DNA from: a virus
Lineage: Duplodnaviria > Heunggongvirae > Uroviricota > Caudoviricetes
Virus record (IMG/VR): IMGVR_UViG_3300045988_155334
DNA: 64,000 nucleotides
Reading direction: 5' to 3' (one strand)
Part shown: positions 1 to 64,000 of the stretch, one piece after another
Layout of the letters: each line of letters opens with the position of its first letter
Position numbering within the stretch: position 1 is the stretch's first letter
Made by a program: the position numbers and the translations under genes
The notes under the pieces: model-generated
What the model was told of the DNA's origin: nothing
The model's input: only the letters and a program-made list of their open reading frames with translations
Database searches by the model: none

Positions 1-112
1 TCAGAAGAAAATGCTGCTCCGTTACATTTCAGCCACCCCGTTGGCGGTGTTTCTAAGGGCCATGGAACAGGTACACCAACGGGCAGCGCCGAGCCTTCCC
101 CCAAACCAACGT
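1..112 (-). repeat. Start-less second copy of a tail-fibre C-terminal linker segment (direct repeat of 518-629), cut by the window edge
   Basis: About 92% identical to 518-629; minus strand encodes VGLGEGSALPVGVPVPWPLETPPTGWLKCNGAAFSSE versus S residues LGLGEGSALPVGVPVPWPSATPPTGWLKCNGAAFSSE; begins just after the S stop in a different frame with no start codon. Confidence 0.5.
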
Positions 113-114
113 TT

Positions 115-1974
115 TTATGCCGCCCTTACGATGTAATTAAACGCAATGTTGCGTGGGCGATTTTCATTTGCTGTTGGAACAATTTTTGAAGCATCAAGGC
201 CGATCACTTTTGGGTAAACAGCGCCGTCTGCCCTTTCAGTCACCATACTTTTGACTAAGGAGAAATAACTATTGTTTGTGGAGGGATTTAAAGGCACCAC
301 AGCCCCCTTAAACGTGCTCATTCCTTCCCATATTGAATAATTTTCAGTATTTACAGTTCTGAACTCACCATAGATATTACGTATGGCATCGCCCTGAGCT
401 GATAATATTGCTCTCCCCGCATCCACACCACGCCCATCATCCCAGCCACGGATAAATTCACCGCGTAAATCAGGCAATTTATTTGTCGGGTAAGCCTTTG
501 CCAATTCCGGGTATTCTTCAGAAGAAAATGCTGCGCCGTTACATTTCAGCCACCCCGTTGGCGGTGTGGCTGAGGGCCATGGAACAGGTACACCAACGGG
601 CAGTGCCGAGCCTTCTCCTAAACCAAGGTAATCAAGAACGCTCTGAATACTGGTCTTACCAAGAATGGCGCGTCCAACACTTGTCAATGCAGTTAACGCG
701 GCACGATCAACACCTGTGAAATAAGGGAGTTTATCTGCTGCTGTAGCTAGTGCCGCTAGAGCAGTGAGCGTAGCGTCTGCCGCTTGCTTTCCATTAGCCA
801 AATCATATGCAGCCTTGACAGCTTTCGGTGTGGCGGCCAGCACTTCGGACGTGCTATTGGTAGCACTACTGAGCTGAACTATCCCTTTTTGTGTCGTGGT
901 TGCATCCTGGGCTGTATACTTCCCGTTAGCCAGGTCGTATGCAGCCTTGACAGCTTTCGGTGTGGCGGCCAGCACTTCAGACGTGCTGTTAGTGGCACTA
1001 CTGAGCTGAGTGATGCCTTTCGCTGTCAATGAAGCTGTTGGTACACCAGTGATCTGATTCCAGGGATGTGTATGACTGGATGGTGCCTTTCCGGCTGCTA
1101 GATCGTATGCAGCTTTAACCGCTTTTGGAGTTGCAGCTAATGTTTCAGAAGTGCTGTTGGTGTCGCTACTGAGCTGAACTATCCCTTTTTGAGCCGTGGT
1201 TGCATCCTGGGCTGTATACTTCCCGTTAGCCAGGTCATATGCAGCCTTGACAGCTTTCGGTGTGGCGGCCAGCACTTCAGACGTGCTGTTAGTGGCACTA
1301 CTGAGCTGAACTAATCCCTTTTGCGTTGTGCTTGCATCCTGCGCCGTATACTTGCTTTTCGCCAGATCGTAGGCTTTTTTAACTGCCAGCGAACTCGCAG
1401 CAACATCACTTCTGGTACTGGTTACAGAGTCTGAAATATCAATGCCGATCGTGCGGTTGATACGCTCGGATGTATCAATCATCTCTTGAGTAATGGTAGA
1501 TACGCCAGCAGGGATATTCACCGTACAAACCAGCAGTTCCCCATCACCTAACTGATATGAATCGGTATAGGTTCTGGCAACAAATTCAGCTGCATGAATA
1601 TGTGACGCGGTATTCACCTGATAGGTATCTTCTCCAAGAAGGTATCTTCCCTTCAGCACAATTGCATATTTCTTGCCTGCGTTAAGTGCAAGAGAGATAT
1701 CCTTACGATGCTGAATAGTTACCTGGTAGAATTCACCAATATCCACTGACGCTGCGCCAGCGGTTTTATCTCCATCCACTGAGGTGATTAACAGGTTCAT
1801 CCCACCGCCAGGCTTAGGCAAGAAACCAGCATAAAATCCCGGGTCAACAATTCCCCTGAATTTTCGGTTTAGAGCGGCTGACAGATATGGTTCGTGGTAT
1901 TGCACATCAGACACCAGAGCCAACGACTCGGGTGATGGGTAAGTAACCGATGTAACAACTGTAACGTCATTCAT
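115..1974 (-). CDS. Tail fibre protein (S-like) with tandem phage tail-fibre repeats and tail-collar-like C-terminus
   Basis: ORF 115-2061; ATG at 1974 preceded by AGGA and 12 nt after upstream stop; 4-5 repeats of ~35-40 aa (GIVQLSSATNSTSEVLAATPKAVKAAYDLANGKYTAQDATT); C-terminal LPDLRGEFIRGWDDGRG motif. Confidence 0.8.
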   Translation of the reverse strand: MNDVTVVTSVTYPSPESLALVSDVQYHEPYLSAALNRKFRGIVDPGFYAGFLPKPGGGMNLLITSVDGDKTAGAASVDIGEFYQVTIQHRKDISLALNAGKKYAIVLKGRYLLGEDTYQVNTASHIHAAEFVARTYTDSYQLGDGELLVCTVNIPAGVSTITQEMIDTSERINRTIGIDISDSVTSTRSDVAASSLAVKKAYDLAKSKYTAQDASTTQKGLVQLSSATNSTSEVLAATPKAVKAAYDLANGKYTAQDATTAQKGIVQLSSDTNSTSETLAATPKAVKAAYDLAAGKAPSSHTHPWNQITGVPTASLTAKGITQLSSATNSTSEVLAATPKAVKAAYDLANGKYTAQDATTTQKGIVQLSSATNSTSEVLAATPKAVKAAYDLANGKQAADATLTALAALATAADKLPYFTGVDRAALTALTSVGRAILGKTSIQSVLDYLGLGEGSALPVGVPVPWPSATPPTGWLKCNGAAFSSEEYPELAKAYPTNKLPDLRGEFIRGWDDGRGVDAGRAILSAQGDAIRNIYGEFRTVNTENYSIWEGMSTFKGAVVPLNPSTNNSYFSLVKSMVTERADGAVYPKVIGLDASKIVPTANENRPRNIAFNYIVRAA

Positions 1975-1985
1975 CAAGCATATCC

Positions 1986-2420
1986 TTATGCTGTAGTCGT
2001 GTTTATGGCCATAACTGCGGTATATGTTTTGCCCACATACAGCGAGTCTTCTTGGACACAAATAATGGCGATTGGCTTATTCTCGTTATCCAGAACAACC
2101 AGAGTGTTGAATGGGTAGTTTTTCCCTTCCTGCAACTGACTTTGATCAAGGTCCATTCGGACAGTAATTATCCCGCCTGAGTAGGTTGGGACGAGGTTGA
2201 TGGTGCAAAATTGACTGGTCAGTTCTGCCAGATCGAAAGCCTTTGGCAGTTCTCCAATCTCATAATTGCCATCTCCTTTCTTAGTAACCAGTGAACTGGT
2301 ACCGAAAACGGCCTTGCTGATTAAAAATCGAGAGCCTTTGTTAATGGACGATTCAGCGCGCCGCTGATAGTAATAGTCCAACAACTGACTCTTATAGAGG
2401 TTTGTTGAGACGTCAGACAT
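1986..2420 (-). CDS. Tail fibre/baseplate-associated protein (P1 R-like by position)
   Basis: 144-aa ORF immediately upstream of the tail fibre gene in the same operon. Confidence 0.45.
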   Translation of the reverse strand: MSDVSTNLYKSQLLDYYYQRRAESSINKGSRFLISKAVFGTSSLVTKKGDGNYEIGELPKAFDLAELTSQFCTINLVPTYSGGIITVRMDLDQSQLQEGKNYPFNTLVVLDNENKPIAIICVQEDSLYVGKTYTAVMAINTTTA

Positions 2421-2471
2421 GATTTTCCCTAATCAATGTTGTGAAGCCTCATTGTAAGATAAGTAACTTGT

Positions 2472-2493
2472 CACCCCGCCCTGCGGACGGGGT
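2472..2493 (-). other. GC-rich intercistronic hairpin between the gp16-like gene and the R-like gene
   Basis: caccccg...cggggtg 7-bp stem; weak T-run, so probably attenuator or processing site rather than terminator. Confidence 0.3.
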
Positions 2494-2498
2494 GATTG

Positions 2499-3338
2499 TC
2501 ACGCATCGCTATCCAACAGCAAATCATCTGCGCGGGTGCGATCAAACGTAGGCGTTGCTTTCACAATAGTGCCGCCCGGCGTTGCAGTGATCGGGGCGTT
2601 AATCGACGTAACTTCAGTAAGCGAAGTTGTATCCGAAGTTTCAAACCAGCAGAATGCTTTTTCGGTATCAGAAATCTCATTCAAAGTGATCATGTCGGCC
2701 TGTTCATTTACAACAACCGACAAATAGAGCGTAAGCCCATCAAACACTATATGCAGTGGCAGTAGAGGCTTTACGAACTGATTAAACTTTCTGAGAATTT
2801 CTTCTGTAATTGCGGACTGATCTATCGATCCAGTAATACCCATTGTCCGGGCCAGGTCGTTTATGGGAATACTGATCATTCCTCTGGAAGTCAGAAACAT
2901 CTCGCCGAATGTGCCGCCGGTGGTTTCCAGTGTGCTTTCTGGAATCAGGACCGTGCCATAGGGATGTCGTTCAAAGTCCACCGGAGCATATATGGGATCC
3001 CATAAAACCGATATACCGTTAAATTCGCGATAAATTGTCTGGTTTATAGGGCGTTCAGTACCCTTAAAATGGATCTCATCAAACCGCTGTTGTAACAACA
3101 TCGGAACGGAAGATGAATTCGACGTTCTGATAGTAAAAAACTGGCCAAGTTCATTTGTCCTGGTCTCCAGATCCTCCTTGCTCATGGAGAAAATAGACTT
3201 CCGGTTGGTAATTCGCTCCAACCATGGGTCAACAAAGGTGTCCATCATTGACTGAACCAAATCAGCCAATGATTTATAAAGCAATGACTTTTGCTTAGCT
3301 GATGTAAGCCGGTTATTAAACCAGGAACGTTGCATCAC
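2499..3338 (-). CDS. Baseplate wedge protein, gpI-like (P1 gp16-like by position)
   Basis: 279-aa ORF following the gpJ-like gene, the typical W-J-I baseplate order of P2/Mu-type myoviruses. Confidence 0.45.
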   Translation of the reverse strand: MMQRSWFNNRLTSAKQKSLLYKSLADLVQSMMDTFVDPWLERITNRKSIFSMSKEDLETRTNELGQFFTIRTSNSSSVPMLLQQRFDEIHFKGTERPINQTIYREFNGISVLWDPIYAPVDFERHPYGTVLIPESTLETTGGTFGEMFLTSRGMISIPINDLARTMGITGSIDQSAITEEILRKFNQFVKPLLPLHIVFDGLTLYLSVVVNEQADMITLNEISDTEKAFCWFETSDTTSLTEVTSINAPITATPGGTIVKATPTFDRTRADDLLLDSDA

Positions 3339-4768
3339 TCCTCCTCATACGAAATATTGAAGGTGGAGTTTTCTGTATCCAGATAAACGAAATCGTAAAA
3401 GCCGTTGGACTCATACCACTCGACAAACTCCAGATAAAAGTCGCGGAAATAGCCCAGCGTTTCGATAAACGCCCAAACGTCTTTTTTCTTAATCAGGATG
3501 TACTTTCCGACGCGGTTCGGATCAAAGAAAGTTGAGTCGCGCCCAAATTTTTTTTCCAGTGCCGACTTCAGCTCATCGGTCACATTCTCAATGGTCAGGC
3601 TTGCCGATATCCGTCCGGTGATGGTTATCTTAAATGGTAGTTTTCTGACCTCTTTATAAGAGAATTTCTTGTTCAGTTCATTCGGTACCTTCTTAAAGGC
3701 AGCCAGGATCATTTCTTCAAGCTCTGACTGACTTTTATTCGGATGCCATCCTGAAATAAATATCTTATTGATATTCTGAACATTATAAGCACCATCTAAT
3801 TTTTCTTGCTGACCCTCGCCCCATGCCTTTACCCAGGACAGTCCCGGGATGTTACGCACCAGAAAATACGTATAGTCCCCGCCCCATACGACCTGATCAT
3901 CATAGGCAAGGTAATATTGTGCACGGTTACGTGTGATCTCCGTTGTTTCGGCATCGGTACCTGTGGTTATAGGTGTCGTTGTCTTAACTGAAATCAAATT
4001 AGCTAAATTAGCCGCAGAATCGACAGGCGTCAGGTTTTGGCCAGCAACCAGGGTTATATCGCCGTTGGTGCACCATACCTTAAGCGTAATTGTCGAGCCT
4101 TCTGGCGGTATTTGCCCAATTAGCCCATCGCCGAATCGAACTCCCAACTGCTCGGATGGTTTATAAAACTCAACGTAGACCTGGCTTTTACTACCGGCTA
4201 ACCGGAACATAGTGCTGGAAGACCACTGCGTGGTCTTACCATCGGTCGTCACGAATACTTCCAGCTTATAGCAGACAGCAGTGAGAGCCTTTGATAACAC
4301 GACTTCCAGAAATTCTTTGGCTGCCGTAACGGTATATGTCACCTCCTGGATTTCCAACTGTGCCACTTCTACCGTACCGGTGCCGTCAACCAACCTGCAT
4401 ACATCCATAGTCATGTAAGGGTACTGGTCGTCAGATATTAAAGGCGTGTTTTTGGGGATTACCGCTGGAGCATCTTCACTTGTGGCTGTGATCTCAACCA
4501 TCCCGGATGACGGTGTTGGCTTGGTACCAACGTAACTATTCGTTTCTGCCGCTGCCAAGATAGAGGAACGCCGCGTCGCGGTCGATATAAAGCCTTCAGC
4601 CAGCGCCGCATCGGCATACTGAAAGCACCTGTAGACAATCTGGGTAATAAACAATGTCAGCATCGAGACAAATTGAGAGCCGACAAACTTCGACCAGAAT
4701 GAATCTTTCTCGACAAGCTCTTCAAACTCTGCACGAATACTGTCTTTAGTCGGTGTTGTTTTACTCAT
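3335..4768 (-). CDS. Baseplate J-like protein (P1 BplA-like)
   Basis: 477-aa ORF between the gpW-like and gpI-like genes, start overlaps upstream stop. Confidence 0.5.
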   Translation of the reverse strand: MSKTTPTKDSIRAEFEELVEKDSFWSKFVGSQFVSMLTLFITQIVYRCFQYADAALAEGFISTATRRSSILAAAETNSYVGTKPTPSSGMVEITATSEDAPAVIPKNTPLISDDQYPYMTMDVCRLVDGTGTVEVAQLEIQEVTYTVTAAKEFLEVVLSKALTAVCYKLEVFVTTDGKTTQWSSSTMFRLAGSKSQVYVEFYKPSEQLGVRFGDGLIGQIPPEGSTITLKVWCTNGDITLVAGQNLTPVDSAANLANLISVKTTTPITTGTDAETTEITRNRAQYYLAYDDQVVWGGDYTYFLVRNIPGLSWVKAWGEGQQEKLDGAYNVQNINKIFISGWHPNKSQSELEEMILAAFKKVPNELNKKFSYKEVRKLPFKITITGRISASLTIENVTDELKSALEKKFGRDSTFFDPNRVGKYILIKKKDVWAFIETLGYFRDFYLEFVEWYESNGFYDFVYLDTENSTFNISYEEE

Positions 4769-5124
4769 AGCACCACGTCCTGTGTGATAGTTATATCCCT
4801 GATACGAATGGATATTTTCAACTTATCAAAAGCATCTCCCTCGGCTACTGACAAGCCAGAAATCGGTATGTCAGGTAAATCTACCGTCAGTTTTTGCAAC
4901 AGCATTGCCTCAACCGCAATTTGAACATGCGACAAGTTGGTCGGTTCGTGTTTAAACTGCGGTAAAACATTGCCCCATGACGGATCTCCGTATACCTCAC
5001 CCTGATAAGTGTTTAGCCACTCATATAAACGAGCGCCCCAGGCCTCCTCCTGGGACTCATACGTTTTTACGCCGGATAACTCCAGCGTCAGCAAAGGATC
5101 AATTTCGTTATTGTTGGCCATCAA
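4765..5124 (-). CDS. Baseplate gpW/gp25-like protein (P1 PmgA-like)
   Basis: 119-aa ORF directly after sit, overlapping stop/start. Confidence 0.4.
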   Translation of the reverse strand: MMANNNEIDPLLTLELSGVKTYESQEEAWGARLYEWLNTYQGEVYGDPSWGNVLPQFKHEPTNLSHVQIAVEAMLLQKLTVDLPDIPISGLSVAEGDAFDKLKISIRIRDITITQDVVL

Positions 5125-8100
5125 TCAACTCTCGCGTAGTCATTCATCAACGGATCATCAATTGACAGTGGTACCGTGCGCATAACGCCCGGCTGAGGCG
5201 TGCTGACCTTTACGACAGTTCCCTGGCCTTTCGCCGAGTCTTTGGTGTGCTCTTCAATCCTGGCAAGCAATGAGGTCATCTGCGCAAACAGCCGCTTCGT
5301 TTCACCATCAAGTGAAACGGTATTATCAGCCAACTGCATTGTCGGCTTGGCACCGGAACCGCCAAGGTCACTAATAACCTGCCCGTCTATCTGCATACGA
5401 CCGGTTGGTTGCTGCAAATCGTTGGCGGCAGTCGTCACCTGGGACGTGGAGGCTGGTTCAGGCGCATTATTTTTCCGCATCCCCGGCGAGTTGCGGAGTT
5501 TATCGAATAGTCCATCAATCCCCATTTGTGCGCCGAGATGGTCAAAGTAACTTGAGTTGTTGGCCACCGGACGCGCCTCTTCAACTGGCATCGGGGTATC
5601 AACATACACATTGCCAGCTGCTGTTGCGGTCCCCTTCCCTCGTGCACGTTCTTCGAGCGTTCCCTGAACGACTTCCCGACGCATCCCCCGGCCATTCATG
5701 AATTTGTTGACCAGATCGTTAACGCCAACAGCATTGCCGATTTTGTCTACCAGACCGCCTTTCTCAAACGGGCTATCACCAGGGGTAAACGCCAGGCCAG
5801 TAGACTGATCGATAACAGCGTTATCAGGCAGTGGTCCCCTCACTCCATATTGCGCCCCACCCTGTGCTCCTGCTCCAGGTGTATAGATTTCACCACCTAA
5901 ATAGCGAGCACGATGAGTATTGACCTTGATCGCGTACTCACGGTTTTCTTTCGATAAGTCACCTGTGCCTTTTTTCCACTTATTAATAGTGCCAAACCCA
6001 GCATTATATGCAGTGATGGCCTCGTTTAAGTCTCCATTGGCTTGCTTCAGATACTTGCTCATGAGAAGAGCCGCAGCTTCTGCCGATTTCACAGGATCAA
6101 ACGATTCACCTTCAGCTAAGCCAGTCTCTTCACGAGCAATCCCCGTGAACTGAAACATCCCCAGAGCACCGGTTTGGGATTTTGCATACGGATTACCACC
6201 AGATTCAGTTGCAGCAATCGCGTAAAGAGTGCCTTCTGGAAGACCGTATTTATTCTCTAGTTCAGCAAAATACGGAGCCAACTTATCGAGATTTGCCTTA
6301 CCTTCAGCGCCAAGACTTCCGACTTTTACATCCAAGTTGCCATTGTTGTAGGTATCCGCAGCTTTCTGAATGTCATTCCTGGTACCAGTGGTATTAAGCG
6401 ACGATGATGACGAGCTATTTTGACCAATAGCTTTATCAATTTTCTGCAACGCGCTATTGCCCGTTTCTACGGCATTTGCATTGATAATCTGATTGGCAGT
6501 TTGTTTAACTGTTTTATTGCTATCTTTCGCTGTGTCCAGTGCCGCATTTATCACGCGGGTAGCAATATTACTCTGTTTGGCATCGGATTCAGTTTTAGAA
6601 TCAGACGTCTCCTGGTGGCTATTAACCGGAGCTTTTAACTCTGGAGTGATTTCTTTCGCATTAGCCTCGCCGATCGGATTGGGTATTTTTGATACAATCA
6701 TTGCCGCAGGGGTATTTTTAACGGCATCAACCGCTGCATCTAATGCTTTACCTGGTAAATTTTTAACCCCATCCCAAATATTACCAGCCGCCTCTTTAAT
6801 GTGTTTCCCTGGGTTCTTAATGAAATCAATTGCACTATCAATTGCATCACTGAAAACCTGTTTCAGGTTATCGACAGTAAAGAAGTCTTTGATGGCATCC
6901 AGCTTTTCAAGCAGCTTATTAGATGTATCGCTAAACCATGCTGAAACAGCATCACCAATCTTTGCTGTGTAATCATCGAACTTGGTAGAAATGGTGTCGC
7001 CAAGGTTAGAAATATATGTTTCTAAGTTGGTAATCCCACTATCAATGGTCTGGGCAATACTTTCCGTCGAAAATGATTGCAACATATTGCCGATATCCTC
7101 AAATCCAAGTGATTTGAGAACCTCACCAATGGCGCTGCTAATACCAGATACCAGTCCCCCCATATCAAGAACATTAGCTAACGTATAAGCGGCTTTTTGC
7201 TGGAATGATGGATCTTGTCCTGATTTAAGCCCAAACGCTCGACGTTGCGCTTCTGTATCATTCCAACCGGTTACCGCATCATAAATACCTCCAGCCACTG
7301 TGCCGACTAGGGGAATTGCGCGTAACGCCCCTTTACCAACTGCCTTTAATCCAAGTTTACCTGCTGCCCGGGCAGCCAAATCTCCGCCTTCATGGGCGAG
7401 AGTCTTCTTGCCACCACCGCGTAGCATTCCTACAAGTTTCTTTGCCCCCAGAGCGCCAAAAGCGAGTGCTCCAGCTTTTTTCAGCATGCCACGCCCCATT
7501 AACAACGACGCGACGCCACCGGCCCCCTTCCCTAACAGGCTAAATAGTTTGGACAGCAAGCCGCCCTTCCTTTTCCCGGTGTTTTTGGCTATCTGATCAA
7601 GGGCGCTGAGAATCTTGTCATTGCCCTCTTTAATTTCGCTGGTCTGCTCCTGAAGTTCCTGAACCGTCCGTTTTTGGGTGTTAACCTGAACGACATCGGC
7701 ACTATTTTGCGATTTACGCCTAAAAAAACCTTTTCTACGGCTGTTATCGTCATTGCCACGAATCACATCGGCAATAGACTTTCTGGCACCATTAAGCGAT
7801 CCACCAACTTCTTTTGATATCCCGCCAAGCTCCTTCCCTGCTGCCCACAATGGACCAGCAACGGCATAACCTAACGCATCGACGGCACGAGTCTCTGAAG
7901 GGTTACCTATGCCTTCAGCTACTTTTGACAGTTTTTTTAATAAACCTGATTCAGCATTTAGACGCTCATCATCCTCTTTGCGCCTGGCCTTTTCAGCACG
8001 TTCAGCACGGGCATCTTCCGCTGCGGCCTTACTCCCTGACTTTCCAATAAAACGACCACGCGCATCGCGTTGGTTTTGGCTTTTTTGCGCACCGCCTTTT

Positions 8101-8513
8101 TGACCGAACATTTCGCGAGCGTGTTCGGCTGCTTCGGTCCGTTGCGCCTTTACATCTTCTGTTATAGCCTTCTTGCGTCGTTTTTTACCCTTTCGCGTAG
8201 TTGATTTGGCCTGCGGTTCCTGTAGAGCAACATCCTCCTGAACTACACGAGAAACGTCCCCTAAATTAAGCCGTTTCATTGCCTCAACAATAGGGTCCAC
8301 TGATGGCGCATTGGCCACAAAGTCTGGCCGGGAATTTTCGATTGTGCGATTTAATGCCGACACACTGCGAGAGACAGGATCAACAGTTGCAACGCGCCCC
8401 CCTTTCAAATCTTCAACAGCTTCCCGGATACCTGCAAGCTCTTCCAGCTCTTTTGCGCTGGCGGTTTCAACTGTCCTTATAACATCGTCAATGTTGGCGT
8501 TTTTTCTTTCCAT
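5121..8513 (-). CDS. sit: Sit: tape-measure-like injected protein with soluble lytic transglycosylase domain
   Basis: 1130-aa ORF; SLT motifs ...AIAATESGGNPYAKSQTGALGMFQF...AYNAG...; long low-complexity Gly/Lys/Ala-rich N-terminal half. Confidence 0.85.
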   Translation of the reverse strand: MERKNANIDDVIRTVETASAKELEELAGIREAVEDLKGGRVATVDPVSRSVSALNRTIENSRPDFVANAPSVDPIVEAMKRLNLGDVSRVVQEDVALQEPQAKSTTRKGKKRRKKAITEDVKAQRTEAAEHAREMFGQKGGAQKSQNQRDARGRFIGKSGSKAAAEDARAERAEKARRKEDDERLNAESGLLKKLSKVAEGIGNPSETRAVDALGYAVAGPLWAAGKELGGISKEVGGSLNGARKSIADVIRGNDDNSRRKGFFRRKSQNSADVVQVNTQKRTVQELQEQTSEIKEGNDKILSALDQIAKNTGKRKGGLLSKLFSLLGKGAGGVASLLMGRGMLKKAGALAFGALGAKKLVGMLRGGGKKTLAHEGGDLAARAAGKLGLKAVGKGALRAIPLVGTVAGGIYDAVTGWNDTEAQRRAFGLKSGQDPSFQQKAAYTLANVLDMGGLVSGISSAIGEVLKSLGFEDIGNMLQSFSTESIAQTIDSGITNLETYISNLGDTISTKFDDYTAKIGDAVSAWFSDTSNKLLEKLDAIKDFFTVDNLKQVFSDAIDSAIDFIKNPGKHIKEAAGNIWDGVKNLPGKALDAAVDAVKNTPAAMIVSKIPNPIGEANAKEITPELKAPVNSHQETSDSKTESDAKQSNIATRVINAALDTAKDSNKTVKQTANQIINANAVETGNSALQKIDKAIGQNSSSSSSLNTTGTRNDIQKAADTYNNGNLDVKVGSLGAEGKANLDKLAPYFAELENKYGLPEGTLYAIAATESGGNPYAKSQTGALGMFQFTGIAREETGLAEGESFDPVKSAEAAALLMSKYLKQANGDLNEAITAYNAGFGTINKWKKGTGDLSKENREYAIKVNTHRARYLGGEIYTPGAGAQGGAQYGVRGPLPDNAVIDQSTGLAFTPGDSPFEKGGLVDKIGNAVGVNDLVNKFMNGRGMRREVVQGTLEERARGKGTATAAGNVYVDTPMPVEEARPVANNSSYFDHLGAQMGIDGLFDKLRNSPGMRKNNAPEPASTSQVTTAANDLQQPTGRMQIDGQVISDLGGSGAKPTMQLADNTVSLDGETKRLFAQMTSLLARIEEHTKDSAKGQGTVVKVSTPQPGVMRTVPLSIDDPLMNDYARVD

Positions 8514-8594
8514 GATCTTATCGCCTACCGTTTCGGTTTAAGTTTTTCTTCCAGTTTCTCCAACAGGAAAAACGCATAGGATTCAGTAAGCCTT

Positions 8595-9476
8595 TCAGCG
8601 TCCTGAATCGGTATACCCCCATACAAAACCAGGTTGGACACTAAGGTCTGATAGCTTTTCAATCCCCACCTGTGGAATGAAGTCGGTAGCCCGAAAGGGC
8701 ACCCACAGACGGGTATATGCACCCTCTGTGGACTCCTTTTTATCCTGATTTGGGCATTTATGCGGCGGGAGACGAAGACGCATTTCACCTTTATCGATGT
8801 AGCACGGTAAACCATGTTCGAGCTTTTCATGAGCCAGTCGGATGTGTGCCGCCAGCTTCATAAATTCAGTATCAATGGCCATCCGTTTAATCGTTTCATA
8901 ACGACGCTCAGCCTGATCTTCACGAGTACCGCTAACATCGTTATAAAGCTCACACTGATAAGCGAATTCCCAAAAACGCAAATCAACGATCGCTTCTTTG
9001 AATTCCGCGTCGTCTTCAGGTGGCAATGCTGCACGGCGCATCTCCAGCATTTCCATTGCCCAACCATCAAGCGGCACGATACGCCATTGATAAGGTACTC
9101 CCTCGACAGACACCTCAATATCGTCAATGAAAGGTTCCACTTCCAGGACCTGGATATCTTCAGCCAGAGCATTCATATCGCAATCGTAATAATGCTCTTT
9201 ACCGCAATGTTTACAGGTGTAGGTGAATGTCTCGACCGGTGTTTCACGGGAGCCGGTAAATATCCACCATAACGCGGTAATCCGGTCCTGCGCCGTCCAT
9301 GTCAGGGGATCATGTTTCGCAGGTTCAGCCAGCAAGGCTTTTAAATACGCCGTTGTCTGTTGTTCTTGTTCCTCCGGTGTTATCGAGTTGAAACGCATCG
9401 CATCAGCAATATTTGGCTGACGGAACTGGATCAATTCAGTTGGCCGCGATGGTAGCGGGAAAAGAGGTAAAAGCAT
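8595..9476 (-). CDS. Putative morphogenetic protein (PmgB-like by position)
   Basis: 293-aa ORF in the sit operon; contains CxxC pair. Confidence 0.4.
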   Translation of the reverse strand: MLLPLFPLPSRPTELIQFRQPNIADAMRFNSITPEEQEQQTTAYLKALLAEPAKHDPLTWTAQDRITALWWIFTGSRETPVETFTYTCKHCGKEHYYDCDMNALAEDIQVLEVEPFIDDIEVSVEGVPYQWRIVPLDGWAMEMLEMRRAALPPEDDAEFKEAIVDLRFWEFAYQCELYNDVSGTREDQAERRYETIKRMAIDTEFMKLAAHIRLAHEKLEHGLPCYIDKGEMRLRLPPHKCPNQDKKESTEGAYTRLWVPFRATDFIPQVGIEKLSDLSVQPGFVWGYTDSGR

Positions 9477-9490
9477 CCTTGCTCCTTAAT

Positions 9491-10102
9491 TCAAAGAGAA
9501 AAACTAAAGCCCAGAAGGGAAGCCAAAGAACTTGAGGATTGGTTAAACGTGCTGTGCAATGCGAAGGTCATTGGGAATGACTTAAATTCAGTAACCTGAT
9601 CTCGCGCATAGGTGACATCGCCGGTAGTGACCGGGAATACCGTCATCTCATTTTCCAGTTTGGTTAAGCCGGAAGACAGCAACCGATAAATACGCACATT
9701 GAGCAAATATTTAGACGGTATATTCCCGGTACCGTCCGGATTGATCACCCGACTTTTTGCCGTCTTAAACCAGTCCAAAACGAGGCCATCAACGGTATCC
9801 CTGACCATCATTGTTATCTGCCCTGGCGAACGCTCCGTTGGTTGAAGGATATTCCCTCCGCCGATTTTAATCGTTTCATATTCGATGCTGTAATCGTGGT
9901 AGGTAATATCTTTGGCAAAGAAGTCTGCCCCCTCCAGTCCATCAACTTCGACAGAGAACTGCCATCCTTGCGCGAACAGCATTTTGTTCATGATGATTGA
10001 CGTCAGCTTACCAACTTCCCGTTCACCAACGCCGGAGCCAAATAATGTCGTCGTTAATGCCGAAGATACATAAGACTTTACTGAAGCAACATTAAACCCC
10101 AT
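9491..10102 (-). CDS. Putative tail tube-like structural protein (Tub-like by position)
   Basis: 203-aa ORF in the sit operon. Confidence 0.35.
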   Translation of the reverse strand: MGFNVASVKSYVSSALTTTLFGSGVGEREVGKLTSIIMNKMLFAQGWQFSVEVDGLEGADFFAKDITYHDYSIEYETIKIGGGNILQPTERSPGQITMMVRDTVDGLVLDWFKTAKSRVINPDGTGNIPSKYLLNVRIYRLLSSGLTKLENEMTVFPVTTGDVTYARDQVTEFKSFPMTFALHSTFNQSSSSLASLLGFSFSL

Positions 10103-10112
10103 ATCAGCCCTC

Positions 10113-10730
<618 letters not shown>

Positions 10731-10737
10731 TGACAGG

Positions 10738-11214
10738 TCATTTTGCGCGCTTTAGGCAGCCATCTTCAGGTGCCGCGTTGAAAAGCTCTGCGGCCTTACG
10801 TAGCGTAAATGTTGCGATTTTTTTTCCGTCTACGTATGCATCGAATGTTTTAACTTCCATATCAGGGGTATCTGACCAAAAACCATACCAGTAACTATCA
10901 CCCACAGAGGAACCGATAGAACTGATAGGATATTCATCATCACCAACTTTCAGCGTTATTTGTTCTTTTTTAGCATCAAATGACTCACCGCCAGGTTCTG
11001 TTTTCATGAGAGTGAGTAGTCGTGTTCCTACTTGATTGGGATCCGTATTATTAAATCCAACATCGCACTCAAATGTAAGCGTATAATTATCTTTGCTGGA
11101 AACAGCATAAGAACGAACACCATGAGTCTCGCCGGTTGACCATTTGCTTACATTTGCCATTGATGAAAACGGAGTAAGCAAAGCAAGAATTAGAAAATAT
11201 AGTTTAATGCGCAT
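10738..11214 (-). CDS. Secreted protein with N-terminal signal peptide (superimmunity-like locus)
   Basis: 158 aa; MRIKLYFLILALLTPFSSMA signal peptide. Confidence 0.5.
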   Translation of the reverse strand: MRIKLYFLILALLTPFSSMANVSKWSTGETHGVRSYAVSSKDNYTLTFECDVGFNNTDPNQVGTRLLTLMKTEPGGESFDAKKEQITLKVGDDEYPISSIGSSVGDSYWYGFWSDTPDMEVKTFDAYVDGKKIATFTLRKAAELFNAAPEDGCLKRAK

Positions 11215-11265
11215 TAATTTATCTCCTTTGGATATTAATATTTTAATTAGTTAACCACCATATAT

Positions 11266-11913
11266 TCACCATTCATAGGGTAAATTAAGCGCTTTTAAAC
11301 CTTGCTGGAAAGTATTAAGAGAGCCATTTTTTTGTTGTTCCATTTTTTCGCGTGCAGCTTTCTCATACTGCTCCATCCGTTGGTTATACTCTTGCAATTC
11401 CTCCGGGGAGAGGTTTCCCATTGGGGAGTTTGTACCCGGCCCCCTGGCCCGTTCTTCAAGCGTACCCTGAACGTTTTGATGGCGCATTCCCGGGGCGTTT
11501 CTGATTGAATCAATGCCATTTCTTCCAACGTCTTCTTTATTAACAGCATTGCTCGCCACCAGTACGCCCCAGCTAGGGATAGCAAAATCAGGAGCGGTTT
11601 CGCATGCCTTTACCATATAATCGAAAGAGCTTCGATTAATCTCGTTTGCGTCGGGATTTAATAGGCGAGAATATTGATATTTAGCATTTTCGTTGGTTGC
11701 GACTTTATACAGTTCTTGCTGCACCATCGCTTCAGAAAGTTTAAGGCGTTTCATATCTGACAGTAACTTCTTGCGCATGGATTCGTCTTGACTGACAGCA
11801 AAGCCGTAAACGTGCCCAAGGTATTTCGTATAATCGGTACAAATCTCCTTTACACTTGATGCTGCATTAACAGTCCCAGCCATAAATAATAACGGTAGTA
11901 ATAGTTTTCTCAT
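11266..11913 (-). CDS. Secreted protein with signal peptide that shares a motif with the Sit C-terminus (SimC-like)
   Basis: ORF 11266-11940; likely start ATG 11913 with GGTGAGG ribosome-binding site; MRKLLLPLLFMAGTVNA signal; GMRHQNVQGTLEERARGPGT matches Sit GMRREVVQGTLEERARGKGT. Confidence 0.5.
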   Translation of the reverse strand: MRKLLLPLLFMAGTVNAASSVKEICTDYTKYLGHVYGFAVSQDESMRKKLLSDMKRLKLSEAMVQQELYKVATNENAKYQYSRLLNPDANEINRSSFDYMVKACETAPDFAIPSWGVLVASNAVNKEDVGRNGIDSIRNAPGMRHQNVQGTLEERARGPGTNSPMGNLSPEELQEYNQRMEQYEKAAREKMEQQKNGSLNTFQQGLKALNLPYEW

Positions 11914-12009
11914 TATAACCTCACCTGCCTTATAACTCATTTAGGGTACATATTTTCGCCTTTAAAAAAAAGAGGTTATTAGATCCATTTGTGTGTTTAT
12001 TATACAATT

Positions 12010-12026
12010 AATGCTCTAATAAATTT
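12010..12026 (+). promoter_or_regulatory. C1 repressor operator (Op51-like) overlapping a promoter
   Basis: AATGCTCTAATAAATTT, 16/17 match to the P1 operator consensus ATTGCTCTAATAAATTT as recalled. Confidence 0.6.
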
Positions 12027-12204
12027 GTATTTTTAAGTCACGAATGCTATCTTTTCGCATCATATTGACCTTTTAATCGTTCAGGCTTATAGTTCCGCCG
12101 TCGTAGCAAATTCTGCGACCGGGTTTAGCAGCCTGAATGATTGTGCGGACAGCCGCAGATATCCGATATTGCGGTATTTTTGTGTCCGTAAAACCGCGTT
12201 ACGC

Positions 12205-12325
12205 CCAAATTATGGTGGGGCGTGATGGGGAGGCTTCGGCCTGCTGGTTTCACAATCGCCAGTCTGCTAACCCCGTCACGTCCTGCCACCTGTTTAGCAG
12301 CGGGTAGCAGGTTGTTAAACCTGAT
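12205..12325 (+). ncRNA. c4-like antisense immunity RNA region (approximate bounds)
   Basis: Non-coding, hairpin-rich stretch between the operator/promoter and icd; position matches P1 c4; exact ends not determinable here. Confidence 0.3.
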
Positions 12326-12340
12326 TGTGAGGCCGTAACT

Positions 12341-12562
12341 ATGGTTAATGCCAATCCTTGCGCACGCCAAGAATTCATCTGGCGTTTCTATTCCTGTAAA
12401 AAACACCACTATCACTTCGTTATCGCAGCAACTGAAGACGAAGCACGCTCTCAATTGCCTGATGGCCCCTGCATTTTTACTGCCCGTTTTTCAACTAACT
12501 CGCGCAATTCACTTAGTTACTGGAGCCTCCCCTTCTCTGCCGACGTTCAGGGGGGTTTATGA
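12341..12562 (+). CDS. icd: Icd-like cell-division inhibitor
   Basis: 73-aa ORF whose stop overlaps the ant start (ATGA), as in the P1 c4-icd-ant operon. Confidence 0.6.
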   Translation: MVNANPCARQEFIWRFYSCKKHHYHFVIAATEDEARSQLPDGPCIFTARFSTNSRNSLSYWSLPFSADVQGGL

Positions 12563-13596
12563 AAACACCTCTCGTCACCCGTAATGACATAGCCGAAGCG
12601 ATCGCCCTGCATACTGCCTGTATGCCGACACGGGAGATCCCCGGCGCAATTGCCAACTATTTCATGATAACCAGACGTTTTTATACCCGAACAGATAAGG
12701 CTGTGATCAACAAGCTACTGATAGCCGAGATCAGGGATTATTTGATTGAACAAGGACGTCTACGTTACGCAACAGTGGCAGCAGAAATGAGAAAGGAGGC
12801 ACATAGAATGACCGGTAATAATTTAAATGTTGAAAAACCAGCACCTGTTGCTTCAGCTACGCCAGCACCAGCCGTGAATATCATCCCCAACACCGGAGAC
12901 ACAATCGACAGCCTGACACTGTTAAAGATGGTCAATGAAGCGCGTAAGTTATGTGGGGAACCAGAGGTTCGGAACAACAAATTCATCGAAAAAATACTCG
13001 ATGAGCTTGATGGTGAGCACTACACAAAAAGTGTAGTGGAAAAAATGAACAAAACATCAATGCTTGTCATAACCATGACTTTCAAACAAGCCCTGCGAGT
13101 CGCCGCGCGCGAGTCAAAAGCGGTCCGCCGTTCGCTGATCGACAAACTGGAAGAATTACAGCAGGCAAACTCACCTACCCCATCGATCCCCCAGACATTA
13201 CCAGAAGCCCTACGCCTGGCTGCCGAGTTAGCAGAACAGAAAATGCAGTTGGAACAACAGCTGGTGGCCGCAGCCCCTAAAGTCGATTTTGCCGACCGGG
13301 TATCAGTGGCCAATGGAATCCTGATCGGGAACTTTGCAAAGGTCGTTGGACTTAAGCAAAACGCCCTTTTCTCATGGTTGCGCCAGAACGGCATTCTCAT
13401 GGCTTTTGGTGCGCGCAAAAACGTACCGCGCCAACAGTACATCAACGCCGGGTATTTCACGGTGAAAGAAGTGGTACTGGATGATGAAAATGGCTACCAG
13501 ATACGGCTGACGCCCCAATTAACGGGTAAAGGCCAGCAGTGGTTAACTCGCAAGCTACTTGATGCTGGTTTGTTAAAACCAGTAGCAATAGGTTAA
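12559..13596 (+). CDS. ant1: Antirepressor Ant (KilAC/ANT C-terminal domain)
   Basis: 345 aa; C-terminal ~125 aa paralogous to the KilA C-terminus (LPEALRLAAELAEQK...GKGQQWL...LLDAG). Confidence 0.75.
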   Translation: MKTPLVTRNDIAEAIALHTACMPTREIPGAIANYFMITRRFYTRTDKAVINKLLIAEIRDYLIEQGRLRYATVAAEMRKEAHRMTGNNLNVEKPAPVASATPAPAVNIIPNTGDTIDSLTLLKMVNEARKLCGEPEVRNNKFIEKILDELDGEHYTKSVVEKMNKTSMLVITMTFKQALRVAARESKAVRRSLIDKLEELQQANSPTPSIPQTLPEALRLAAELAEQKMQLEQQLVAAAPKVDFADRVSVANGILIGNFAKVVGLKQNALFSWLRQNGILMAFGARKNVPRQQYINAGYFTVKEVVLDDENGYQIRLTPQLTGKGQQWLTRKLLDAGLLKPVAIG

Positions 13597-13607
13597 CAAA
13601 AGAAAAA

Positions 13608-13635
13608 AACCTGCCAGCAAACTGGCAGGTTTCTG
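13608..13635 (+). terminator. Stem-loop terminator after ant
   Basis: aacctgccag-caaa-ctggcaggtt followed by a T-containing tract. Confidence 0.45.
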
Positions 13636-13674
13636 AGCAGATCGACCAACCCGATCTGGATCGAGTTAGAAAAA

Positions 13675-13691
13675 TTTGCTCTAATAAATTT
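13675..13691 (+). promoter_or_regulatory. C1 operator (Op53-like) overlapping the kilA-repL promoter
   Basis: TTTGCTCTAATAAATTT, 16/17 match; embedded TTGCTC as -35 with a -10-like TAAGTG 17 bp downstream. Confidence 0.6.
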
Positions 13692-13760
13692 CGTTTTCTA
13701 AGTGCAAAGAATCACCATTTCGAGCTGGTGATTGAAGGTTGATGCAAATTTGGAGAAAAA

Positions 13761-14561
13761 ATGCAACAAACATTCAATGCGGATATGAATATATCAAACC
13801 TTCATCAAAATGTCGATCCTTCAACCACTCTGCCTGTTATTTGTGGTGTTGAAATTACGACCGACCGCGCTGGCCGTTACAACCTTAATGCTCTACACAG
13901 AGCGAGCGGACTCGGTGCCCATAAAGCGCCAGCTCAATGGCTAAGAACGCTGTCAGCCAAACAGCTCATCGAAGAGCTTGAAAAAGAAACTATGCAGAAT
14001 TGCATAGTTTCGTTCGAAGGCCGTGGCGGCGGCACTTTTGCCCATGAATTGCTCGCTGTGGAGTACGCAGGCTGGATTTCTCCCGCATTTCGGCTGAAGG
14101 TAAACCAGACATTTATCGACTATCGAGCCGGAAGATTACAACCTGCTATTCCGCAGAGTCTCCCTGAAGCTCTCCGTTTGGCTGCCGACCTGGCAGAGCA
14201 AAAGCAACGGCTGGAGCAAAAAATGCTTATGGATGCACCTAAAGTCGAATTCGCCGAACGCGTTGCTACCGCCAGCGGGGTTCTAATCGGCAACTATGCC
14301 AAAGTGCTCGGCCTGGGCCAAAACTATCTCTTCACCTGGTTGCGTGATAACGGAATTCTGATCGCAACCGGTGAACGCAGGAACGTCCCCAAACAAGAAT
14401 ACATATCCCGTGGGTACTTCACCCTCAAAGAAACCGTGATCGATACAAGCAACGGAAGCAGGATTTCTTTCACGACTCGTATAACCGGCAAAGGTCAGCA
14501 GTGGCTAATGAAGCGATTGCTTGATGCTGGTGTGCTGGTACCTGTCGCAGCTACGCGCTAA
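13761..14561 (+). CDS. kilA: KilA (KilA-N plus KilAC domains)
   Basis: 266 aa; C-terminal domain paralogous to Ant; sits between operator and repL. Confidence 0.75.
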   Translation: MQQTFNADMNISNLHQNVDPSTTLPVICGVEITTDRAGRYNLNALHRASGLGAHKAPAQWLRTLSAKQLIEELEKETMQNCIVSFEGRGGGTFAHELLAVEYAGWISPAFRLKVNQTFIDYRAGRLQPAIPQSLPEALRLAADLAEQKQRLEQKMLMDAPKVEFAERVATASGVLIGNYAKVLGLGQNYLFTWLRDNGILIATGERRNVPKQEYISRGYFTLKETVIDTSNGSRISFTTRITGKGQQWLMKRLLDAGVLVPVAATR

Positions 14562-14590
14562 CAGACGTAGTAAGAACCACCAGCATTGTA

Positions 14591-15436
14591 ATGCTGGCTA
14601 AAGTCACTTTCCTGAGCTGTATAACGATGAGCGATTTTACTTTTTCTGGCTATGAATTAGCCTGCTTTGTAACACACTCCGGTCTATCCCGTAGCGCCGG
14701 GCATATCCTGTCGCAATGTGCAAATCTCGCGGCAACAACCAGTGAATACTTCATTCACAAGCCTCACCGCATGATCGCGGCAGAAACTGGTTATAGCCAA
14801 TCAACCGTCGTTCGCGCATTCCGTGAAGCTGTAAACAAAGGAATCCTGTCGGTAGAGATTGTTATCGGCGATCACCGTGAACGCCGCGCTAACCTGTACC
14901 GGTTTACACCATCCTTTTTAGCCTTTGCTCAACAAGCCAAAAATGCGCTGATTGAAAGCAAATTAAAGATCTCTTCAGCCGCAACCAAGGTTAAAGCTGT
15001 TCTCGCTAAGACATTGGCTTTATTTGATTTTTTATCCACACCCCCATGTCAAAATGATACCCCCTCCCCCTGTCAGGATGACGTGGCAATAAAGAATAAG
15101 AAGTCACAAGTTAAAAAAACAAAAAGATCAATTTCCGGCGGTGCCGGAACGACCAGACTCAAAAAATTGACTTCATGGATCGCTGAGGCAAAAGCAAAGG
15201 CTGACAATCTGCGGTTATCCAAAAAACGCGCTCAAAAACATGAGTTCAAGCAGAAAGTAGAGGCGGCAGCGCGGAAATATGCTTACCTGAAGAACAAGCG
15301 TTCTCCTGATATTGGCGGGGTATCAAACTTCGATAATCTGCCGCATTGCATGACGGTAAACGAAGCTCTTAATGCGGTTTTAGCCAAAAATAAAGATAAC
15401 GAACAATGGGGTATACCGGCAGGATTCAGAGGGTGA
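14591..15436 (+). CDS. repL: RepL-like lytic replication initiator
   Basis: 281 aa with helix-turn-helix-like segment; position and size match P1 RepL; the lytic origin is expected inside the gene. Confidence 0.55.
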   Translation: MLAKVTFLSCITMSDFTFSGYELACFVTHSGLSRSAGHILSQCANLAATTSEYFIHKPHRMIAAETGYSQSTVVRAFREAVNKGILSVEIVIGDHRERRANLYRFTPSFLAFAQQAKNALIESKLKISSAATKVKAVLAKTLALFDFLSTPPCQNDTPSPCQDDVAIKNKKSQVKKTKRSISGGAGTTRLKKLTSWIAEAKAKADNLRLSKKRAQKHEFKQKVEAAARKYAYLKNKRSPDIGGVSNFDNLPHCMTVNEALNAVLAKNKDNEQWGIPAGFRG

Positions 15437-15732
15437 TAGATTGCTCTAATCTGGAGTCACCTGGCGTTTTCAGTTTGAGGTCGGAGATGCAATCTGATTT
15501 TTTACAGTTAGCGATCGCTTTTGCAGGATATGTTTGTATTGGCTTCTGTGTATACATGATCAGCCGAAAAATGCTTGTCGATATCGACCGCAAAGAACGA
15601 GCAGAGGAGATCTTAGTATGGATTTTCTTTGGCGCGGTCTGGCCATTAGGGATCATGTTTGCTGCAACATTTCTTCTGATGTGGATATTCACCCTTCCAG
15701 GTGATTTCTATAGAAAAAAAGCCAGACATTGA
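15406..15732 (+). CDS. Small two-helix membrane protein (RlfA-like by position)
   Basis: ORF 15406-15732; probable start at an internal Met near 15487; two hydrophobic segments. Confidence 0.35.
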   Translation: MGYTGRIQRVIDCSNLESPGVFSLRSEMQSDFLQLAIAFAGYVCIGFCVYMISRKMLVDIDRKERAEEILVWIFFGAVWPLGIMFAATFLLMWIFTLPGDFYRKKARH

Positions 15733-15855
15733 TACAATCGTTGCGGGTGCTTGAGGCTATCTGCTTCAGGCATTACCCGAAAAGCAGATAGAAGAAAGCC
15801 CCAGATAACATTACGCGTCCTGCAAGACGCTTAACATTAATCTGAGGCCATATCT

Positions 15856-16062
15856 ATGCTTAGCATACGTAGATTAGCCTCTTACCGACCAAAAGGTCAA
15901 GGAGAAGCAGGCTATGAAGCAGCAAAAAGCGATGTTAATCGCTCTGATCGTCATCTGTTTAACCGTCATTGTGACGGCACTGGTAACGAGGAAAGACCTC
16001 TGCGAGGTACGAATCCGAACCGGCCAGACGGAGGTCACTGTCTTCACAGCCTACGAATCTGA
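15856..16062 (+). CDS. mok-like overlapping reading frame of the hok locus
   Basis: 68-aa ORF that starts upstream of and overlaps the hok-like ORF in another frame, the typical hok/mok arrangement. Confidence 0.35.
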   Translation: MLSIRRLASYRPKGQGEAGYEAAKSDVNRSDRHLFNRHCDGTGNEERPLRGTNPNRPDGGHCLHSLRI

Positions 16063-16069
16063 AAGGTAA
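15914..16069 (+). CDS. hok: Hok/Gef-family type I toxin (small membrane peptide)
   Basis: MKQQKAMLIALIVICLTVIVTALVTRKDLCEVRIRTGQTEVTVFTAYESER (51 aa), near-identical in pattern to Gef/HokC; ribosome-binding site AAGGAG upstream. Confidence 0.8.
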   Translation: MKQQKAMLIALIVICLTVIVTALVTRKDLCEVRIRTGQTEVTVFTAYESER

Positions 16070-16143
16070 GAGACCTGGCGGGGAGAGATCCCCGCCACTC
16101 TTCGTGTGTCAGGTATCCTCAATGCACCCTTTCCTCTCCAAAT

Positions 16144-16170
16144 AAAAAAGCTCCCGAAGGAGCTTTAAAA
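16144..16170. terminator. Bidirectional intrinsic terminator between the hok locus and the convergent tail operon
   Basis: aaaaag-agctcc-cgaa-ggagct-ttaaaa; T-run on the minus strand and A/T tract on the plus strand. Confidence 0.7.
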
Positions 16171-16185
16171 TACAAGGGATGACTC

Positions 16186-16695
16186 TTAATCCCACTCAAT
16201 CCAGTTGTAGACGATACGAAGTGACGGGCGCACAGCGGCAGTCACATCTTCGGTACTAAAGTCGATTGCATCACTGTAGATTTTGCAGTCCAACATTTCA
16301 ATTGTTGTAGCAGCTTTTGTCACAGCGTTAACCCCGGAAGATTTGGATTCAGGGGTAGCAGCCATCGTGATATCAACATAGTCCTTCGCCGCAATGCGAT
16401 CCTTAATGAACTGAAGAATATCGCCTTCGATAGTCTCCACGCACTGGACCTGGATTTCCCCAGAGTTTCGAATTGGTCCGTGCTGGTTGAACTTCACACC
16501 ATTCGGACCATAGTCCTCCACATCCTCGCGAGTCATTTCAGGGATTTGCGACGTACGAACAAGTACACTGATATCTTCATGGCCTGCAAAAGTGAGCTGG
16601 AATTCAGAAGATACCAGTCGTTCGCCTTTGGCCGCGTTGGCAGTATAGCGGCCCTTAATAAATTTACGGTTTCCCTTAGTGTTATTGTGCCCCAT
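16186..16695 (-). CDS. Tail/baseplate structural protein (BplB-like by position)
   Basis: 169-aa ORF, last gene of the capsid-sheath operon. Confidence 0.35.
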   Translation of the reverse strand: MGHNNTKGNRKFIKGRYTANAAKGERLVSSEFQLTFAGHEDISVLVRTSQIPEMTREDVEDYGPNGVKFNQHGPIRNSGEIQVQCVETIEGDILQFIKDRIAAKDYVDITMAATPESKSSGVNAVTKAATTIEMLDCKIYSDAIDFSTEDVTAAVRPSLRIVYNWIEWD

Positions 16696-16706
16696 ATAAA
16701 ATCCTT

Positions 16707-17288
16707 TTACTGGAACGCCCGAACAATATCGGAGCTGTTATATATCGAAGAACCGGTCAACTGGAGGTTGACGGTGTTTTTCAGGAAATGCCCATTGCTG
16801 TCCCTGGGCGCATCGAGATCGAAACTTATGTCCTGGATAGCGACATCAATGATGTTGATCCGGCGACCAATGTTTAGCGTCACACGCTCCGGGATTCGAC
16901 CACCAATACTGGCATCTTTAAGTTCCGGGCTAATCATCGCTGACAATGCGGCGATAGCTCCTGAAACCTCCGTGAATGGGTCAAACAAAGCGATGAAAGT
17001 TACTGGCAGCGTGAACGTCGGCGGTGTTCCCCCCTCCCAAACCATTAAGCTGTTCCAACGGGCCACCGACGTTGTTTCAGTACCAACCTGCGCAAAACCA
17101 CTGAAGGCACCAGCAACAGACCCCATGGACATACCGGTAAACGGCGCTTCCCAATTCTGGGCCATGTTCATTGCTGCCCCCTGGCTGATATATCCGGTAA
17201 CCTGGTACTGAGAGTTCGTTAAAGTAACTTTCAGAAATGGCGATACACCATCAGCCTGGCTGTAAACCCCATAAGGTATAGGTGCCAT
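16707..17288 (-). CDS. Phage structural protein (PmgG-like by position)
   Basis: 193-aa ORF in the capsid-sheath operon. Confidence 0.3.
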   Translation of the reverse strand: MAPIPYGVYSQADGVSPFLKVTLTNSQYQVTGYISQGAAMNMAQNWEAPFTGMSMGSVAGAFSGFAQVGTETTSVARWNSLMVWEGGTPPTFTLPVTFIALFDPFTEVSGAIAALSAMISPELKDASIGGRIPERVTLNIGRRINIIDVAIQDISFDLDAPRDSNGHFLKNTVNLQLTGSSIYNSSDIVRAFQ

Positions 17289-17323
17289 TCAAGTTAAAGG
17301 CCGGAGTTGTCCGGCCCCCTCCT

Positions 17324-18139
17324 TTAGCCAAGGCGCTTACGGCGCAGTTTCATTGACTTTTTGCGGGCAAGTTTTGCCGCGCCGGTCTGGGCTTTTCGAC
17401 GCGCTTTTTTCAGCGCCGATTTTTGAGCCGCAGTCAGACGTTTTTTACGCAGGCGTTTACGGATGAGTTTGATCTCACCGTTACGAACAACCTTCTTAAA
17501 TGCTTCAGTCAGCATTTCATCAGAAGTGCCAGCAACAACAAACGCCGCTTCCAGTTCGTCACGGTCGTCGCTATCTAAACCAGCGATAGAGGCACCAACA
17601 TCAGCAGCTGCGTCGTCGTCTTCATCGTCAGCCAGTGCTTCGATCAGGTCATCATCTACACCGCATGCTGCGAGGAAGTCAGCAACATTTGCCCATGCTT
17701 CGTTATAGGCATCGTCCTGTTCTTCTGTAACTTCGGAGTCGTCGTCATCAGAGATACCAGCGATAGCCTGAACGAAACCATCAAGGGAGTCGAAAGTCAG
17801 ATCACCGCTATCAGCCCAGGCGAAAACGGCGTCGGCCGCATCACTCAACGCATTCTGCATAGCACTTCGATTTGCAGCTTCCAGAATCATCTGGTGCGCC
17901 TGTTCGACGGTCCATTCTTTACCGTCTTTCCCTTCCAGGATTTGCTCAGGAGCCGGGGCAGATGGAACGTTATCGTTAGTCTGTGCCGCCGGTTCCGGAT
18001 TATTATTAATAACCGGATCTGTTGGCGGTTCGGCGCTTACTCGGGCAGACTCCATCAGCTGCACAGGATCAGAGTTCAAAGCGAAACGAGACAGTCCATT
18101 CCCCAAAAATGCCCCGGATTGAAAAAAGTTTTTGCTCAT
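17324..18139 (-). CDS. Acidic structural/assembly protein with a strongly basic C-terminal tail (gp21-like by position)
   Basis: 271 aa; Asp/Glu-rich middle, KR-rich C-terminus (LIRKRLRKKRL...RRKRLG). Confidence 0.35.
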   Translation of the reverse strand: MSKNFFQSGAFLGNGLSRFALNSDPVQLMESARVSAEPPTDPVINNNPEPAAQTNDNVPSAPAPEQILEGKDGKEWTVEQAHQMILEAANRSAMQNALSDAADAVFAWADSGDLTFDSLDGFVQAIAGISDDDDSEVTEEQDDAYNEAWANVADFLAACGVDDDLIEALADDEDDDAAADVGASIAGLDSDDRDELEAAFVVAGTSDEMLTEAFKKVVRNGEIKLIRKRLRKKRLTAAQKSALKKARRKAQTGAAKLARKKSMKLRRKRLG

Positions 18140-18148
18140 TGTATTCCC

Positions 18149-19738
18149 TTACTTAATAAGCAGCGGTACGCCCTGGATACGACGGGCTACGCCAGTCGGG
18201 CAGCAGGCCCAGACTACTTCCCATTTATCGAATTCCGCCTGCGTAACTTTCAGCACATACGGTTCTGTACCGTCAGCATCAGGATCACGAGGAGCCACCA
18301 GAGCGCCGGAGGCGACAAAGCGATCTAAAAGTTTGGTCATCCCTTTAGTCAGGCCAGCCGCAGTAATACCGTCCGGGCTATGCTTCATCTGGCGGGCTAA
18401 CTGGACAAAGAAACGGCTGATTGCATTCATCAGGGATGGGACGTGCTGGAAGTGCAGATAGTTATCCTGCGTGCAGCAAGTTAAAGCATCGTCGATGATC
18501 ATCTGGCCAGAGGTGCCAACAGATACTTTATTGAGACGGCCCTTGACCATTGCTTCTTCGTCCGGGGTATCTTCCGGATACAGCGGTTGAATTGACGCAC
18601 GAGCAATGACGGCACGTTCTTCACCAGCCGGTGAGTAATGCCAACCGCCGACATCAGAGTTTTTCTTGACGCCACGAGCTTTCGCCGCGTACGCCACGCC
18701 AGACAGACCAAAGACCACACGGGATTGGGTCCATTTGTCTTTGCAGGAGAACGGGTAGTGATAGACAGAACAGCTTACATAATCGGTACCAAGTAAACCG
18801 GTATCTTCAACAGCAGACAGCGCTTCCGTGTACGTCAATGTCGGTTTAACATCAAAGAAGCCATCAATCAGGCGATCAGAACAGATATTACCTAACGCAG
18901 TGATCGCCGCATTGTCATAGCAGCCCAGGCCAAGAACAGCGGTGTACATGTACGGGGCATTGTTCAGCACTTTCACCGCACGCAGGTACGCAGCAGTTGA
19001 GATTTTCGATTGATCACCGTTGGTACCACCGGTGAACGCCAACGATTTTTTGTTTGTTACTTTCGCTGTCGAAATCAGCTCTTCATTAACAACCGCGCGC
19101 AGATATTTAGAACGGGCTTCCAGAGCCGTAGGCAGATAACACAAGCGGCCCATGTCATCTTTCGCTTCTTCCGCCAAAGACACAGTGTGTGTCTCCAGGG
19201 TCGTTACCACACCGAGCGAAGTCGTCTGGGTCAGTTTTAAGAGGAAGCGTTCATTGCCCGCACTGTCCGCTGTTGCCGTTTCGATGGTTAACTCACGGGT
19301 AGGTGAAATACACGGATCACCATCATCAACGTAGATAGCAAAGGCTTCGCCGCTATCAAGTTCAATTTCAGAACCGTATGGCAACGCACTGTAAGCTGGT
19401 TCGCCTGATTCATCGAACATAATAATCGGGAATTTCGCATCATCCGGAACAGCACGAACAACATAACCAGACGTTTGCTGAATAGCTTCGTACACATGAC
19501 GAATTGGTTCGAACTGTGAGCCGGAAGATGGCTTCAGCGGTTCGCCGAGAACATCTTCGTAATTAGACTCATTAACAGCGAGAACAGTAAACGGCTTGCC
19601 ACGCGCAAATACGCCAATACCAGCCCACAAGCTGCTATTTAATGCAACACCGGTAGATAACGTCGCATCGGCATTGATCGGGCTAACCGCGACGCCGGAT
19701 GCATTACCTAATGACTGTTGAATTGAATATTGAGACAT
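18149..19738 (-). CDS. Tail sheath protein (gp22-like)
   Basis: 529-aa ORF directly downstream of the capsid gene; size and position match the P1 sheath gene. Confidence 0.55.
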   Translation of the reverse strand: MSQYSIQQSLGNASGVAVSPINADATLSTGVALNSSLWAGIGVFARGKPFTVLAVNESNYEDVLGEPLKPSSGSQFEPIRHVYEAIQQTSGYVVRAVPDDAKFPIIMFDESGEPAYSALPYGSEIELDSGEAFAIYVDDGDPCISPTRELTIETATADSAGNERFLLKLTQTTSLGVVTTLETHTVSLAEEAKDDMGRLCYLPTALEARSKYLRAVVNEELISTAKVTNKKSLAFTGGTNGDQSKISTAAYLRAVKVLNNAPYMYTAVLGLGCYDNAAITALGNICSDRLIDGFFDVKPTLTYTEALSAVEDTGLLGTDYVSCSVYHYPFSCKDKWTQSRVVFGLSGVAYAAKARGVKKNSDVGGWHYSPAGEERAVIARASIQPLYPEDTPDEEAMVKGRLNKVSVGTSGQMIIDDALTCCTQDNYLHFQHVPSLMNAISRFFVQLARQMKHSPDGITAAGLTKGMTKLLDRFVASGALVAPRDPDADGTEPYVLKVTQAEFDKWEVVWACCPTGVARRIQGVPLLIK

Positions 19739-19753
19739 AACTTTCCCTGTTAT

Positions 19754-19772
19754 GCGCCCCGCACGGGGGCGC
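19754..19772 (-). other. GC-rich intercistronic hairpin between capsid and sheath genes
   Basis: gcgcccc-gcac-gggggcgc; no U-tract, so likely attenuator or processing site. Confidence 0.35.
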
Positions 19773-19798
19773 TATGTTAAACGGAGAACTTCCCCTGA

Positions 19799-21526
19799 TT
19801 ACTCAGAGTCACCGGCATCAATCGTGTCGCCGCTTATGAAGTTAAGCCCGCCTTTTTTGGCCATTGTCAGCGTTACACGAGTGAAGTAATCAGCGCCGTT
19901 GCGTGGGTGCATATCGTTGATAGCCGAACCCCACAGTGTGGTACGGTTGACCAGCGCCGGAGTGGTCGGATGCTGGAACGGGATCGCCGGGACAGCATCA
20001 CCAGTCACGAAGCCTGCTTTACCCGGATTTTCATCACGGACGTAGCACAGCACATCCATCGAGCTGAACTGAATGTTCTCTGTCGTTAAGTTCTTACAAA
20101 TACCAGCAGGTACTTCGTACACTTTCACGTTACCGAACAGGGTACCGATGTAGTGAACATACGGAGTCTGGATATAGTCTTCGGCTGGCTGGAAGAAATC
20201 CTTCGGCAACTGTTTGAAGAAAGATGCTGCATCAGCACCAGCAAACATCCCCATCGCACCAGAAGATTTAACGCGCTCAATAATGTCGCGATATACAGTC
20301 TGGAATTTGCCACGAATGATGGTTGCCCATACATCAAAGGACTGGTTAACCGGCAGAGCGATGTCAAAGGTGTCGGTCGCAAGAGTGCGCCAGATCATGA
20401 TGCGAAGACGCAGCATATCCTGTTCATGAGACAGGTATTCCTTCAGGGTGCGGAACTGTAGGGAACCCAGGTCCAGACCAAACTCACGCTGTGCTTCATA
20501 CGCCGCCTGTACCGTGTGCTCAGCCGCGATAACGAACTGGCTTGGGAACAAGGTGTATTTCTTCATTTCGTGGTTGATCAGCGGGATCAGCTCAGGAGCG
20601 GCTTCAATATTGATTTCCGTCTCAATTGCGATCTCAGTGCCTTTATCCGGCGCTTTGGAGAACGACAGGGCAATCTGACCAATGTTGTAGTTCAGAGAGC
20701 AGGTAACAGTGATTTGCTCACCAGCTGCATTAGTAAACGAGTGAAGTAGGCTGCCGGAACCGTTATCAACAACAGACTTAATACGGTTAACGTAGATGTT
20801 AGTGCGACCTTTTCGGATTGGTACATTCTGGCCTTCGAAGTCTTCCATCTTGAAGGTTGCGGTTTTGCTAGTGCCATCGGAGCTTGCCACCAGCACATAG
20901 CGGCGACGTAACTGGCTGTACACACCAACGGATTGCATGTCCAGAACATCACCAGCAGCATAAGAACCAAAAGAGGAACCTGCCACGTTAAAGACTTCAT
21001 AGATGTCGGACTGGTCACGCGTAACCGGAATGAAGGTACACGCATCAGCGGTAGCTGCCCCCAACTGAACAGGCAGGATCATCGCGAGGAATAAAGGCAG
21101 ACGCATAACACCGTCAGAAACGCTCATCATCTCTGCTGCGACGGATTCCAGCATCGCTTTATTAGTGGCATCCATGCTATTGCGGGTGGACTCAATCAGG
21201 CAGTTTTCCAGCGTCTGGTGGCAGGAGGCCAGAATTTCCGGACGCGGCATAGATTTATGTGCTGCGGCGTAGTCAGCCAGTGCACTTGCCCACGCTGTAG
21301 CGATTTGAGCGGTGGCATTATCAGAGATACCCGCAAAAATTGGGTCTTTACGTGCAGCTTCAAGGATAGATGCGGCACGCGCGGCATCATCTTTAATGAA
21401 TTGGTTATCAGTACCGAACTGCGCAGTGCTTGCCCAGCCAAGCACAGCTTTAGAGCGTTTTGCGATATCTGCAATACGATTCTGGTATTCGCGTAAGTTA
21501 CTCAATTTACTCTTCCTTAAACACAA
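19799..21526 (-). CDS. Major capsid protein precursor (gp23-like)
   Basis: 575-aa ORF, first gene of the late operon; size matches the P1 head protein precursor. Confidence 0.55.
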   Translation of the reverse strand: MCLRKSKLSNLREYQNRIADIAKRSKAVLGWASTAQFGTDNQFIKDDAARAASILEAARKDPIFAGISDNATAQIATAWASALADYAAAHKSMPRPEILASCHQTLENCLIESTRNSMDATNKAMLESVAAEMMSVSDGVMRLPLFLAMILPVQLGAATADACTFIPVTRDQSDIYEVFNVAGSSFGSYAAGDVLDMQSVGVYSQLRRRYVLVASSDGTSKTATFKMEDFEGQNVPIRKGRTNIYVNRIKSVVDNGSGSLLHSFTNAAGEQITVTCSLNYNIGQIALSFSKAPDKGTEIAIETEINIEAAPELIPLINHEMKKYTLFPSQFVIAAEHTVQAAYEAQREFGLDLGSLQFRTLKEYLSHEQDMLRLRIMIWRTLATDTFDIALPVNQSFDVWATIIRGKFQTVYRDIIERVKSSGAMGMFAGADAASFFKQLPKDFFQPAEDYIQTPYVHYIGTLFGNVKVYEVPAGICKNLTTENIQFSSMDVLCYVRDENPGKAGFVTGDAVPAIPFQHPTTPALVNRTTLWGSAINDMHPRNGADYFTRVTLTMAKKGGLNFISGDTIDAGDSE

Positions 21527-21639
21527 GGCACTTGTGTGAATCCCTTTTCGGAAGAGATTTTATTGAAAGTCACTTGTTGACTTTCTCGTGACAAGCAATT
21601 TTTTTATTTTTTTCGGGAGTAGGGGAGGAAGGTAAAATC

Positions 21640-21728
21640 CAAGGTGAAATCGTGGCGATTTCACCTTGAAATTTTAGAGGTATTTACTTTAAAAACAGTA
21701 GGTTAATAGTGAAATTTGAATGGCGAAA
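21640..21728. promoter_or_regulatory. parS partition site (ParB box A/B motifs around an AT-rich IHF-like core)
   Basis: gtgaaat, tggcga, atttcac ... AT-rich core ... gtgaaat, tggcga, immediately downstream of parB. Confidence 0.75.
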
Positions 21729-21730
21729 GT

Positions 21731-22732
21731 TTAAGGCTTCGGTTTTTTATCGAGGCTCTTTCTAAGGATATGCCCAATCATCCTGTCGAGTTCTTCCTGT
21801 AGCTCTTTTGAAAGTCGATTAAACTCATAAGAAAATGCACGGCCTTTCACGCGCTTCCTTGCAAAGCGATCCTTGTCCTCAAATTTCCATAATTCAGTAA
21901 CTACGGACTTATCTTTAGAACCTTTATCCGTGAGTAGTGAGGCTTCCTTTGTTATCAAGCGCAGGATTTTATTTTTAACTTCATCTTCGGCCATTTCTTC
22001 AATGGATAAGATGTCGTTTATTTCCGGGGATATGTTTTGAATAAGCTGATCAAACTCTAAATTCTTGTTCCCCATTTCGTCGCCAACAGCACAAAGCGTT
22101 TTGTAGTCCGAAAAGGTTAATTCCGACTGCACAGGGAAAAGGGCGACTAATTCTTCCGGAGCACTCGCTGCCTGGAGAGCACGCGTGACCTTCGCCTGAG
22201 ACAGCCCTTCTTTGGCTGCAATATCCTTCTGACTCATCCCATCATTTTTCATTCGCATCAAACGCAGACCTATTTCTCGAATGCTGTGCTGCAATGCTGT
22301 CTGAACGTCTTTCGCTAAATTTTGCGCTTCCTGAACGCTGATCTCCTGGTCCGTGACTAAAACCCGCAACCCTACGTTCTCTAAGATGGCAGAAGCTCGA
22401 CGCCGGGAACCATCCAAAATTTCAATTTTCCCTGTAGCCCGTCTAACACCTATTGCAGGGTAAAATTGCTGATGCTTAATAGTGCTTCGGATACTTTTTA
22501 ATGATTTTGGCGTAAGAGATGCCTGGTCACGCCCGTTGTTATGCTGATCAACAAAGGTATCGCTTTCTACCTGGTTCGGAGGTATTACCTCTTCAATAAA
22601 TGTGGCCTGGCGACCAGTTGATAACTTGAATACCTGCTCGACTCGATCGCCAGAGGCTGAAGAACTATCAAATCCGCTTAATATTGAAGGATTAAGGGTT
22701 CGCCCAATTGTTGGTCTGTTTTTCTTTGACAT
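21731..22732 (-). CDS. parB: ParB partition protein
   Basis: 333 aa, downstream of parA and upstream of parS. Confidence 0.9.
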   Translation of the reverse strand: MSKKNRPTIGRTLNPSILSGFDSSSASGDRVEQVFKLSTGRQATFIEEVIPPNQVESDTFVDQHNNGRDQASLTPKSLKSIRSTIKHQQFYPAIGVRRATGKIEILDGSRRRASAILENVGLRVLVTDQEISVQEAQNLAKDVQTALQHSIREIGLRLMRMKNDGMSQKDIAAKEGLSQAKVTRALQAASAPEELVALFPVQSELTFSDYKTLCAVGDEMGNKNLEFDQLIQNISPEINDILSIEEMAEDEVKNKILRLITKEASLLTDKGSKDKSVVTELWKFEDKDRFARKRVKGRAFSYEFNRLSKELQEELDRMIGHILRKSLDKKPKP

Positions 22733-22748
22733 GGGGGTTTCTTACTCC

Positions 22749-23945
22749 TCAGTTAGATCTGATAAATTCAATACGGTCAAAAACTGCTTTAGCAAAATCT
22801 TCCGCGGCAATTCGCGCGTTCTTCAATGCATCAGCACTACCAACATACGTTGCCGGGTTAGCTGAAATAACAGTGTCAAAAGACTCGCCGCAACGTTCAA
22901 AACCGTCAAGGCGAGGGAGGACGACATCGAGCATATCCCCACCGAACACTTCTTTAGCCAGGCTATGGCAATACTTATGATCTGCCTTGTTACTCAACTT
23001 GGACATAAAACCAATGTTAGTCGCAAGCTGGCACTCGCAGCCTTCATCCGAAATGAGTTTTACCAACTCAGGAAGGCGGGCAACGTATTTAAGCGATGAG
23101 TGGAAATCGACAGTTGCTGGCGGCAGAGGTGTAAACAGTATATTGGCCGAGGCCAAAGCATTTTTCAGGAAGGCGTCAAGGTGAGGACCACTATCAACGA
23201 GGATAAAGTCATAATCGCTCTTCAGCTTATCAATCACATTTTCTTTCAGGACAGCATGGATGTTCTGACCCGGTAGATGCTCATTGCACAGCTCTCTCCA
23301 ATCGGATGCAATAAAGGCATCGTCAATCGACGCAGGCATAACGTCAACCCCAGGTACAACAGAAGGAACAATAAACTCCTCTAACAGCTCTTCACGGCTT
23401 ACATTCTGCAACATAGCCTGTGCAGATGTTGCGTTTACGATACCAATAGAGTGTTTATGGCTTAAAAACATCGTTGCTGAAGATTGCGGATCAAGGTCAA
23501 TAACCAGAATCCTTAAATCTTCCATCAGAAGATGAGGGTGGGCACGCATTGCATGCGCCAGAGAAACCGTCGATACAGTTTTTGACACACCGCCTTTAAG
23601 ATTGGAGATGAAAATCACATACGCTTCGCTGTAGCGATCCCGGTATTTTGGCACTCCGCGATGTTCATATATGTCAATGATGTTCTGAATTGACATCGCA
23701 TATTTCATTGAAGAGCCAGCAGGGCGTTTATCGAAAACATAACCCTTTTCTTCCATTTCACTTACGGCATAGTCAACGTTCGCTCGAGTCAGTAGAGGCA
23801 ATTTTGCCAGTGCCGCTTTCGCATAGACCTGGTAAAACTCGTTCGCGTGTAGCTCATCCTTTTGCAACTGTACTTGTTCAGTCAGAACATTGAGCATTCT
23901 GTTTGCTCTTTGAGCAACCTTGTGAAGCTGGCTGGAATCACTCAT
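22749..23945 (-). CDS. parA: ParA partition ATPase (type Ia with N-terminal DNA-binding extension)
   Basis: 398 aa; Walker A KGGVSKT. Confidence 0.9.
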   Translation of the reverse strand: MSDSSQLHKVAQRANRMLNVLTEQVQLQKDELHANEFYQVYAKAALAKLPLLTRANVDYAVSEMEEKGYVFDKRPAGSSMKYAMSIQNIIDIYEHRGVPKYRDRYSEAYVIFISNLKGGVSKTVSTVSLAHAMRAHPHLLMEDLRILVIDLDPQSSATMFLSHKHSIGIVNATSAQAMLQNVSREELLEEFIVPSVVPGVDVMPASIDDAFIASDWRELCNEHLPGQNIHAVLKENVIDKLKSDYDFILVDSGPHLDAFLKNALASANILFTPLPPATVDFHSSLKYVARLPELVKLISDEGCECQLATNIGFMSKLSNKADHKYCHSLAKEVFGGDMLDVVLPRLDGFERCGESFDTVISANPATYVGSADALKNARIAAEDFAKAVFDRIEFIRSN

Positions 23946-23949
23946 CGAA

Positions 23950-23990
23950 AGTCATCCTTTATGCTGTATTTTTGAATTTAATTAAAAATG
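23950..23990. promoter_or_regulatory. par operon promoter/operator (AT-rich imperfect palindrome)
   Basis: atgctgtatttttgaatt...aattaaaaatgctgcat immediately upstream of parA. Confidence 0.45.
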
Positions 23991-24218
23991 CTGCATAAAA
24001 TAATAATGTATGCGTAGATGCTTGTACATAGCATTCTCTGCATGCTTACTCCTTTGCAAGGTGTGTCACAACATGCTTTGGCATCCTCCACGCATAAAGG
24101 ACGCGGATTTCTTCTACGTTCAGGTTGTAGCCTGAATCATTTTGGTGATTTCCTGCTTCAACGGGCAGCCAGGCTTCACTCTCTATCAACTGGTGAGAAC
24201 GGCTTGCCCGGCAGCTTC

Positions 24219-24502
24219 GATGTGTGCTGGAGGGAGAATAAAAGTTTAAGATGTGCGATAGAGGGAAGTCGCATTGAATTATGTGCTGTGGAGGGATCAC
24301 TGGTATCAAATATGTGTGCTGGAGGGAAAGACAGAGAATTACATGTGCACTGGAGGGAAAAACGGATGTACAGATGTGTGCTGGAGGGAAAGTCTGAGCA
24401 AACTGCGGGGCGTCCCCCTCCAGCGCACATCAAAAACGGGAAATTGGACAAGCCTTCCCGGCAGCACACATTTTTTGAATGCAGCTGCCCTCCAGCACAC
24501 AC
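24219..24502. repeat. incA copy-control locus: nine 19-bp RepA iterons
   Basis: Six copies of ~GATGTGTGCTGGAGGGAAA followed by three in reverse orientation (..CCTCCAGCACACA..), abutting the repA stop. Confidence 0.85.
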
Positions 24503-25363
24503 TTATTCGGGGAGTTTCAGCTTTGGATTGCGAGAATGGACGATTACAAAACTTTCCCGGCCTTTCTTCTCAATTGAACAGTCGAGATAGCCGATTGTTT
24601 TAAGCTGTTCTATCGCTTTCTTAATGATACGGTTTTGCTCGCCAACAGCTGACTGCAAAGCCAGGCGCTCACGGATTCGCGCGAACGATAGCGGCAACGG
24701 ATTCTGCGGAAGGCTTTCGATAAAAGTGTAAATGGCTTGTGCAGCTTCTTTCTTCGGAAGGGCACGCAAGGCGTGGTGCTGCAACAGGACGCGATAATCA
24801 AGCTGGAACAGCTCCCACAGCTTCGAGTCGGCTTCCAGCTCGATCAGATCGAGGTCAGCATCGAAACGTCCGACCTTCAACAGACCAGTCTGGTAGCCAC
24901 CTTTAGCATCTTTACCACGCTTAAAAGCGATACCCTTGTTACGCAAGCGGCCAAGTGATTCATGAATGGTTAAACGCAGTTTCGCATCCAGACGTTTTGA
25001 GGGGAAACCGCAGGCTTTAGCGAATTCCTGAAACGATAACTGGATGGTGTTTGAGGACAAGCCGTATTTGCTGAACGCGTAGATAACACCGATCCACGTT
25101 TTGAAATCAGTATCCATATCGAGTCGAGGACCGGTGATTTTAATGTCATCGTAACCTTCTGCTTTAGCTATCTCCAGCTGGGAAAACGCTTTGGTGGCAT
25201 CAATCTCTTTACTTTCTCCTTTGCTCTTTGATGGCTTCGGCACGAATACCCCCAAGCGCATCAACGCTACAGGCTGCACAGTGTTGTTTGAATTAACTGT
25301 TAATTCTTTTGCCTTACTTTCAATGTCTGCGTAAAGAATATCGGAGATAAAAGATTGATTCAT
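24503..25363 (-). CDS. repA: RepA plasmid replication initiator
   Basis: 286 aa, flanked by iteron arrays on both sides. Confidence 0.9.
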   Translation of the reverse strand: MNQSFISDILYADIESKAKELTVNSNNTVQPVALMRLGVFVPKPSKSKGESKEIDATKAFSQLEIAKAEGYDDIKITGPRLDMDTDFKTWIGVIYAFSKYGLSSNTIQLSFQEFAKACGFPSKRLDAKLRLTIHESLGRLRNKGIAFKRGKDAKGGYQTGLLKVGRFDADLDLIELEADSKLWELFQLDYRVLLQHHALRALPKKEAAQAIYTFIESLPQNPLPLSFARIRERLALQSAVGEQNRIIKKAIEQLKTIGYLDCSIEKKGRESFVIVHSRNPKLKLPE

Positions 25364-25379
25364 ATTACTTTTTCCGAAT

Positions 25380-25645
25380 TATGTGGATAGTTTTTATAAG
25401 CGGTGATAACTACCCAGGCTTTCCCGTCAGCACACATCCTATATCCCGCCAGCACACATTAGCAACCCGTCAGCACACATTTTTATCCCTCCAGCACACA
25501 TCGTTTTCCCTCCAGCACACATCGTGATACACTTCTAAGCCAGACGTGGCGCGGCCTGCAACGATCAGGGATCTATATGGATCTAATTGGGATCTGTATG
25601 GACCTAATTATTGGATCTATCCAGTGGATAATGTGGATAAGTGAA
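25380..25645. other. oriR plasmid origin: DnaA boxes, five incC iterons (25420-25524), five GATC sites in short repeats, tandem DnaA boxes
   Basis: tgtggatag at 25382; five iterons (..CC-N-CAGCACACAT); GATC at ~25563-25615; agtggataa-tgtggataa at 25623-25640. Confidence 0.85.
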
Positions 25646-25681
25646 AAACCGGCCAACAAAGCCGGTTGGAAGGAAGCCGTA

Positions 25682-26074
25682 TTATTCTACGCTTTCGATG
25701 AGAAGGCCATGTTCATAACATTTAAGCTCATCGCCTTCGTACAGGAATTGGTATCCAATACCACCATTTTCATGGACATTAGGGAATAACTCATAACTCA
25801 CTGAAGAGCAAATCACACCAATGCAGCGATCAACGCCTTCTCGTTCTTCAGTACTGAAAAAATCCTCTTCGGTAAGAACATGAGTACATTGCTCATCAGC
25901 ATAGATCGGAAATACATGCTCGATGCAATCCGGGTGTTTTAAACCAAGCTGATCGGCAAGCTCGAAAGCATGACGGTATTGTTCAGATCCTGGCTTGCCA
26001 ACAGTGATGTGCTCAATTTTGTAGATTGAAGTCGCTTTGTTGATAGTTTGCTTTACTGTTACTTTATCAGACAT
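25682..26074 (-). CDS. Hypothetical protein (UpfA-like by position)
   Basis: 130-aa ORF adjacent to oriR. Confidence 0.4.
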   Translation of the reverse strand: MSDKVTVKQTINKATSIYKIEHITVGKPGSEQYRHAFELADQLGLKHPDCIEHVFPIYADEQCTHVLTEEDFFSTEEREGVDRCIGVICSSVSYELFPNVHENGGIGYQFLYEGDELKCYEHGLLIESVE

Positions 26075-26085
26075 AAAAATCCCTT

Positions 26086-26418
26086 TTAGTTACCGCTGAT
26101 AGCGCGGTTGTAATCATTAACGTTGCGATTCTTCCTGTTAATCCCCATCAGCATCGTTTCTGTATCGAGGATATACGCTGGCAGATCATCAAAATATTCA
26201 CTGCTAAACTCTGGCATCCTGCACATAAACGCACTTTTGGGGGCAGGGTGGTTAACCTTTGTCGGCGTCGGCGTTAAATTCGCTGATCGACTCCCGGAGC
26301 AACCGCTGAGTGTCAGCAGGAATGCGCTGGCGAACATTACCCGCCGCAACCAGTTGTTTCTGAACTTCTGCTTTTCGTTCCATTTGCCTGTCAGCATACT
26401 TGGCTTGTTCTGATTCAT
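26086..26418 (-). CDS. Lipoprotein (Mlp-like)
   Basis: Lipobox LTLSGC after a hydrophobic segment; AGGAAG ribosome-binding site before the 26418 start; alternative start at 26337. Confidence 0.5.
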   Translation of the reverse strand: MNQNKPSMLTGKWNEKQKFRNNWLRRVMFASAFLLTLSGCSGSRSANLTPTPTKVNHPAPKSAFMCRMPEFSSEYFDDLPAYILDTETMLMGINRKNRNVNDYNRAISGN

Positions 26419-26701
26419 TTTTCACTTCCTGGCTGTGAAAATGTTGCTCTGCTTTGTTCATCGTCTCAATGGTCTGGTTAAGATCCATTATGGACTTATC
26501 ACGTTCCTTAACAGCCTGATCAAGACTGCCAATTTTCTCCATGGCTTGCTTTAGCTGATGACGTTCCCATGCAAACCCAGCACCAACAAGTGCGCAAATC
26601 AGAACAAGAACACCAGTAGCAGCAAGTTTCTCCTTCAAAGACAAAGCTGTTTTTAACGTAGAAAAGAATGACATGTCTTCCTCCTGAAGAAAAATTATCA
26701 A
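26252..26701 (-). CDS. Membrane-anchored coiled-coil protein (PpfA-like)
   Basis: 149-aa ORF; one transmembrane segment (VLVLICALVGAGFAW) then coiled coil; 3' end overlaps the mlp-like ORF in another frame. Confidence 0.4.
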   Translation of the reverse strand: MIIFLQEEDMSFFSTLKTALSLKEKLAATGVLVLICALVGAGFAWERHQLKQAMEKIGSLDQAVKERDKSIMDLNQTIETMNKAEQHFHSQEVKNESEQAKYADRQMERKAEVQKQLVAAGNVRQRIPADTQRLLRESISEFNADADKG

Positions 26702-26713
26702 TGAAGTCCTTTG

Positions 26714-27559
26714 TTACTGTGCCGCTTTGTTTAATTCATCAAGAACAGAATCAGGAACCAAAGCGGCGACTGCGCTGGCTGTGCTGGCCTTATTTGCTGA
26801 TGCTTCCGCAAGCGCAGTACCGATAGCATGGTTATAAGCAGTTATGGCTACGTTGGCGCTTTCATTCGCTCGTTCATACTGCTGTTGTAACGCAGTTGTG
26901 GGCGCTGTTGTCCGGTTGAAAACAACCCCAAACTGTTCAGTTGCTACTTTCAGAGATTCAATTTGTTCTTCTGTTAGTGCTGGTGGGGGAGTGGCAGTTC
27001 CGCCGCCTGAACCAGAGTCTGACGAGCTTCCTGAGCCAGTGTTAAGGGTCTGGTTAATCTCCCCCATAGCAGCGACTAAACTTGATGTATTAAGCGCGTT
27101 AACAGCGTCCTCAAGCGATTTAGTAATATTCACATCACCAATGGCAATAGAGATCGGCAGTTCTGATACTTCTCGCTCATTAGCACGGCAGTAAACATCC
27201 CAACCAATATCGAGTTGAAGCAGCATTGACAGATCTGCATAACCAGCCAACAGGTCCGCGTGCTTAGTTGCCAGTTCTCCAATGTTCGTTAAGCCGGTTA
27301 TGGTTGTTCTGATCGTCGAAACATAGCTGGTAATAGTGTCGGGATAGACAATTGTATCCAAAATTAATCCGGTCAATTCTTCTGCAAGCTGTTTTGCCGT
27401 GTTAGCACTGTTTCGTGCCGATGTTATGGCACCAGGTGTTTTCATCCCACCGGCGGCGGCCAATTTTTTATATGCGGATAACTGGTAGTCTTTTTCCAGC
27501 ATGATATCTCCTAACTTACCTGAACTAGGCCGTCTCCTGATGCTACGGTAGAGCCGCAT
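26714..27559 (-). CDS. Hypothetical protein with Gly/Ser-rich linker (UpfB-like)
   Basis: 281-aa ORF; probable start at an internal Met; central GSGSSSDSGSGGG linker. Confidence 0.4.
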   Translation of the reverse strand: MRLYRSIRRRPSSGKLGDIMLEKDYQLSAYKKLAAAGGMKTPGAITSARNSANTAKQLAEELTGLILDTIVYPDTITSYVSTIRTTITGLTNIGELATKHADLLAGYADLSMLLQLDIGWDVYCRANEREVSELPISIAIGDVNITKSLEDAVNALNTSSLVAAMGEINQTLNTGSGSSSDSGSGGGTATPPPALTEEQIESLKVATEQFGVVFNRTTAPTTALQQQYERANESANVAITAYNHAIGTALAEASANKASTASAVAALVPDSVLDELNKAAQ

Positions 27560-27795
27560 GAAACAGGGTCACCAACGCATACGACCCCTTTACCATTGAC
27601 GGTAAACCATGCCCTGGTTGATATAGCTTGCCCACCGTGCGTACTGTTTCCATCGGTATGCTGTGCATATTGCTTACCATCAACTAACACTTCTACTCCG
27701 TTGACTTTAAGTAATGGTTCACTCTCTACAGGAGGCCTGGATGGGAATCCTCCGTGCCCCGAACAAATGCTGTCTTTTGTTGCAATACTTGCCAC
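27511..27795 (-). CDS. PAAR-like spike-tip protein (UpfC-like by position)
   Basis: 94 aa, GTG start; ICSGHGG, VNGVEV, THGG and VNGKGVVCVGDPVSCGS motifs typical of PAAR-repeat proteins. Confidence 0.45.
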   Translation of the reverse strand: MASIATKDSICSGHGGFPSRPPVESEPLLKVNGVEVLVDGKQYAQHTDGNSTHGGQAISTRAWFTVNGKGVVCVGDPVSCGSTVASGDGLVQVS

Positions 27796-27886
27796 GTTAT
27801 CACCAATGATTTGCTCTGATTTTCGTTATTTTAACTTAGGTTGTTTGTGGTCTGCATGGCGTTTACTTATTATAAAATTGCTCTAA

Positions 27887-27903
27887 TAAATATTGTTTTT
27901 TAT
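27887..27903 (+). promoter_or_regulatory. C1 operator overlapping the promoter of uhr-hrdC-dmt
   Basis: ATTGCTCTAATAAATAT, 16/17 match; -35 TTGCTC and -10-like TATGTC. Confidence 0.6.
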
Positions 27904-27964
27904 GTCGTGTTTTCGGTACCATTCAGCCATCGCCCTTCAATGGGCATTTGTTTGGAGTCGTCAG

Positions 27965-28249
27965 ATGCAGATGGAGCTAATAAGCCGCAAGGAGTTCGAT
28001 AGCCGTGTAACCAGCGGTGAACTCGACAACTTGCAGGCTATCAAGGTGAAAGAAGGCTTTTGCCTCATTGGGAATCAGAGCGGAACAAATCGCGTTTTTA
28101 TGCTTCGCCGTACGGATTTGAAGCCATTTGTCTGGAAGAACGAAATTGGTCCCAGCTCATACGCTCAAACGAGGGGGTGCCACAACCTGGCCTTTTTCTA
28201 CAAAGACGAGCTTTCTGTGGTTGATATTCAAGGGTTACAACATGTTTAA
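27965..28249 (+). CDS. Small protein upstream of hrdC (Uhr-like)
   Basis: ORF 27893-28249; likely start ATG 27965 after a GGAG ribosome-binding site; stop overlaps the hrdC start. Confidence 0.4.
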
Positions 28250-29147
28250 GCACTGGAAAAACATTACTATTTATAAACTTTCTCGTGAGGCGGATCTGAC
28301 CGACTTAGAAGATAAAAAGAAAATGATCCTTTTCACGCCATGCGGTAGTCAGGATATGGCCAAGTTCGGTTTTGTATCGCCATTTGGTGATAATTCCGAA
28401 GTTATCGCTATGCATGGAAATGGTTTTATCCTTGTTGAAGCAAAGCGCGAAACAAAAATTCTTCCCCCGCCGGTTATCCAGCGAGCTATTCAAGAAAAAA
28501 TTGAAAAACTTGAGCAAGAACAAGCGCGTAAACTGAAGAAAACAGAGAAGGACTCCCTGAAAGACGAAGTTCTGCATTCTCTTCTGCCACGGGCTTTTTC
28601 AAAGTTTTCTGTTATCCAGGCGATCTACGACGGTTCAACTAAACGTATCTATATCAATGCCAGCGCGCGGCAGGCTGAGGATATGCTCGCGCTTATGCGT
28701 AAGTCTCTGGGTTCTCTTCCTGTTGTTCCCCTGAGTGTTGAAAATCCCATTGAATTAACGCTGACCGACTGGGTACGTGATGGTAGTGCTCCACAGGGAT
28801 TTCAAATGGGGGATGCGGCAGAACTTAAGGCAGTGCTTGAGGATGGCGGTATTGCCCGAGTGAAAAAGCAGGATTTGGGAAGCGATGAAATTTCCACACA
28901 CCTGGAAGCTGGCAAGCTCGTCACTAAGTTGGCACTCGACTGGCAGAACCGCATTAAATTTACACTGGACCATAACTTCAGCCTTACCAGCGTCAAATTT
29001 GCGGATGAATTGCTTGAGCAGAACTCTGATATTGATAGTGAAGATGTTGCGCAGCGACTGGACGCAGATTTCTTCCTGTTGACCAGTGAAATTTCGTGCC
29101 TGGTTGATGCTCTGGTAAATGCCCTTGGTGGAGAGGCTAAGCAGTGA
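28242..29147 (+). CDS. hrdC: HrdC, RdgC-like recombination-associated DNA-binding protein
   Basis: ORF 28128-29147; likely start ATG 28242 (301 aa); [16 protein letters not shown] and [45 protein letters not shown] resemble RdgC. Confidence 0.75.
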
Positions 29148-41777: not shown

Positions 41778-42356
41778 GTGTTGCGCTTTACTGAGCAAGA
41801 GTATCTGGCTTTCAGTAAGCGCAGGAAGAAAGGATGGGCTAAGCCAAAGCCCAAAAAGGATCCGTTCTTATCACTTGCCCCGGTAAAAGAAGTTTCGCCA
41901 CATGCGAAGGCGCTTGCAGCACTGGCAAAAAATCCTGATCTGCGAGTAGGAAATTGCGAGCACTACGAACAGGTTTTCATTTTTGATTACTTCGAGCGCA
42001 ATTACCCTGAAATTTATGAGCTGTTGCATGCAACGCCTAACGGAGGGAAGCGTTCAAAAGCAACCGCCGGGAAAATGAAGGCTGAAGGGCAGAAAAAAGG
42101 TTATCCGGACATGAGTCTCGATAAAGCATGCGGTATTTATCACGGCATGCGAATTGAGCTTAAAGAACCAAATGGTAAAGCCCCGACGAAAGAGCAGATT
42201 GCCTGGATGCGCAGGCTTAGAGAGGAAGGTTACTACGTTGTTCTTGCGTATGGTGCAGAACAAGCGATTACCGCCATCCTGGAATACATAAGCCTTAAAA
42301 AGGGTGAGGCTATTGAGCATGTATTGAACGGCGATAAGTGGTTGTATGCTGCTTAA
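41778..42356 (+). CDS. VRR-NUC domain nuclease (PD-(D/E)xK fold)
   Basis: 192 aa; GYPDMSL...ELKEPNGKAPTKEQIAWMRRLREEGYYVVLAYG pattern typical of VRR-NUC. Confidence 0.55.
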   Translation: MLRFTEQEYLAFSKRRKKGWAKPKPKKDPFLSLAPVKEVSPHAKALAALAKNPDLRVGNCEHYEQVFIFDYFERNYPEIYELLHATPNGGKRSKATAGKMKAEGQKKGYPDMSLDKACGIYHGMRIELKEPNGKAPTKEQIAWMRRLREEGYYVVLAYGAEQAITAILEYISLKKGEAIEHVLNGDKWLYAA

Positions 42357-42389
42357 AATAATAAATTAATTAGTGCATATTGTCTCTTT

Positions 42390-42578
42390 ATGGTAGTGCA
42401 CATCAACATCGGGAGAGTAATCGTGTCATCCAAGGTTAATTATGAGTCGCTGGCATCGGTCATGCCGCGTAATGAACAGGAAACAGATGCTGTAGTGGAC
42501 CCTGTAATCGCTGAAATGAATGCTCGCCTGGAGGCTGAATTTGCAGCTGAGAATGAACATACCACCCAGGGCGACTAG
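42390..42578 (+). CDS. Small acidic protein
   Basis: 62-aa ORF; 3' end overlaps the next gene by 26 nt. Confidence 0.3.
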   Translation: MVVHINIGRVIVSSKVNYESLASVMPRNEQETDAVVDPVIAEMNARLEAEFAAENEHTTQGD

Positions 42579-43182
42579 GACTGTTTTTTGTGTCGGTAGC
42601 GGTCCGTCACTCACTCGTGAGGACTGTGCTGCTATAGAAAAAACTGGCTGTTCAATCATCGCGGTTAACAATTCCTGGCAGATGTTCGATGACATTTATG
42701 CCTTATACGCCGGTGATTTGTCATGGTGGAAGCAATACGGTTCCACCATACCGGGAGGGAGGTTCCGCAAAGTGACAGCCAACCTGGCGGCGGCGAAATC
42801 ATTTTCGTTGGAGTACAGGCGATATTGTGGACCGGCGGAAGGGGTAAATAGCGGCGCGCAGGCTATCAGTCTGGCGGCTGAATCAGGGGCTGAAGTAGTT
42901 GTATTAGTCGGCTATGACTGTTCTCTGCAAAACGGCCTTCATTGGCATGGCGCGCATCCTCAAGCACTACGGAATCCAACGCAGGTGTCTATTTCAAAAT
43001 GGCAACAGCAGTTCCTGGATACCCGCAAAAAACACGCAGATTTACATATTTTGAATGCAAGTAGGAGCAGTGCAATTCAATGTTTCCCAAGAATAAATTT
43101 AGAGGCAGTGATCGCGTTATTATCGTCGGCAGTGGCCCAAGCGCCGCAAACTTTGTTGCGCCGCGCGGAGTGCCGATTATAG
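42553..43182 (+). CDS. Glycosyltransferase-like protein, paralog 1 (GxGPS Rossmann-like motif)
   Basis: ORF 42520-43182; likely ATG 42553; VFCVGSGPSLTRE...IIAVNNSW motif; paralogous to 43080-43706. Confidence 0.45.
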   Translation: MNIPPRATRTVFCVGSGPSLTREDCAAIEKTGCSIIAVNNSWQMFDDIYALYAGDLSWWKQYGSTIPGGRFRKVTANLAAAKSFSLEYRRYCGPAEGVNSGAQAISLAAESGAEVVVLVGYDCSLQNGLHWHGAHPQALRNPTQVSISKWQQQFLDTRKKHADLHILNASRSSAIQCFPRINLEAVIALLSSAVAQAPQTLLRRAECRL

Positions 43183-43706
43183 CGGTCAATGGGGCCATCG
43201 ACTGGCTTAACCGCGCTTCTTATTTTTTCACACTTGATCCATCGCCAGACAATATGCGGCGCGTTGGTCGTGGCCGCCGTCGCCGTGGTGTTTGTTATTG
43301 CATGGCACTACCCGATGTTAAAGAACGTGAAGTCATAGATGGCGTTCTGTGCTTCCGTCGTGTGGCTGAACGCGGCACGGAGCCAAAAAATACGAATTCT
43401 CCCGAGTGGTGGGCATGGCGCTGGTCCGCACATTTCGGCCTTTGCGAAGATGAGAATGAAATTGCCAGCGGCAATAGTGCATATGGTGCTCTGAACCTGG
43501 CCTTCCATATCGGATTCAAACATGTAGCCCTGGTGGGCGTTGATGCTACACAAGAACCACGCGTTCACTCCGGCGGCACGCCAAAAAATCTAAGTCACCT
43601 GCCTTTGTTATTCCAGTCTGCGCGTGAACAGATTGACGTTGTTTCATGCGGGAAAATGGGAGGTATTCCGCAGATGACTCTTAAAGAATGGCTGAAGAAT
43701 ACATGA
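43080..43706 (+). CDS. Glycosyltransferase-like protein, paralog 2, overlapping paralog 1 by 103 nt
   Basis: 208 aa; [13 protein letters not shown]...[10 protein letters not shown]; the start must lie inside the preceding ORF to keep the motif. Confidence 0.45.
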
Positions 43707-44380
43707 TGGCACCCACAATTTATCACCGTATCGACGGTACCAAATACAGGAATGTCTGGGTTGTTGGTGATCTGCATGGTTGCTACACCAGACTGATGTC
43801 CGAACTCCATCGTGTGGATTTTGACCCGGCGCAGGATTTACTGATATCGGTCGGCGACCTTATCGATCGCGGTACTGAAAATGTCGAATGTCTGGAACTA
43901 TTGCAGATGCCCTGGTTCAGGGCAGTGATGGGGAACCATGAGCGGTTGATGCTCGATGCGTTAAGTCCTGATGGCAACGTGAATAACTGGCTAATGAATG
44001 GTGGACAATGGTTCTTCATGTTGGACACTGATCAGGAAATATTAGCCAGGGCGCTGGTGGAGCTGGTAAGACGTCTGCCCTATATCATTGAGTTGAACAC
44101 CGGGCAAGAAACTATCGTTATAGCCCATGCCGACTATCCGGATAATGAATATCAATTCGGTAAGGAGGTGCCGCTTTTCAACGTTGTCTGGGCACGCGAG
44201 CGTATCAGTGATTCGATGGATGATATTGGTGGCGAAATTTCGGGCGCAGATCGTTTTATCTTTGGTCACACTCCGGTGAAAAGCCCGAAGACATTCTGGA
44301 ATCAGCATTATATCGACACTGGTGCCGTATTTTGCGGAAACCTGACATTGATGAAAGTGAAAGGTGATGGTGCAGCATGA
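43688..44380 (+). CDS. ppp: Ser/Thr protein phosphatase (calcineurin-like metallophosphatase)
   Basis: 230 aa; GDLHGCY, GDLIDRG, GNHE metallophosphatase motifs. Confidence 0.85.
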
Positions 44381-45078
44381 AGATTGCTTTAGTTCTTCGC
44401 TCTGGTGGTGACTATAACGCTTCCGATGTGCAGTGGCTGGTTAATCAACTGCCAAAAGGCTATGAAATTATTTGCCTGACAGACCTGAAGCGTTTACATG
44501 TACCTGGCGTCAAAGTTATCCCATTGATCAACCAGTGGCAAAAGTGCCGTGGCTGGTGGGCGAAAATCGAGTTGTTCCGACCGGATATAACCGATGATCT
44601 GTTCTATCTGGATTTGGACACGGTTATTGCCGGTGATATACGCCCAATCCTTGAGAACCCACCAACCAGTTTCACCATGCTTAGGGATTTTTACCATCCA
44701 CAATATCGTGGTAGCGGTGCCCTGTGGATACCAAATAGTGTAAAAGCGCATATCTGGAGTGCATTCTGGCAAGATCCGGAAGGTTGGATTGCTCGTTGTG
44801 TTACTACTGAATGCTGGGGTGATCAGGGGTTTTTGCGGAAGGTTATGGGTGATGATACACCAGCATTTCAGGATCTGTATCCAGGATGGTTTGTAAGTTA
44901 CAAGGCCGATGTTGTGGAACCTGGTTCAAAATATGCGAGCGCGCGTTACTCCAGGGGGAATGGGACATTACCAAAGGACTGCCGAATAATCTTTTTCCAC
45001 GGCAAACCGCGGCCTCGCGAAGTGTCAGAGGATTGGCTTCCCCTCATTAGCTCGTTTTTTGAGCGAGAATCAGAATAA
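44377..45078 (+). CDS. Putative GT-A-like glycosyltransferase with DxD motif
   Basis: 233 aa; FYLDLDTVI DxD-type motif; start overlaps the ppp stop. Confidence 0.4.
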
Positions 45079-45079
45079 T

Positions 45080-45096
45080 ATTGCTCTAATAATTCC
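45080..45096 (+). promoter_or_regulatory. C1 operator-like site (left copy of an inverted pair)
   Basis: ATTGCTCTAATAATTCC, 14/17 match. Confidence 0.45.
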
Positions 45097-45104
45097 ATAT
45101 TTTT

Positions 45105-45134
45105 AAAACGTGATGTACACTCATCACGTTTTTT
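45105..45134. terminator. Intrinsic terminator bracketed by inverted C1 operator-like sites
   Basis: aaaacgtgatg-tacact-catcacgtttttt. Confidence 0.65.
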
Positions 45135-45145
45135 ATTAGAGCAAT
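45129..45145 (-). promoter_or_regulatory. C1 operator-like site (right, inverted copy)
   Basis: Reverse complement reads ATTGCTCTAATAAAAAA, 14/17 match. Confidence 0.45.
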
Positions 45146-45159
45146 CCATAAGGTGCACT

Positions 45160-45378
45160 ATGTGGCCATTCCGACGGAAATATCACTACTGGCTGATCGC
45201 CTTTGTTACGCCGACCGGCGGTATCAGGCATGTCATCACCAGGTATCGCAACAAGAGACTCACCTTAGCCAGAATTTTACAGGCTGCCATAGGTGAGGGA
45301 CTGGATACAAATTGCGTAGTCCTTCCACCTTCATACTTAGGAAAAATGACCGAAGCACAAGCTAATACGGAACTTTGA
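45160..45378 (+). CDS. Small hypothetical protein
   Basis: 72-aa ORF with AAGGTG ribosome-binding site. Confidence 0.4.
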   Translation: MWPFRRKYHYWLIAFVTPTGGIRHVITRYRNKRLTLARILQAAIGEGLDTNCVVLPPSYLGKMTEAQANTEL

Positions 45379-45379
45379 A

Positions 45380-46642
45380 ATGAGCACTTCAGCACAAAAC
45401 CAATCAATCGAAAATGTATCTATCCCTGATGTCCTGAATGCCGGTATCCCGGCCATTATCCAGAACATCCGGGCCGCGCAACGCCGCGTTAGTTGTGATG
45501 ACCTCACAGCACGTTTTTTTGATAATGCGGTTCAGTCAGCGGAGATGCTTCACGCACAGCTTATTGATGTTTATAACGCAGAAGCTGATAGCCATAACTC
45601 CCTGGTAGATGCAGCTGAAAATATGCAGTTGGATCTCGGTCTGAAGGGTAAAGAAATTGAAGAGCTTCAGCTGCAAATTGAACATTTGAAACGCCAGCAA
45701 CAGGACGCGATCGACGATGCGACGCATGACGCCAACCAGCGTGCTGATAATGCCGAACGTATAAGCATTGAGCTGGAAACAAAACTCAATGAAATGACCG
45801 CGATGGTTGAACTGCGGAACTCACAGATTTCAACGCTAAAATCTCAATATAAAGAGATCATGAAACTTGATCCTTTTAACCTTGAGAAACGCTATAACAA
45901 AGCTAAAAGCGAGCGACAGGAACTGCGTAAGCAGGTCGCCGACCTTAACCAACAGCTCAAAAAAACTATTAAAGATGCAAGCGAGGCGCGCGTGGCATTT
46001 GCTAATAAAAAAGCAGAGGTTACCGCGCTGGTTAATGAGAATGCCAAATTTGCGACGCTCAAGAAGGAAATGTATGGCATTACTGAGCGCCGTTTCCCTG
46101 CAAGCAAACTTCATCCGACGTTAGGGCAAATCTCCTTCTTCCCGCGCCTCCTGGCTTATGGGATCTCATCGCCTAAAGAGTTCAATAACGAGCGTCCTTA
46201 TATCGTTTCTAAGCTGGACTTTGCTTATCAGTTCTGCTGCGACATGGGCTATGCCATTGATATCCGAATCAACGAATGGTTGATGCCAAACTTCCAGCCG
46301 TTGGCAATTTTCCGCGAGTTCCAGCCGGAAGGTTGGGTAGAGTTCTTCCATGAATTGATCTGTAAAGAAATGGAAAGCCGCCGCCCGGAATTGGTCCGTC
46401 GAGTTGAGTGGGCGCAAGAGGTTATGTTGGCAGATGCAGAGCTGCCGTTCGAACCGGAATTCATTGATGATCTGGCAACTAAAGGGTTGCATACCCTGTT
46501 TGATGTGGTTACCCGCCGTCATGAGCAGTTGGTTGTCGAATTGGGTTTAGAGGAAACAGCGGCAAGAAGACTTCTCGATGTTTGCTATGCACGTAGCGAT
46601 GCATGGGAAAAAGAGAACGGCGGCACTATTTACGTTCGCTGA
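45380..46642 (+). CDS. Coiled-coil protein with C-terminal globular domain (PmgS-like by position)
   Basis: 420 aa; long heptad-rich region at residues ~60-230. Confidence 0.45.
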   Translation: MSTSAQNQSIENVSIPDVLNAGIPAIIQNIRAAQRRVSCDDLTARFFDNAVQSAEMLHAQLIDVYNAEADSHNSLVDAAENMQLDLGLKGKEIEELQLQIEHLKRQQQDAIDDATHDANQRADNAERISIELETKLNEMTAMVELRNSQISTLKSQYKEIMKLDPFNLEKRYNKAKSERQELRKQVADLNQQLKKTIKDASEARVAFANKKAEVTALVNENAKFATLKKEMYGITERRFPASKLHPTLGQISFFPRLLAYGISSPKEFNNERPYIVSKLDFAYQFCCDMGYAIDIRINEWLMPNFQPLAIFREFQPEGWVEFFHELICKEMESRRPELVRRVEWAQEVMLADAELPFEPEFIDDLATKGLHTLFDVVTRRHEQLVVELGLEETAARRLLDVCYARSDAWEKENGGTIYVR

Positions 46643-46663
46643 TAGTTACAGTGTCACTTTTAA

Positions 46664-46697
46664 TGCTGGTGGAGTGCGTCCCACCAGCATTTTTTTC
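46664..46697 (+). terminator. Intrinsic terminator after the coiled-coil gene
   Basis: gctggtgg-agtgcgtc-ccaccagc followed by TTTTTTT. Confidence 0.7.
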
Positions 46698-46715
46698 GTC
46701 CAATGAGGAGGGCAT

Positions 46716-47222
46716 TTGAGTATTTTCAATAAACACGCACACCAGGAACGTCCGTACATCGTCATAGTAGATATTGATGGGACGATATCAGAGGCAACGG
46801 AAGACAGGCTGCATTTGCTTCCACCACCTGGCAAAGGTGCATTAACAGAGCACTGGAACGAGTTTAACCTTGCCTGTGACACCGATACTCCCATCACTCC
46901 AGTTATTGATATGGTGCGCCAGTTATTTAACGTTTACACGGTCTGGTTTGTAACCGGGCGCTGTGAGATCGCAAGGGATAAAACACGAGCCTGGCTGCGG
47001 AAGTACGTAACAAACGGGGCTGAGCCTTTGCTATCTATGCGTCCTGCCACCGATGACAGAAATGACGGCCCAGCAAAGATTGATCTCCTTAAGAAAATTG
47101 GTCTAAGTAAAATCGCGTTCGCGCTGGAAGATAAGATTGAAGTGGCGCGTGTTTTCAGAAGTCACGGTGTACTTACGTTAATGGTCAGGGAGTATGAAAA
47201 CGCGCTTCTTCATCAACAATAA
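46716..47222 (+). CDS. HAD-superfamily phosphatase-like protein
   Basis: 168 aa; motif I VDIDGTI; fold resembles polynucleotide 3'-phosphatase or nucleotidase. Confidence 0.55.
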   Translation: MSIFNKHAHQERPYIVIVDIDGTISEATEDRLHLLPPPGKGALTEHWNEFNLACDTDTPITPVIDMVRQLFNVYTVWFVTGRCEIARDKTRAWLRKYVTNGAEPLLSMRPATDDRNDGPAKIDLLKKIGLSKIAFALEDKIEVARVFRSHGVLTLMVREYENALLHQQ

Positions 47223-47238
47223 TTGCTCTAATAAATCT
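47222..47238 (+). promoter_or_regulatory. C1 operator overlapping the promoter of the rightward accessory operon
   Basis: ATTGCTCTAATAAATCT, 16/17 match. Confidence 0.6.
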
Positions 47239-47320
47239 TGATTTTTAAAACAGAGAAAGTGAAAATAAAAACATGCCGCAAGGCGCGGCATGTATCCAAT
47301 CAATCACAGGAGCTGAAAAT

Positions 47321-47407
47321 ATGAACACGGCATTCAAAATCATTATGGCCGCGATCTATTTCTGGCTGTTCTCTATCACTTTTGGCGGCATCGTCGCACA
47401 TGGGTAA
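47321..47407 (+). CDS. 28-aa hydrophobic peptide, first ORF of a C1-operator-fronted operon
   Basis: MNTAFKIIMAAIYFWLFSITFGGIVAHG; strong ribosome-binding site CAGGAG 8 nt upstream. Confidence 0.4.
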   Translation: MNTAFKIIMAAIYFWLFSITFGGIVAHG

Positions 47408-47416
47408 GGGGGATGC

Positions 47417-48142
47417 ATGAAAGGCGAAGTGAAAGAGCGCGGCATGATTTTCAACGATGAGATGGTCCGGGCCATCCTCGAAGGAAGGAAAACGCAGACG
47501 CGGCGGATAATGAAAAATCAGCCTGCGGAAGTTGGTCCAGAAGCACCAGTGATGGTTAGAAAAATTGGTGCAGGTTTTCAGTGGTACGGGGCTGATGGTG
47601 TAAGCAGTGTTTTCAATTGCCCCTTTGGTATCGTCGGCGATCGAATTTGGGTTCGTGAAACATGGGCGATATTAGGCAATGAGGATGGTTGCAGTGTGGA
47701 CTGGAACGACAACCTTTGTCGTGGCGATGAGAAGAACGCAGCAAGGATTTATCGGGCCAGTTGCGAGCAAAAACCTGGTGATTACGGCTTATGGTCGATA
47801 CCCGATGATGCCGACTGGAAACCTCACACTGTGAATGAAAAGTTTGATGGTGGGTGGCGTCCATCAATTCACATGCCGCGATGGGCATCACGCATCCTGT
47901 TGGAAATTACCAACGTGCGCGTTGAGCGGTTGAACGATATCAGCGAATGCGATGCAAGGGATGAGGGCGTTCCGCCTGCTGGAAGTTTGCTTCCTGATCA
48001 CCCGGGAACATTCCTTACTCCCAAGGGGGATTTCGCAATGGCCAAGGTTGCGTTCCAGCGCCTGTGGGAATCCATCTACGGCGAAGAAAGCTGGAGTGCT
48101 AATCCCTGGGTTTGGGTAATCGAGTTTGAGCGTATTCAGTAG
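47417..48142 (+). CDS. ASCH-domain (PUA-like) protein
   Basis: 241 aa; FNDEMVRAILEGRKTQTRR N-terminal signature. Confidence 0.5.
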   Translation: MKGEVKERGMIFNDEMVRAILEGRKTQTRRIMKNQPAEVGPEAPVMVRKIGAGFQWYGADGVSSVFNCPFGIVGDRIWVRETWAILGNEDGCSVDWNDNLCRGDEKNAARIYRASCEQKPGDYGLWSIPDDADWKPHTVNEKFDGGWRPSIHMPRWASRILLEITNVRVERLNDISECDARDEGVPPAGSLLPDHPGTFLTPKGDFAMAKVAFQRLWESIYGEESWSANPWVWVIEFERIQ

Positions 48143-48151
48143 GGCGAGCGT

Positions 48152-48373
48152 ATGCAATCAGTTATTTGTGAGGAAGTCGGCCTGAATAAAGCATCCCCAG
48201 CAGAGTTAAGAACAAGTCTCGAAATGGCGCATAGCCTTGCTCAAATTGGTGTCAGGTTTGTACCAATTCCAGTTGAAACAGATGAAGAATTTCACAGGTT
48301 AGCGGCATCGGCAGCACAAAAGCTGGAAATCATGGCAGCGAAAGTAGAGAAAGCTGAAGGAGCGACAAAATGA
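48152..48373 (+). CDS. Small hypothetical protein
   Basis: 73-aa ORF, translationally coupled to the next. Confidence 0.35.
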   Translation: MQSVICEEVGLNKASPAELRTSLEMAHSLAQIGVRFVPIPVETDEEFHRLAASAAQKLEIMAAKVEKAEGATK

Positions 48374-48585
48374 GCAAGCCAACCGACGAAGAAATAGTTC
48401 GGGTGTTGGAAGAACACGGGCGCTGTATGACTTACGTCGTGACCAACTGGCTTAGGGATAAATATCGCACACTCAAAACGGCATACGTTTTGCGTCGTCT
48501 AAAGAAACTGGAGTTCGACGGGAAAGTAAAGCGCGTTAACAGTTCTTATATAAGACAAATTTGCTGGGAGGCATCCAGTGAGTAA
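48370..48585 (+). CDS. Small winged-helix-like DNA-binding protein
   Basis: 71-aa ORF. Confidence 0.35.
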   Translation: MSKPTDEEIVRVLEEHGRCMTYVVTNWLRDKYRTLKTAYVLRRLKKLEFDGKVKRVNSSYIRQICWEASSE

Positions 48586-49222
48586 CCGTTTTTACATGAT
48601 GTGCTTGCGTGAAACTGTGGGTAATAACGCCTCATTCCATTGCCATAACGGCAATGGTTACAGTTCTGATATCGATCGCGCTCATGTTTACACGCTGGAA
48701 GAAGCCCAAAAAGCCTGGAATTGTGGGCGAGATATCGATCAGCCTGTTTGTGCCGATAGTGTGGATGCAATGGCTGTGTGGCACGTTGATTGCCAGTACA
48801 TCCCTACAGAAAGCCTGATTGAGTCAGATTGCACTGAGTATGTGGCCTACAAAAAAGGTAGCTGGAACGGCAACGATGTTTACTGGCTTCAACACGGTGG
48901 ATTGCCAACAGATGACTTCAGTAAAGCGACCATCTTTAGCGTCGCCAACAAAAACGAACCAGGAATAGTTTGGTTGCCATTTTCCATTGCTGATGCAGCA
49001 AAGCGCCGGACGTTCAATATCAATAACTTTAACCGCAGAACAATGGTTCAGGGCGCAGGTTTGGTCATGCCTGACTGGTTGAAAGAGCAGAACAGAAGAA
49101 AGAAGTCGCGAAGCGGGAAGGTGCGTTGGAATTGTCCGCATTGCGGAAAAATAACCTGGCAGTACAGCCCATATGATTTTGAAGGCTGTAGTGATTACAA
49201 CTGTGAAGGATGGCGAGAATGA
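48578..49222 (+). CDS. Cys-rich protein with C-terminal zinc ribbon
   Basis: 214 aa; ...CPHCGKITW...CSDYNCEGW. Confidence 0.4.
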   Translation: MSNRFYMMCLRETVGNNASFHCHNGNGYSSDIDRAHVYTLEEAQKAWNCGRDIDQPVCADSVDAMAVWHVDCQYIPTESLIESDCTEYVAYKKGSWNGNDVYWLQHGGLPTDDFSKATIFSVANKNEPGIVWLPFSIADAAKRRTFNINNFNRRTMVQGAGLVMPDWLKEQNRRKKSRSGKVRWNCPHCGKITWQYSPYDFEGCSDYNCEGWRE

Positions 49223-49899
49223 CAATTGACTATCAGGTACTGCGTGAGGCGGCAGAAAAGGCAACACCAGACGAATGGGTCGCATTTATTTCGACGGATA
49301 CTGGTACTTATGCGGTGCACACGCCCGGTGATGAACGATGTGAAGACGTTATCAAATGGACCGGCTTTGATGGACAGAAAAATGCAGAGAACAACGCTCG
49401 TCATGTTGCCGCGTTCAACCCAAAGGTTGCACTGGAGCTGCTTGGTGAAATTAAGTGCCTGGAGGACACAAATATTGATGCTATGTGTCGAATTGCAGAG
49501 CTTGAGACTAATCTCGCGGCGCTGGTGGCGGAGAATGCGGGGCTAAAGGCGATATGTGATGACCGTCGCAGATTCATCATGAATGGGGTGCAGATGGGTT
49601 ATATCAAGGTGCCAGCAGCGGAAACAGATCCAGACCTTGAGACAATTCGCATTGCTATATCACCACAAAAGCCCATTCCAGCCACTGATGCTTTCCTGTC
49701 TGAAGTGCGGGCGCAGGGGGTGGATGCTGCTATAGAAGCTGCAAAAAATCTGGTGGTCCAAGAATATGAGTATAAGGATTTCAAAGCGGCGCAGAGTGAT
49801 TGCTGTATGCACCCTGGTTCAGACCTGGTAGGGAAGGTTGAAATGACTGAGTGGTTAGTTGACTTTGCTGCCCAGCTTCGCAAAGGAGGCAACCAGTGA
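49210..49899 (+). CDS. Ead/Ea22-like protein, paralog 1
   Basis: 229 aa; N-terminus IDYQVLREAAEKATPDEW; coiled coil. Confidence 0.45.
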   Translation: MARMTIDYQVLREAAEKATPDEWVAFISTDTGTYAVHTPGDERCEDVIKWTGFDGQKNAENNARHVAAFNPKVALELLGEIKCLEDTNIDAMCRIAELETNLAALVAENAGLKAICDDRRRFIMNGVQMGYIKVPAAETDPDLETIRIAISPQKPIPATDAFLSEVRAQGVDAAIEAAKNLVVQEYEYKDFKAAQSDCCMHPGSDLVGKVEMTEWLVDFAAQLRKGGNQ

Positions 49900-50522
49900 G
49901 CGAAATTAATTACCAGGCATTGCGTGAGGTGGCGGAACGTGCAATTCCAGCAATGGAACGCCTGTTAATGTTGCCAGCTGATGATGATTTGTTAAGTGAA
50001 CAGGAACTTAAAGATTACGGTGTGGATATTGATGCGCTCAACGCCTTCAAATTTCTGACCGGACCAGAAACCGTGCTGGCGCTGCTGGATGAACGGGAAA
50101 GAAACCAGCAATACATAAAACGCCGCGACCAGGAGAACGAGGAAATTGCGCTAACTGTAGGGAAGCTGCGTGTTGAGCTGGAAGCCGCAGAGAAGCGCAA
50201 CGCAAAATTACAAAGCGAGAATGCATACATCCGCAACCGGTTCAAAGAGCTGGACCTGTTAATCGGGAAAAACATTCTGGTCATGCAGGCTGCGATTATC
50301 GAATGGCAGGCAACTGGCGACGCTAAAAGCGGACTGGCATGGATTTATAACACACTGTTTGGCCCAGGCGAATTGCCGGACGAATCTGAGAAAGATGCTC
50401 AGGCCTACTTTAATCGCAAATATGCACCGATTGACGAAAAGCTTATGGAGCTTCACAAGTGGTTTTGGGAACAAAGTGAAGCCGAGCGCGCCGCTGGCAT
50501 TCGCATCAAAGGAGGTGAGTAA
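49896..50522 (+). CDS. Ead/Ea22-like protein, paralog 2
   Basis: 208 aa; N-terminus INYQALREVAERAIPAME; coiled coil. Confidence 0.45.
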   Translation: MSEINYQALREVAERAIPAMERLLMLPADDDLLSEQELKDYGVDIDALNAFKFLTGPETVLALLDERERNQQYIKRRDQENEEIALTVGKLRVELEAAEKRNAKLQSENAYIRNRFKELDLLIGKNILVMQAAIIEWQATGDAKSGLAWIYNTLFGPGELPDESEKDAQAYFNRKYAPIDEKLMELHKWFWEQSEAERAAGIRIKGGE

Positions 50523-50694
50523 TGCGTGTGGCATTTTTCGGCTTGTTACCGTACCCGCCTTGTTTTTGGACTTCTGCGCTAATTGCAAAGCCGCATGTCC
50601 TGATGGCTGACAACATCATCCCGGCACCAAAGCGCCGCCATACCGGTATTGCGGCTGCACGACGCGAAGCAAAGAAACGCAGGAGAGCAAAACG

Positions 50695-50883
50695 ATGAAA
50701 AACCGTAAAGCAAAGATTCTGTTAGTTCGTAGAAACGCTCCTGGCGTCTGGCAGTGGGTGAGACTCAGCAACCGACGGATGGGGTTGATGAAATATTACG
50801 GGATGATGGATTGTGGTTTTTGCAAAAAGCCCAGCGCGGCGCAAAACCGCTGGAAAAACCACTTGCGCACTAAAGGAGAGTGA
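50695..50883 (+). CDS. Small basic protein
   Basis: 62-aa ORF; start overlaps a preceding 58-aa ORF (50522-50698). Confidence 0.25.
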   Translation: MKNRKAKILLVRRNAPGVWQWVRLSNRRMGLMKYYGMMDCGFCKKPSAAQNRWKNHLRTKGE

Positions 50884-51104
50884 TGTGCCGACATTATTCA
50901 GAAAAGAATATCCGCGAAAAAGTAGAGCGACAGAATTTCTGTTTCTCATTCTGTTTATCGTGTTGATGACACCGATATCCCCGCTAATTTTTGTCTGGGT
51001 AATCGGGAAAATAATTGAGCCAGTTATTGAATTGTATAACGACGTGGTATGGGCGTCGTTCAATACACTGCACAATAAAATTAATCCATATAAGGAAAAC
51101 TGAA

Positions 51105-51470
51105 ATGGCACTGACGAAAAAACAACGTGCAGAGCTGCGCATGAAGTTCGGCGGTCGCTGTGCTTATTGTGGCTGTGAACTTGGCGAAAAGTGGCATGCA
51201 GACCATGTAAAACCGGTCATTCGTTTTGCTGGGAATATGCTTCACCAGGAACGTGACGATATATCCAACCTGGTTCCGGCATGCCACCCATGCAATCTGC
51301 ACAAGCATTGCAGTAGCCTGGAAGATTATCGGCGAATTATCAGTGATGGTCGTCGTGAATTCCTTGCGTCCGGGAAAGGCAAAGCGCTGGTTCGTATGGG
51401 ATTGGTTGAAATGAAATCTGACCCGGTTGTGTTCTGGTTTGAAAAATATCAAGAAGGGGATACGGCATGA
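51105..51470 (+). CDS. HNH endonuclease
   Basis: ORF 51015-51470; likely ATG 51105 after AAGGAAAA; CAYCGCEL...HADHVKPV...NLVPACHPCNLHKH. Confidence 0.7.
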   Translation: MALTKKQRAELRMKFGGRCAYCGCELGEKWHADHVKPVIRFAGNMLHQERDDISNLVPACHPCNLHKHCSSLEDYRRIISDGRREFLASGKGKALVRMGLVEMKSDPVVFWFEKYQEGDTA

Positions 51471-51853
51471 CCACTATTACCAAAGAGCGACTGCTGACAA
51501 TCAAGCAGTGGCGCGAAACATACGGACCTGGTAGCAACGTTGTACTGCCAGCAGAAGAAGCGGAAGAACTGGCACGAATTGCTCTGGCATCGCTGGAAGC
51601 AAAACCAATAGGTGCTTTCCACATTGCAGAACAGCAGGTCGATGGCACAAGTGACTACATCAAGGATGGGGAATGGCCTATTGATAATGGAATTATTGAG
51701 GTCTACGCCGCTCCACCCGTTCCAGTAGTACCGGAAGAAAAACCAATGCCTAATCCTCTTAGCATGTACGCGGTTGATGCTGTTGCCGCTATTGCAGAGG
51801 TAAGAGGCTGGAACGCCTGCCGTGCCGCTATGCTTGAGGGTAAAGGAGAGTGA
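51467..51853 (+). CDS. Hypothetical protein, paralogous to the N-terminus of the DUF551-like protein
   Basis: 128 aa; shares IALASLEA and GWNACRAAML with 52063-52947. Confidence 0.4.
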   Translation: MTTITKERLLTIKQWRETYGPGSNVVLPAEEAEELARIALASLEAKPIGAFHIAEQQVDGTSDYIKDGEWPIDNGIIEVYAAPPVPVVPEEKPMPNPLSMYAVDAVAAIAEVRGWNACRAAMLEGKGE

Positions 51854-51854
51854 T

Positions 51855-52052
51855 ATGGACAAAAACACACCTGCTTACTGGAGTTTATCACTTGATACTG
51901 AATGCCCAAAATGCGGCCACAATTTCGATCTGCTTTGCGATGCTGATTTCTGGGAATTTTCTGGAGCAAAACAGGCATGTGAAGAAATAAAAGGTTACGA
52001 AACATGCTGCCCAGAATGTAACCATGAATTTAAAACAGATTTTGTGTATTGA
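51855..52052 (+). CDS. Small zinc-ribbon protein
   Basis: ORF 51822-52052; likely ATG 51855 after AAAGGAGAG; CPKCGHNF...CCPECNHEF. Confidence 0.4.
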   Translation: MDKNTPAYWSLSLDTECPKCGHNFDLLCDADFWEFSGAKQACEEIKGYETCCPECNHEFKTDFVY

Positions 52053-52062
52053 GGCATAACGA

Positions 52063-52947
52063 ATGACCACTTTTACTAAAGAACAATTAATAGAGATAAT
52101 TAAGCGCAATATAACGGTTATGGATCGTTATCCTGATTTAGTAACTGCACAAATGGATCTGGAAGTATACAAAATCGCGCTGGCATCACTGGAAGCAGAA
52201 CCAGTTGCTTATATTTTCAAACATCCGGCCGGGAAATTATTCTGGGCTTTAACGGATGAAAGCAATAAAGAGCAATCGGACGTTATTCCTGTTTATGCTG
52301 ACTCACCTGCGCCGGTTGTGCCGGATGAAATAGACGTAAACGATGTACCAAGGGCGGTGACATATTTCAAGACACACAGAGATTGTTACGCAGATGGCTG
52401 GAACGCCTGCCGCGCCGCCATGCTTCAGTCCGGAAACTTTCGGGAAAACAAGAATTCGTCAACCAATAATTTTCGGGAAATCGCGGAAACGTCAACCAAC
52501 TATCCGGTAATTCCTAGTGAGGTGTTGTCCGCAATCCTGAAGGTTGCCAAGATTCGTGCCGATTTCGATGATTTTGACGGTGACAGGCGAGGTATCGGTG
52601 ATTGTCTGGATGAGGCTGAGCAAGAGCTTATCGTTACCATTAACAAATATGCCAGTCAGTTGGCAGCAGAACCGATAGCGACTAATGACGTTCGAGAGCA
52701 GACAGCCATTCCGCAAGTTCCGGTAACTCCGGATGGTTGGATAAGCTGTAGTGAGCGAATGCCGAATACCAAAACAGCCGTGCTTGTTGCCGTGGAGTTT
52801 GACAGGAAAGGTGACTGGCGAATGAAATGGGCTACTTACATCCCGGGGCATCCTGACGCTAATGATGGGTGGATAATTCCTGGTGCGTCGTGGAAACCGT
52901 CACACTGGATGCCGCTACCAGAACCGCCGCAGGAGGTGAATCAATGA
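52063..52947 (+). CDS. Protein with DUF551-like C-terminal domain
   Basis: 294 aa; C-terminus PDGWISCSERMPNTKTAVLV...HWMPLPEPP typical of lambdoid-phage DUF551. Confidence 0.5.
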   Translation: MTTFTKEQLIEIIKRNITVMDRYPDLVTAQMDLEVYKIALASLEAEPVAYIFKHPAGKLFWALTDESNKEQSDVIPVYADSPAPVVPDEIDVNDVPRAVTYFKTHRDCYADGWNACRAAMLQSGNFRENKNSSTNNFREIAETSTNYPVIPSEVLSAILKVAKIRADFDDFDGDRRGIGDCLDEAEQELIVTINKYASQLAAEPIATNDVREQTAIPQVPVTPDGWISCSERMPNTKTAVLVAVEFDRKGDWRMKWATYIPGHPDANDGWIIPGASWKPSHWMPLPEPPQEVNQ

Positions 52948-53029
52948 GCTGGCCTGAAGCATTCACCACGGTAGGAATTGTGATGGCGGCAGCGCTGGGT
53001 TTGTATTCAATTTGTCGCTGGTGGTAACG

Positions 53030-53263
53030 ATGGGGAAATTAACTTTTGTAGTCGAATTTGAGGATGGTAAAGAGCCACCTGTTAGCGCCAATCTTGATGT
53101 TGCTGGTGGCAGGCTTGTTTCGGTTCTATTTGGTGACTACCGAGATGACTTCTTCCAACCAGAAGAAGTTGATGTAGTGCGAGAGGCATTAAACGAGTTA
53201 AGTGTTGACAACGATGATGCTCATGCGGAAATCATCCAAAAAATGGAACTGCTAACTCACTAA
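53030..53263 (+). CDS. Small acidic hypothetical protein
   Basis: ORF 53012-53263 (TTG); likely ATG 53030. Confidence 0.3.
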   Translation: MGKLTFVVEFEDGKEPPVSANLDVAGGRLVSVLFGDYRDDFFQPEEVDVVREALNELSVDNDDAHAEIIQKMELLTH

Positions 53264-53441
53264 ATTAGAAATTATGGTGCTATCACCTACGACACCGAGA
53301 GAAAATTTATAATGTCAAAAGTAAATGTTTTGATTTTTTCAGCAATTGTTGGCTTTGGTTTTACTGCCGGAGTGCAGATTTATATTACGTGGGAAAAAAT
53401 CATCAACTACGCATGGAGTTGTTTTATTAAGTGAGGTAAGT

Positions 53442-53735
53442 ATGTGGAGAGGTAATAGTCATGGCAAAAGCCAGATGATACTTACCGAATATCAGCTCGA
53501 CCACAAAACCAATAAATCACGCTCAGTATATTTGCTCCGGCACAATAGCCGTGTAAGAAATACCGTGCTGGAACAAAATCTGACAGTTGAAATGGATAAT
53601 TACGGGGGCTTCAAGCCAACAATTTCGCTTGATGATTTTCCTCGTGGTTTAAGCGAAAGAGAAGCAATGCTGAAATTAGCAGAATGGCTACAAAGATTAA
53701 GCATTGCTATTGAAGATAACTGGTCTGAACCTTAA
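53442..53735 (+). CDS. Small hypothetical protein
   Basis: ORF 53346-53735; likely ATG 53442 after GTGAGGTAAG. Confidence 0.35.
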   Translation: MWRGNSHGKSQMILTEYQLDHKTNKSRSVYLLRHNSRVRNTVLEQNLTVEMDNYGGFKPTISLDDFPRGLSEREAMLKLAEWLQRLSIAIEDNWSEP

Positions 53736-53741
53736 ATTTAT

Positions 53742-54116
53742 ATGATGACACTAAAACATTTTCTTGACCGCCCATTATGGGCGGCAGCCGCAGGCTATGA
53801 CTTTAATTATATGGATTGCATGTCTTATACTGCCAATGCATACGACCATTCGTTCACCCTGCTGTTTAATTCTTTAAGAATATTGCCGGAAACAGAAGTT
53901 GGAGAGCTTCATTTATGGCTATTGGGCTTTATCGCGGCTGTCGTTGGCATTGCTGTATGGCCTTTTATTTTCTGGCTGGTGGCTGTTGTAGTGTGGTTTA
54001 AGTGCAAGACATACCGGAAAAAGTATTTCTTGGGTGACGGAATGACTGATATTGCCAAAATGAACATTGAAAAATGGACTAAGGAATGTGAAAAGAAATG
54101 GCGCAAAAAGAAATGA
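53742..54116 (+). CDS. Small membrane protein
   Basis: 124 aa; two hydrophobic helices (LWLLGFIAAVVGIAVWPFIFWLVAVVVWF). Confidence 0.4.
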   Translation: MMTLKHFLDRPLWAAAAGYDFNYMDCMSYTANAYDHSFTLLFNSLRILPETEVGELHLWLLGFIAAVVGIAVWPFIFWLVAVVVWFKCKTYRKKYFLGDGMTDIAKMNIEKWTKECEKKWRKKK

Positions 54117-54778
54117 CTACTCTAACGACAGCATACTTACAGCAATTGGTATTTTTTGCAGGCGAGGCTACTTGTCATCCTGACACAAACTATTTATTGG
54201 AATTTGAGAGGTTAGCGTCACCCGGTATCGTTCTGGAACTGGCCCAACAGGTACTGGCCTTGAGACAAAAAGAGCAACATGAAAGTAATACGTGTAGATT
54301 GAATTTTGAGCAGTGGCTGGAACAGCAACGCGGAAAAATCGATGTGGACTGTGGTTGTGTGTCCACTGAAACATTCATGCACTGGCTGCGGGTAGCTTAC
54401 GAGGCTGGCAACTATCCGGATATTCCGGATAGTTCGGTGTCAGCGCCAGGAAAGGGCGTCACCGGTGGACGTATCCGCATTAAGCCGCATGTTTATCGCG
54501 AACTGGTTAACCGTCTCCACGATACAGCGATCAAGTGTGCTGGCACCCAGCAATTACGAGAAAGAATTAGCCGTGTTTTGGGCGACGTTATTACGCCAGA
54601 TCATCATAAACAAGCCGAGAAAAGTGGCTTGGAAAGGTGTCACCTTGAGGCGGCATTAAACATTAAGCCGGGGCATACGCTTGGCATTATTGATGCACTA
54701 TTGGTTCATAAGATGGCCAGGGCTTTATTGCCGCTGGTGGCTGAAAAGCATGAGGCGGACCATGCCAACGAAAGCTGA
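54098..54778 (+). CDS. Hypothetical protein
   Basis: 226-aa ORF; start overlaps the preceding gene. Confidence 0.4.
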   Translation: MAQKEMTTLTTAYLQQLVFFAGEATCHPDTNYLLEFERLASPGIVLELAQQVLALRQKEQHESNTCRLNFEQWLEQQRGKIDVDCGCVSTETFMHWLRVAYEAGNYPDIPDSSVSAPGKGVTGGRIRIKPHVYRELVNRLHDTAIKCAGTQQLRERISRVLGDVITPDHHKQAEKSGLERCHLEAALNIKPGHTLGIIDALLVHKMARALLPLVAEKHEADHANES

Positions 54779-55046
54779 GTTACAGGCGCGCATAGAGATT
54801 CTTGAAAAAGAGAATGCGAGTCTAAAAGGAATGCTGGCGCGGGCGGAAAGGGAATTATCAGGCAAATTATTGCCAGAAGAGCTGCCACCAGCAGATATAC
54901 CTGATCGAGTGTCCTGGTGGATGAAGTATTTCCGTGCACCGTGGGAGGCGTTTTGGTGCTACGACCATCGCAGATGGTGTGATGAGCTTGATAGCAGTTT
55001 CCCCTATTTTGCGGAAGGGAACTCTTGCCCTGAATGTAGGAGTTAA
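54762..55046 (+). CDS. Coiled-coil protein with C-terminal Cys motif, paralog A
   Basis: ORF 54681-55046; likely ATG 54762; C-terminus PWEAFWCYDHRRWCDELDSSFPYFAEGNSCPECRS. Confidence 0.4.
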   Translation: MPTKAELQARIEILEKENASLKGMLARAERELSGKLLPEELPPADIPDRVSWWMKYFRAPWEAFWCYDHRRWCDELDSSFPYFAEGNSCPECRS

Positions 55047-55351
55047 TGATGACCGGCGAGCTTTATTTTAAAATGGCACGGGAGCGGCGTGTGCATCTGG
55101 ATCGGATATTTCATCTCCAGAAGAGAGTAGAAGAACTGGAACGTCGTCTGAACTGTTATCCTGTTGATATGGTGTCTGCAATACCGCCGATTCCAATAGA
55201 AATGCAGATCCGCCTATGGATGGAAGAATATGGAATGCCGTGGGAGATATTTTTCTGCTTCGACCATAAACAGTGGGTAGATGAGCTGGATAATAGTTTC
55301 CCATATTTCACAGAGAACACATGCCCAGTATGCAGGAAGAACGGAATATGA
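55046..55351 (+). CDS. Coiled-coil protein with C-terminal Cys motif, paralog B
   Basis: 101 aa; C-terminus PWEIFFCFDHKQWVDELDNSFPYFTENTCPVCRK. Confidence 0.4.
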   Translation: MMTGELYFKMARERRVHLDRIFHLQKRVEELERRLNCYPVDMVSAIPPIPIEMQIRLWMEEYGMPWEIFFCFDHKQWVDELDNSFPYFTENTCPVCRKNGI

Positions 55352-55872
55352 CAAAATTTGGAAAGCTGGAAGCTCATTTGCTAACTCGTAACTACCGCCA
55401 TGATATACACCCATATAGACAGTGGATCGATGAAAGCGAAGGAGTAGTTACATTCCCTCTATACAGGTTTGATGGGATGTTGGCTGGGTATCAGACATAT
55501 AGACCAGGTGCTCCTAAGCAGCATAGCAATCCGAAGATGGCCCGGTATTTCACGCGATCACACGGCAGACAGTTACTTTGGGGAACCTATCTTCCTTTAA
55601 AAGATGGCCCAATATGGATAACTGAGTCTATTTTTAAGAGCGCAGCTGTACACAATGCGGGCGGCAATTCGTGGGCGCTGTTAGGTTCGACTTTCTCCGC
55701 AGGATTACGCCGTCAACTTGCGATGCTGCCGTATGACTTTCGTGTAATAGGTGACAATGATGCGGCTGGTAAATTACTTGTGAAGTCTTTCGGAAAAGGT
55801 TTTGTGGCCCCGGATCTTGACGAGCTACAACCACATGAAGTGTCTCATTTGATTTTTAGCCATAGCAAATAA
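55348..55872 (+). CDS. Standalone Toprim-domain protein
   Basis: ORF 55321-55872; likely ATG 55348 (ATGA overlap with the upstream stop); conserved Glu in ITESIFKS and DxD in VIGDNDAAGK. Confidence 0.5.
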   Translation: MTKFGKLEAHLLTRNYRHDIHPYRQWIDESEGVVTFPLYRFDGMLAGYQTYRPGAPKQHSNPKMARYFTRSHGRQLLWGTYLPLKDGPIWITESIFKSAAVHNAGGNSWALLGSTFSAGLRRQLAMLPYDFRVIGDNDAAGKLLVKSFGKGFVAPDLDELQPHEVSHLIFSHSK

Positions 55873-55932
55873 GCATCTCTCCCCTTTGAGGCCACAATTA
55901 GTGGCCTTAAACAATGTGTTTTCTACCTCGAT

Positions 55933-56514
55933 TTAGCCTCTATTATCGTTTTGCATTTCTCTAATCCGGTTCAGAACTACTTCATGCTGGGCTTGGATAG
56001 CGGCTTTTTCGTTTTCAAGTCGGGCAATAGACATCTCTAATTCTTTGCTGTACCAGGCGAGTTGGGCCAGGTTCATCCGGTTGTGGTCGAGAGTTGGAGA
56101 CACGTCGACGCGCTCCCTTTCTTCCTGCTTTAATGAGAAGAGATTCATCTCATCCCTTGAGGAAAATTCAGCAACAATTTCTTGTTGATGATCCGGTCGC
56201 TGCGGCATCCTCGCCAGTATAAATGGCGGTTCTTTTGAAAACATGAATGTCGGCTGTGACCGTGTTTTCACCCATCTAGCCTGCTGCCCTTCGGCAAGTT
56301 CACAGGCTTCATCATAGTTATTTGCCAAACCAAGCACGGATGGACGGTCCCACGCGCCACCATTCAGACAATAAACAACAATTTTCCCGTCAGGTTGTGT
56401 AACCCCATAGGGATGGTCCCACCAGACGTCCAGCTGAGCTTTAGAGCGTTTCTCGTTAGGAGTGCAGTCAAAATTTTTGGGCAATACAGGATCGAGAGGA
56501 ATGCGGGCAGGCAT
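55933..56514 (-). CDS. Hypothetical protein divergent from humD (Lxr-like by position)
   Basis: 193-aa ORF; LexA box lies in the shared upstream region. Confidence 0.35.
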   Translation of the reverse strand: MPARIPLDPVLPKNFDCTPNEKRSKAQLDVWWDHPYGVTQPDGKIVVYCLNGGAWDRPSVLGLANNYDEACELAEGQQARWVKTRSQPTFMFSKEPPFILARMPQRPDHQQEIVAEFSSRDEMNLFSLKQEERERVDVSPTLDHNRMNLAQLAWYSKELEMSIARLENEKAAIQAQHEVVLNRIREMQNDNRG

Positions 56515-56652
56515 AGCTAATTCCTTATTAACTGATTGGCAACGAGGTTACGCTGATCCGTTGGTGATGAATAGTAGCAAAGCGCACAAAATCATCAGCG
56601 GTGGTTGATGTACGTAACGCGTTTGCACCAAAGGTGTCTCTTTAATGTATAC

Positions 56653-56668
56653 TGTATAAATGAACAGT
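56653..56668. promoter_or_regulatory. LexA (SOS) box
   Basis: CTGTATAAATGAACAG, perfect CTGT-N8-ACAG, 21 bp upstream of humD. Confidence 0.75.
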
Positions 56669-56688
56669 ATTGTTGAGGTGAAAACGCT

Positions 56689-57078
56689 ATGGGCTTCCCT
56701 TCTCCTGCGGCGGATTATGTTGAAAGCCGAATTTCTCTTGATCAGCAACTAATCAGGCATCCATCAGCGACCTACTTCATGCGGGCGGCAGACAGCCATC
56801 ACCGTGAGGGAATATTGCAGGGTGCTTTGCTGGTGGTTGATTCCTCGCTTACTCCGGTTGATGGTTCGCTGCTTGTCTGCGCTATGGAGGGTGAATATCG
56901 CATAAAGAGATACCGAAAGTATCCGCGCCAGCACCTGGAGGATTTAAGCACCGGGAAGAAAGAGGCGTTACCAGTAGATGACGATGGTTACACGGGTAGT
57001 AATGCTGTTTTTGGTGTGATCACTCATGTCATCAATGATGCCCGAAGTGGGGAATTTGATGATTGTCCGGTGATTTAA
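56689..57078 (+). CDS. humD: HumD, UmuD'-like translesion-synthesis accessory protein
   Basis: 129 aa; UmuD C-terminal-domain-like, lacking the cleavable N-terminus. Confidence 0.8.
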   Translation: MGFPSPAADYVESRISLDQQLIRHPSATYFMRAADSHHREGILQGALLVVDSSLTPVDGSLLVCAMEGEYRIKRYRKYPRQHLEDLSTGKKEALPVDDDGYTGSNAVFGVITHVINDARSGEFDDCPVI

Positions 57079-57144
57079 GCTGCAAAGTGCTGGTGCTTTA
57101 TGCCTGTGAAGTTTATAATTGTGTACACATAACGAGTACACGAG

Positions 57145-57372
57145 GTGTTTATGCAATCCATTAACTTCCGTACCGCGCGCGGCAACCTTTCTGAAGTGCT
57201 CAACAATGTTGAAGCCGGGGAAGAGGTTGAAATCACCCGCAGAGGCCGTGAGCCAGCAGTAATTGTCAGCAAGGCTACTTTCGAAGCCTACAAAAAAGCG
57301 GCGCTGGATGCTGAATTTGCATCCCTGTTTGACACCCTGGACTCCACCAACAAGGAACTGGTTAACCGATAA
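57145..57372 (+). CDS. phd: Phd antitoxin
   Basis: 75 aa, [39 protein letters not shown]...; stop overlaps the doc start. Confidence 0.9.
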
Positions 57373-57752
57373 TGAGGCATATATCACCGGAAGAACTGAT
57401 AGCGCTTCATGATGCGAATATAAGCCGCTACGGCGGCCTGCCTGGTATGTCAGATCCGGGCAGGGCAGAGGCCATTATCGGGAGAGTCCAGGCCAGAGTT
57501 GTGTACGAAGAGATTACCGACCTTTTCGAAGTCTCCGCAACCTACCTGGTGGCTACTGCGAGAGGGCATATATTCAATGATGCCAATAAGCGTACCGCGC
57601 TAAACAGTGCGCTGCTATTCCTACGCCGTAACGGGGTGCAGGTATTTGACTCACCTGAACTGGTAGACCTTACCGTAGGGGCTGCAACTGGTGAAATCGC
57701 CGTATCTTCAGTCGCAGAAAAGCTACGTGAACTATATGGTTCCAAGACCTGA
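57372..57752 (+). CDS. doc: Doc toxin (Fic-fold kinase)
   Basis: 126 aa; Fic-like [11 protein letters not shown] motif. Confidence 0.9.
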
Positions 57753-57771
57753 GTAGTGGAGTTACGAAACA

Positions 57772-58047
57772 ATGTCGAAAATTAACTTAAGGACCGAATC
57801 TGCGGTGTTCAAGAATCCTACGTTTAACGTACCCAAACAAACGCTTGATGAACTTGTGCCGATTGATAGTAGGTTTGTTATTCCTGCGGAACTGGTCGAG
57901 AACTGCAAAGAGAAGCAAAAGTCGTTAAAGGAAATATCGCTTTCTGAACTCCTCTCCCGCAGTGATGTAAGTAAGGAGGAGATTTTAAGGGCGATATCTG
58001 CATCTACTGCTACCACGCTACGTAGATTGTATGGTTCCGCGGAGTAG
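57772..58047 (+). CDS. Post-doc small protein (PdcA-like)
   Basis: 91 aa; C-terminus LRRLYGSAE echoes the Doc C-terminus LRELYGSKT. Confidence 0.4.
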   Translation: MSKINLRTESAVFKNPTFNVPKQTLDELVPIDSRFVIPAELVENCKEKQKSLKEISLSELLSRSDVSKEEILRAISASTATTLRRLYGSAE

Positions 58048-58231
58048 ATTAATGGCACGTAAATACAACAAATTGTCCCGTGAAGCGTTAAAGATGCTTC
58101 TTGATGGCGTGAGTCGCCGCAAGGTAAAGCAATACCTGGTTGGTAAGCAAATTGGAGCCAGGACTGCTATTGCTGTGTTATGCCGTCAGGAAATGGTTGT
58201 GCTTAAACAGAGAATGCCGGGCAGCAGATAA
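58031..58231 (+). CDS. Small basic protein, possible helix-turn-helix
   Basis: 66-aa ORF; probable start at internal Met (MARKYNKLSREALKML...). Confidence 0.3.
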   Translation: MVPRSRLMARKYNKLSREALKMLLDGVSRRKVKQYLVGKQIGARTAIAVLCRQEMVVLKQRMPGSR

Positions 58232-58258
58232 AGCCCAATCAGTGATGAAAGGTGTGAT

Positions 58259-59302
58259 GTGAAAGCCGTAATTACTCCCTTTGTACAAAAAGAGCTTGGC
58301 GTCGCCACATTCAAAGTGGATCAGGAAGTCAGAAAGCTGGTGGAGGCTGGCCGTAAATTTATTATGGAGCCGGTGCCGCGTGAGTTAATCGAGCACATGG
58401 ACGACGGCCTCGTTGTTTCCGAGCAAACTATGGCAACAAATGAGGCGTTGCAGCCGTTTTTTAACAGCGATGAACTGTTTCGCCGTATTGGTGGAATTGA
58501 CGCGCTGGTGGCGTGGTTGCGCAGGAAAGAGGGGCAATGCCAGGCCGCAGATCGTAGCTGGTGTGACAACCATATTGTCCACGCAGAACGAGACAATAGC
58601 GCGGTGTTGTTGTGCTGGCATCACGATAACCATTACAGGATGCGTGGTTTTAATGAGCTGAAAGAAACGCTGCATAATAATCGCGTTAACTGGATACTGG
58701 ATGTCGCCCGTCAGGAAATGGGGCTTTCAGATGGCCATGATTTAAGTATTCAGGAACTGTGCTGGTGGGCTTTCATGCGCGACATGATGCACCTTATGCC
58801 GGAAGAAGTCTGCCGTATATCAATAAATAAGATTAAGGCAGCAACGCAGGATAGCGGACCTCTGAAAGAGGCGGATATTCGCCCGTATGACGATCGCGCT
58901 ACAGCATATGTTCAGATGATGGAAGAACGCGCCGCGCCGATGCGAGCAAAAGTATGCCCTGTGGATGTTGACTCCGACCCTGGCATGGCGCATTTCAAAA
59001 TACCAAAACTGCAATCGCTAAAATTACCTGAGTACATGGACTTTGTTGCTTCCCGTCCATGCTGTGGGTGTGGAGCTGCGGGAGCTGGCGCTCACATTAC
59101 GCCTTATATCGTTCGTCATAGTCGATTATGCGCGCATGACATTTATGCGATTCCTCTGTGCCAGTCATGCCAGCGTGATATTGAGCGTGACCGCGATAAT
59201 TGGGAGAAAACACACGGCAGGCTGGCGATGCATCAACGATTGTTCTTTGATTACGCGCTTGGAGTCGGCGCTATCACAAGTCATTCGTCGAGCGTTAGAT
59301 AA
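58259..59302 (+). CDS. Cys-rich hypothetical protein (PdcB-like by position)
   Basis: 347 aa; several Cys clusters including [12 protein letters not shown]. Confidence 0.4.
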
Positions 59303-59319
59303 AATTGCTCTAATGTGTT
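59303..59319 (+). promoter_or_regulatory. Weak C1 operator-like site upstream of lpa
   Basis: ATTGCTCTAATGTGTTG, 11-12/17 match. Confidence 0.3.
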
Positions 59320-59390
59320 GCTATTTCTTTAATCGAGGGTATTATATTCCACGTTGATTAGTTGACATGGGCTAATCAGTAGGTGACAGG

Positions 59391-59843
59391 ATGTTACTTA
59401 ACTGGCAGGGACGCCACTTCATGGAAATAAATCACTCACGAATAACATCGTATGAGATTGCGGATTACATGATCCGCACTAAATCTCTTCTATCAGCGAA
59501 AGAACTCGCAGCAATCCTTGAAAAGGAATACCCGCATCTGGATGTCGATAAGCGCGACGTTTATCTGCGCTTAAAGGCTATCGCTGTGTCTAAGTATTCG
59601 TCTGTTTTGATTGATGACAGTACACGCCCACGTAGATTTCAGATCCACTCTCTGAACCCTGAATTCTTTCGCCGCAGCCGCGCACCGCGCCGGTTTGATG
59701 AAAAACTCCAGAACGAACTCTATATGACGCAGGACGAAAAGGAACGCCGGGAGCACCAGCCTTGGGTAATGGCGCGTCAACTTTTCAATAAGGTGGCCCG
59801 TCAGCACCGTAATTACGGTAATGCCACATCCGCACGTATCTGA
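59391..59843 (+). CDS. lpa: Lpa-like late promoter activator
   Basis: 150-aa ORF (alternative start at 59418) between the addiction module and pacA, as in P1. Confidence 0.5.
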   Translation: MLLNWQGRHFMEINHSRITSYEIADYMIRTKSLLSAKELAAILEKEYPHLDVDKRDVYLRLKAIAVSKYSSVLIDDSTRPRRFQIHSLNPEFFRRSRAPRRFDEKLQNELYMTQDEKERREHQPWVMARQLFNKVARQHRNYGNATSARI

Positions 59844-59928
59844 TTGATTGCTTGCCCGTTCCGGGCCTTTTGACATGTGACTTTCGTTACCCTCGCGTCA
59901 AAAAGAGTTTTTACGAAAGGAAGCATAA

Positions 59929-61122
59929 GTGACCTGGGACGATCACAAGAAGAATTTTGCTCGCCTGGCGCGAGATGGTGGTTACACCATCGCACAGTAT
60001 GCCGCCGAGTTTAATCTTAACCCTAATACCGCACGTCGTTATCTCCGTGCCTTCAAAGAAGACACCAGGACAGCGGACAGCCGCAAGCCAAATAAGCCAG
60101 TCAGGAAGCCACTAAAAAGCATGATCATTGATCACTCTAATGATCAACATTCAGGTGATCACATTGCGGCGGAAATAGCGGAAAAACAAAGAGTTAATGC
60201 CGTTGTCAGTGCCGCAGTAGAGAATGCGAAGCGCCAAAATAAGCGCATAAATGATCGTTCAGATGATCATGACGTGATCACCCGCGCCCACCGGACCTTA
60301 CGTGATCGCCTGGAACGCGACACCCTGGATGATGATGGTGAACGCTTTGAATTCGAAGCTGGCGATTACCTGATAGATAACGTTGAAGCGCGGAAGGCCG
60401 CGCGCGCTATGTTGCGTCGGTCCGGGGCCGATGTTCTGGAAACCACTCTTCTTGAAAAGTCTCTTTCTCATCTCCTTATGCTGGAGAACGCCAGGGATAC
60501 GTGTATTCGCTTGGTGCAGGAAATGCGCGATCAGCAAAAAGCCGATGATGAAGGTACTCCGCCTGAATACCGTATCGCGAGCATGCTAAACAGCTGTTCC
60601 GCGCAGATAAGCAGCCTGATCAACACCATTTACAGCATCCGGAATAACTATCGAAAAGAAAGCCGGGAGGCGGAAAAGCACGCTTTATCTATGGGGCAAG
60701 CTGGCATTGTTAAGCTGGCATACGAACGAAAGCGTGAAAATAACTGGTCAGTGCTGGAAGCGGCTGAATTCATCGAGGCGCATGGAGGGAAAGTGCCGCC
60801 CCTGATGCTGGAACAAATCAAAGCCGATCTGCGTGCTCCTAAGACAAATACCGATGATGAGGAAAGGCAAACTGCCGTCGGTGGCCCTTCTCTTGAAGAT
60901 CTGGACAAAGTTGCGCGAGAACGGGCCGCCAACCGCCGCGCCGATGCTGCATTGTGGATTGAGCAACGTAGGGAAGAAATCGCCGATATCGTTGATACAG
61001 GCGGTTATGGAGATGTTGATACTGAAGGTGTATCAAACGAACCATGGCTGGAACAAGACCTGGACGAAGACGAGGAGGAAGACGAAGAAGTTACCCGCAA
61101 GCTATACGGGGATGATGATTAA
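59929..61122 (+). CDS. pacA: PacA, terminase small subunit (contains pac site)
   Basis: 397 aa, GTG start; pac hexamer clusters lie within the 5' third; acidic C-terminus. Confidence 0.85.
60121..60281 (+). other. pac packaging site: four TGATCA hexamers, spacer, three TGATC(A/G) hexamers
   Basis: TGATCA at 60122, 60129, 60141, 60157; TGATCG at 60252, TGATCA at 60264 and 60275; each holds a Dam GATC site. Confidence 0.8.
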
Positions 61123-62606
61123 TGGCCAGAAGTTGCGTAACGGATCCACGTTGGCGCGAGCTGGTGGCGCTATATCGTTATGACTGGATTGCGGCCGCTG
61201 ATGTTTTGTTCGGCAAAACACCTACCTGGCAGCAGGATCTGATTATTGAGTCTGTGCAGGAACAGGGTAGCAAGACATCTGTTTCGTCTGGTCACGGTAC
61301 CGGGAAATCAGACATGACTTCTATCATGATCATGTTGTTCATAATCATGTATCCCGGTGCCCGTGCCATTATCGTTGCGAACAAAATTCAGCAGGTAATG
61401 ACCGGTATATTCAAGTACATCAAGATAAACTGGGCTACGGCCACCAGCCGTTTTCCATGGCTTGCTGATTATTTTGTTCTGACAGAAACCGCTTTTTATG
61501 AAGTTACTGGTAAAGGTGTATGGACTGTAGTACCGAAGGGCTTTCGTCTGGGAAGTGAAGAAGCTCTCGCAGGTGAACACGCAGATCATCTTCTGTATAT
61601 TATCGATGAAGCCTCCGGTGTCAGTGATAGAGCTTTCGGTATCATCACCGGTGCTCTTACCGGACAGGATAACCGCATCTTATTGCTGTCACAGCCTACA
61701 CGCCCAAGCGGCTATTTCTACGATACTCACCATAAACTGGCCAAGCGTCCTGGTAACCCTGATGGCGTTTATACGGCGATCACGCTTAACAGTGAGGAAT
61801 CACCGCTGGTAACGCCAGCATTTATCAAAATGAAGCTGGCGGAGTACGGCGGGCGTGATAACCCTATGTACATGATTAAGGTACGCGGCCTATTCCCTAA
61901 ATCACAGGATGGCTTCCTTCTTGGACGTGATGAGGTTGAACGTGCAACGCGGCGGAAAGTCAAGATTGCCAAAGGATGGGGCTGGCTTGCATGTGTGGAC
62001 GTTGCTGGTGGTACGGGACGGGATAAGTCCGTTATCAATATCATGATGGTGTCCGGCCAGCGAAATAAACGCCGTGTAATCAACTATCGAATGCTGGAAT
62101 ACACAGACGTTACAGAAACGCAGCTTGCCGCCAAAATTTTCGCAGAATGTAATCCTGAGCGATTCCCAAATATCACCATAGCGATAGACGGCGATGGCCT
62201 GGGTAAAGCAACGGCGGATCTGATGTACGAGTATTATGGTATTACCGTACAGCGTATACGCTGGGGTAAAAAGATGCATAGCCGTGAAGATAAGAGCCTG
62301 TACTTTGATAAACGTGCTTATGCCAACGTTCAAGCCGCAGAGGCCGTAAAATCTGGTCGTATGAGACTGGATAAGGGTAATGAAACTATTGAGGAAGCGT
62401 CGAAAATCCCTGTAGGGATTAACTCCGCAGGTCAATGGAAGGTGATGAGTAAGGAGGATATGAAGAAAAAACTCAACCTGCACTCACCAGACCATTGGGA
62501 TACATATTGTTTCGCTATGCTGGCTGATTATGTTCCCCAGGATGAAGTGCTTAGCGTCGAAGACGAAGCGCAGGTTGATGAAGCTCTGGCATGGCTTAAT
62601 GAATAA
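61122..62606 (+). CDS. pacB: PacB, terminase large subunit
   Basis: 494 aa; start overlaps the pacA stop; Walker A-like SSGHGTGKS. Confidence 0.85.
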
Positions 62607-62630
62607 CTCATTGACCATGCCGGATAGAAA

Positions 62631-63482
62631 CTATTGCGCGCTTTCGGGGTTGTCGTTTACTGGCTGCCCCTTCTTAGTTTTACGGCTGCGCGTAACTGAT
62701 GCGGCTGATTTGACCTTTTTCTCTTCGCGAGTGATGGCAATTTGTTTTTTTACATTTTCAATATCTGCCAGGCGATATATTTTTGCCTGCGGCCAGCGGT
62801 CGCAGATGATCGGTTCTATAGAGTCATAAAGGCTAAATTTTGCTTTCTCGAATTCACCGTTGATGATGATTCCATCACGGAGAGTTTCATCGCAGATAAA
62901 CACACCACACAGCGGCACATGGTAACTAACTGATTTACCATCATTGTAGTTAGGGCTACTGGAAATGTAATGGACGCGCAGCATTGTTTCGCTAAAGCCG
63001 TGTACACGCATACGGAATTTTTCATCCTCCGGGTACTGCTTCATTAGCTCTTTTGTTGCTTCCAGGTTCTCTATGTATTTCGCACTGTGCTCATTGATCC
63101 CCGCGCTTTTCTGGATGCGAATGTCCTTATCAATCAGATGAATAATGCGGCCAGCGGTCATGTTGACGCTGTTCACAGCTTCTGTCTGATAAGTTGTAAC
63201 CTTACGCACACCGCGAAGGATGTTAGGCACTGGATATAAAATAGTCTTTGGGATATTGAGGTCTGGGTACTGTTCCAGTTCCCGCGCCATTAAAGTCCAT
63301 TTATCAATTTCAGCCTGAATGCTGTCCGTTTCTTTGAACGGCAGAACGACAACCGGGCGTACAGGACGACCGTCGCTGGCGGCATCAACGTGTTGGGCGC
63401 GTGCAACAGCTTTTTTTAGAAAGAGATCCCTGAAGCTGACGAACTCCTGGTACAGTTGTTCGCCGTAGACATAATTTATCAT
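62631..63482 (-). CDS. c1: C1 repressor of lysogeny
   Basis: 283 aa; size, position next to coi and the operator network match P1 C1. Confidence 0.85.
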   Translation of the reverse strand: MINYVYGEQLYQEFVSFRDLFLKKAVARAQHVDAASDGRPVRPVVVLPFKETDSIQAEIDKWTLMARELEQYPDLNIPKTILYPVPNILRGVRKVTTYQTEAVNSVNMTAGRIIHLIDKDIRIQKSAGINEHSAKYIENLEATKELMKQYPEDEKFRMRVHGFSETMLRVHYISSSPNYNDGKSVSYHVPLCGVFICDETLRDGIIINGEFEKAKFSLYDSIEPIICDRWPQAKIYRLADIENVKKQIAITREEKKVKSAASVTRSRKTKKGQPVNDNPESAQ

Positions 63483-63577
63483 TGATCCTCCTCCAGAATT
63501 GACATGGCCAACAACTCACAGCGGATTACACTGGGAGTTGTTGGCCACCATTATAGAAGGATCCAACGAAAATAATA

Positions 63578-63594
63578 GATTTATTAGTGCATTT
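63578..63594 (-). promoter_or_regulatory. C1 operator-like site between coi and c1
   Basis: Reverse complement AATGCACTAATAAATCT, 14/17 match. Confidence 0.4.
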
Positions 63595-63802
63595 ATTGTG
63601 AGTCTGGCTGGTTAGTGGCCATGAGATATTCGATTGTGTCAGTGAGATCATCCAGGTCGTCTTGGGTGATGCGGTACTCCTGATTGGATATCTTTGAGTA
63701 GTGTTCAGCAATGGCGCGGGCAGCGTCGGTTTCGGCGGGGTCTACAGATAAAGCGTTAGAGCAATGTCTAACGTCGTCGATGGTTGGTGGAATGAAAGCC
63801 AT
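63593..63802 (-). CDS. coi: Coi, C1 inactivator
   Basis: 69-aa ORF immediately upstream of c1 on the same strand. Confidence 0.75.
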   Translation of the reverse strand: MAFIPPTIDDVRHCSNALSVDPAETDAARAIAEHYSKISNQEYRITQDDLDDLTDTIEYLMATNQPDSQ

Positions 63803-64000
63803 AATTATGCCTCACTGTATTGACAACACAGAGCCTGAAGCTCTGACCTACTGTTTCACCCATGATCCATGCTGGGGTAATCTAACAACATTGCGCTGTG
63901 TGTAAGATGAGCAATGCATAGCTGTAATGCCGTTGTATAAGGTTTCCCTGTTTGCTCATTTCCTTCTGAGCCGCTCTACAACGCTGAAGACACATTAAAT

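Follow-up and report, generated by a model that had tools for sequence, protein, structure and literature searches.

A short open reading frame heading the C1-controlled pmgT operon of P1-like phages very probably encodes a small membrane protein

The reference record of phage P1 (AF234172) carries no gene between pap and pmgT, and neither does that of phage P7. In the DNA analyzed here (hereafter the window, 64,000 nucleotides of a P1-like phage, in which the 1.8 kb around the locus are 98–99% identical to P1 records), this interval holds a short open reading frame (sORF) of 28 codons. An earlier reading of the same letters (the original prediction) had pointed to it as the first frame of a C1-controlled operon, encoding a hydrophobic peptide of a kind easily missed by annotation. 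The locus raises the question of whether the sORF is a genuine gene and, if so, what its product might do. Based on comparative sequence analysis, we assign a probability of about 0.72 to the reading that it is a genuine gene, that it opens the Op88/pmgT early operon under C1 repression as first cistron, and that it encodes a small membrane protein.

The suspicion that annotation had missed the frame was borne out, as it is missing from both reference records and is called elsewhere with apparently wrong starts. The product is given as 44 amino acids in SJ46 and in PGAP records (WP_001312275.1), and as 38 amino acids, from an internal start, in Cronobacter phage JK004. Both starts are probably wrong because an in-frame stop precedes the sORF ATG in non-P1 subtypes. 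The 44-residue version was rejected: its start lies inside a hairpin described below, has no Shine-Dalgarno sequence and is closed off by the in-frame stop of the other subtypes.

A literature search returned nothing on the sORF, ribosome profiling and proteomic data included. As judged by term searches, neither a P1 knockout/proteome paper nor a P1vir RNA-seq paper mentions pmgT. In one passage of a review on small proteins of phages, Coi and Lxc are the only ones given for P1; the same paper lists reviews on small inner-membrane proteins (PMC11323111). In the CRISPRi essentiality map of P1, pap, pmgT, pmgU and pmgV are non-essential for lytic growth, and the sORF is not among the genes covered (PMC10695390).

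Architecture of the operon head

The stop codon of pap is located at 47220–47222, and the C1 operator Op88/OpmgT (ATTGCTCTAATAAATCT) at 47222–47238 on the plus strand. The operator agrees with the 17-bp asymmetric C1 consensus ATTGCTCTAATAAATTT at 16 of 17 positions; with up to two mismatches allowed, the window contains seven such sites, compared to 0.01 expected. AF234172 lists the site under the name OpmgT (former Op88), a monovalent C1 operator, and places two predicted sigma-70 promoters over it. P1pmgT (47238–47266, plus strand) consists of a -35 element TTGATT (47238–47243), a 17-nt spacer and a -10 element GAAAAT (47261–47266). The alternative promoter P2pmgT, on the same strand, has its -35 element at 47223–47228 and its -10 element at 47246–47251. 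By established P1 biology and the annotation of the record, C1 would repress the predicted promoter overlapping its operator at this locus. The overlap of a 17-bp asymmetric C1 operator with a sigma-70 promoter is shared with the P1 loci Op72-ban and Op86-pmgR/S.

Downstream of the promoter, a GC-rich hairpin of 9 bp with a 5-nt loop (47271–47293, plus strand) is formed by pairing of 47271–47279 with 47285–47293, with a predicted stability of -16 to -17 kcal/mol (z = -2.8). By the promoter prediction, the operon mRNA would begin at this hairpin or close to it. The adjoining region (47294–47320, plus strand) comprises an A/C-rich, unpaired linker (CCAATCAATCAC; read between hairpin and AGGAG as ATCCAATCAATCAC), the Shine-Dalgarno sequence AGGAG (47308–47312) and an 8-nt spacer to the ATG at 47321. 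The sORF itself (47321–47407, plus strand) has 28 codons and a TAA stop (47405–47407), and its exact translation is MNTAFKIIMAAIYFWLFSITFGGIVAHG. The stop codon is located 9 nt ahead of the next ATG (47417), a distance compatible with translational coupling; this start and its own Shine-Dalgarno sequence GGGGGA occupy 47408–47419. The second cistron is a PmgT-like gene of 241 codons (47417–48142, plus strand), as given by the list of open reading frames and the P1 annotation of pmgT; its product belongs to PHROG 874, a family of unknown function.

The elements named in the original prediction (operator, promoter, GC hairpin and good ribosome-binding site) were thus all present in the sequence, the start codon, for which it had given no coordinate, being at 47321, and the sORF held up as the first open reading frame of the operon. 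Compared to the annotated Op88-pmgT unit, however, an extra conserved cistron and a 5' hairpin, both unannotated in AF234172, precede pmgT.

The same C1 operator precedes every homologue of the sORF described in the following section. In every subtype, the -35 element (TTGATT or TTGTTT) has its first base on the final base of the operator; an nAnAAT -10 element follows after 17 nt, at identical spacing throughout, and the hairpin starts about 6 bases past the -10 element. A stable hairpin (-11 to -20 kcal/mol) is thus found at the same place throughout, with sequences that are unrelated between subtypes (CATGCCGC..., AGGCCAC..., GGCCGC..., GGCGGTCGC...). Between two loci, L098 and L100, the hairpin carries one compensatory change from G:C to A:T. 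P1-type copies differ freely in the loop (AAGGC, AAGAC, AAGGGGC), and three of the four single substitutions in the stem are C-to-T changes keeping a G.U pair on the plus strand, one of which is present in 21 copies. These stem changes weakly favour a structure acting at the level of the mRNA. From a transcription start that is itself only predicted, we infer that the hairpin is probably the 5'-terminal stem-loop of the operon mRNA and would stabilise it. Like the 5' UTR of ompA, the leader places a stable hairpin a few bases from the predicted transcript start, ahead of an unstructured ribosome-loading region. The motif AATCA[C/T][C/A]GGAGC is common to all subtypes and unpaired in the predicted folds, in which the strong Shine-Dalgarno sequence of the sORF is likewise accessible and not sequestered.

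The leader also bears on the suggestion that the peptide acts as a toxin. According to this explanation, the sORF would encode a membrane-depolarising toxin of a type I toxin-antitoxin pair, or a lysis-type effector, kept in check by an antisense RNA ending at the hairpin. The peptide does resemble TisB, DinQ, Ibs-type toxins and Hok in length and hydrophobicity. Furthermore, on the minus strand the P1 hairpin is followed by TTTTATTTT and therefore scores as a terminator. An Rfam scan gave no match at threshold, its best result being a sub-threshold GcvB-like match on the minus strand (20 bits vs. a gathering score of 42). The terminator score, however, stems from an A run ahead of the P1 hairpin that is not conserved: the minus-strand T-run is missing from the Salmonella, JK004, L098/L100 and L104 subtypes, though the hairpin is kept. 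A search for a minus-strand promoter at the locus yielded no convincing candidate. An antisense RNA or minus-strand terminator was rejected on these two grounds. Nor was the layout of a type I system seen otherwise. Unlike TisB, DinQ, Ibs and Hok, the sORF has neither conserved antisense elements nor a sequestered Shine-Dalgarno sequence, and it heads a polycistronic operon under the transcriptional control of a protein repressor, C1. Lysis genes are not adjacent, and the acidic tail of the longer homologues is unlike that of holins. We therefore consider a toxin or lysis-type effector very unlikely. A holin or antiholin was discarded separately, as the C1-controlled early operon is located away from the annotated lysis genes and the tail is either acidic (long forms) or missing (P1).

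Conservation of the reading frame and properties of the peptide

Homologues of the sORF were found in P1-like elements well diverged from P1. In Cronobacter phage JK004, whose Pap is 72% identical to that of the window, the region past pap shares the operator and carries a GC hairpin of another sequence, CCAATCAATCACCGGAGC and the ATG of a hydrophobic 53-codon frame. Salmonella P1-like phage-plasmids have no pap and show the same arrangement after pmgS, with a frame of 46 codons; this form is present on 389 contigs in the protein collection. Profile searches revealed two more subtypes in SRA assemblies, with products of 53 (P0026, P0027, P0030) and 48 amino acids (P0031), and four SRA-assembled contigs are syntenic with P1 in the order pmgR-pmgS-(pap)-sORF. 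In the five further subtypes, the ATG is located 6–8 nt past GGAG(C) and the frame is open for 46–53 codons. The conservation of the frame in relatives, on which the original prediction had made the peptide depend, was hence found for the frame, the start codon and the Shine-Dalgarno sequence of five diverged subtypes. The homologue set consists of phylogenetically related sequences, and the same locus may in some cases have entered it from more than one collection.

At the protein level, M1, K6, A11 and W15 are invariant in the family, and F/I5 and Y/F13 nearly so. Codons 2–25 of six diverged members reached 965 in sum-of-pairs BLOSUM62 when read in the sORF frame, compared to 343 ± 119 under a null of permuted alignment columns (z = 5.2; equalled in 0 of 20,000 permutations). 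Each of the other five frames contained stops, and their scores ranged from 458 to -58; the sORF frame alone is open in all six members. Variable columns are distributed over the three codon positions as 20:9:22, second positions being the most conserved, as expected with retained hydrophobic residues. Nei-Gojobori estimates of dN/dS for unsaturated pairs were 0.22–0.39 among the 53-residue forms, and L098 vs. L100 gave 0.09 over the helix part; for more distant subtype pairs, synonymous sites are saturated and the values are rough. From the conservation of frame, start and amino acids in distant relatives, it follows that the sORF is very probably a real, conserved protein-coding gene missed by the reference P1 annotation.

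The same data speak to the explanation that the frame arose by chance in a 5' untranslated leader, or that it is the leader peptide of an attenuator, a regulatory role also raised in the original prediction. Open frames of 28 codons are common by themselves, and the substitution pattern within P1 is not decisive. When the 194-nt intergenic stretch was dinucleotide-shuffled 50,000 times, however, AGGAG-N5-10-ATG followed by a frame of at least 28 codons occurred in 0.15% of the shuffles (p = 0.0015), and none of them also reached the GRAVY of 1.30 of the actual peptide. A chance frame would also be at odds with the conservation across subtypes. Regarding attenuation, the sORF stop and the next start are arranged as TAA-N9-ATG in P1, TAA-N4-ATG in the Salmonella type, TGATG in the L104 subtype and ATGA in the 53-residue types, and the last sORF codons hold the Shine-Dalgarno sequence of the next gene across subtypes. 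An attenuation leader is unlikely because this spacing (-4 to +9 nt) leaves no room, and there is no predicted structure, for an attenuator before the next gene. Moreover, it is the amino acids that are conserved, not runs of regulatory codons. The leader-peptide suggestion was accordingly dropped, and we regard a chance or attenuation origin as highly improbable.

If the sORF is a gene, as we prefer, the properties of its product point to the membrane. The peptide contains one hydrophobic helix at about residues 7–25 and has an overall GRAVY of 1.30. The single helix foreseen in the original prediction recurs throughout the family as one 19-residue hydrophobic stretch per member, with a GRAVY of 2.0–2.4 for the best 19-residue window in all members and Lys6 on its N-terminal side. 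With the family alignment as input, AlphaFold2 predicted a helix over residues 2–27 (pLDDT 86–92 over the first 20 residues). The long forms have in addition a net-acidic C-terminal tail with a Tyr-containing motif (TIYCD, ASYDCD, VIYQND), which is absent from P1. Because of the N-terminal position of Lys6 and the acidic tail, the orientation is probably N-in/C-out. No helix face was significantly enriched in conserved residues (p = 0.23). A cleavable signal peptide was judged unlikely: the core has about 19 residues, an AXA-like site is present only in the Salmonella type, and the P1 form would have no mature part.

Searches of Pfam, NCBIfam, PHROG and PADLOC gave no family match to the sORF product and nothing better than E = 0.08. 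Only 11 matches emerged when 1.84 billion representatives were searched exhaustively with an HMM, and the recognisable ones were forms traced to P1-like loci. In the collections searched, the family is confined to P1-like elements, and we regard it as a new, lineage-restricted family of predicted small phage membrane proteins. Similar in kind are MgtR, KdpF, AcrZ and MgrB, small single-pass inner-membrane proteins of enterobacteria that act through their transmembrane helix. Like these, the P1 product has fewer than 50 residues and one hydrophobic helix, is encoded in an operon and is easily missed. In contrast to them, the family is found in P1-like phages and phage-plasmids only and would be transcribed from an early promoter controlled by a phage repressor, and no sequence relationship was detected.

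Cargo exchange and variation within the P1 type

The gene downstream of the sORF had been described as encoding an ASCH domain. The public-record label (PGAP) agrees with this description, whereas no Pfam or NCBIfam match was obtained, and a PDB sequence search with the 241-residue protein gave only a match to ASC-1 at E = 0.88. In the non-P1 subtypes, the second gene encodes instead a protein of about 105 residues with weak MarR/TrmB-type Pfam matches, whereas in P1 it encodes PmgT. This difference ruled out a conserved partnership of the sORF and pmgT, as did the occurrence of pmgT homologues without an upstream sORF in phages of Yersinia, Klebsiella and Edwardsiella.

A recurrent mosaic junction (47411–47412; a junction without strand) lies directly past the sORF stop. 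In many P1-like plasmids, similarity to the window extends no further than 47411, the next gene being a type I hsdR in convergent orientation. At two loci, the sORF is replaced past codon 19 by DNA carrying a 1,211-residue intimin/invasin-type inverse autotransporter, and in several database variants other DNA is joined inside the sORF stop codon. Judged from such junctions, the sORF gene marks the left boundary of a cargo-exchange hotspot. They agree with the published variable region 8 of P1-like phage-plasmids, which extends from pmgT to humD (PMC9603915).

In a set of 5,426 complete E. coli genomes, 564 were found to have the whole locus, and about 320 others have just a fragment of it. 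This fragment, 84 bp of the sORF (47328–47411) beside the same hsdR, is all that hundreds of F-type plasmids carry. The other flank of this fragment is presumably the end of an IS1 element, by which the sORF would be cut after codon 2. As passengers of the hsd cassette, these copies were set aside as uninformative with respect to function.

Homology between the P1 form and the other forms extends to about codon 25, close to where P1 stops; by this alignment, the 28-residue P1 form is a tail-less truncation that keeps only the helix. The truncation probably arose as the pmgT cargo module took the place of the DNA originally found downstream. It gives room to a further explanation, namely that the P1 frame is a relic, in which promoter, hairpin and ribosome-loading site feed the downstream gene and the peptide is inert, the members of 46–53 residues being the functional ones. 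The loss of the tail and of the Tyr-containing motif common to the other subtypes is in line with it, as is the tight spacing of the sORF stop and the next start, though the next gene has a Shine-Dalgarno sequence of its own.

Variation within the P1 type was examined with respect to the same point. For 78 hairpin-anchored loci, the event-based dN/dS of the sORF was 0.44 (p = 0.077), with a codon-position pattern of 6:6:6 and hence no periodicity, and a second test for dN/dS below 1 gave p = 0.07; the close relatives of P1 are too similar to decide, and the comparison is underpowered. The neighbouring pap gave 0.21 (p ~1e-17). Neither frameshifts nor nonsense changes were present in 163 intact P1-type copies.

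The copies were also considered by the downstream gene. With pmgT next, the peptide is altered in 4 of 114 copies, all four by singleton transversions, while synonymous variants recur (Ile12 in six copies, Ile24 in two, Ala26 in 61 and in two). Next to hsdR, the peptide is altered in 28 of 48 copies (A10T in nine, G23S in 13, G22D in four, G28R in three, and others). The ratio of nonsynonymous to synonymous changes among transitions was here 11:7, compatible with the neutral 55:26 (p = 0.35). A peptide nearly invariant only in front of pmgT is what a relic kept for coupling might show. Coupling, however, would constrain translation and not amino acids, and in the pmgT-type copies it is the replacements that are singletons and the synonymous variants that recur. 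Likewise, all 48 hsd-type copies have retained an intact frame, free of nonsense and frameshift changes. Many of the replacements fall at family-variable positions, and A10T and G23S, together with T20I and N2S, match residues or residue classes of other members.

The data fit purifying selection on the peptide when pmgT is downstream and its relaxation otherwise, within the limits of small counts and lineages that are not independent. The 28-residue form may accordingly be under weak or context-dependent constraint. Because of these small counts and non-independent lineages, a remnant used for coupling keeps appreciable weight as an explanation, yet we hold it to be unlikely compared to a functional gene.

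Proposed role in P1-like phages

Taking the sORF as a functional gene, we propose the following course of events. In a lysogen, C1 on its operator would block the overlapping promoter, in keeping with established P1 biology and the annotation of the record. Upon induction or fresh infection, RNA polymerase would start a few bases ahead of the hairpin, which would then sit 5'-terminally on the mRNA and probably shield it from 5'-end-dependent decay. Ribosomes would load on the unstructured A/C-rich linker with its strong Shine-Dalgarno sequence and produce the 28-residue peptide. Judging by hydropathy and charge, the peptide would enter the inner membrane and cross it with its one helix, Lys6 facing the cytoplasm (N-in/C-out). 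Termination 9 nt ahead of the next start probably couples translation to that of the downstream gene.

The most likely role of the product, as suggested by these features, is that of a non-essential accessory small membrane protein, whose transmembrane helix would act on a membrane component of host or phage early in lytic development. More tentatively, the peptide might be a dedicated early effector that modulates a specific host inner-membrane protein, with the locus serving at the same time as a fixed expression head for swapped cargo; we consider this possible rather than probable. Such an effector could, for example, contribute to host takeover, superinfection exclusion or defence evasion. 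As to the expression head, pmgT modules, type I restriction systems and adhesins would be exchanged behind the promoter and hairpin of the sORF.

P1 is a classic model phage whose genome has been annotated closely, and resistance genes and other cargo are carried by P1-like phage-plasmids, which are widespread. The map of the Op88/pmgT operon would need correcting, the public records carry inconsistent start codons for the sORF, and gene-by-gene screens such as the CRISPRi map have never scored it. Whatever cargo sits behind the locus would be supplied by it with a promoter, a putatively stabilising hairpin and a ribosome-loading site. Should the peptide act on a specific membrane target, it would be a tractable addition to the few phage small membrane proteins with known mechanisms.

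Start codons and nucleotide diversity of the small ORF

Several public records call the small ORF (sORF) from starts that look wrong. In phage SJ46 (locus L003, 3173-3307) and in WP_001312275.1 (locus L191, 452-586), a form of 44 amino acids starts within the hairpin, and gene_94 of Cronobacter phage JK004 (locus L095, 2709-2825) is a form of 38 amino acids that starts at the internal Met16. When read from the conserved SD-ATG, the 44-aa form becomes 28 amino acids and the JK004 protein becomes 53.

Nucleotide diversity among P1-like copies was about 0.046 in pap (window 46716-47219) and 0.049 in the operator/promoter, and only about 0.013-0.016 over the post-hairpin UTR and the sORF (comparison stretch 47260-47411). 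The lower diversity over this stretch extends to synonymous sites; the drop reflects either a different recombination history or an additional constraint at the nucleotide level.

Downstream genes of the operon

Similarity to reference P1 (AF234172, about position 4012 of its locus L001) stops approximately 30 nt short of the stop codon of the window's PmgT-like gene, which encodes 241 amino acids (window 48112-48142 is the unmatched end). In P1, PmgT is annotated with 309 amino acids, and its coding sequence shares about 200 nt with pmgU. A further mosaic junction, or else a fault in the annotation, may lie at the 3' terminus of pmgT. Farther along the same operon, an ORF of 71 codons (window 48370-48585) reads, by eye, like a candidate small winged-helix-type protein. 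In the non-P1 subtypes, the gene immediately following the sORF encodes a protein of about 105 amino acids with weak MarR/TrmB-type Pfam matches, and kinship between the two is possible.

Restriction cassettes and cargo behind Op88

Where P1-like plasmids are of the hsd type, hsdR faces the sORF and its C1-controlled promoter, Op88, head-on. Nothing but a hairpin separates them, CTTGCGGGTT...AACCCGCAAG in the IncY plasmid NZ_AP027786.1 (L007, 3262-3340). With this arrangement, phage induction could drive antisense transcription of the restriction gene.

An 84-bp piece of the sORF (window 47328-47411; 3001-3084 in both L005 and L006) is found beside a converging type I hsdR on hundreds of IncF-type plasmids, and it occurs without the rest of the sORF locus in approximately 320 complete E. 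coli genomes. The break lies after codon 2, at a sequence which we take to be an IS1 end. The fragment looks like a trace left by an hsd cassette that exited a P1-like phage-plasmid.

In two P1-like contigs (L067 and L113), the sORF past codon 19 is swapped for AT-rich DNA encoding an intimin/invasin-type inverse autotransporter of 1,211 amino acids (at 4719-8354 on the minus strand of locus L067), in the same orientation as the Op88 promoter. This protein would be an adhesin carried as phage-plasmid cargo.

Follow-up and report, generated by a model that had tools for sequence, protein, structure and literature searches.

Is a packed string of small genes on a P1-like phage-plasmid a foreign insertion, perhaps carrying defence functions, or an ordinary part of the element's own early expression programme? 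This question is raised by the virus record IMGVR_UViG_3300045988_155334 in IMG/VR, of which a stretch of 64,000 nucleotides (hereafter the window) was analysed. An initial annotation had read positions 50522-55872 as an accessory insertion of about 14 translationally coupled ORFs, possibly strain-specific and possibly made of defence or counter-defence parts. The locus is the already described hypervariable "variable region 8" (pmgT-hot) of P1-like phage-plasmids; pmgT-hot-lxr-humD is listed among eight hypervariable regions of these elements (PMC9603915). We propose, with a probability of about 85%, that the block is a mosaic accessory part of a repressor-controlled early operon.

Anatomy of the operon

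The block makes up the distal two-thirds of one 22-gene operon of 8.5 kb (47417-55872), whose genes are numbered g1 to g22 here. The features are as follows.

47194-47223, + strand: promoter-like site, overlapped by the C1 operator
47222-47238, + strand: putative C1 repressor operator, ATTGCTCTAATAAATCT, one mismatch
47417-50522, + strand: proximal operon part, g1-g6, outside the block treated here
50522-50698, + strand: g7, small basic protein, 58 aa, phrog_13831
50695-50883, + strand: g8, small basic protein with a single CxxC, 62 aa, phrog_1380
50885-51103, + strand: g9, DUF4014 membrane peptide, 72 aa, Pfam 1.6e-25, phrog_1832
51105-51470, + strand: g10, small HNH endonuclease, 121 aa, phrog_2118 (1.7e-56)
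51467-51853, + strand: g11, paralog of the g13 N-terminal module, 128 aa
51855-52052, + strand: g12, zinc-ribbon protein (CPKC...CPEC), 65 aa, GC 0.39, phrog_4173
52063-52947, + strand: g13, 294 aa; N-terminal module, variable middle, C-terminal DUF551 (EaA-like)
52944-53027, + strand: g14, hydrophobic, 27 aa, no family match, weak call
53030-53263, + strand: g15, 77 aa, phrog_3876, annotated in SJ46
53312-53434, + strand: g16, membrane peptide, 40 aa, phrog_5525, weak call, annotated in SJ46
53442-53735, + strand: g17, 97 aa, phrog_1258
53742-54116, + strand: g18, membrane protein, 124 aa, phrog_2638
54098-54778, + strand: g19, 226 aa, phrog_21459
54762-55046, + strand: g20, 94 aa, phrog_3797; N-terminal long helix, putative CHCC zinc site
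55046-55351, + strand: g21, paralog of g20, 101 aa; N-terminal long helix, putative CHCC zinc site
55348-55872, + strand: g22, Toprim protein, 174 aa, phrog_849 "DNA primase" (1e-53)
55885-55911: GC-rich terminator-like hairpin, 11-pair stem, between the converging g22 and lxr
55933-56514, - strand: lxr, converging on g22

The + strand from 50522 to 55872 is an uninterrupted string of ORFs, which cover 98.6% of it. The tight unidirectional packing described initially is real, but the count is 16, of which 14 are solid and two tiny (g14 and g16). Eleven of the 15 junctions from g7 to g22 overlap or lie no more than 2 nt apart, and the spacing ranges from -19 to +10 nt with the single exception of a 48 nt gap. 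The RefSeq (PGAP) models of the closest plasmid, NZ_CP063155, match g12, g15 and g17-g22, and existing PHROG phage families take in all ORFs except g14 (27 codons).

Most of the protein assignments made at first sight are borne out. The HNH protein g10, which carries two CxxC motifs, scores 30 bits against PF01844 (cut-off 21.4), and its gene was not found in the six P1-like loci compared. Of two proposed zinc-ribbon proteins, g12 with its two CxxC motifs is clear, but g8 has one CxxC only, and the other protein with two is g10. The expected pair of a DUF551-like protein and its N-terminal paralog is g13 and g11: the N-terminal 125 residues of g13 share 35% identity with g11 (BLASTP, 1e-13), the genes share a 33-nt repeat (51806-51838 and 52396-52428), and DUF551 spans residues 225-290 of g13 (Pfam 5.9e-21). 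A hydrophobic 19-residue window with a mean hydropathy of at least 1.8 occurs in g9 (2.68; GTG start, GC 0.38), g14, g16 and g18, the four small membrane proteins. The AT-richest segment is g17-g18 (53442-54116, GC 0.39-0.41), both genes of which are kept in RCS47, SJ46 and NZ_CP063155; homologs of g7 and g8 are present in RCS47 and TL-2011b. In the proximal part, g1 encodes an ASCH-type protein, g2 has DUF1382, g5 and g6 are Ead/Ea22-like, and g3 and g4 have no Pfam match.

The promoter and operator (47194-47238) are the counterpart of P1 OpmgT/Op88 and P7 Op(hea) and fall in a part 98% identical to P1, an identity from which we infer the function of the operator. The window holds 10 matches to the C1 operator, against 0.37 expected; after 47222-47238 the scan gives no other match until 63577. 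Promoter-like sites are not in excess in the scanned stretch (13 versus 13.2 expected), and the hairpin just past g22 is the strongest + strand terminator-like hairpin. The upstream operator, as read from the sequence, argues against expression of the operon in the lysogen, although internal promoters below the strength of the consensus scan might allow some genes to be expressed there.

Comparison with P1 and other P1-like elements

The window is colinear with P1 up to 48112 and again from 55947. Between them, 48113-54396 (the end is also given as 54397), about 6.3 kb, is absent from P1, whose coordinates 9183/9184 are adjacent at its two ends, while 54744-55946 is replaced by other DNA, with pmgV, upfM-O and hot in P1 versus g20-g22 here. 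The whole block does not align colinearly with P1 pmgT-lxr, and its absence from reference P1 was correctly noted at the outset. The borders of the non-P1 DNA are, however, those just given and not 50522/55872, and an insertion with the latter borders has to be given up, since the block is part of an operon starting from the conserved P1 pmgT promoter/operator.

The left difference is best read as a 6.3 kb deletion in P1 rather than an insertion here, on the parsimony argument that the reading frames are whole in this element, whereas P1 has them cut short and frame-shifted. The product of g1 is the same as residues 1-232 of P1 PmgT; the remainder of PmgT is an out-of-frame translation of g19. 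P1 PmgU matches residues 114-214 of g19, such that pmgU is a g19 fragment. Reference P1 would then be a reduced version, from which the deletion took g2-g18 and half of g19, probably fusing g1 to mid-g19 out of frame to give the chimeric pmgT and pmgU. The P1-type junction was found in only 5 plasmids. At the right end of the P1 locus, a different cassette (pmgV, upfM-O and hot) takes the place that g20-g22 occupy here; as stated earlier, no theta-like (Hot/HolE-like) ORF is found anywhere in the window (best tblastn E 0.9-4.5).

As in region 8 of other P1-like elements (pmgT-pmgU-pmgV-upfMNO-hot-lxr-humD) and the P7 "hea operon", the genes here lie between pap and lxr/humD with a C1 operator and promoter upstream, and the gene set varies per element. 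The operon corresponds to the "pmgT operon" of P1, ending at the converging lxr. It is longer than its P1 counterpart (22 genes versus 7 annotated), lacks pmgV, upfM-O and hot, and adds the HNH gene and the rare intact g20-g21-g22. Among P1, P7, RCS47, SJ46, D6 and NZ_CP063155, each has a different gene subset, and the C-terminal domain of g19 is the sole part of the block present in all six.

Distribution and mosaicism

The view of the block as strain-specific cargo survives for the exact combination of genes, at least 80% of which is covered by only 1 of 72,556 plasmids; for the full variable region, 80% coverage is reached by none of the records among 5426 complete E. coli genomes. It does not survive for the content, because pieces of the block are present in 677 plasmids, in 466 phage records and in 3399 of those 5426 genomes, mostly in prophages (7765 chromosomal and 747 plasmid places). 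Parts of 50522-52940 are about 96% identical at the nucleotide level to Stx and Sepvirinae phages. In the Stx-type phage Ss-VASD, whose exo-xis region holds g13 homologs, genes of the DUF551, Ead/Ea22 and DUF1382 families are found between exo and xis-int; in TL-2011b they lie downstream of replication genes. The lambdoid accessory-region flavour remarked on initially is therefore well founded in families common with lambdoid and Stx phages. Since such small accessory genes also occur in lambda-type prophages, we regard the block as ordinary mosaic cargo rather than as a new defence island.

By analogy, the closest counterpart would be the lambdoid exo-xis early accessory region (ea22, orf60a-63, ea8.5 and Stx variants), a likeness that rests on the common Ead/Ea22, DUF551 (EaA-like) and DUF1382 families and on the position behind an early repressor-controlled promoter. 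Both regions consist of small, dense, mosaic genes. In lambda, the exo-xis genes are early, mosaic and dispensable in the laboratory, and DUF551 is described there as portable (PMC10834534). The block differs in its P1 backbone and C1 repressor, whereas the exo-xis region lies between exo and xis under pL/CI, and it adds the HNH and primase-like genes.

Could one or more of these early genes neutralise host or prophage-encoded immunity on entry or induction? Such counter-defence or host-takeover cargo, with the HNH protein, the primase-like g22, the zinc proteins and the membrane peptides as candidates, is compatible with a mosaic accessory operon and is a special case of it. The early, repressor-controlled position speaks for it, as do the very high turnover of genes among closely related elements, which is typical of loci in an arms race, and the distant g22 homologs found among early genes of lytic phages, beside Lar-like, GmrSD-like, T7-kinase-like and MazE-like genes. 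However, neutral mosaicism explains the turnover equally well, and neither Pfam and NCBIfam nor the PHROG annotations and PDB sequences yield a match to any anti-defence protein that has been characterised. We consider this role possible, but rather doubtful.

The primase-like protein g22 and its neighbours

The standalone Toprim protein seen at first is g22, in which E93, D136 and D138 (D136-x-D138) are invariant in the family alignment. Its AF2 model has a pLDDT of 91.6, and in Foldseek against the PDB all 37 of the 37 best matches are DnaG, T7 gp4 or T4 gp61 primase domains (E 2e-5 to 1e-3, query-normalised TM 0.5-0.65). Based on this model, we are confident that g22 is a minimal primase catalytic core of the DnaG/T7 gp4 type, predicted to consist of an N-terminal subdomain and Toprim. 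Unlike DnaG, gp4 and gp61, its 174 residues include no zinc-binding, helicase or helicase-binding domain. The family is large, with 173 clusters (50% identity) at E<=1e-30, and its members are stand-alone phage proteins roughly 170-190 residues long.

The Cys-motif paralog pair, g20 and g21 (52% identity, BLASTP 1e-20), was also recognised correctly. Both share an invariant C-x2-H-x19-C-x2-C motif, and AF2 modelling gives a pLDDT of 85 with a helix at 4-33. The T7 gp4 zinc domain can work in trans. By extension, g20 and/or g21 might give g22 a CHCC zinc domain in trans. Together the proteins would then prime replication in the lytic cycle, perhaps alongside the Ban helicase of P1, and take the replisome-accessory place that belongs to hot in P1. 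The motif is similar to the CHC2 signature found in DnaG zinc domains, the three genes are translationally coupled, g22 has a primase-type fold with intact catalytic residues, and in Kagunavirus the g22 homolog directly follows a helicase in the replication module. Such a split primase is nevertheless improbable: g20 and g21 have no Pfam zf-CHC2 match, the g20 model has no structural match among PDB chains (best E 3.2), the genes that precede distant g22 homologs bear no relation to g20, and the fusion partners in the g22 family are not helicases, nor zinc domains as a rule. In addition, RCS47 and D6 have g20 without g22, and the full g20-g21-g22 module occurs in 13 PLSDB plasmids versus full-length g22 alone in 48. 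Hot, the DNA polymerase III theta homolog of P1, occupies the same slot as g22, directly upstream of the converging lxr. The two proteins, each an accessory of the replication type, have no sequence relationship; Hot is the common allele (367 plasmids) while intact g22 is rare.

An equally poor prospect is that the ORFs are recombination-borne remnants decaying without selected function here. Relatives carry frameshifts, truncations and one IS903 insertion in this region, about 94 plasmids retain just the last 217 bp of g22, and most of the block is dispensed with in reference P1. However, all 16 ORFs are open in the window, with matched start-stop overlaps and Shine-Dalgarno-like sequences, and the families to which they belong are conserved in distant hosts, where the catalytic or metal-binding residues do not vary.

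Finally, it is very improbable that HNH and Toprim nuclease-type proteins guard the lysogen against other phages, as P1-like variable regions elsewhere that bear restriction-modification and superimmunity genes (PMC9603915) and a weak PtuB-like and retron-HNH-like similarity of g10 might suggest. PADLOC finds no defence system in the block but just weak, generic HNH-domain matches (g10 residues ~6-79, best E 2.6e-08, 32 bits) with no PtuA-type ATPase partner. In Foldseek, g22 looks like a primase and unlike the Toprim nucleases of the OLD or Gabija type. The HNH and Toprim genes, separated by 3.9 kb, are inherited independently. The operon also has a C1 operator in front of it, and internal promoter-like sites are not in excess.

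A proposed mosaic early operon

We return to the mosaic accessory operon as the preferred reading. Its small gene cassettes, common to exo-xis ("ea") and nin-type regions of lambdoid, P22-like and Stx prophages, would be reshuffled between elements by homologous recombination, at shared genes and junctions, and by illegitimate recombination. In the lysogen, operator-bound C1 would silence the operon; on infection or induction, the sigma-70 promoter would fire and the coupled genes would be made together. CRISPRi and deletion screens found the genes of P1 at this locus to be non-essential (PMC10695390), and the products here are probably dispensable early helpers, with neither structural nor essential phage functions. 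Among them are a small HNH nuclease, a primase-like enzyme that lacks a zinc domain, membrane peptides, and small proteins of the zinc-binding and coiled-coil kinds. If the lambda exo-xis region is a guide, these helpers would tune host physiology, replication or the choice between lysis and lysogeny.

Gene layout of the block

On the + strand of this P1-like phage-plasmid, 22 ORFs (g1-g22) follow one another without a break, and the last 16 of them (g7-g22) make up the block, which the initial annotation had suspected to be an accessory insertion. The features used below are the following.

Features of the variable region (window coordinates)
47194-47223, promoter-like site upstream of g1
47222-47238, C1 operator, one mismatch to the consensus, overlapping the promoter-like site
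47417-55872, + strand, ORFs g1-g22
49896-50522, + strand, g6, Ead/Ea22-like gene
50522-55872, + strand, the block, g7-g22
55348-55872, + strand, g22, Toprim/primase-like gene
55885-55911, + strand, strongest terminator-like hairpin of this strand, 11-pair stem, between g22 and the converging lxr

The block is 98.6% coding with gaps that sum to 76 nt, and 11 of its 15 junctions are overlaps or spacings of at most 2 nt. For g12, g15 and g17-g22, the gene models agree with those of RefSeq (PGAP) for NZ_CP063155, the closest plasmid. With small corrections, the gene inventory first proposed from the sequence was confirmed. The HNH protein is g10: its PF01844 score of 30 bits exceeds the Pfam gathering threshold of 21.4, and its HNH motif is accompanied by CxxC pairs for zinc binding, which start at residues 19 and 60. 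The DUF551-like protein is g13 (DUF551 at residues 225-290), and its N-terminal paralog is g11 (1e-13 to the N-terminus of g13). Transmembrane-like hydrophobic segments, proposed as membrane peptides, were found in g9 (DUF4014), g14, g16 and g18, while the pair of Cys-motif paralogs corresponds to g20 and g21 (1e-20) and the Toprim protein to g22. As to the two zinc ribbons, g12 has two CxxC motifs and stands, but g8 has only one. The reported lack of a theta-like ORF holds for the whole window, where the best tblastn hits had E values of 4.5 for P1 Hot, the theta-subunit homolog, and 0.89 for E. coli HolE. In PHROG, every ORF except the 27-codon g14 belongs to an existing family, nearly all of unknown function.

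The GC content of the block genes ranges from 0.39 to 0.52, compared with 0.478 for the window, and only g16-g18 are mildly AT-rich. Consequently, an island defined by composition was rejected, since GC gives no clear island signature. An identical 14-nt junction, TAAAGGAGAGTGAT, together with a start codon, precedes both g9 (junction at 50871-50887) and g12 (junction at 51841-51857), which at 0.38-0.39 have the lowest GC among the small genes of the left half. The junction contains the '-KGE stop' end of the preceding gene as well as the Shine-Dalgarno sequence of the next one, and may represent a portable cassette boundary.

A new combination in a known variable locus

The block is a new combination of genes in an already described variable locus, which PMC9603915 lists for P1-like phage-plasmids as hypervariable region 8. 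At least 80% of it is covered by no phage record and by a single plasmid (NZ_CP063155, 81%), and for the variable region as a whole (48100-56000) coverage stays below 80% in every E. coli record. Even so, 3399 of 5426 complete E. coli genomes contain pieces of this region, which lie at 7765 places on chromosomes and 747 on plasmids. In a tblastn presence/absence matrix, the subset of genes differs in each of P1, P7, RCS47, SJ46, D6 and NZ_CP063155, and the one part shared by all six is the C-terminal domain of g19. Differing gene content among otherwise near-identical P1-like elements is therefore evident from the matrix, as well as from PMC9603915.

Segments of Stx and Sepvirinae phages match the left part of the block (g7-g13) at about 96% identity. 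In the Stx-type phage Ss-VASD, the interval from exo to xis-int contains the homologs along with genes of the Ead/Ea22 and DUF1382 families, and in TL-2011b the homologs lie downstream of the replication genes, which is a nin-like position. In addition, according to the GenBank notes of D6, its genes at this locus have relatives in phiV10, ES18, 933W and mEp phages.

Probable deletion in the P1 lineage

BLASTN against P1 (NC_005856) gave two colinear stretches, 38928-48112 with 98% identity and 55947-64000 with 93-96% identity (lxr, humD, phd-doc, pdcAB, lpa, pacAB, c1), so that, in a P1 backbone, the block is flanked by pap on one side and by lxr-humD-phd-doc on the other. Between the two stretches, P1 matches 54397-54743 only. 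The P1 alignments abut at coordinates 9184/9183 of the P1 locus L001, and a TT microhomology marks this junction; the site is 85182/85183 in NC_005856, and its counterpart in the window is 48113-54397. Here g1 is 100% identical to residues 1-232 of P1 PmgT and has its own stop codon, while PmgT residues 233-309 correspond to the middle of g19 in another frame, and P1 PmgU matches g19 residues 114-214. Because the genes are intact here and form a truncated, frame-shifted fusion in P1, the parsimonious reading of the alignments would be that the P1 lineage lost 6,285 bp by deletion, not that the present element gained an insertion, and P1 pmgT and pmgU look like artefacts of that loss. Of 72,556 PLSDB plasmids, only 5 contain the 80-bp junction of the P1 type. 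The initial interpretation of the block is partly supported.

Frame +3 of g19 is also open at 54396-54659 in the window, and any product of it would be 92% identical to the C-terminal 77 residues of PmgT.

At the right end, P1 carries pmgV-upfMNO-hot where the window carries g20-g22. Among PLSDB plasmids, hot is present in 367, full-length g22 in 48 and the complete g20-g22 module in 13; the P7 copy of g22 is interrupted by IS903. The last 217 bp of g22 (55656-55872) alone are kept, unannotated, beside lxr in about 94 P1-like plasmids.

Control and likely role

The C1 operator upstream of g1 has the position of P1 OpmgT/Op88, which is annotated in P7 as Op(hea) of the "hea operon", and the next C1 operator is found only at 63577. 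Promoter-like sites in the scanned range 47100-56700 occur at chance level (13 against 13.2 expected). Given this upstream operator and promoter, the lack of a further operator, the chance-level promoters and the hairpin at the end, we infer that g1-g22 form one C1-repressed early operon. P1 late-promoter boxes were not found on the + strand within the block, nor were RNA families in an Rfam scan of 47000-57500 (E<=0.1).

Families typical of the lambdoid exo-xis/ea region are present, namely Ead/Ea22, DUF551 (EaA-like) and DUF1382-type (Pfam; g2, g5, g6 and g13). However, the flanks in the window are P1 pap and lxr, and the control element upstream is a P1 C1 operator instead of pL. By analogy, then, the block would work like an exo-xis region without being a member of that class. 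In lambda, the exo-xis genes are early, dispensable and mosaic, and they act on host replication and on the choice between lysis and lysogeny (PMC10834534); in the most likely model, the genes of the block would likewise be early, dispensable mosaic genes that tune these two processes. That the block is early and dispensable is our inference, dispensability because P1 lacks most of it and the P1 genes at the pmgT locus are non-essential (PMC10695390).

The initial annotation had likened the nuclease-type domains to parts of defence or counter-defence modules. A counter-defence role for some block genes is plausible, although our searches gave nothing specific in its favor: NCBIfam yielded nothing useful on function, nor did PDB sequence searches for g10, g13, g17, g19 and g22. 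A defence island that protects the lysogen is unlikely, since a PADLOC-DB 2.0 scan of 14 of the 16 block ORFs (the tiny g14 and g16 were left out) and the six upstream genes revealed no complete system and no partner proteins in the block, and the matches of g10 (PtuB and PDC-M01B, best E 2.6e-08) are weak and confined to the generic HNH domain, with a marginal PglZ match of g11 (E 0.0015) besides.

In the same scan, the C-terminal half of g6 (residues 96-199) matched the PADLOC 'DpdH' model PDLC02890 (E=4e-37). Two explanations offer themselves: a relationship between DpdH, which belongs to the Dpd deazaguanine system, and a portable C-terminal domain of the Ea22 type, or a PADLOC model that was itself derived from phage sequences.

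The primase-like protein g22

Members of the g22 family are stand-alone proteins, about 160-190 residues long, in which the Toprim Glu and DxD are invariant (E93, D136 and D138 of g22 in the alignment). The AF2 model of g22 has a pLDDT of 91.6, and its 37 best PDB fold matches are all RNA-polymerase domains of DnaG, T7 gp4 or T4 gp61 primases, with RNase M5-type Toprim domains ranking below them. Like primases of the DnaG/gp4 type, g22 thus has the Toprim Glu and DxD and is predicted to have the Toprim fold and an N-terminal RNA-polymerase subdomain. Unlike them, it has no zinc-binding N-terminal domain for template recognition, since it contains no cysteine; its alignment with the phrog_849 profile spans positions 143-333 of 435. 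It also has neither a helicase partner nor a helicase-binding domain, and the operon contains no helicase. A helicase neighbour was seen only in Kagunavirus, where the homolog follows the helicase in the replication module; at the other distant loci, the homologs are among early accessory genes. A profile search recovered 1711 cluster representatives at E<=1e-3, mostly stand-alone, and with clustering at 50% identity the family comprises at least 173 clusters at E<=1e-30 (173 representatives).

Putative fusions occur in eight metagenomic relatives (P0105, P0177, P0124, P0168, P0191, P0167, P0208 and P0175), with unrelated domains: a PolyA_pol/CCA-type nucleotidyltransferase (twice, in both orders), cytidylyltransferase, GNAT+Arr, Mom, HAD, ParB-like and one zinc ribbon domain. 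In this Rosetta-stone search, a helicase was never the partner, and no partner was consistent.

Could g20 and g21 then supply the zinc domain in trans? In 26 members of the g20 family, C66, H69, C89 and C92 are invariant and follow a long N-terminal helix. However, the CHCC motif of g20/g21 gave no Pfam match to the primase zf-CHC2 at E<=0.01, the g20 model matched no PDB fold (best E 3.2), and three distant g22 homologs have upstream neighbours that bear no relation to g20. The proposal is thus unsupported by synteny, Pfam or fold search, and we keep it as a low-probability reading. In its full form, g22 would be the zinc-less primase core of a large accessory-enzyme family, perhaps not for lagging-strand priming, acting as a split primase with g20/g21 or with Ban/DnaB, and an allele alternative to Hot at a 'replisome-accessory slot'; we regard this as improbable, at odds of roughly one in ten. 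If true, P1-like phage-plasmids would tune their use of the host replisome via interchangeable cassettes.

In many NCBI records, the g20 family is labelled 'antitoxin PHD' (for example, the g20 relatives P0021, P0028, P0035 and P0044). The family has no Pfam PhdYeFM match and does have the CHCC motif, and the name is probably a misannotation propagated from the proximity of phd-doc.

Significance

What is clarified here is mostly annotation: what looks like an island beside the reference P1 is a known variable early operon in its normal, fuller state. Two by-products are worth noting. One is the apparent deletion origin of the textbook P1 genes pmgT and pmgU, which would be deletion by-products and not natural genes, so that "putative morphogenetic" is a misnomer. 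The other is the large zinc-less primase-like family of g22, the one component that may repay biochemistry. The variable region of P1 is also linked to the lambdoid exo-xis gene pool. P1-like phage-plasmids are vehicles of resistance genes, and, with a shared gene pool, whatever function is found for these genes in lambda or Stx phages would apply to them as well.

Follow-up and report, generated by a model that had tools for sequence, protein, structure and literature searches.

Small zinc-binding early accessory proteins of temperate phages include Ea8.5 of phage lambda, TraR/Orf73 and Lar. Ea8.5 is a non-essential, zinc-associated protein of ~93 aa, which is encoded in the early operon of a temperate coliphage just 5' of xis-int and has a hybrid homeodomain/zinc-finger fold (PDB 2M7A/2M7B). 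Its C-x2-H and C-P-x-C motifs, which can be read from the sequence as possible metal ligands, are separated by homeodomain-like helices. Proteins of the TraR/DksA group, including lambda Orf73, are also small, belong to early accessory regions and consist of a long helix at the N-terminus and a globular part that binds zinc; the DksA/TraR family (PF01258) is recognized by a C4 zinc finger, an acidic DxxDxA tip on the N-terminal helix or coiled coil, and a C-terminal helix. The zinc-binding domains (ZBDs) of the primases DnaG, T4 gp61 and T7 gp4, which are of the zf-CHC2 and zinc-ribbon types, have C-x2-H-x(17-19)-C-x2-C ligands, a pattern that on its own is not diagnostic of zf-CHC2. The function of Ea8.5 is still unsettled, and lambda exo-xis proteins are suspected of modulating transcription (PMC8614690).

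Two tandem genes of the DNA analysed here, ORF1 and ORF2, encode proteins predicted to share these general traits with Ea8.5 and the TraR/DksA proteins, and the ligand pattern with the primase ZBDs. Judged by analogy, the small zinc-associated early accessory proteins of the Ea8.5 type are the closest to them in kind. A relationship to Ea8.5 was nevertheless rejected: there is no significant sequence similarity (hhalign probability of 4.7%), and the combination of homeodomain-like helices between C-x2-H and C-x2-C with similarity to 2M7A/2M7B is not seen in ORF1/ORF2. An RNA polymerase binder similar to TraR/DksA was rejected on sequence (hhalign probability of 1.8% for TraR), on the ligand set and on the missing hallmarks, as the combination that distinguishes PF01258 is not seen in ORF1/ORF2 and the DxxDxA acidic tip is not present in the conserved N-terminal sequences of the family. 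From the primase ZBDs, the corresponding domain of ORF1/ORF2 differs in being acidic and in having a predicted coiled coil before it.

Genomic context of the tandem genes

The window, that is, the whole stretch of 64,000 nucleotides that was analysed, is a P1-like phage-plasmid (Punavirus). Its region 53500-56600 displays 96-99% identity with many 90-100 kb plasmids of E. coli, Salmonella and Shigella, which are mostly non-mobilizable (the top match is typed IncY), and is identical in part to P1, P7, SJ46, RCS47 and D6. Compared to P1, the window has retained pmgT (N-terminal part), pmgU, lxr, humD, phd and doc, and lacks pmgV, upfM, upfN, upfO and hot; in the interval between the pmgU-like gene and lxr, the missing P1 genes are replaced by ORF1, ORF2 and a small Toprim gene. 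These three are the last genes of an unbroken plus-strand string that extends over positions 47417-55872. A perfect operator for the C1 repressor, with the same sequence as the core of P1 OpmgT, is located 5' of this string (47222-47236, plus strand), and the scan for such operators matched 10 sites in the window, where 0.19 would be expected. At the opposite end, where the mini-Toprim and lxr genes converge, there is a hairpin with an 11-bp stem (55885-55911, plus strand), detected by consensus scan only, which likely represents the end of the plus-strand transcription unit.

The sequence-only reading had proposed a pair of tandem paralogs at positions 54762-55351, and both genes were recovered at exactly these coordinates on the plus strand. 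ORF1 (54762-55046; 94 aa, MPTKAELQ...CPECRS) represents what we call type A, and ORF2 (55046-55351; 101 aa, MMTGELYF...CPVCRKNGI) represents type B. In a BLASTP comparison the two proteins are 52% identical across the C-terminal 54 residues with an E-value of 4e-22, far above chance. Each gene is preceded by a Shine-Dalgarno sequence (GAGG and AGGAG, respectively). The start of ORF1 lies within a 17-nt overlap with the upstream gene (54098-54778, plus strand), which codes for a 226-aa protein that shares 93% identity with P1 PmgU over its last 101 residues. The stop codon of ORF1 overlaps the start of ORF2 (TAATG), and the stop codon of ORF2 overlaps the start of the Toprim gene (ATGA). As far as can be read from the nucleotide sequence, ORF1 and ORF2 are translationally coupled to the neighbouring genes. 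Judging by its alleles in other P1-like elements, ORF1 is under purifying selection, with dN/dS values of 0.06-0.37 and mostly synonymous differences. Both ORF1 and ORF2 are real, conserved genes.

A small family found in temperate phages and phage-plasmids

The family is catalogued solely as PHROG 3797, which is unannotated as to function. This is the family to which both proteins belong: ORF1 matches the profile from end to end (E = 9.3e-58, residues 1-94 with profile positions 1-94 of 94), and ORF2, with residues 18-98, also matches the profile over its full length (E = 1.6e-36). The entry is silent on zinc binding, on the two subtypes described below and on function. Searches of Pfam with ORF1, ORF2 and 38 family members returned sub-threshold coiled-coil noise alone, while NCBIfam and PADLOC gave no match for ORF1 or ORF2, the latter resource yielding no defence annotation either. 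A sequence search of the PDB with the family profile detected coiled coils only, and a fold search found no match among solved structures. Foldseek search of BFVD resulted in two significant matches, the family member of Klebsiella phage LASTA and an unnamed 63-aa protein. Thus, the impression of the sequence-only reading that this is not a named domain is borne out, and the match to a well-characterised family that it had named as grounds for abandoning it did not appear in the profile searches, which led only to PHROG 3797 (function unknown). Literature queries by accession numbers and by the PHROG identifier retrieved no paper on the family.

The family is small and its phylogenetic spread is narrow. 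When 1.84 billion representative proteins were searched exhaustively with HMMER, 46 clusters were collected at E < 1e-3, nearly all of them 90-115 aa long. A word-indexed search gave 63 clusters at 90% identity; a few of these have a named source, which is Escherichia, Salmonella, Pantoea or Erwinia. Annotated phages encoding a member include Klebsiella phage LASTA, P22-like Salmonella phages, Proteus phage Brookers, a Vibrio phage and the P1-like RCS47 and D6. Members are present on 154 plasmids in PLSDB and in 146 of the 5426 complete E. coli genomes (~2.7%), mostly on P1-like plasmids; the entire ORF1+ORF2 stretch occurs in 24 of these 146 genomes. The scan of species-representative genomes produced a single locus. 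All members that could be placed are carried by temperate phages or phage-plasmids whose hosts are Enterobacterales and Vibrio, within strings of early accessory genes.

The position of the gene differs between element types. P1-like elements have it between the pmgU-like gene and lxr, an interval that in P1 contains pmgV, upfM/N/O and hot. In P22-like phages the member is found between ninF and ninG in the nin region, and in Proteus phage Brookers it is 3' of the replication genes. At ~12 lambdoid prophage loci the member ends the leftward early operon and is followed by a gene of phrog_536, annotated as 'transcriptional regulator', an excisionase-like gene and the integrase, which is the position held by ea8.5 in lambda (before xis-int). 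In a survey of neighbours at 92 loci, the phrog_536 gene of these related lambdoid prophages was the sole recurrent neighbour outside the P1-like elements; upstream neighbours were variable, and no informative functional partner was found.

Two old subtypes with a common C-terminal domain

The N-terminal halves of family members are of two kinds. Those of type A follow the pattern MPTKAELQ...ARAEREL..KLLPEELPP, and those of type B the pattern ..ELYFKMARERR...LE.RL.CY...IPPIP. In this region ORF1 is 63% identical to type A proteins of both a Citrobacter plasmid and an Erwinia prophage, and ORF2 is 46-59% identical to other type B members; identity between type A and type B is 17-27%. The C-terminal domains are 40-73% identical in every combination of subtypes. 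For ORF1 and ORF2 themselves the values are 53% in the C-terminal and 27% in the N-terminal part, in agreement with the common C-terminus and divergent N-termini noted previously. The accompanying suggestion of a local duplication followed by N-terminal divergence does not hold: ORF1 and ORF2 are representatives of two old subtypes, and the N-terminus is conserved within each of them across different backbones.

The arrangement in which type A is followed by an abutting or overlapping type B is found in three unrelated backbones, namely, the P1-like cassette, Citrobacter phage-plasmids of the RepB type (L020 and L094, as well as L093, in which the downstream region is different) and an integrase-bearing prophage (L097). 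In Citrobacter the pair comes directly 3' of a humD-like gene, and a Toprim gene is absent. Each subtype also occurs by itself, type A in most P1-like elements, where a minus-strand gene and hot come next, and in lambdoid prophages, and type B in L005 and in phage LASTA. In addition, we identified A/B chimeras joined inside the common region (P0001, P0004), a deletion by which type B is joined to humD (P0010) and, in P0084, a PmgU-like upstream protein that is naturally fused in frame to type A. Together with P0046 and P0050 these make up a set that includes frameshifted and truncated as well as chimeric and fused alleles. The occurrence of such alleles indicates that the genes are dispensable. 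It is plausible that A and B are specificity variants, as was put forward from the sequence, although this designation is putative.

Candidate zinc site

ORF1 and ORF2 have in common the motif PWE-F-C-x2-H-x2-W-x-DELD-x-SFPY...C-P-x-C. The letters quoted for it in the sequence-only reading are exact, but conservation extends neither to the Asp that precedes the His nor to the Cys in 'RRWC'. The conserved core consists of C-x2-H-x18/19-C-x2-C together with P60, W61, F64, W72, F80 and P81 (ORF1 numbering). Among 39 close relatives, L32, P43, P60, W61, F64, C66, H69, W72, P81, C89 and C92 are invariant. Among 38 diverse members, taken mainly from 50%-identity clusters, invariance is limited to C66, P81, C89 and C92, with F64, H69, W72 and F80 conserved in at least 90%. 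The two members of this set that lack His69 have Cys instead (CHEC and CQIC). The family signature can accordingly be written as C-x2-[HC]-x18-20-C-x2-C enclosing W-x2-ELD-x2-FP[YH].

The putative ligands of ORF1, spaced as C66-x2-H69-x19-C89-x2-C92, are encoded on the plus strand at 54957-54959 (C66), 54966-54968 (H69), 55026-55028 (C89) and 55035-55037 (C92), and the two ligand pairs flank the conserved loop W-x-DELD-x-SFPYF. Those of ORF2, spaced as C71-x2-H74-x18-C93-x2-C96, are encoded on the same strand at 55256-55258 (C71), 55265-55267 (H74), 55322-55324 (C93) and 55331-55333 (C96), and sit in the invariant columns of the alignment. Invariance or near-invariance of the four positions, with His exchanged for Cys alone, underlies their reading as zinc ligands and strongly suggests that the motif is a Cys-His-Cys-Cys site for one zinc ion.

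Predicted architecture

AlphaFold2 models built with family alignments have a mean pLDDT of 91 for ORF1 and 86 for ORF2 and display the same order of structural elements. The N-terminal helix (residues 4-33 in ORF1 and 2-37 in ORF2) is followed by a Pro-rich linker (LLPEELPP in ORF1), a helix with the WM-x-EY motif and a short helix with PWE-x-F. Further on there are a beta-hairpin bearing Cys-x2-His, a loop and a short terminal helix that opens with Cys-x2-Cys; the loop accounts for ~12 residues of coil inside the 18-19-residue spacer between the two ligand pairs. In ORF1 the C-terminal domain corresponds approximately to residues 45-94 (~50 aa). Family proteins are ~95-105 aa long. Their C-terminal domains are acidic (median net charge -4.5), and so are the entire ORF1 and ORF2 proteins (pI 5.0 and 5.6).

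The leucine-zipper character ascribed to the N-termini was confirmed, as heptads are present in both ORFs and coincide with the modelled helices. ORF1 has Leu at the d positions 7, 14 and 21, and I11, N18, L25 and L32 at the a positions. The heptad run of ORF2 (I21/L24/V28/L31/L35) is shorter than that of ORF1 and comes after a conserved Arg-rich segment, the LYFKMARERR motif characteristic of the type B N-terminus. The Arg-rich KMARERR of type B could contact nucleic acid, an observation that runs counter to a purely protein-binding view of the family. In the GCN4 zipper, dimerisation is favoured by Asn at a central a position. The Leu residues at d positions and the GCN4-like Asn at the central a position of ORF1 favour a dimer, and the N-terminal amphipathic helix most likely forms a parallel coiled-coil dimer. 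Taken together, we consider it highly probable that ORF1 and ORF2 consist of a coiled-coil helix and a small C-terminal zinc-binding domain.

Proposed function

We propose that ORF1 and ORF2 are zinc-stabilised dimeric accessory factors that bind protein and are made early in lytic growth, and assign to this mode of action a rough probability of 0.45. The zinc ion would hold the acidic-aromatic loop W-x-DELD-x-SFPY in place, and the coiled coil would provide bivalency. Given the distal place of the pair in a C1-controlled early operon, both genes would be off in the plasmid prophage and induced as lytic growth begins. The acidic C-terminal domain, the dispensability of the genes and their patchy spread as early 'morons' are the reasons for proposing a protein rather than DNA as the target, which could be a host or co-resident phage factor involved in DNA replication, repair or defence. 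These processes appear most plausible considering the neighbours, which are hot, humD, lxr and Toprim genes in phage-plasmids and recombination and nin genes in lambdoid phages. A and B would possess a common binding domain and a different helix. The recurring A-then-B tandem suggests that they may act together, possibly as a heterodimer, and the frequent occurrence of each subtype alone implies that heterodimerisation is not obligatory. A more specific version of this proposal, which we regard as tentative and rather doubtful, is that the domain has an undescribed zinc-binding fold and that the protein is a dimeric decoy or inhibitor, whose acidic-aromatic loop would capture a host protein of replication, repair or defence as lytic growth sets in; A and B would pair by way of their different zippers, and the heterodimer would widen or switch the range of targets.

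The best-surviving alternative, though in our opinion an unlikely one, is a regulator that binds nucleic acid, either through a bZIP-like helix or through a zinc module contacting DNA, RNA or RNA polymerase. Such a protein would modulate early transcription or the lysis-lysogeny decision, as proposed for Ea8.5 and Orf73/TraR. The Arg/Lys-rich KMARERRxHL of type B, positioned right before the heptads, is what this explanation would lead one to expect, but type A has no basic region, and the whole proteins as well as the C-terminal domain are acidic. Weak matches to bZIP_1/bZIP_2 were obtained for 4 of the 38 members; however, bZIP E-values of several members, ~0.006-0.09, do not reach the gathering thresholds and are typical of any coiled coil. 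The ea8.5-equivalent place before xis-int, with the phrog_536 'transcriptional regulator' gene next to it, and the suspected role of exo-xis proteins in transcription (PMC8614690) also speak for a regulator, but the profile comparisons with TraR and Ea8.5 and the missing DxxDxA tip speak against it.

A second alternative is suggested by the gene immediately downstream. The mini-Toprim gene (55348-55872, plus strand) encodes a stand-alone, T5.076-like protein of 174 aa that has the catalytic residues E93 and D136-x-D138 conserved, displays an N-terminal motif GYQ-Y-P...ARYFT...WG, and lacks both the zinc-binding domain and the helicase-binding domain. It belongs to a family of stand-alone proteins of 160-185 aa found in 489 phage records, including those of T5 (T5.076, in the tRNA region), Kagunaviruses and jumbo Erwinia phages. 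ORF1 and ORF2 might then supply a CHCC zinc-binding domain in trans to a DnaG-like mini-Toprim that has none of its own, resulting in a split primase. This possibility is compatible with the resemblance of C-x2-H-x18/19-C-x2-C to the CHC2 pattern of DnaG (CPFH...CFGC in E. coli), with the ATGA overlap that couples ORF2 to the Toprim gene, with retention of the catalytic residues in a protein without a ZBD, and with PHROG 849 ('DNA primase') covering the mini-Toprim only at profile positions 143-333 of 435.

Nevertheless, the sequence comparisons do not support it. No match of ORF1 or ORF2 to Pfam zf-CHC2 (PF01807) was reported at E-values up to 1, and for the 38 members zf-CHC2 is absent from the 25 most-matched of 62 Pfam families. 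The hhalign probabilities are 0.6% for the E. coli DnaG ZBD, 7% for T7 gp4 and 16% for T4 gp61, and the fold search contributed no match either. Owing to this negative comparison with genuine primase ZBDs, we rate the probability of a zinc finger acting in trans as very low. The distribution of the genes agrees: in seven other element types, which include lambdoid, P22-like, Lastavirus, Vibrio and Citrobacter elements, the family member is not accompanied by a Toprim gene, and seven other mini-Toprim loci (five plus those of T5 and a Kagunavirus) have unrelated upstream genes and no zinc-finger neighbour. The linkage of ORF2 to Toprim is confined to a single cassette that is nearly clonal, with at least 99% identity among the records carrying it, and so counts as one event. 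Similarly, none of the 46 clusters contains a fusion with a primase or Toprim domain, the sole long true match being the PmgU-like fusion P0084. The connection to the neighbouring Toprim protein raised in the sequence-only reading therefore does not extend beyond one P1-like cassette, and without general co-occurrence the split primase is poorly supported and, in our estimate, very improbable.

Finally, the idea that ORF1 is the antitoxin of a toxin-antitoxin pair, for which nothing speaks except the product name 'antitoxin PHD' in some RefSeq and UniRef records, is hardly credible and a Phd/YefM antitoxin was rejected, because ORF1 shows no similarity to the window's own P1 Phd (BLASTP E = 0.44), whose genuine phd/doc pair is located ~2 kb downstream of ORF1/ORF2, Pfam and NCBIfam report no antitoxin family, PADLOC is negative, and the downstream genes vary, with none toxin-like across the contexts examined. 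Lack of similarity to Phd marks the name as an error.

Implications

The practical gain is modest: the database misname 'antitoxin PHD' can be corrected, and a domain of unknown function could be set up for the family on the basis of its CHCC signature. Small zinc-binding proteins from early operons of temperate phages form a recurrent and poorly understood class. The present family extends this class by a compact module for which neither Pfam nor the PDB offers a detectable relative; it has a clear candidate metal site and a structure predicted with confidence, and its two natural subtypes make it an easily tested system. If the proteins have no measurable effect, they would represent another conserved 'moron'. 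If, on the other hand, they do target a host protein of replication, repair or defence, they would provide both a new tool and a new case of phage takeover.

Cassette exchange between pmgU and lxr

Between pmgU and lxr, P1 carries pmgV, upfM, upfN, upfO and hot (3373-4649 in the P1 record, L001). In their place, the window has a cassette composed of ORF1, ORF2 and a gene for a stand-alone mini-Toprim protein (54762-55872). Other P1-like elements (RCS47, D6) have ORF1 followed by a 116-aa gene on the minus strand and hot. The pmgU-lxr interval is a hotspot at which accessory genes related to replication are exchanged as cassettes. Residues 1-232 of P1 pmgT are matched at 47417-48112 (region 47417-48142), and the pmgT C-terminus together with pmgU at 54396-54739 (region 54098-54778). 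Relative to P1, pmgT is interrupted by an insertion of ~6.3 kb that carries Ead/Ea22-like, DUF551, eaa and other accessory genes. The 226-aa ORF in the latter region follows the pmgU frame and has a new N-terminus, which puts the P1 pmgT/pmgU annotation in doubt.

Variants of the family collected from metagenomic and genomic sequences (P0001, P0004, P0010 and P0084) include A/B chimeras with the junction at the common PWE region, a B-humD fusion produced by a deletion joining the type B gene to humD, and a 285-aa in-frame fusion of the PmgU-like protein with type A. These natural variants show active recombination both inside the tandem pair and with flanking genes.

A 32-nt CRISPR spacer is identical to positions 54925-54956 of the window, inside ORF1 (codons for KYFRAPWEAFW). 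It resides in a type I-E array adjoining cas2e on the chromosome of E. coli strain LI60C3 (NZ_CP136900.1; 601-636 in L104, the CRISPR locus), and therefore some host has recorded meeting an ORF1-bearing element. The protospacer is preceded in the window by ATG, a functional I-E PAM.

Neighboring genes and database names

The gene after the family member in lambdoid prophages encodes a phrog_536 protein (112-136 aa), and xis and int come next, as seen in L004, one such prophage locus (6296-6634), and in about 11 others (cluster c21). The phrog_536 protein, labeled 'transcriptional regulator', has an Arg/Ala-rich N-terminus and a C-terminal C-x2-C motif plus further cysteines. The two genes may represent a conserved terminus of the early-left operon.

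The mini-Toprim protein of the window (174 aa; 55348-55872) is labeled 'DNA primase' in databases and has neither a zinc-binding nor a helicase-binding domain. Its homologs are found in 489 phage records, with E93 and D136-x-D138 invariant. T5.076, which is 42% identical to it, is encoded among tRNA genes in T5, and in Shewanella and Vibrio phages the gene adjoins that for tRNA nucleotidyltransferase. Instead of being a primase, the protein could function in RNA processing or as a nuclease.

RefSeq and UniRef give homologs of ORF1 the name 'antitoxin PHD' (WP_208769494.1 and relatives; 3263-3547 in the compared record L002). These proteins have no similarity to Phd (E=0.44), and the name is a propagated misannotation.

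The operon and C1 operators

The operon containing ORF1 and ORF2 also encodes, on the plus strand, a 76-aa protein (51822-52052) with the pattern CPKC...x38...CCPEC, which is zinc-ribbon-like and bears no kinship to the ORF1/ORF2 family. The C1 operator core, ATTGCTCTAATAAAT, occurs at 10 sites in the window when up to two mismatches are allowed (0.19 expected), for example at 27877, 31399, 45080/45131 and 47222. These 10 sites provide a map of the C1 regulon in this P1-like element.

Follow-up and report, generated by a model that had tools for sequence, protein, structure and literature searches.

A standalone protein with a predicted DnaG-type primase core, related to the anti-retron protein Rad, in a P1-like phage-plasmid

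The closest described relative of the gene considered here is rad, which is ORF75 of the T5-like phage SP15. In a preprint (Azam et al. 2023, bioRxiv 10.1101/2023.03.15.532788), this gene was reported to rescue deletion phages from the retrons Ec67, Ec78, and Ec83; rescue of lambda vir was reported for Ec48 and Se72. The homologue from phage Privateer was strongly active as well, including against retron Ec78, and two other tested homologues gave moderate protection only. As judged in vivo by qPCR and msDNA gels, Rad decreased msDNA and the msr-msd RNA and left the transcripts of the reverse transcriptase (RT) and the effector unchanged; the exchanges R13E, P33T, I88T, D135H, and E156H weakened the protein (bioRxiv 10.1101/2023.03.15.532788). 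The peer-reviewed version describes ORF75 as the determinant for evasion of retron-Eco2 and retron-Eco7 (Nat Commun 2024, PMC11555353). The claim of ncRNA degradation was dropped from this version, which says that the mechanism could not be determined. [quoted passage not shown] We found no report of in vitro nuclease activity of Rad in the searchable literature.

We analysed a stretch of viral DNA of 64,000 nucleotides (IMG/VR record IMGVR_UViG_3300045988_155334), which is called the window in the following. The rad-like gene is situated at 55348..55872 on the plus strand and codes for a product of 174 aa, which is predicted to be a standalone DnaG-type primase catalytic core. If translation began at the ATG at 55321, which is in the same frame, the product would have 183 aa. 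The start at 55348 was favoured because the homologues begin at the same Met: the homologue of PhiR41_1 is annotated with 174 aa and its Met corresponds to the start at 55348, and the N terminus supported by the homologues reads MTKFGKLEAHLL in the window and MTVDELTEHLL in T5.076.

T5.076 is a protein of 172 aa which is labelled 'DNA primase' and is encoded in the tRNA region of T5 beside hegA. The window protein can be aligned with it from end to end (44% identity, 168 aligned positions) and is also homologous to gp062 of Proteus phage Privateer. T5.076 has R13, P33, I88, D135, and E156 at exactly the positions mutated in the Rad preprint, and since all five residues are found at the matching positions T5.076 can be equated with Rad. 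In the window protein these positions correspond to R14, P37, I91, D138, and E159, and all five residues are identical. The window gene resembles rad of SP15, T5, and Privateer in size, in its single domain, and in being located in a variable accessory region. It belongs to a named and phenotypically characterised family which is already known from such elements. The discovery value is consequently small, as the name, the phenotype, the presence in phage-plasmids, and the Toprim label in RefSeq are on record for the family or for the window protein. From the relation to the 44%-identical T5 Rad, anti-retron activity is predicted for the window protein.

The acidic residues typical of a Toprim domain are retained. 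E93 lies in the motif ITESIFKS (codon 55624-55626), D136 (55753-55755) and D138 (55759-55761) belong to the motif VIGDNDAAGK, and a third acidic motif, DLDE, comprises the residues 156-159 (D156, D158, and E159; 55813-55824). When 65 diverse members of the family are aligned, E93, D136, D138, and G141 prove conserved to at least 90%, and the motifs take the forms E-G-I-F (with E93), D-x-D-x-A-G (with D136, D138, and G141), and DLDE. Further features kept in this alignment are L11, R14, the stretch tFPLy..G.l.GYQ.YRP., and RYFT followed by WG. The C terminus lies about 15 residues past DLDE, and the N terminus opens straight into the RNA-polymerase domain (RPD). The protein carries no additional ATPase, zinc-binding, or helicase domain. 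No ATPase was found next to the gene among the open reading frames or in the Pfam scan, PADLOC was without a match, and no helicase gene adjoins the rad-like gene in the window.

The protein itself had no match in Pfam, NCBIfam, or PADLOC, even at E<=1. The Toprim assignment is accordingly based on the predicted fold and the family profile instead of a direct Pfam match. In the PHROGs collection the protein falls into phrog_849, 'DNA primase' (E=2.9e-53), with a weak match to the primase-helicase family phrog_47. A HMMER search of 1.84 billion cluster representatives yielded 343 clusters at 50% identity (E<=1e-3), and nearly all of the best 150 of these 343 representatives are standalone proteins of 160-190 aa. 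The short form is thus the norm in the family and not a truncation, and a truncated or pseudogenised primase could be ruled out.

A single-sequence phmmer search against the PDB sequences gave a spurious match only (E=1.2). For the comparison with the PDB a profile was therefore built from the 65-member family alignment. This profile matched the catalytic core of E. coli DnaG (3B39, 1EQN, and 1DD9) with E=3e-6. The alignment runs from the FPI/GxxxG motif, well ahead of the Toprim part, through DxDxAG. The next matches were five more bacterial DnaG cores; T7 gp4 followed with E=0.05, and the similarity to RNase M5 and the small Toprim proteins was marginal (E=0.1-0.75). The identity of the window protein to DnaG-type primases amounts to 12-21%.

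An AlphaFold2 model was calculated with the 65-member alignment as input (pLDDT 95.8, pTM 0.90). In a Foldseek search of the PDB the best 36 matches, with E values from 1e-5 to 8.5e-3, were all DnaG-type primase domains; among them are DnaG of E. coli, P. aeruginosa, Aquifex, M. tuberculosis, B. subtilis, and S. aureus, T4 gp61, and T7 gp4. In the fold comparison the figure was 12.7 for Aquifex DnaG (163 of the 174 residues), 12.6 for both human Twinkle (159 residues) and B. subtilis DnaG (164 residues), 12.5 for the T7 primase fragment 1NUI (148 residues), 11.8 for E. coli DnaG (161 residues), and 9.6 for T4 gp61 (153 residues). RNase M5 and the small Toprim protein 2I5R also reached 9.6, matching in the Toprim part only (87-90 residues), and topoisomerases remained below 8 with about 83 residues. 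Between 148 and 164 of the 174 residues therefore superpose on complete DnaG-type RNA-polymerase domains, that is, on the N-terminal subdomain together with the Toprim part. On the basis of the Foldseek matches and this superposition, the modelled protein is a complete primase RNA-polymerase domain of the DnaG/T7 type which has no zinc-binding, helicase-binding, or helicase part.

The known proteins of this fold differ from the window protein in several respects. The DnaG-type primases (DnaG of E. coli, Aquifex, and B. subtilis, 1NUI, and T4 gp61) possess the zinc-binding and helicase or helicase-binding domains that the window protein lacks, and they prime, whereas the documented role of the Rad family is counter-defence. 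The primase-like domain of metazoan Twinkle is fused to a helicase, whereas the window protein stands alone; furthermore, the Twinkle domain has lost its catalytic residues, whereas Rad keeps the acidic ones. RNase M5 and small standalone Toprim proteins (6TG6, 2I5R/2FCJ) lack the N-terminal primase subdomain, which accounts for roughly half of Rad.

An earlier note on this DNA, made from the sequence alone, had described a standalone Toprim protein of 174 aa with signature residues and without an attached ATPase, primase zinc-binding domain, or helicase. This description agrees with our results: both motifs quoted there were found, E93, D136, and D138 are kept, DLDE can be added, and none of the named domains was detected. 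The Toprim fold, for which the note had suggested a structure and profile check, is present in the AlphaFold2 model and in the family profile, with the catalytic residues intact. The term minimal Toprim, however, does not fit a protein that superposes on the full primase domain including its N-terminal subdomain. Nor does the protein have the architecture of RNase M5 and the small standalone Toprim proteins, in which a Toprim domain of about 110-120 aa alone is the catalytic module.

We then considered the genomic setting. The flanks of the window consist of a P1-type backbone with lxr, humD, phd, doc, pdcA, pdcB (DUF968), lpa, pacA, and pacB, which shows about 95-98% DNA identity to P1, P7, SJ46, RCS47, and hundreds of E. 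coli plasmids of ~95 kb. The window is a P1-like phage-plasmid. The described carriers of Rad are virulent T5-like phages with the gene among tRNA genes, whereas the window gene is located in a temperate P1-like phage-plasmid next to lxr and humD. In reference P1 (NC_005856) hot, a homologue of Pol III theta, is found just upstream of the convergent lxr (locus 5386-5649). No hot homologue was detected anywhere in the window by tblastn, and the rad-like gene occupies the hot slot beside lxr/humD (window 55348-55932). Its convergent neighbour is lxr (LexA-regulated function; 55933..56514, minus strand), and humD of the P1 backbone is situated at 56689-57078. Together with phd and doc, these two genes form the conserved P1 backbone to the right of the variable slot.

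Between the convergent genes rad and lxr a consensus scan gave a pattern match to a terminator-like hairpin (55885..55911, plus strand) with an 11-pair stem and a GGCCAC/GTGGCC core, which is the probable end of a rightward operon. At the other end of the region, upstream of a pmgT-like gene, a match to the operator of the P1 C1 repressor with one mismatch was identified (47222..47238, plus strand). It is equivalent to OpmgT/Op88 of P1. The window contains 10 matches to the C1 operator compared with 0.37 expected, and the one at 47222-47238, 8 kb away from rad, is the sole match upstream of rad on its gene string. About 17 small accessory ORFs of the same strand lie between this operator and rad, among them Ea22/EaA-like, DUF551, and HNH-like (51015-51470) ORFs and several PHROGs without an assigned function. 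From this arrangement we infer that rad probably closes a rightward operon which is repressed by C1. Among P1-like plasmids the region 47222-55872 is far more variable than its flanks and may be an accessory or anti-defence island. One ORF of this region (51822-52052, 76 aa, phrog_4173) contains two CxxC pairs (CPKCGHNF ... CCPECNHEF) and codes for a putative zinc-binding accessory protein.

Two paralogous genes of phrog_3797 precede rad directly, both on the plus strand. The first (54762..55046) codes for 94 aa if the Met that agrees with the homologues is taken as the start, and a longer ORF starts at 54681. The second is located at 55046..55351, and its stop codon overlaps the start of rad (aatATGAca, an ATGA overlap). 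Both products combine an N-terminal coiled coil with a Cys motif, C-x2-H-x19-C-x2-C in paralog 1 and C-x2-H-x18-C-x2-C in paralog 2, and they are 52% identical over 54 aa (E=1e-21). The pattern C-x2-H-x17-19-C-x2-C is conserved in the family. The NCBI name of this family, 'antitoxin PHD', is apparently a propagated misnomer. The spacing of the motif resembles the CHC2 zinc finger of primases, and for this reason we examined whether rad and its neighbours could be a split primase in which the Cys-motif proteins provide the zinc-binding domain in trans. The AlphaFold2 model of paralog 1 (pLDDT 91) had no fold match in the PDB (best E=4.3) and no resemblance to the primase zinc-binding domain, and Pfam zf-CHC2 did not match the Cys-motif proteins.

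The two families are not inherited together. Many plasmids have only rad in common with the window, with the similarity beginning exactly at the first base of rad. PhiR41_1 and the SSU5-like and S. sonnei plasmids have a different gene upstream of rad, which lacks the Cys motif, and in lambdoid prophages the Cys-motif family is found between the recombination genes and xis/int with no Rad nearby. Since each family occurs without the other, the pairing is not conserved, and the Cys-motif paralogs are local context and not a conserved partner of rad. The split primase was ruled out by the missing fold match and the lack of co-inheritance. Translational coupling of rad to the Cys-motif paralogs, as proposed in the earlier note, is plausible from the ATGA overlap, and the paralogy was confirmed; the coupling is nevertheless a local and not a conserved arrangement.

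By tblastn, homologues of the Rad family were found in 489 phage records. The rad-like protein also matched 176 plasmid records, 78 of them over the full length, which fits the earlier reports of Rad in P1/D6 and SSU5 phage-plasmids. The full-length plasmids comprise a P1-like group of 92-100 kb, an SSU5-like group of ~108-113 kb, to which S. sonnei plasmids with 96% identity belong, and an A. baumannii group of ~107 kb at 39% identity. RefSeq labels the window protein 'toprim domain-containing protein'; the database labels 'DNA primase' and 'hypothetical protein' are misleading for the Rad family. About 95 P1-like plasmids and phage SJ46 (2501-2698) contain an unannotated 3' relic of the gene beside lxr, which corresponds to the residues 109-174 with 80-85% identity. 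These relics suggest that rad has repeatedly been broken within the gene by recombination or deletion.

We read the gene neighbourhoods from annotated records of phages and plasmids. Rad followed by a humD-like S24 peptidase gene is common to P1-like and SSU5-like phage-plasmids with ~96-97% protein identity. The pair was found in S. sonnei pAUSMDU00010534_01 (locus 3001-4087) and in PhiR41_1 (locus 5001-6072), and in SSU5-like phage-plasmids it adjoins apbC and metG. This distribution points to a module of rad and the S24 peptidase gene which is exchanged between unrelated phage-plasmid backbones.

Other contexts occur in the wider family. In Kagunavirus Golestan (locus 1556-3492) the Rad-family gene overlaps the 3' end of a gene for a 474-aa helicase; these surroundings resemble a replication module more than they do an anti-defence island. 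The Privateer homologue lies near a DNA polymerase gene. In Vibrio phage F99 (locus 2631-4465) and in Shewanella phage 1/4 a tRNA nucleotidyltransferase gene lies beside the gene of the Rad homologue or overlaps with it. Fusions with another domain are rare; the partner is a PolyA_pol head domain of the CCA-adding type (P0083), a HAD phosphatase (P0084), a cytidylyltransferase-like domain (P0147), or a DUF3268 zinc-finger domain (the fusion set being P0083, P0084, P0147, and P0091). None of the records of isolated phages matches 80% or more of the Rad-CCA fusion.

Taking these results together, we consider it probable that, as one joint reading, the window gene is a P1-type Rad orthologue whose product is a primase core disabling host retrons, probably by cutting their ncRNA at its Toprim site. 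The orthologue would have lost the zinc-binding domain and the helicase or helicase-binding part, or would never have had them, and the metal-binding site of the Toprim part is intact within the primase RNA-polymerase core. The gene rad is the last of the accessory string, whose transcription probably begins upstream of pmgT at a promoter controlled by C1; under C1 control Rad would be made on infection or induction. Rad would then disable the retrons of the host by a fall of the msr-msd ncRNA and hence of msDNA, as described in the preprint. Metal-dependent cleavage of the retron ncRNA at E93, D136, D138, and D156/D158/E159 would be the likeliest chemistry, and the primase-type nucleic-acid groove may hold the substrate. 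The assignment of the primase-core fold narrows the choice of experiments on how a core without a zinc finger could lower retron ncRNA. In the earlier note the protein had been regarded as a possible nuclease or decoy. The guess of a counter-defence function fits published Rad; the conserved acidic site speaks for an enzyme and against an inert decoy.

Several points count against this explanation. The identity to T5 Rad is no higher than 44%, two of the homologues in the preprint protected moderately only, the degradation of ncRNA is described in the preprint but no longer in the peer-reviewed version, and the C1 operon is deduced from a single operator match 8 kb upstream. DnaG-type RNA-polymerase domains are nucleotidyl transferases and not known nucleases, which weighs against cleavage of the ncRNA. 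In addition, some Rad homologues, those of Golestan and Privateer, appear to lie in replication modules.

We considered several alternatives to ncRNA cleavage by a primase core. First, Rad could keep primase-type chemistry or substrate binding, for instance by adding or removing nucleotides at single-stranded msDNA or at the priming region of msr-msd. In this case, the fusions of the CCA and HAD types and the nearby genes for CCA-adding-type nucleotidyltransferases would be signs of a broader activity on RNA ends, and the inhibition of retrons would be one of its results. We regard this as unlikely.

Second, the protein could be an accessory primase for the replication of the phage-plasmid, which makes RNA primers and receives template recognition by a zinc-binding domain in trans, either from the Cys-motif paralogs or from host DnaG. 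The whole rad-like protein has the fold of the DnaG/T7 primase RPD with the sequence motifs retained, the upstream paralogs have the conserved C-x2-H-x17-19-C-x2-C pattern, and one Rad homologue is fused to the DUF3268 zinc-finger domain. In Golestan the gene comes directly after a helicase gene, with which it overlaps, and the Privateer homologue belongs to a replication module. Split primases with standalone zinc ribbons have moreover been described in jumbo phages (PMC7824862). However, the model of the Cys-motif protein lacks the primase zinc-binding fold, zf-CHC2 was not found, and the Cys-motif family is not co-inherited with rad. More than 90% of the family are standalone proteins of 160-190 aa without a zinc-binding or helicase-binding domain. 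Furthermore, the tRNA-rich, anti-defence island of T5 that contains rad is deleted in T5n, SP15m, and BF23 with viability kept, and the ~95 P1-like plasmids with the relic survive with this 3' part alone. A role in priming is therefore improbable in our view.

Third, the primary activity could be directed at RNA ends or tRNA, such as processing, trimming, or template-independent addition of nucleotides, with the inhibition of retrons as a consequence. The rare fusions to the PolyA_pol head (P0083), the HAD phosphatase (P0084), and the cytidylyltransferase-like domain (P0147) would agree with this, as would the tRNA nucleotidyltransferase genes that neighbour the Rad homologues of Vibrio phage F99 and Shewanella phage 1/4 and the position of T5 Rad among tRNA genes. 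The fusions are rare, however, and the Rad-CCA fusion is not covered to at least 80% by any isolated phage record. Anti-defence islands which gather independent counter-defence genes explain the clustering with tRNA genes equally well, and no tRNA genes or CCA enzyme were found near rad in the window or in the other plasmids examined. We give this possibility a similarly small chance.

Finally, OLD and GajA use Toprim domains and the Toprim acidic residues are present in the window protein, yet the proposal of the earlier note that it is a minimal Toprim DNA nuclease or a decoy against OLD/Gabija-type defence is highly improbable and was rejected for want of sequence or fold support, as PADLOC gave no match, the fold is of the primase type with structural relatives other than OLD-type Toprim closest, the ABC-type ATPase that is coupled to Toprim in OLD and Gabija GajA is found neither in the protein nor next to it, and the characterised homologues act against retrons.

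With the preferred reading of the gene as an anti-retron rad, phage-plasmids that are spreading in clinical E. coli and Shigella would carry an anti-retron gene, which may aid their establishment in hosts with retrons. The Rad plasmids of A. baumannii (NZ_CP035046.1 and relatives) come from clinical isolates as well, and the protein is labelled there only as 'toprim domain-containing protein'.
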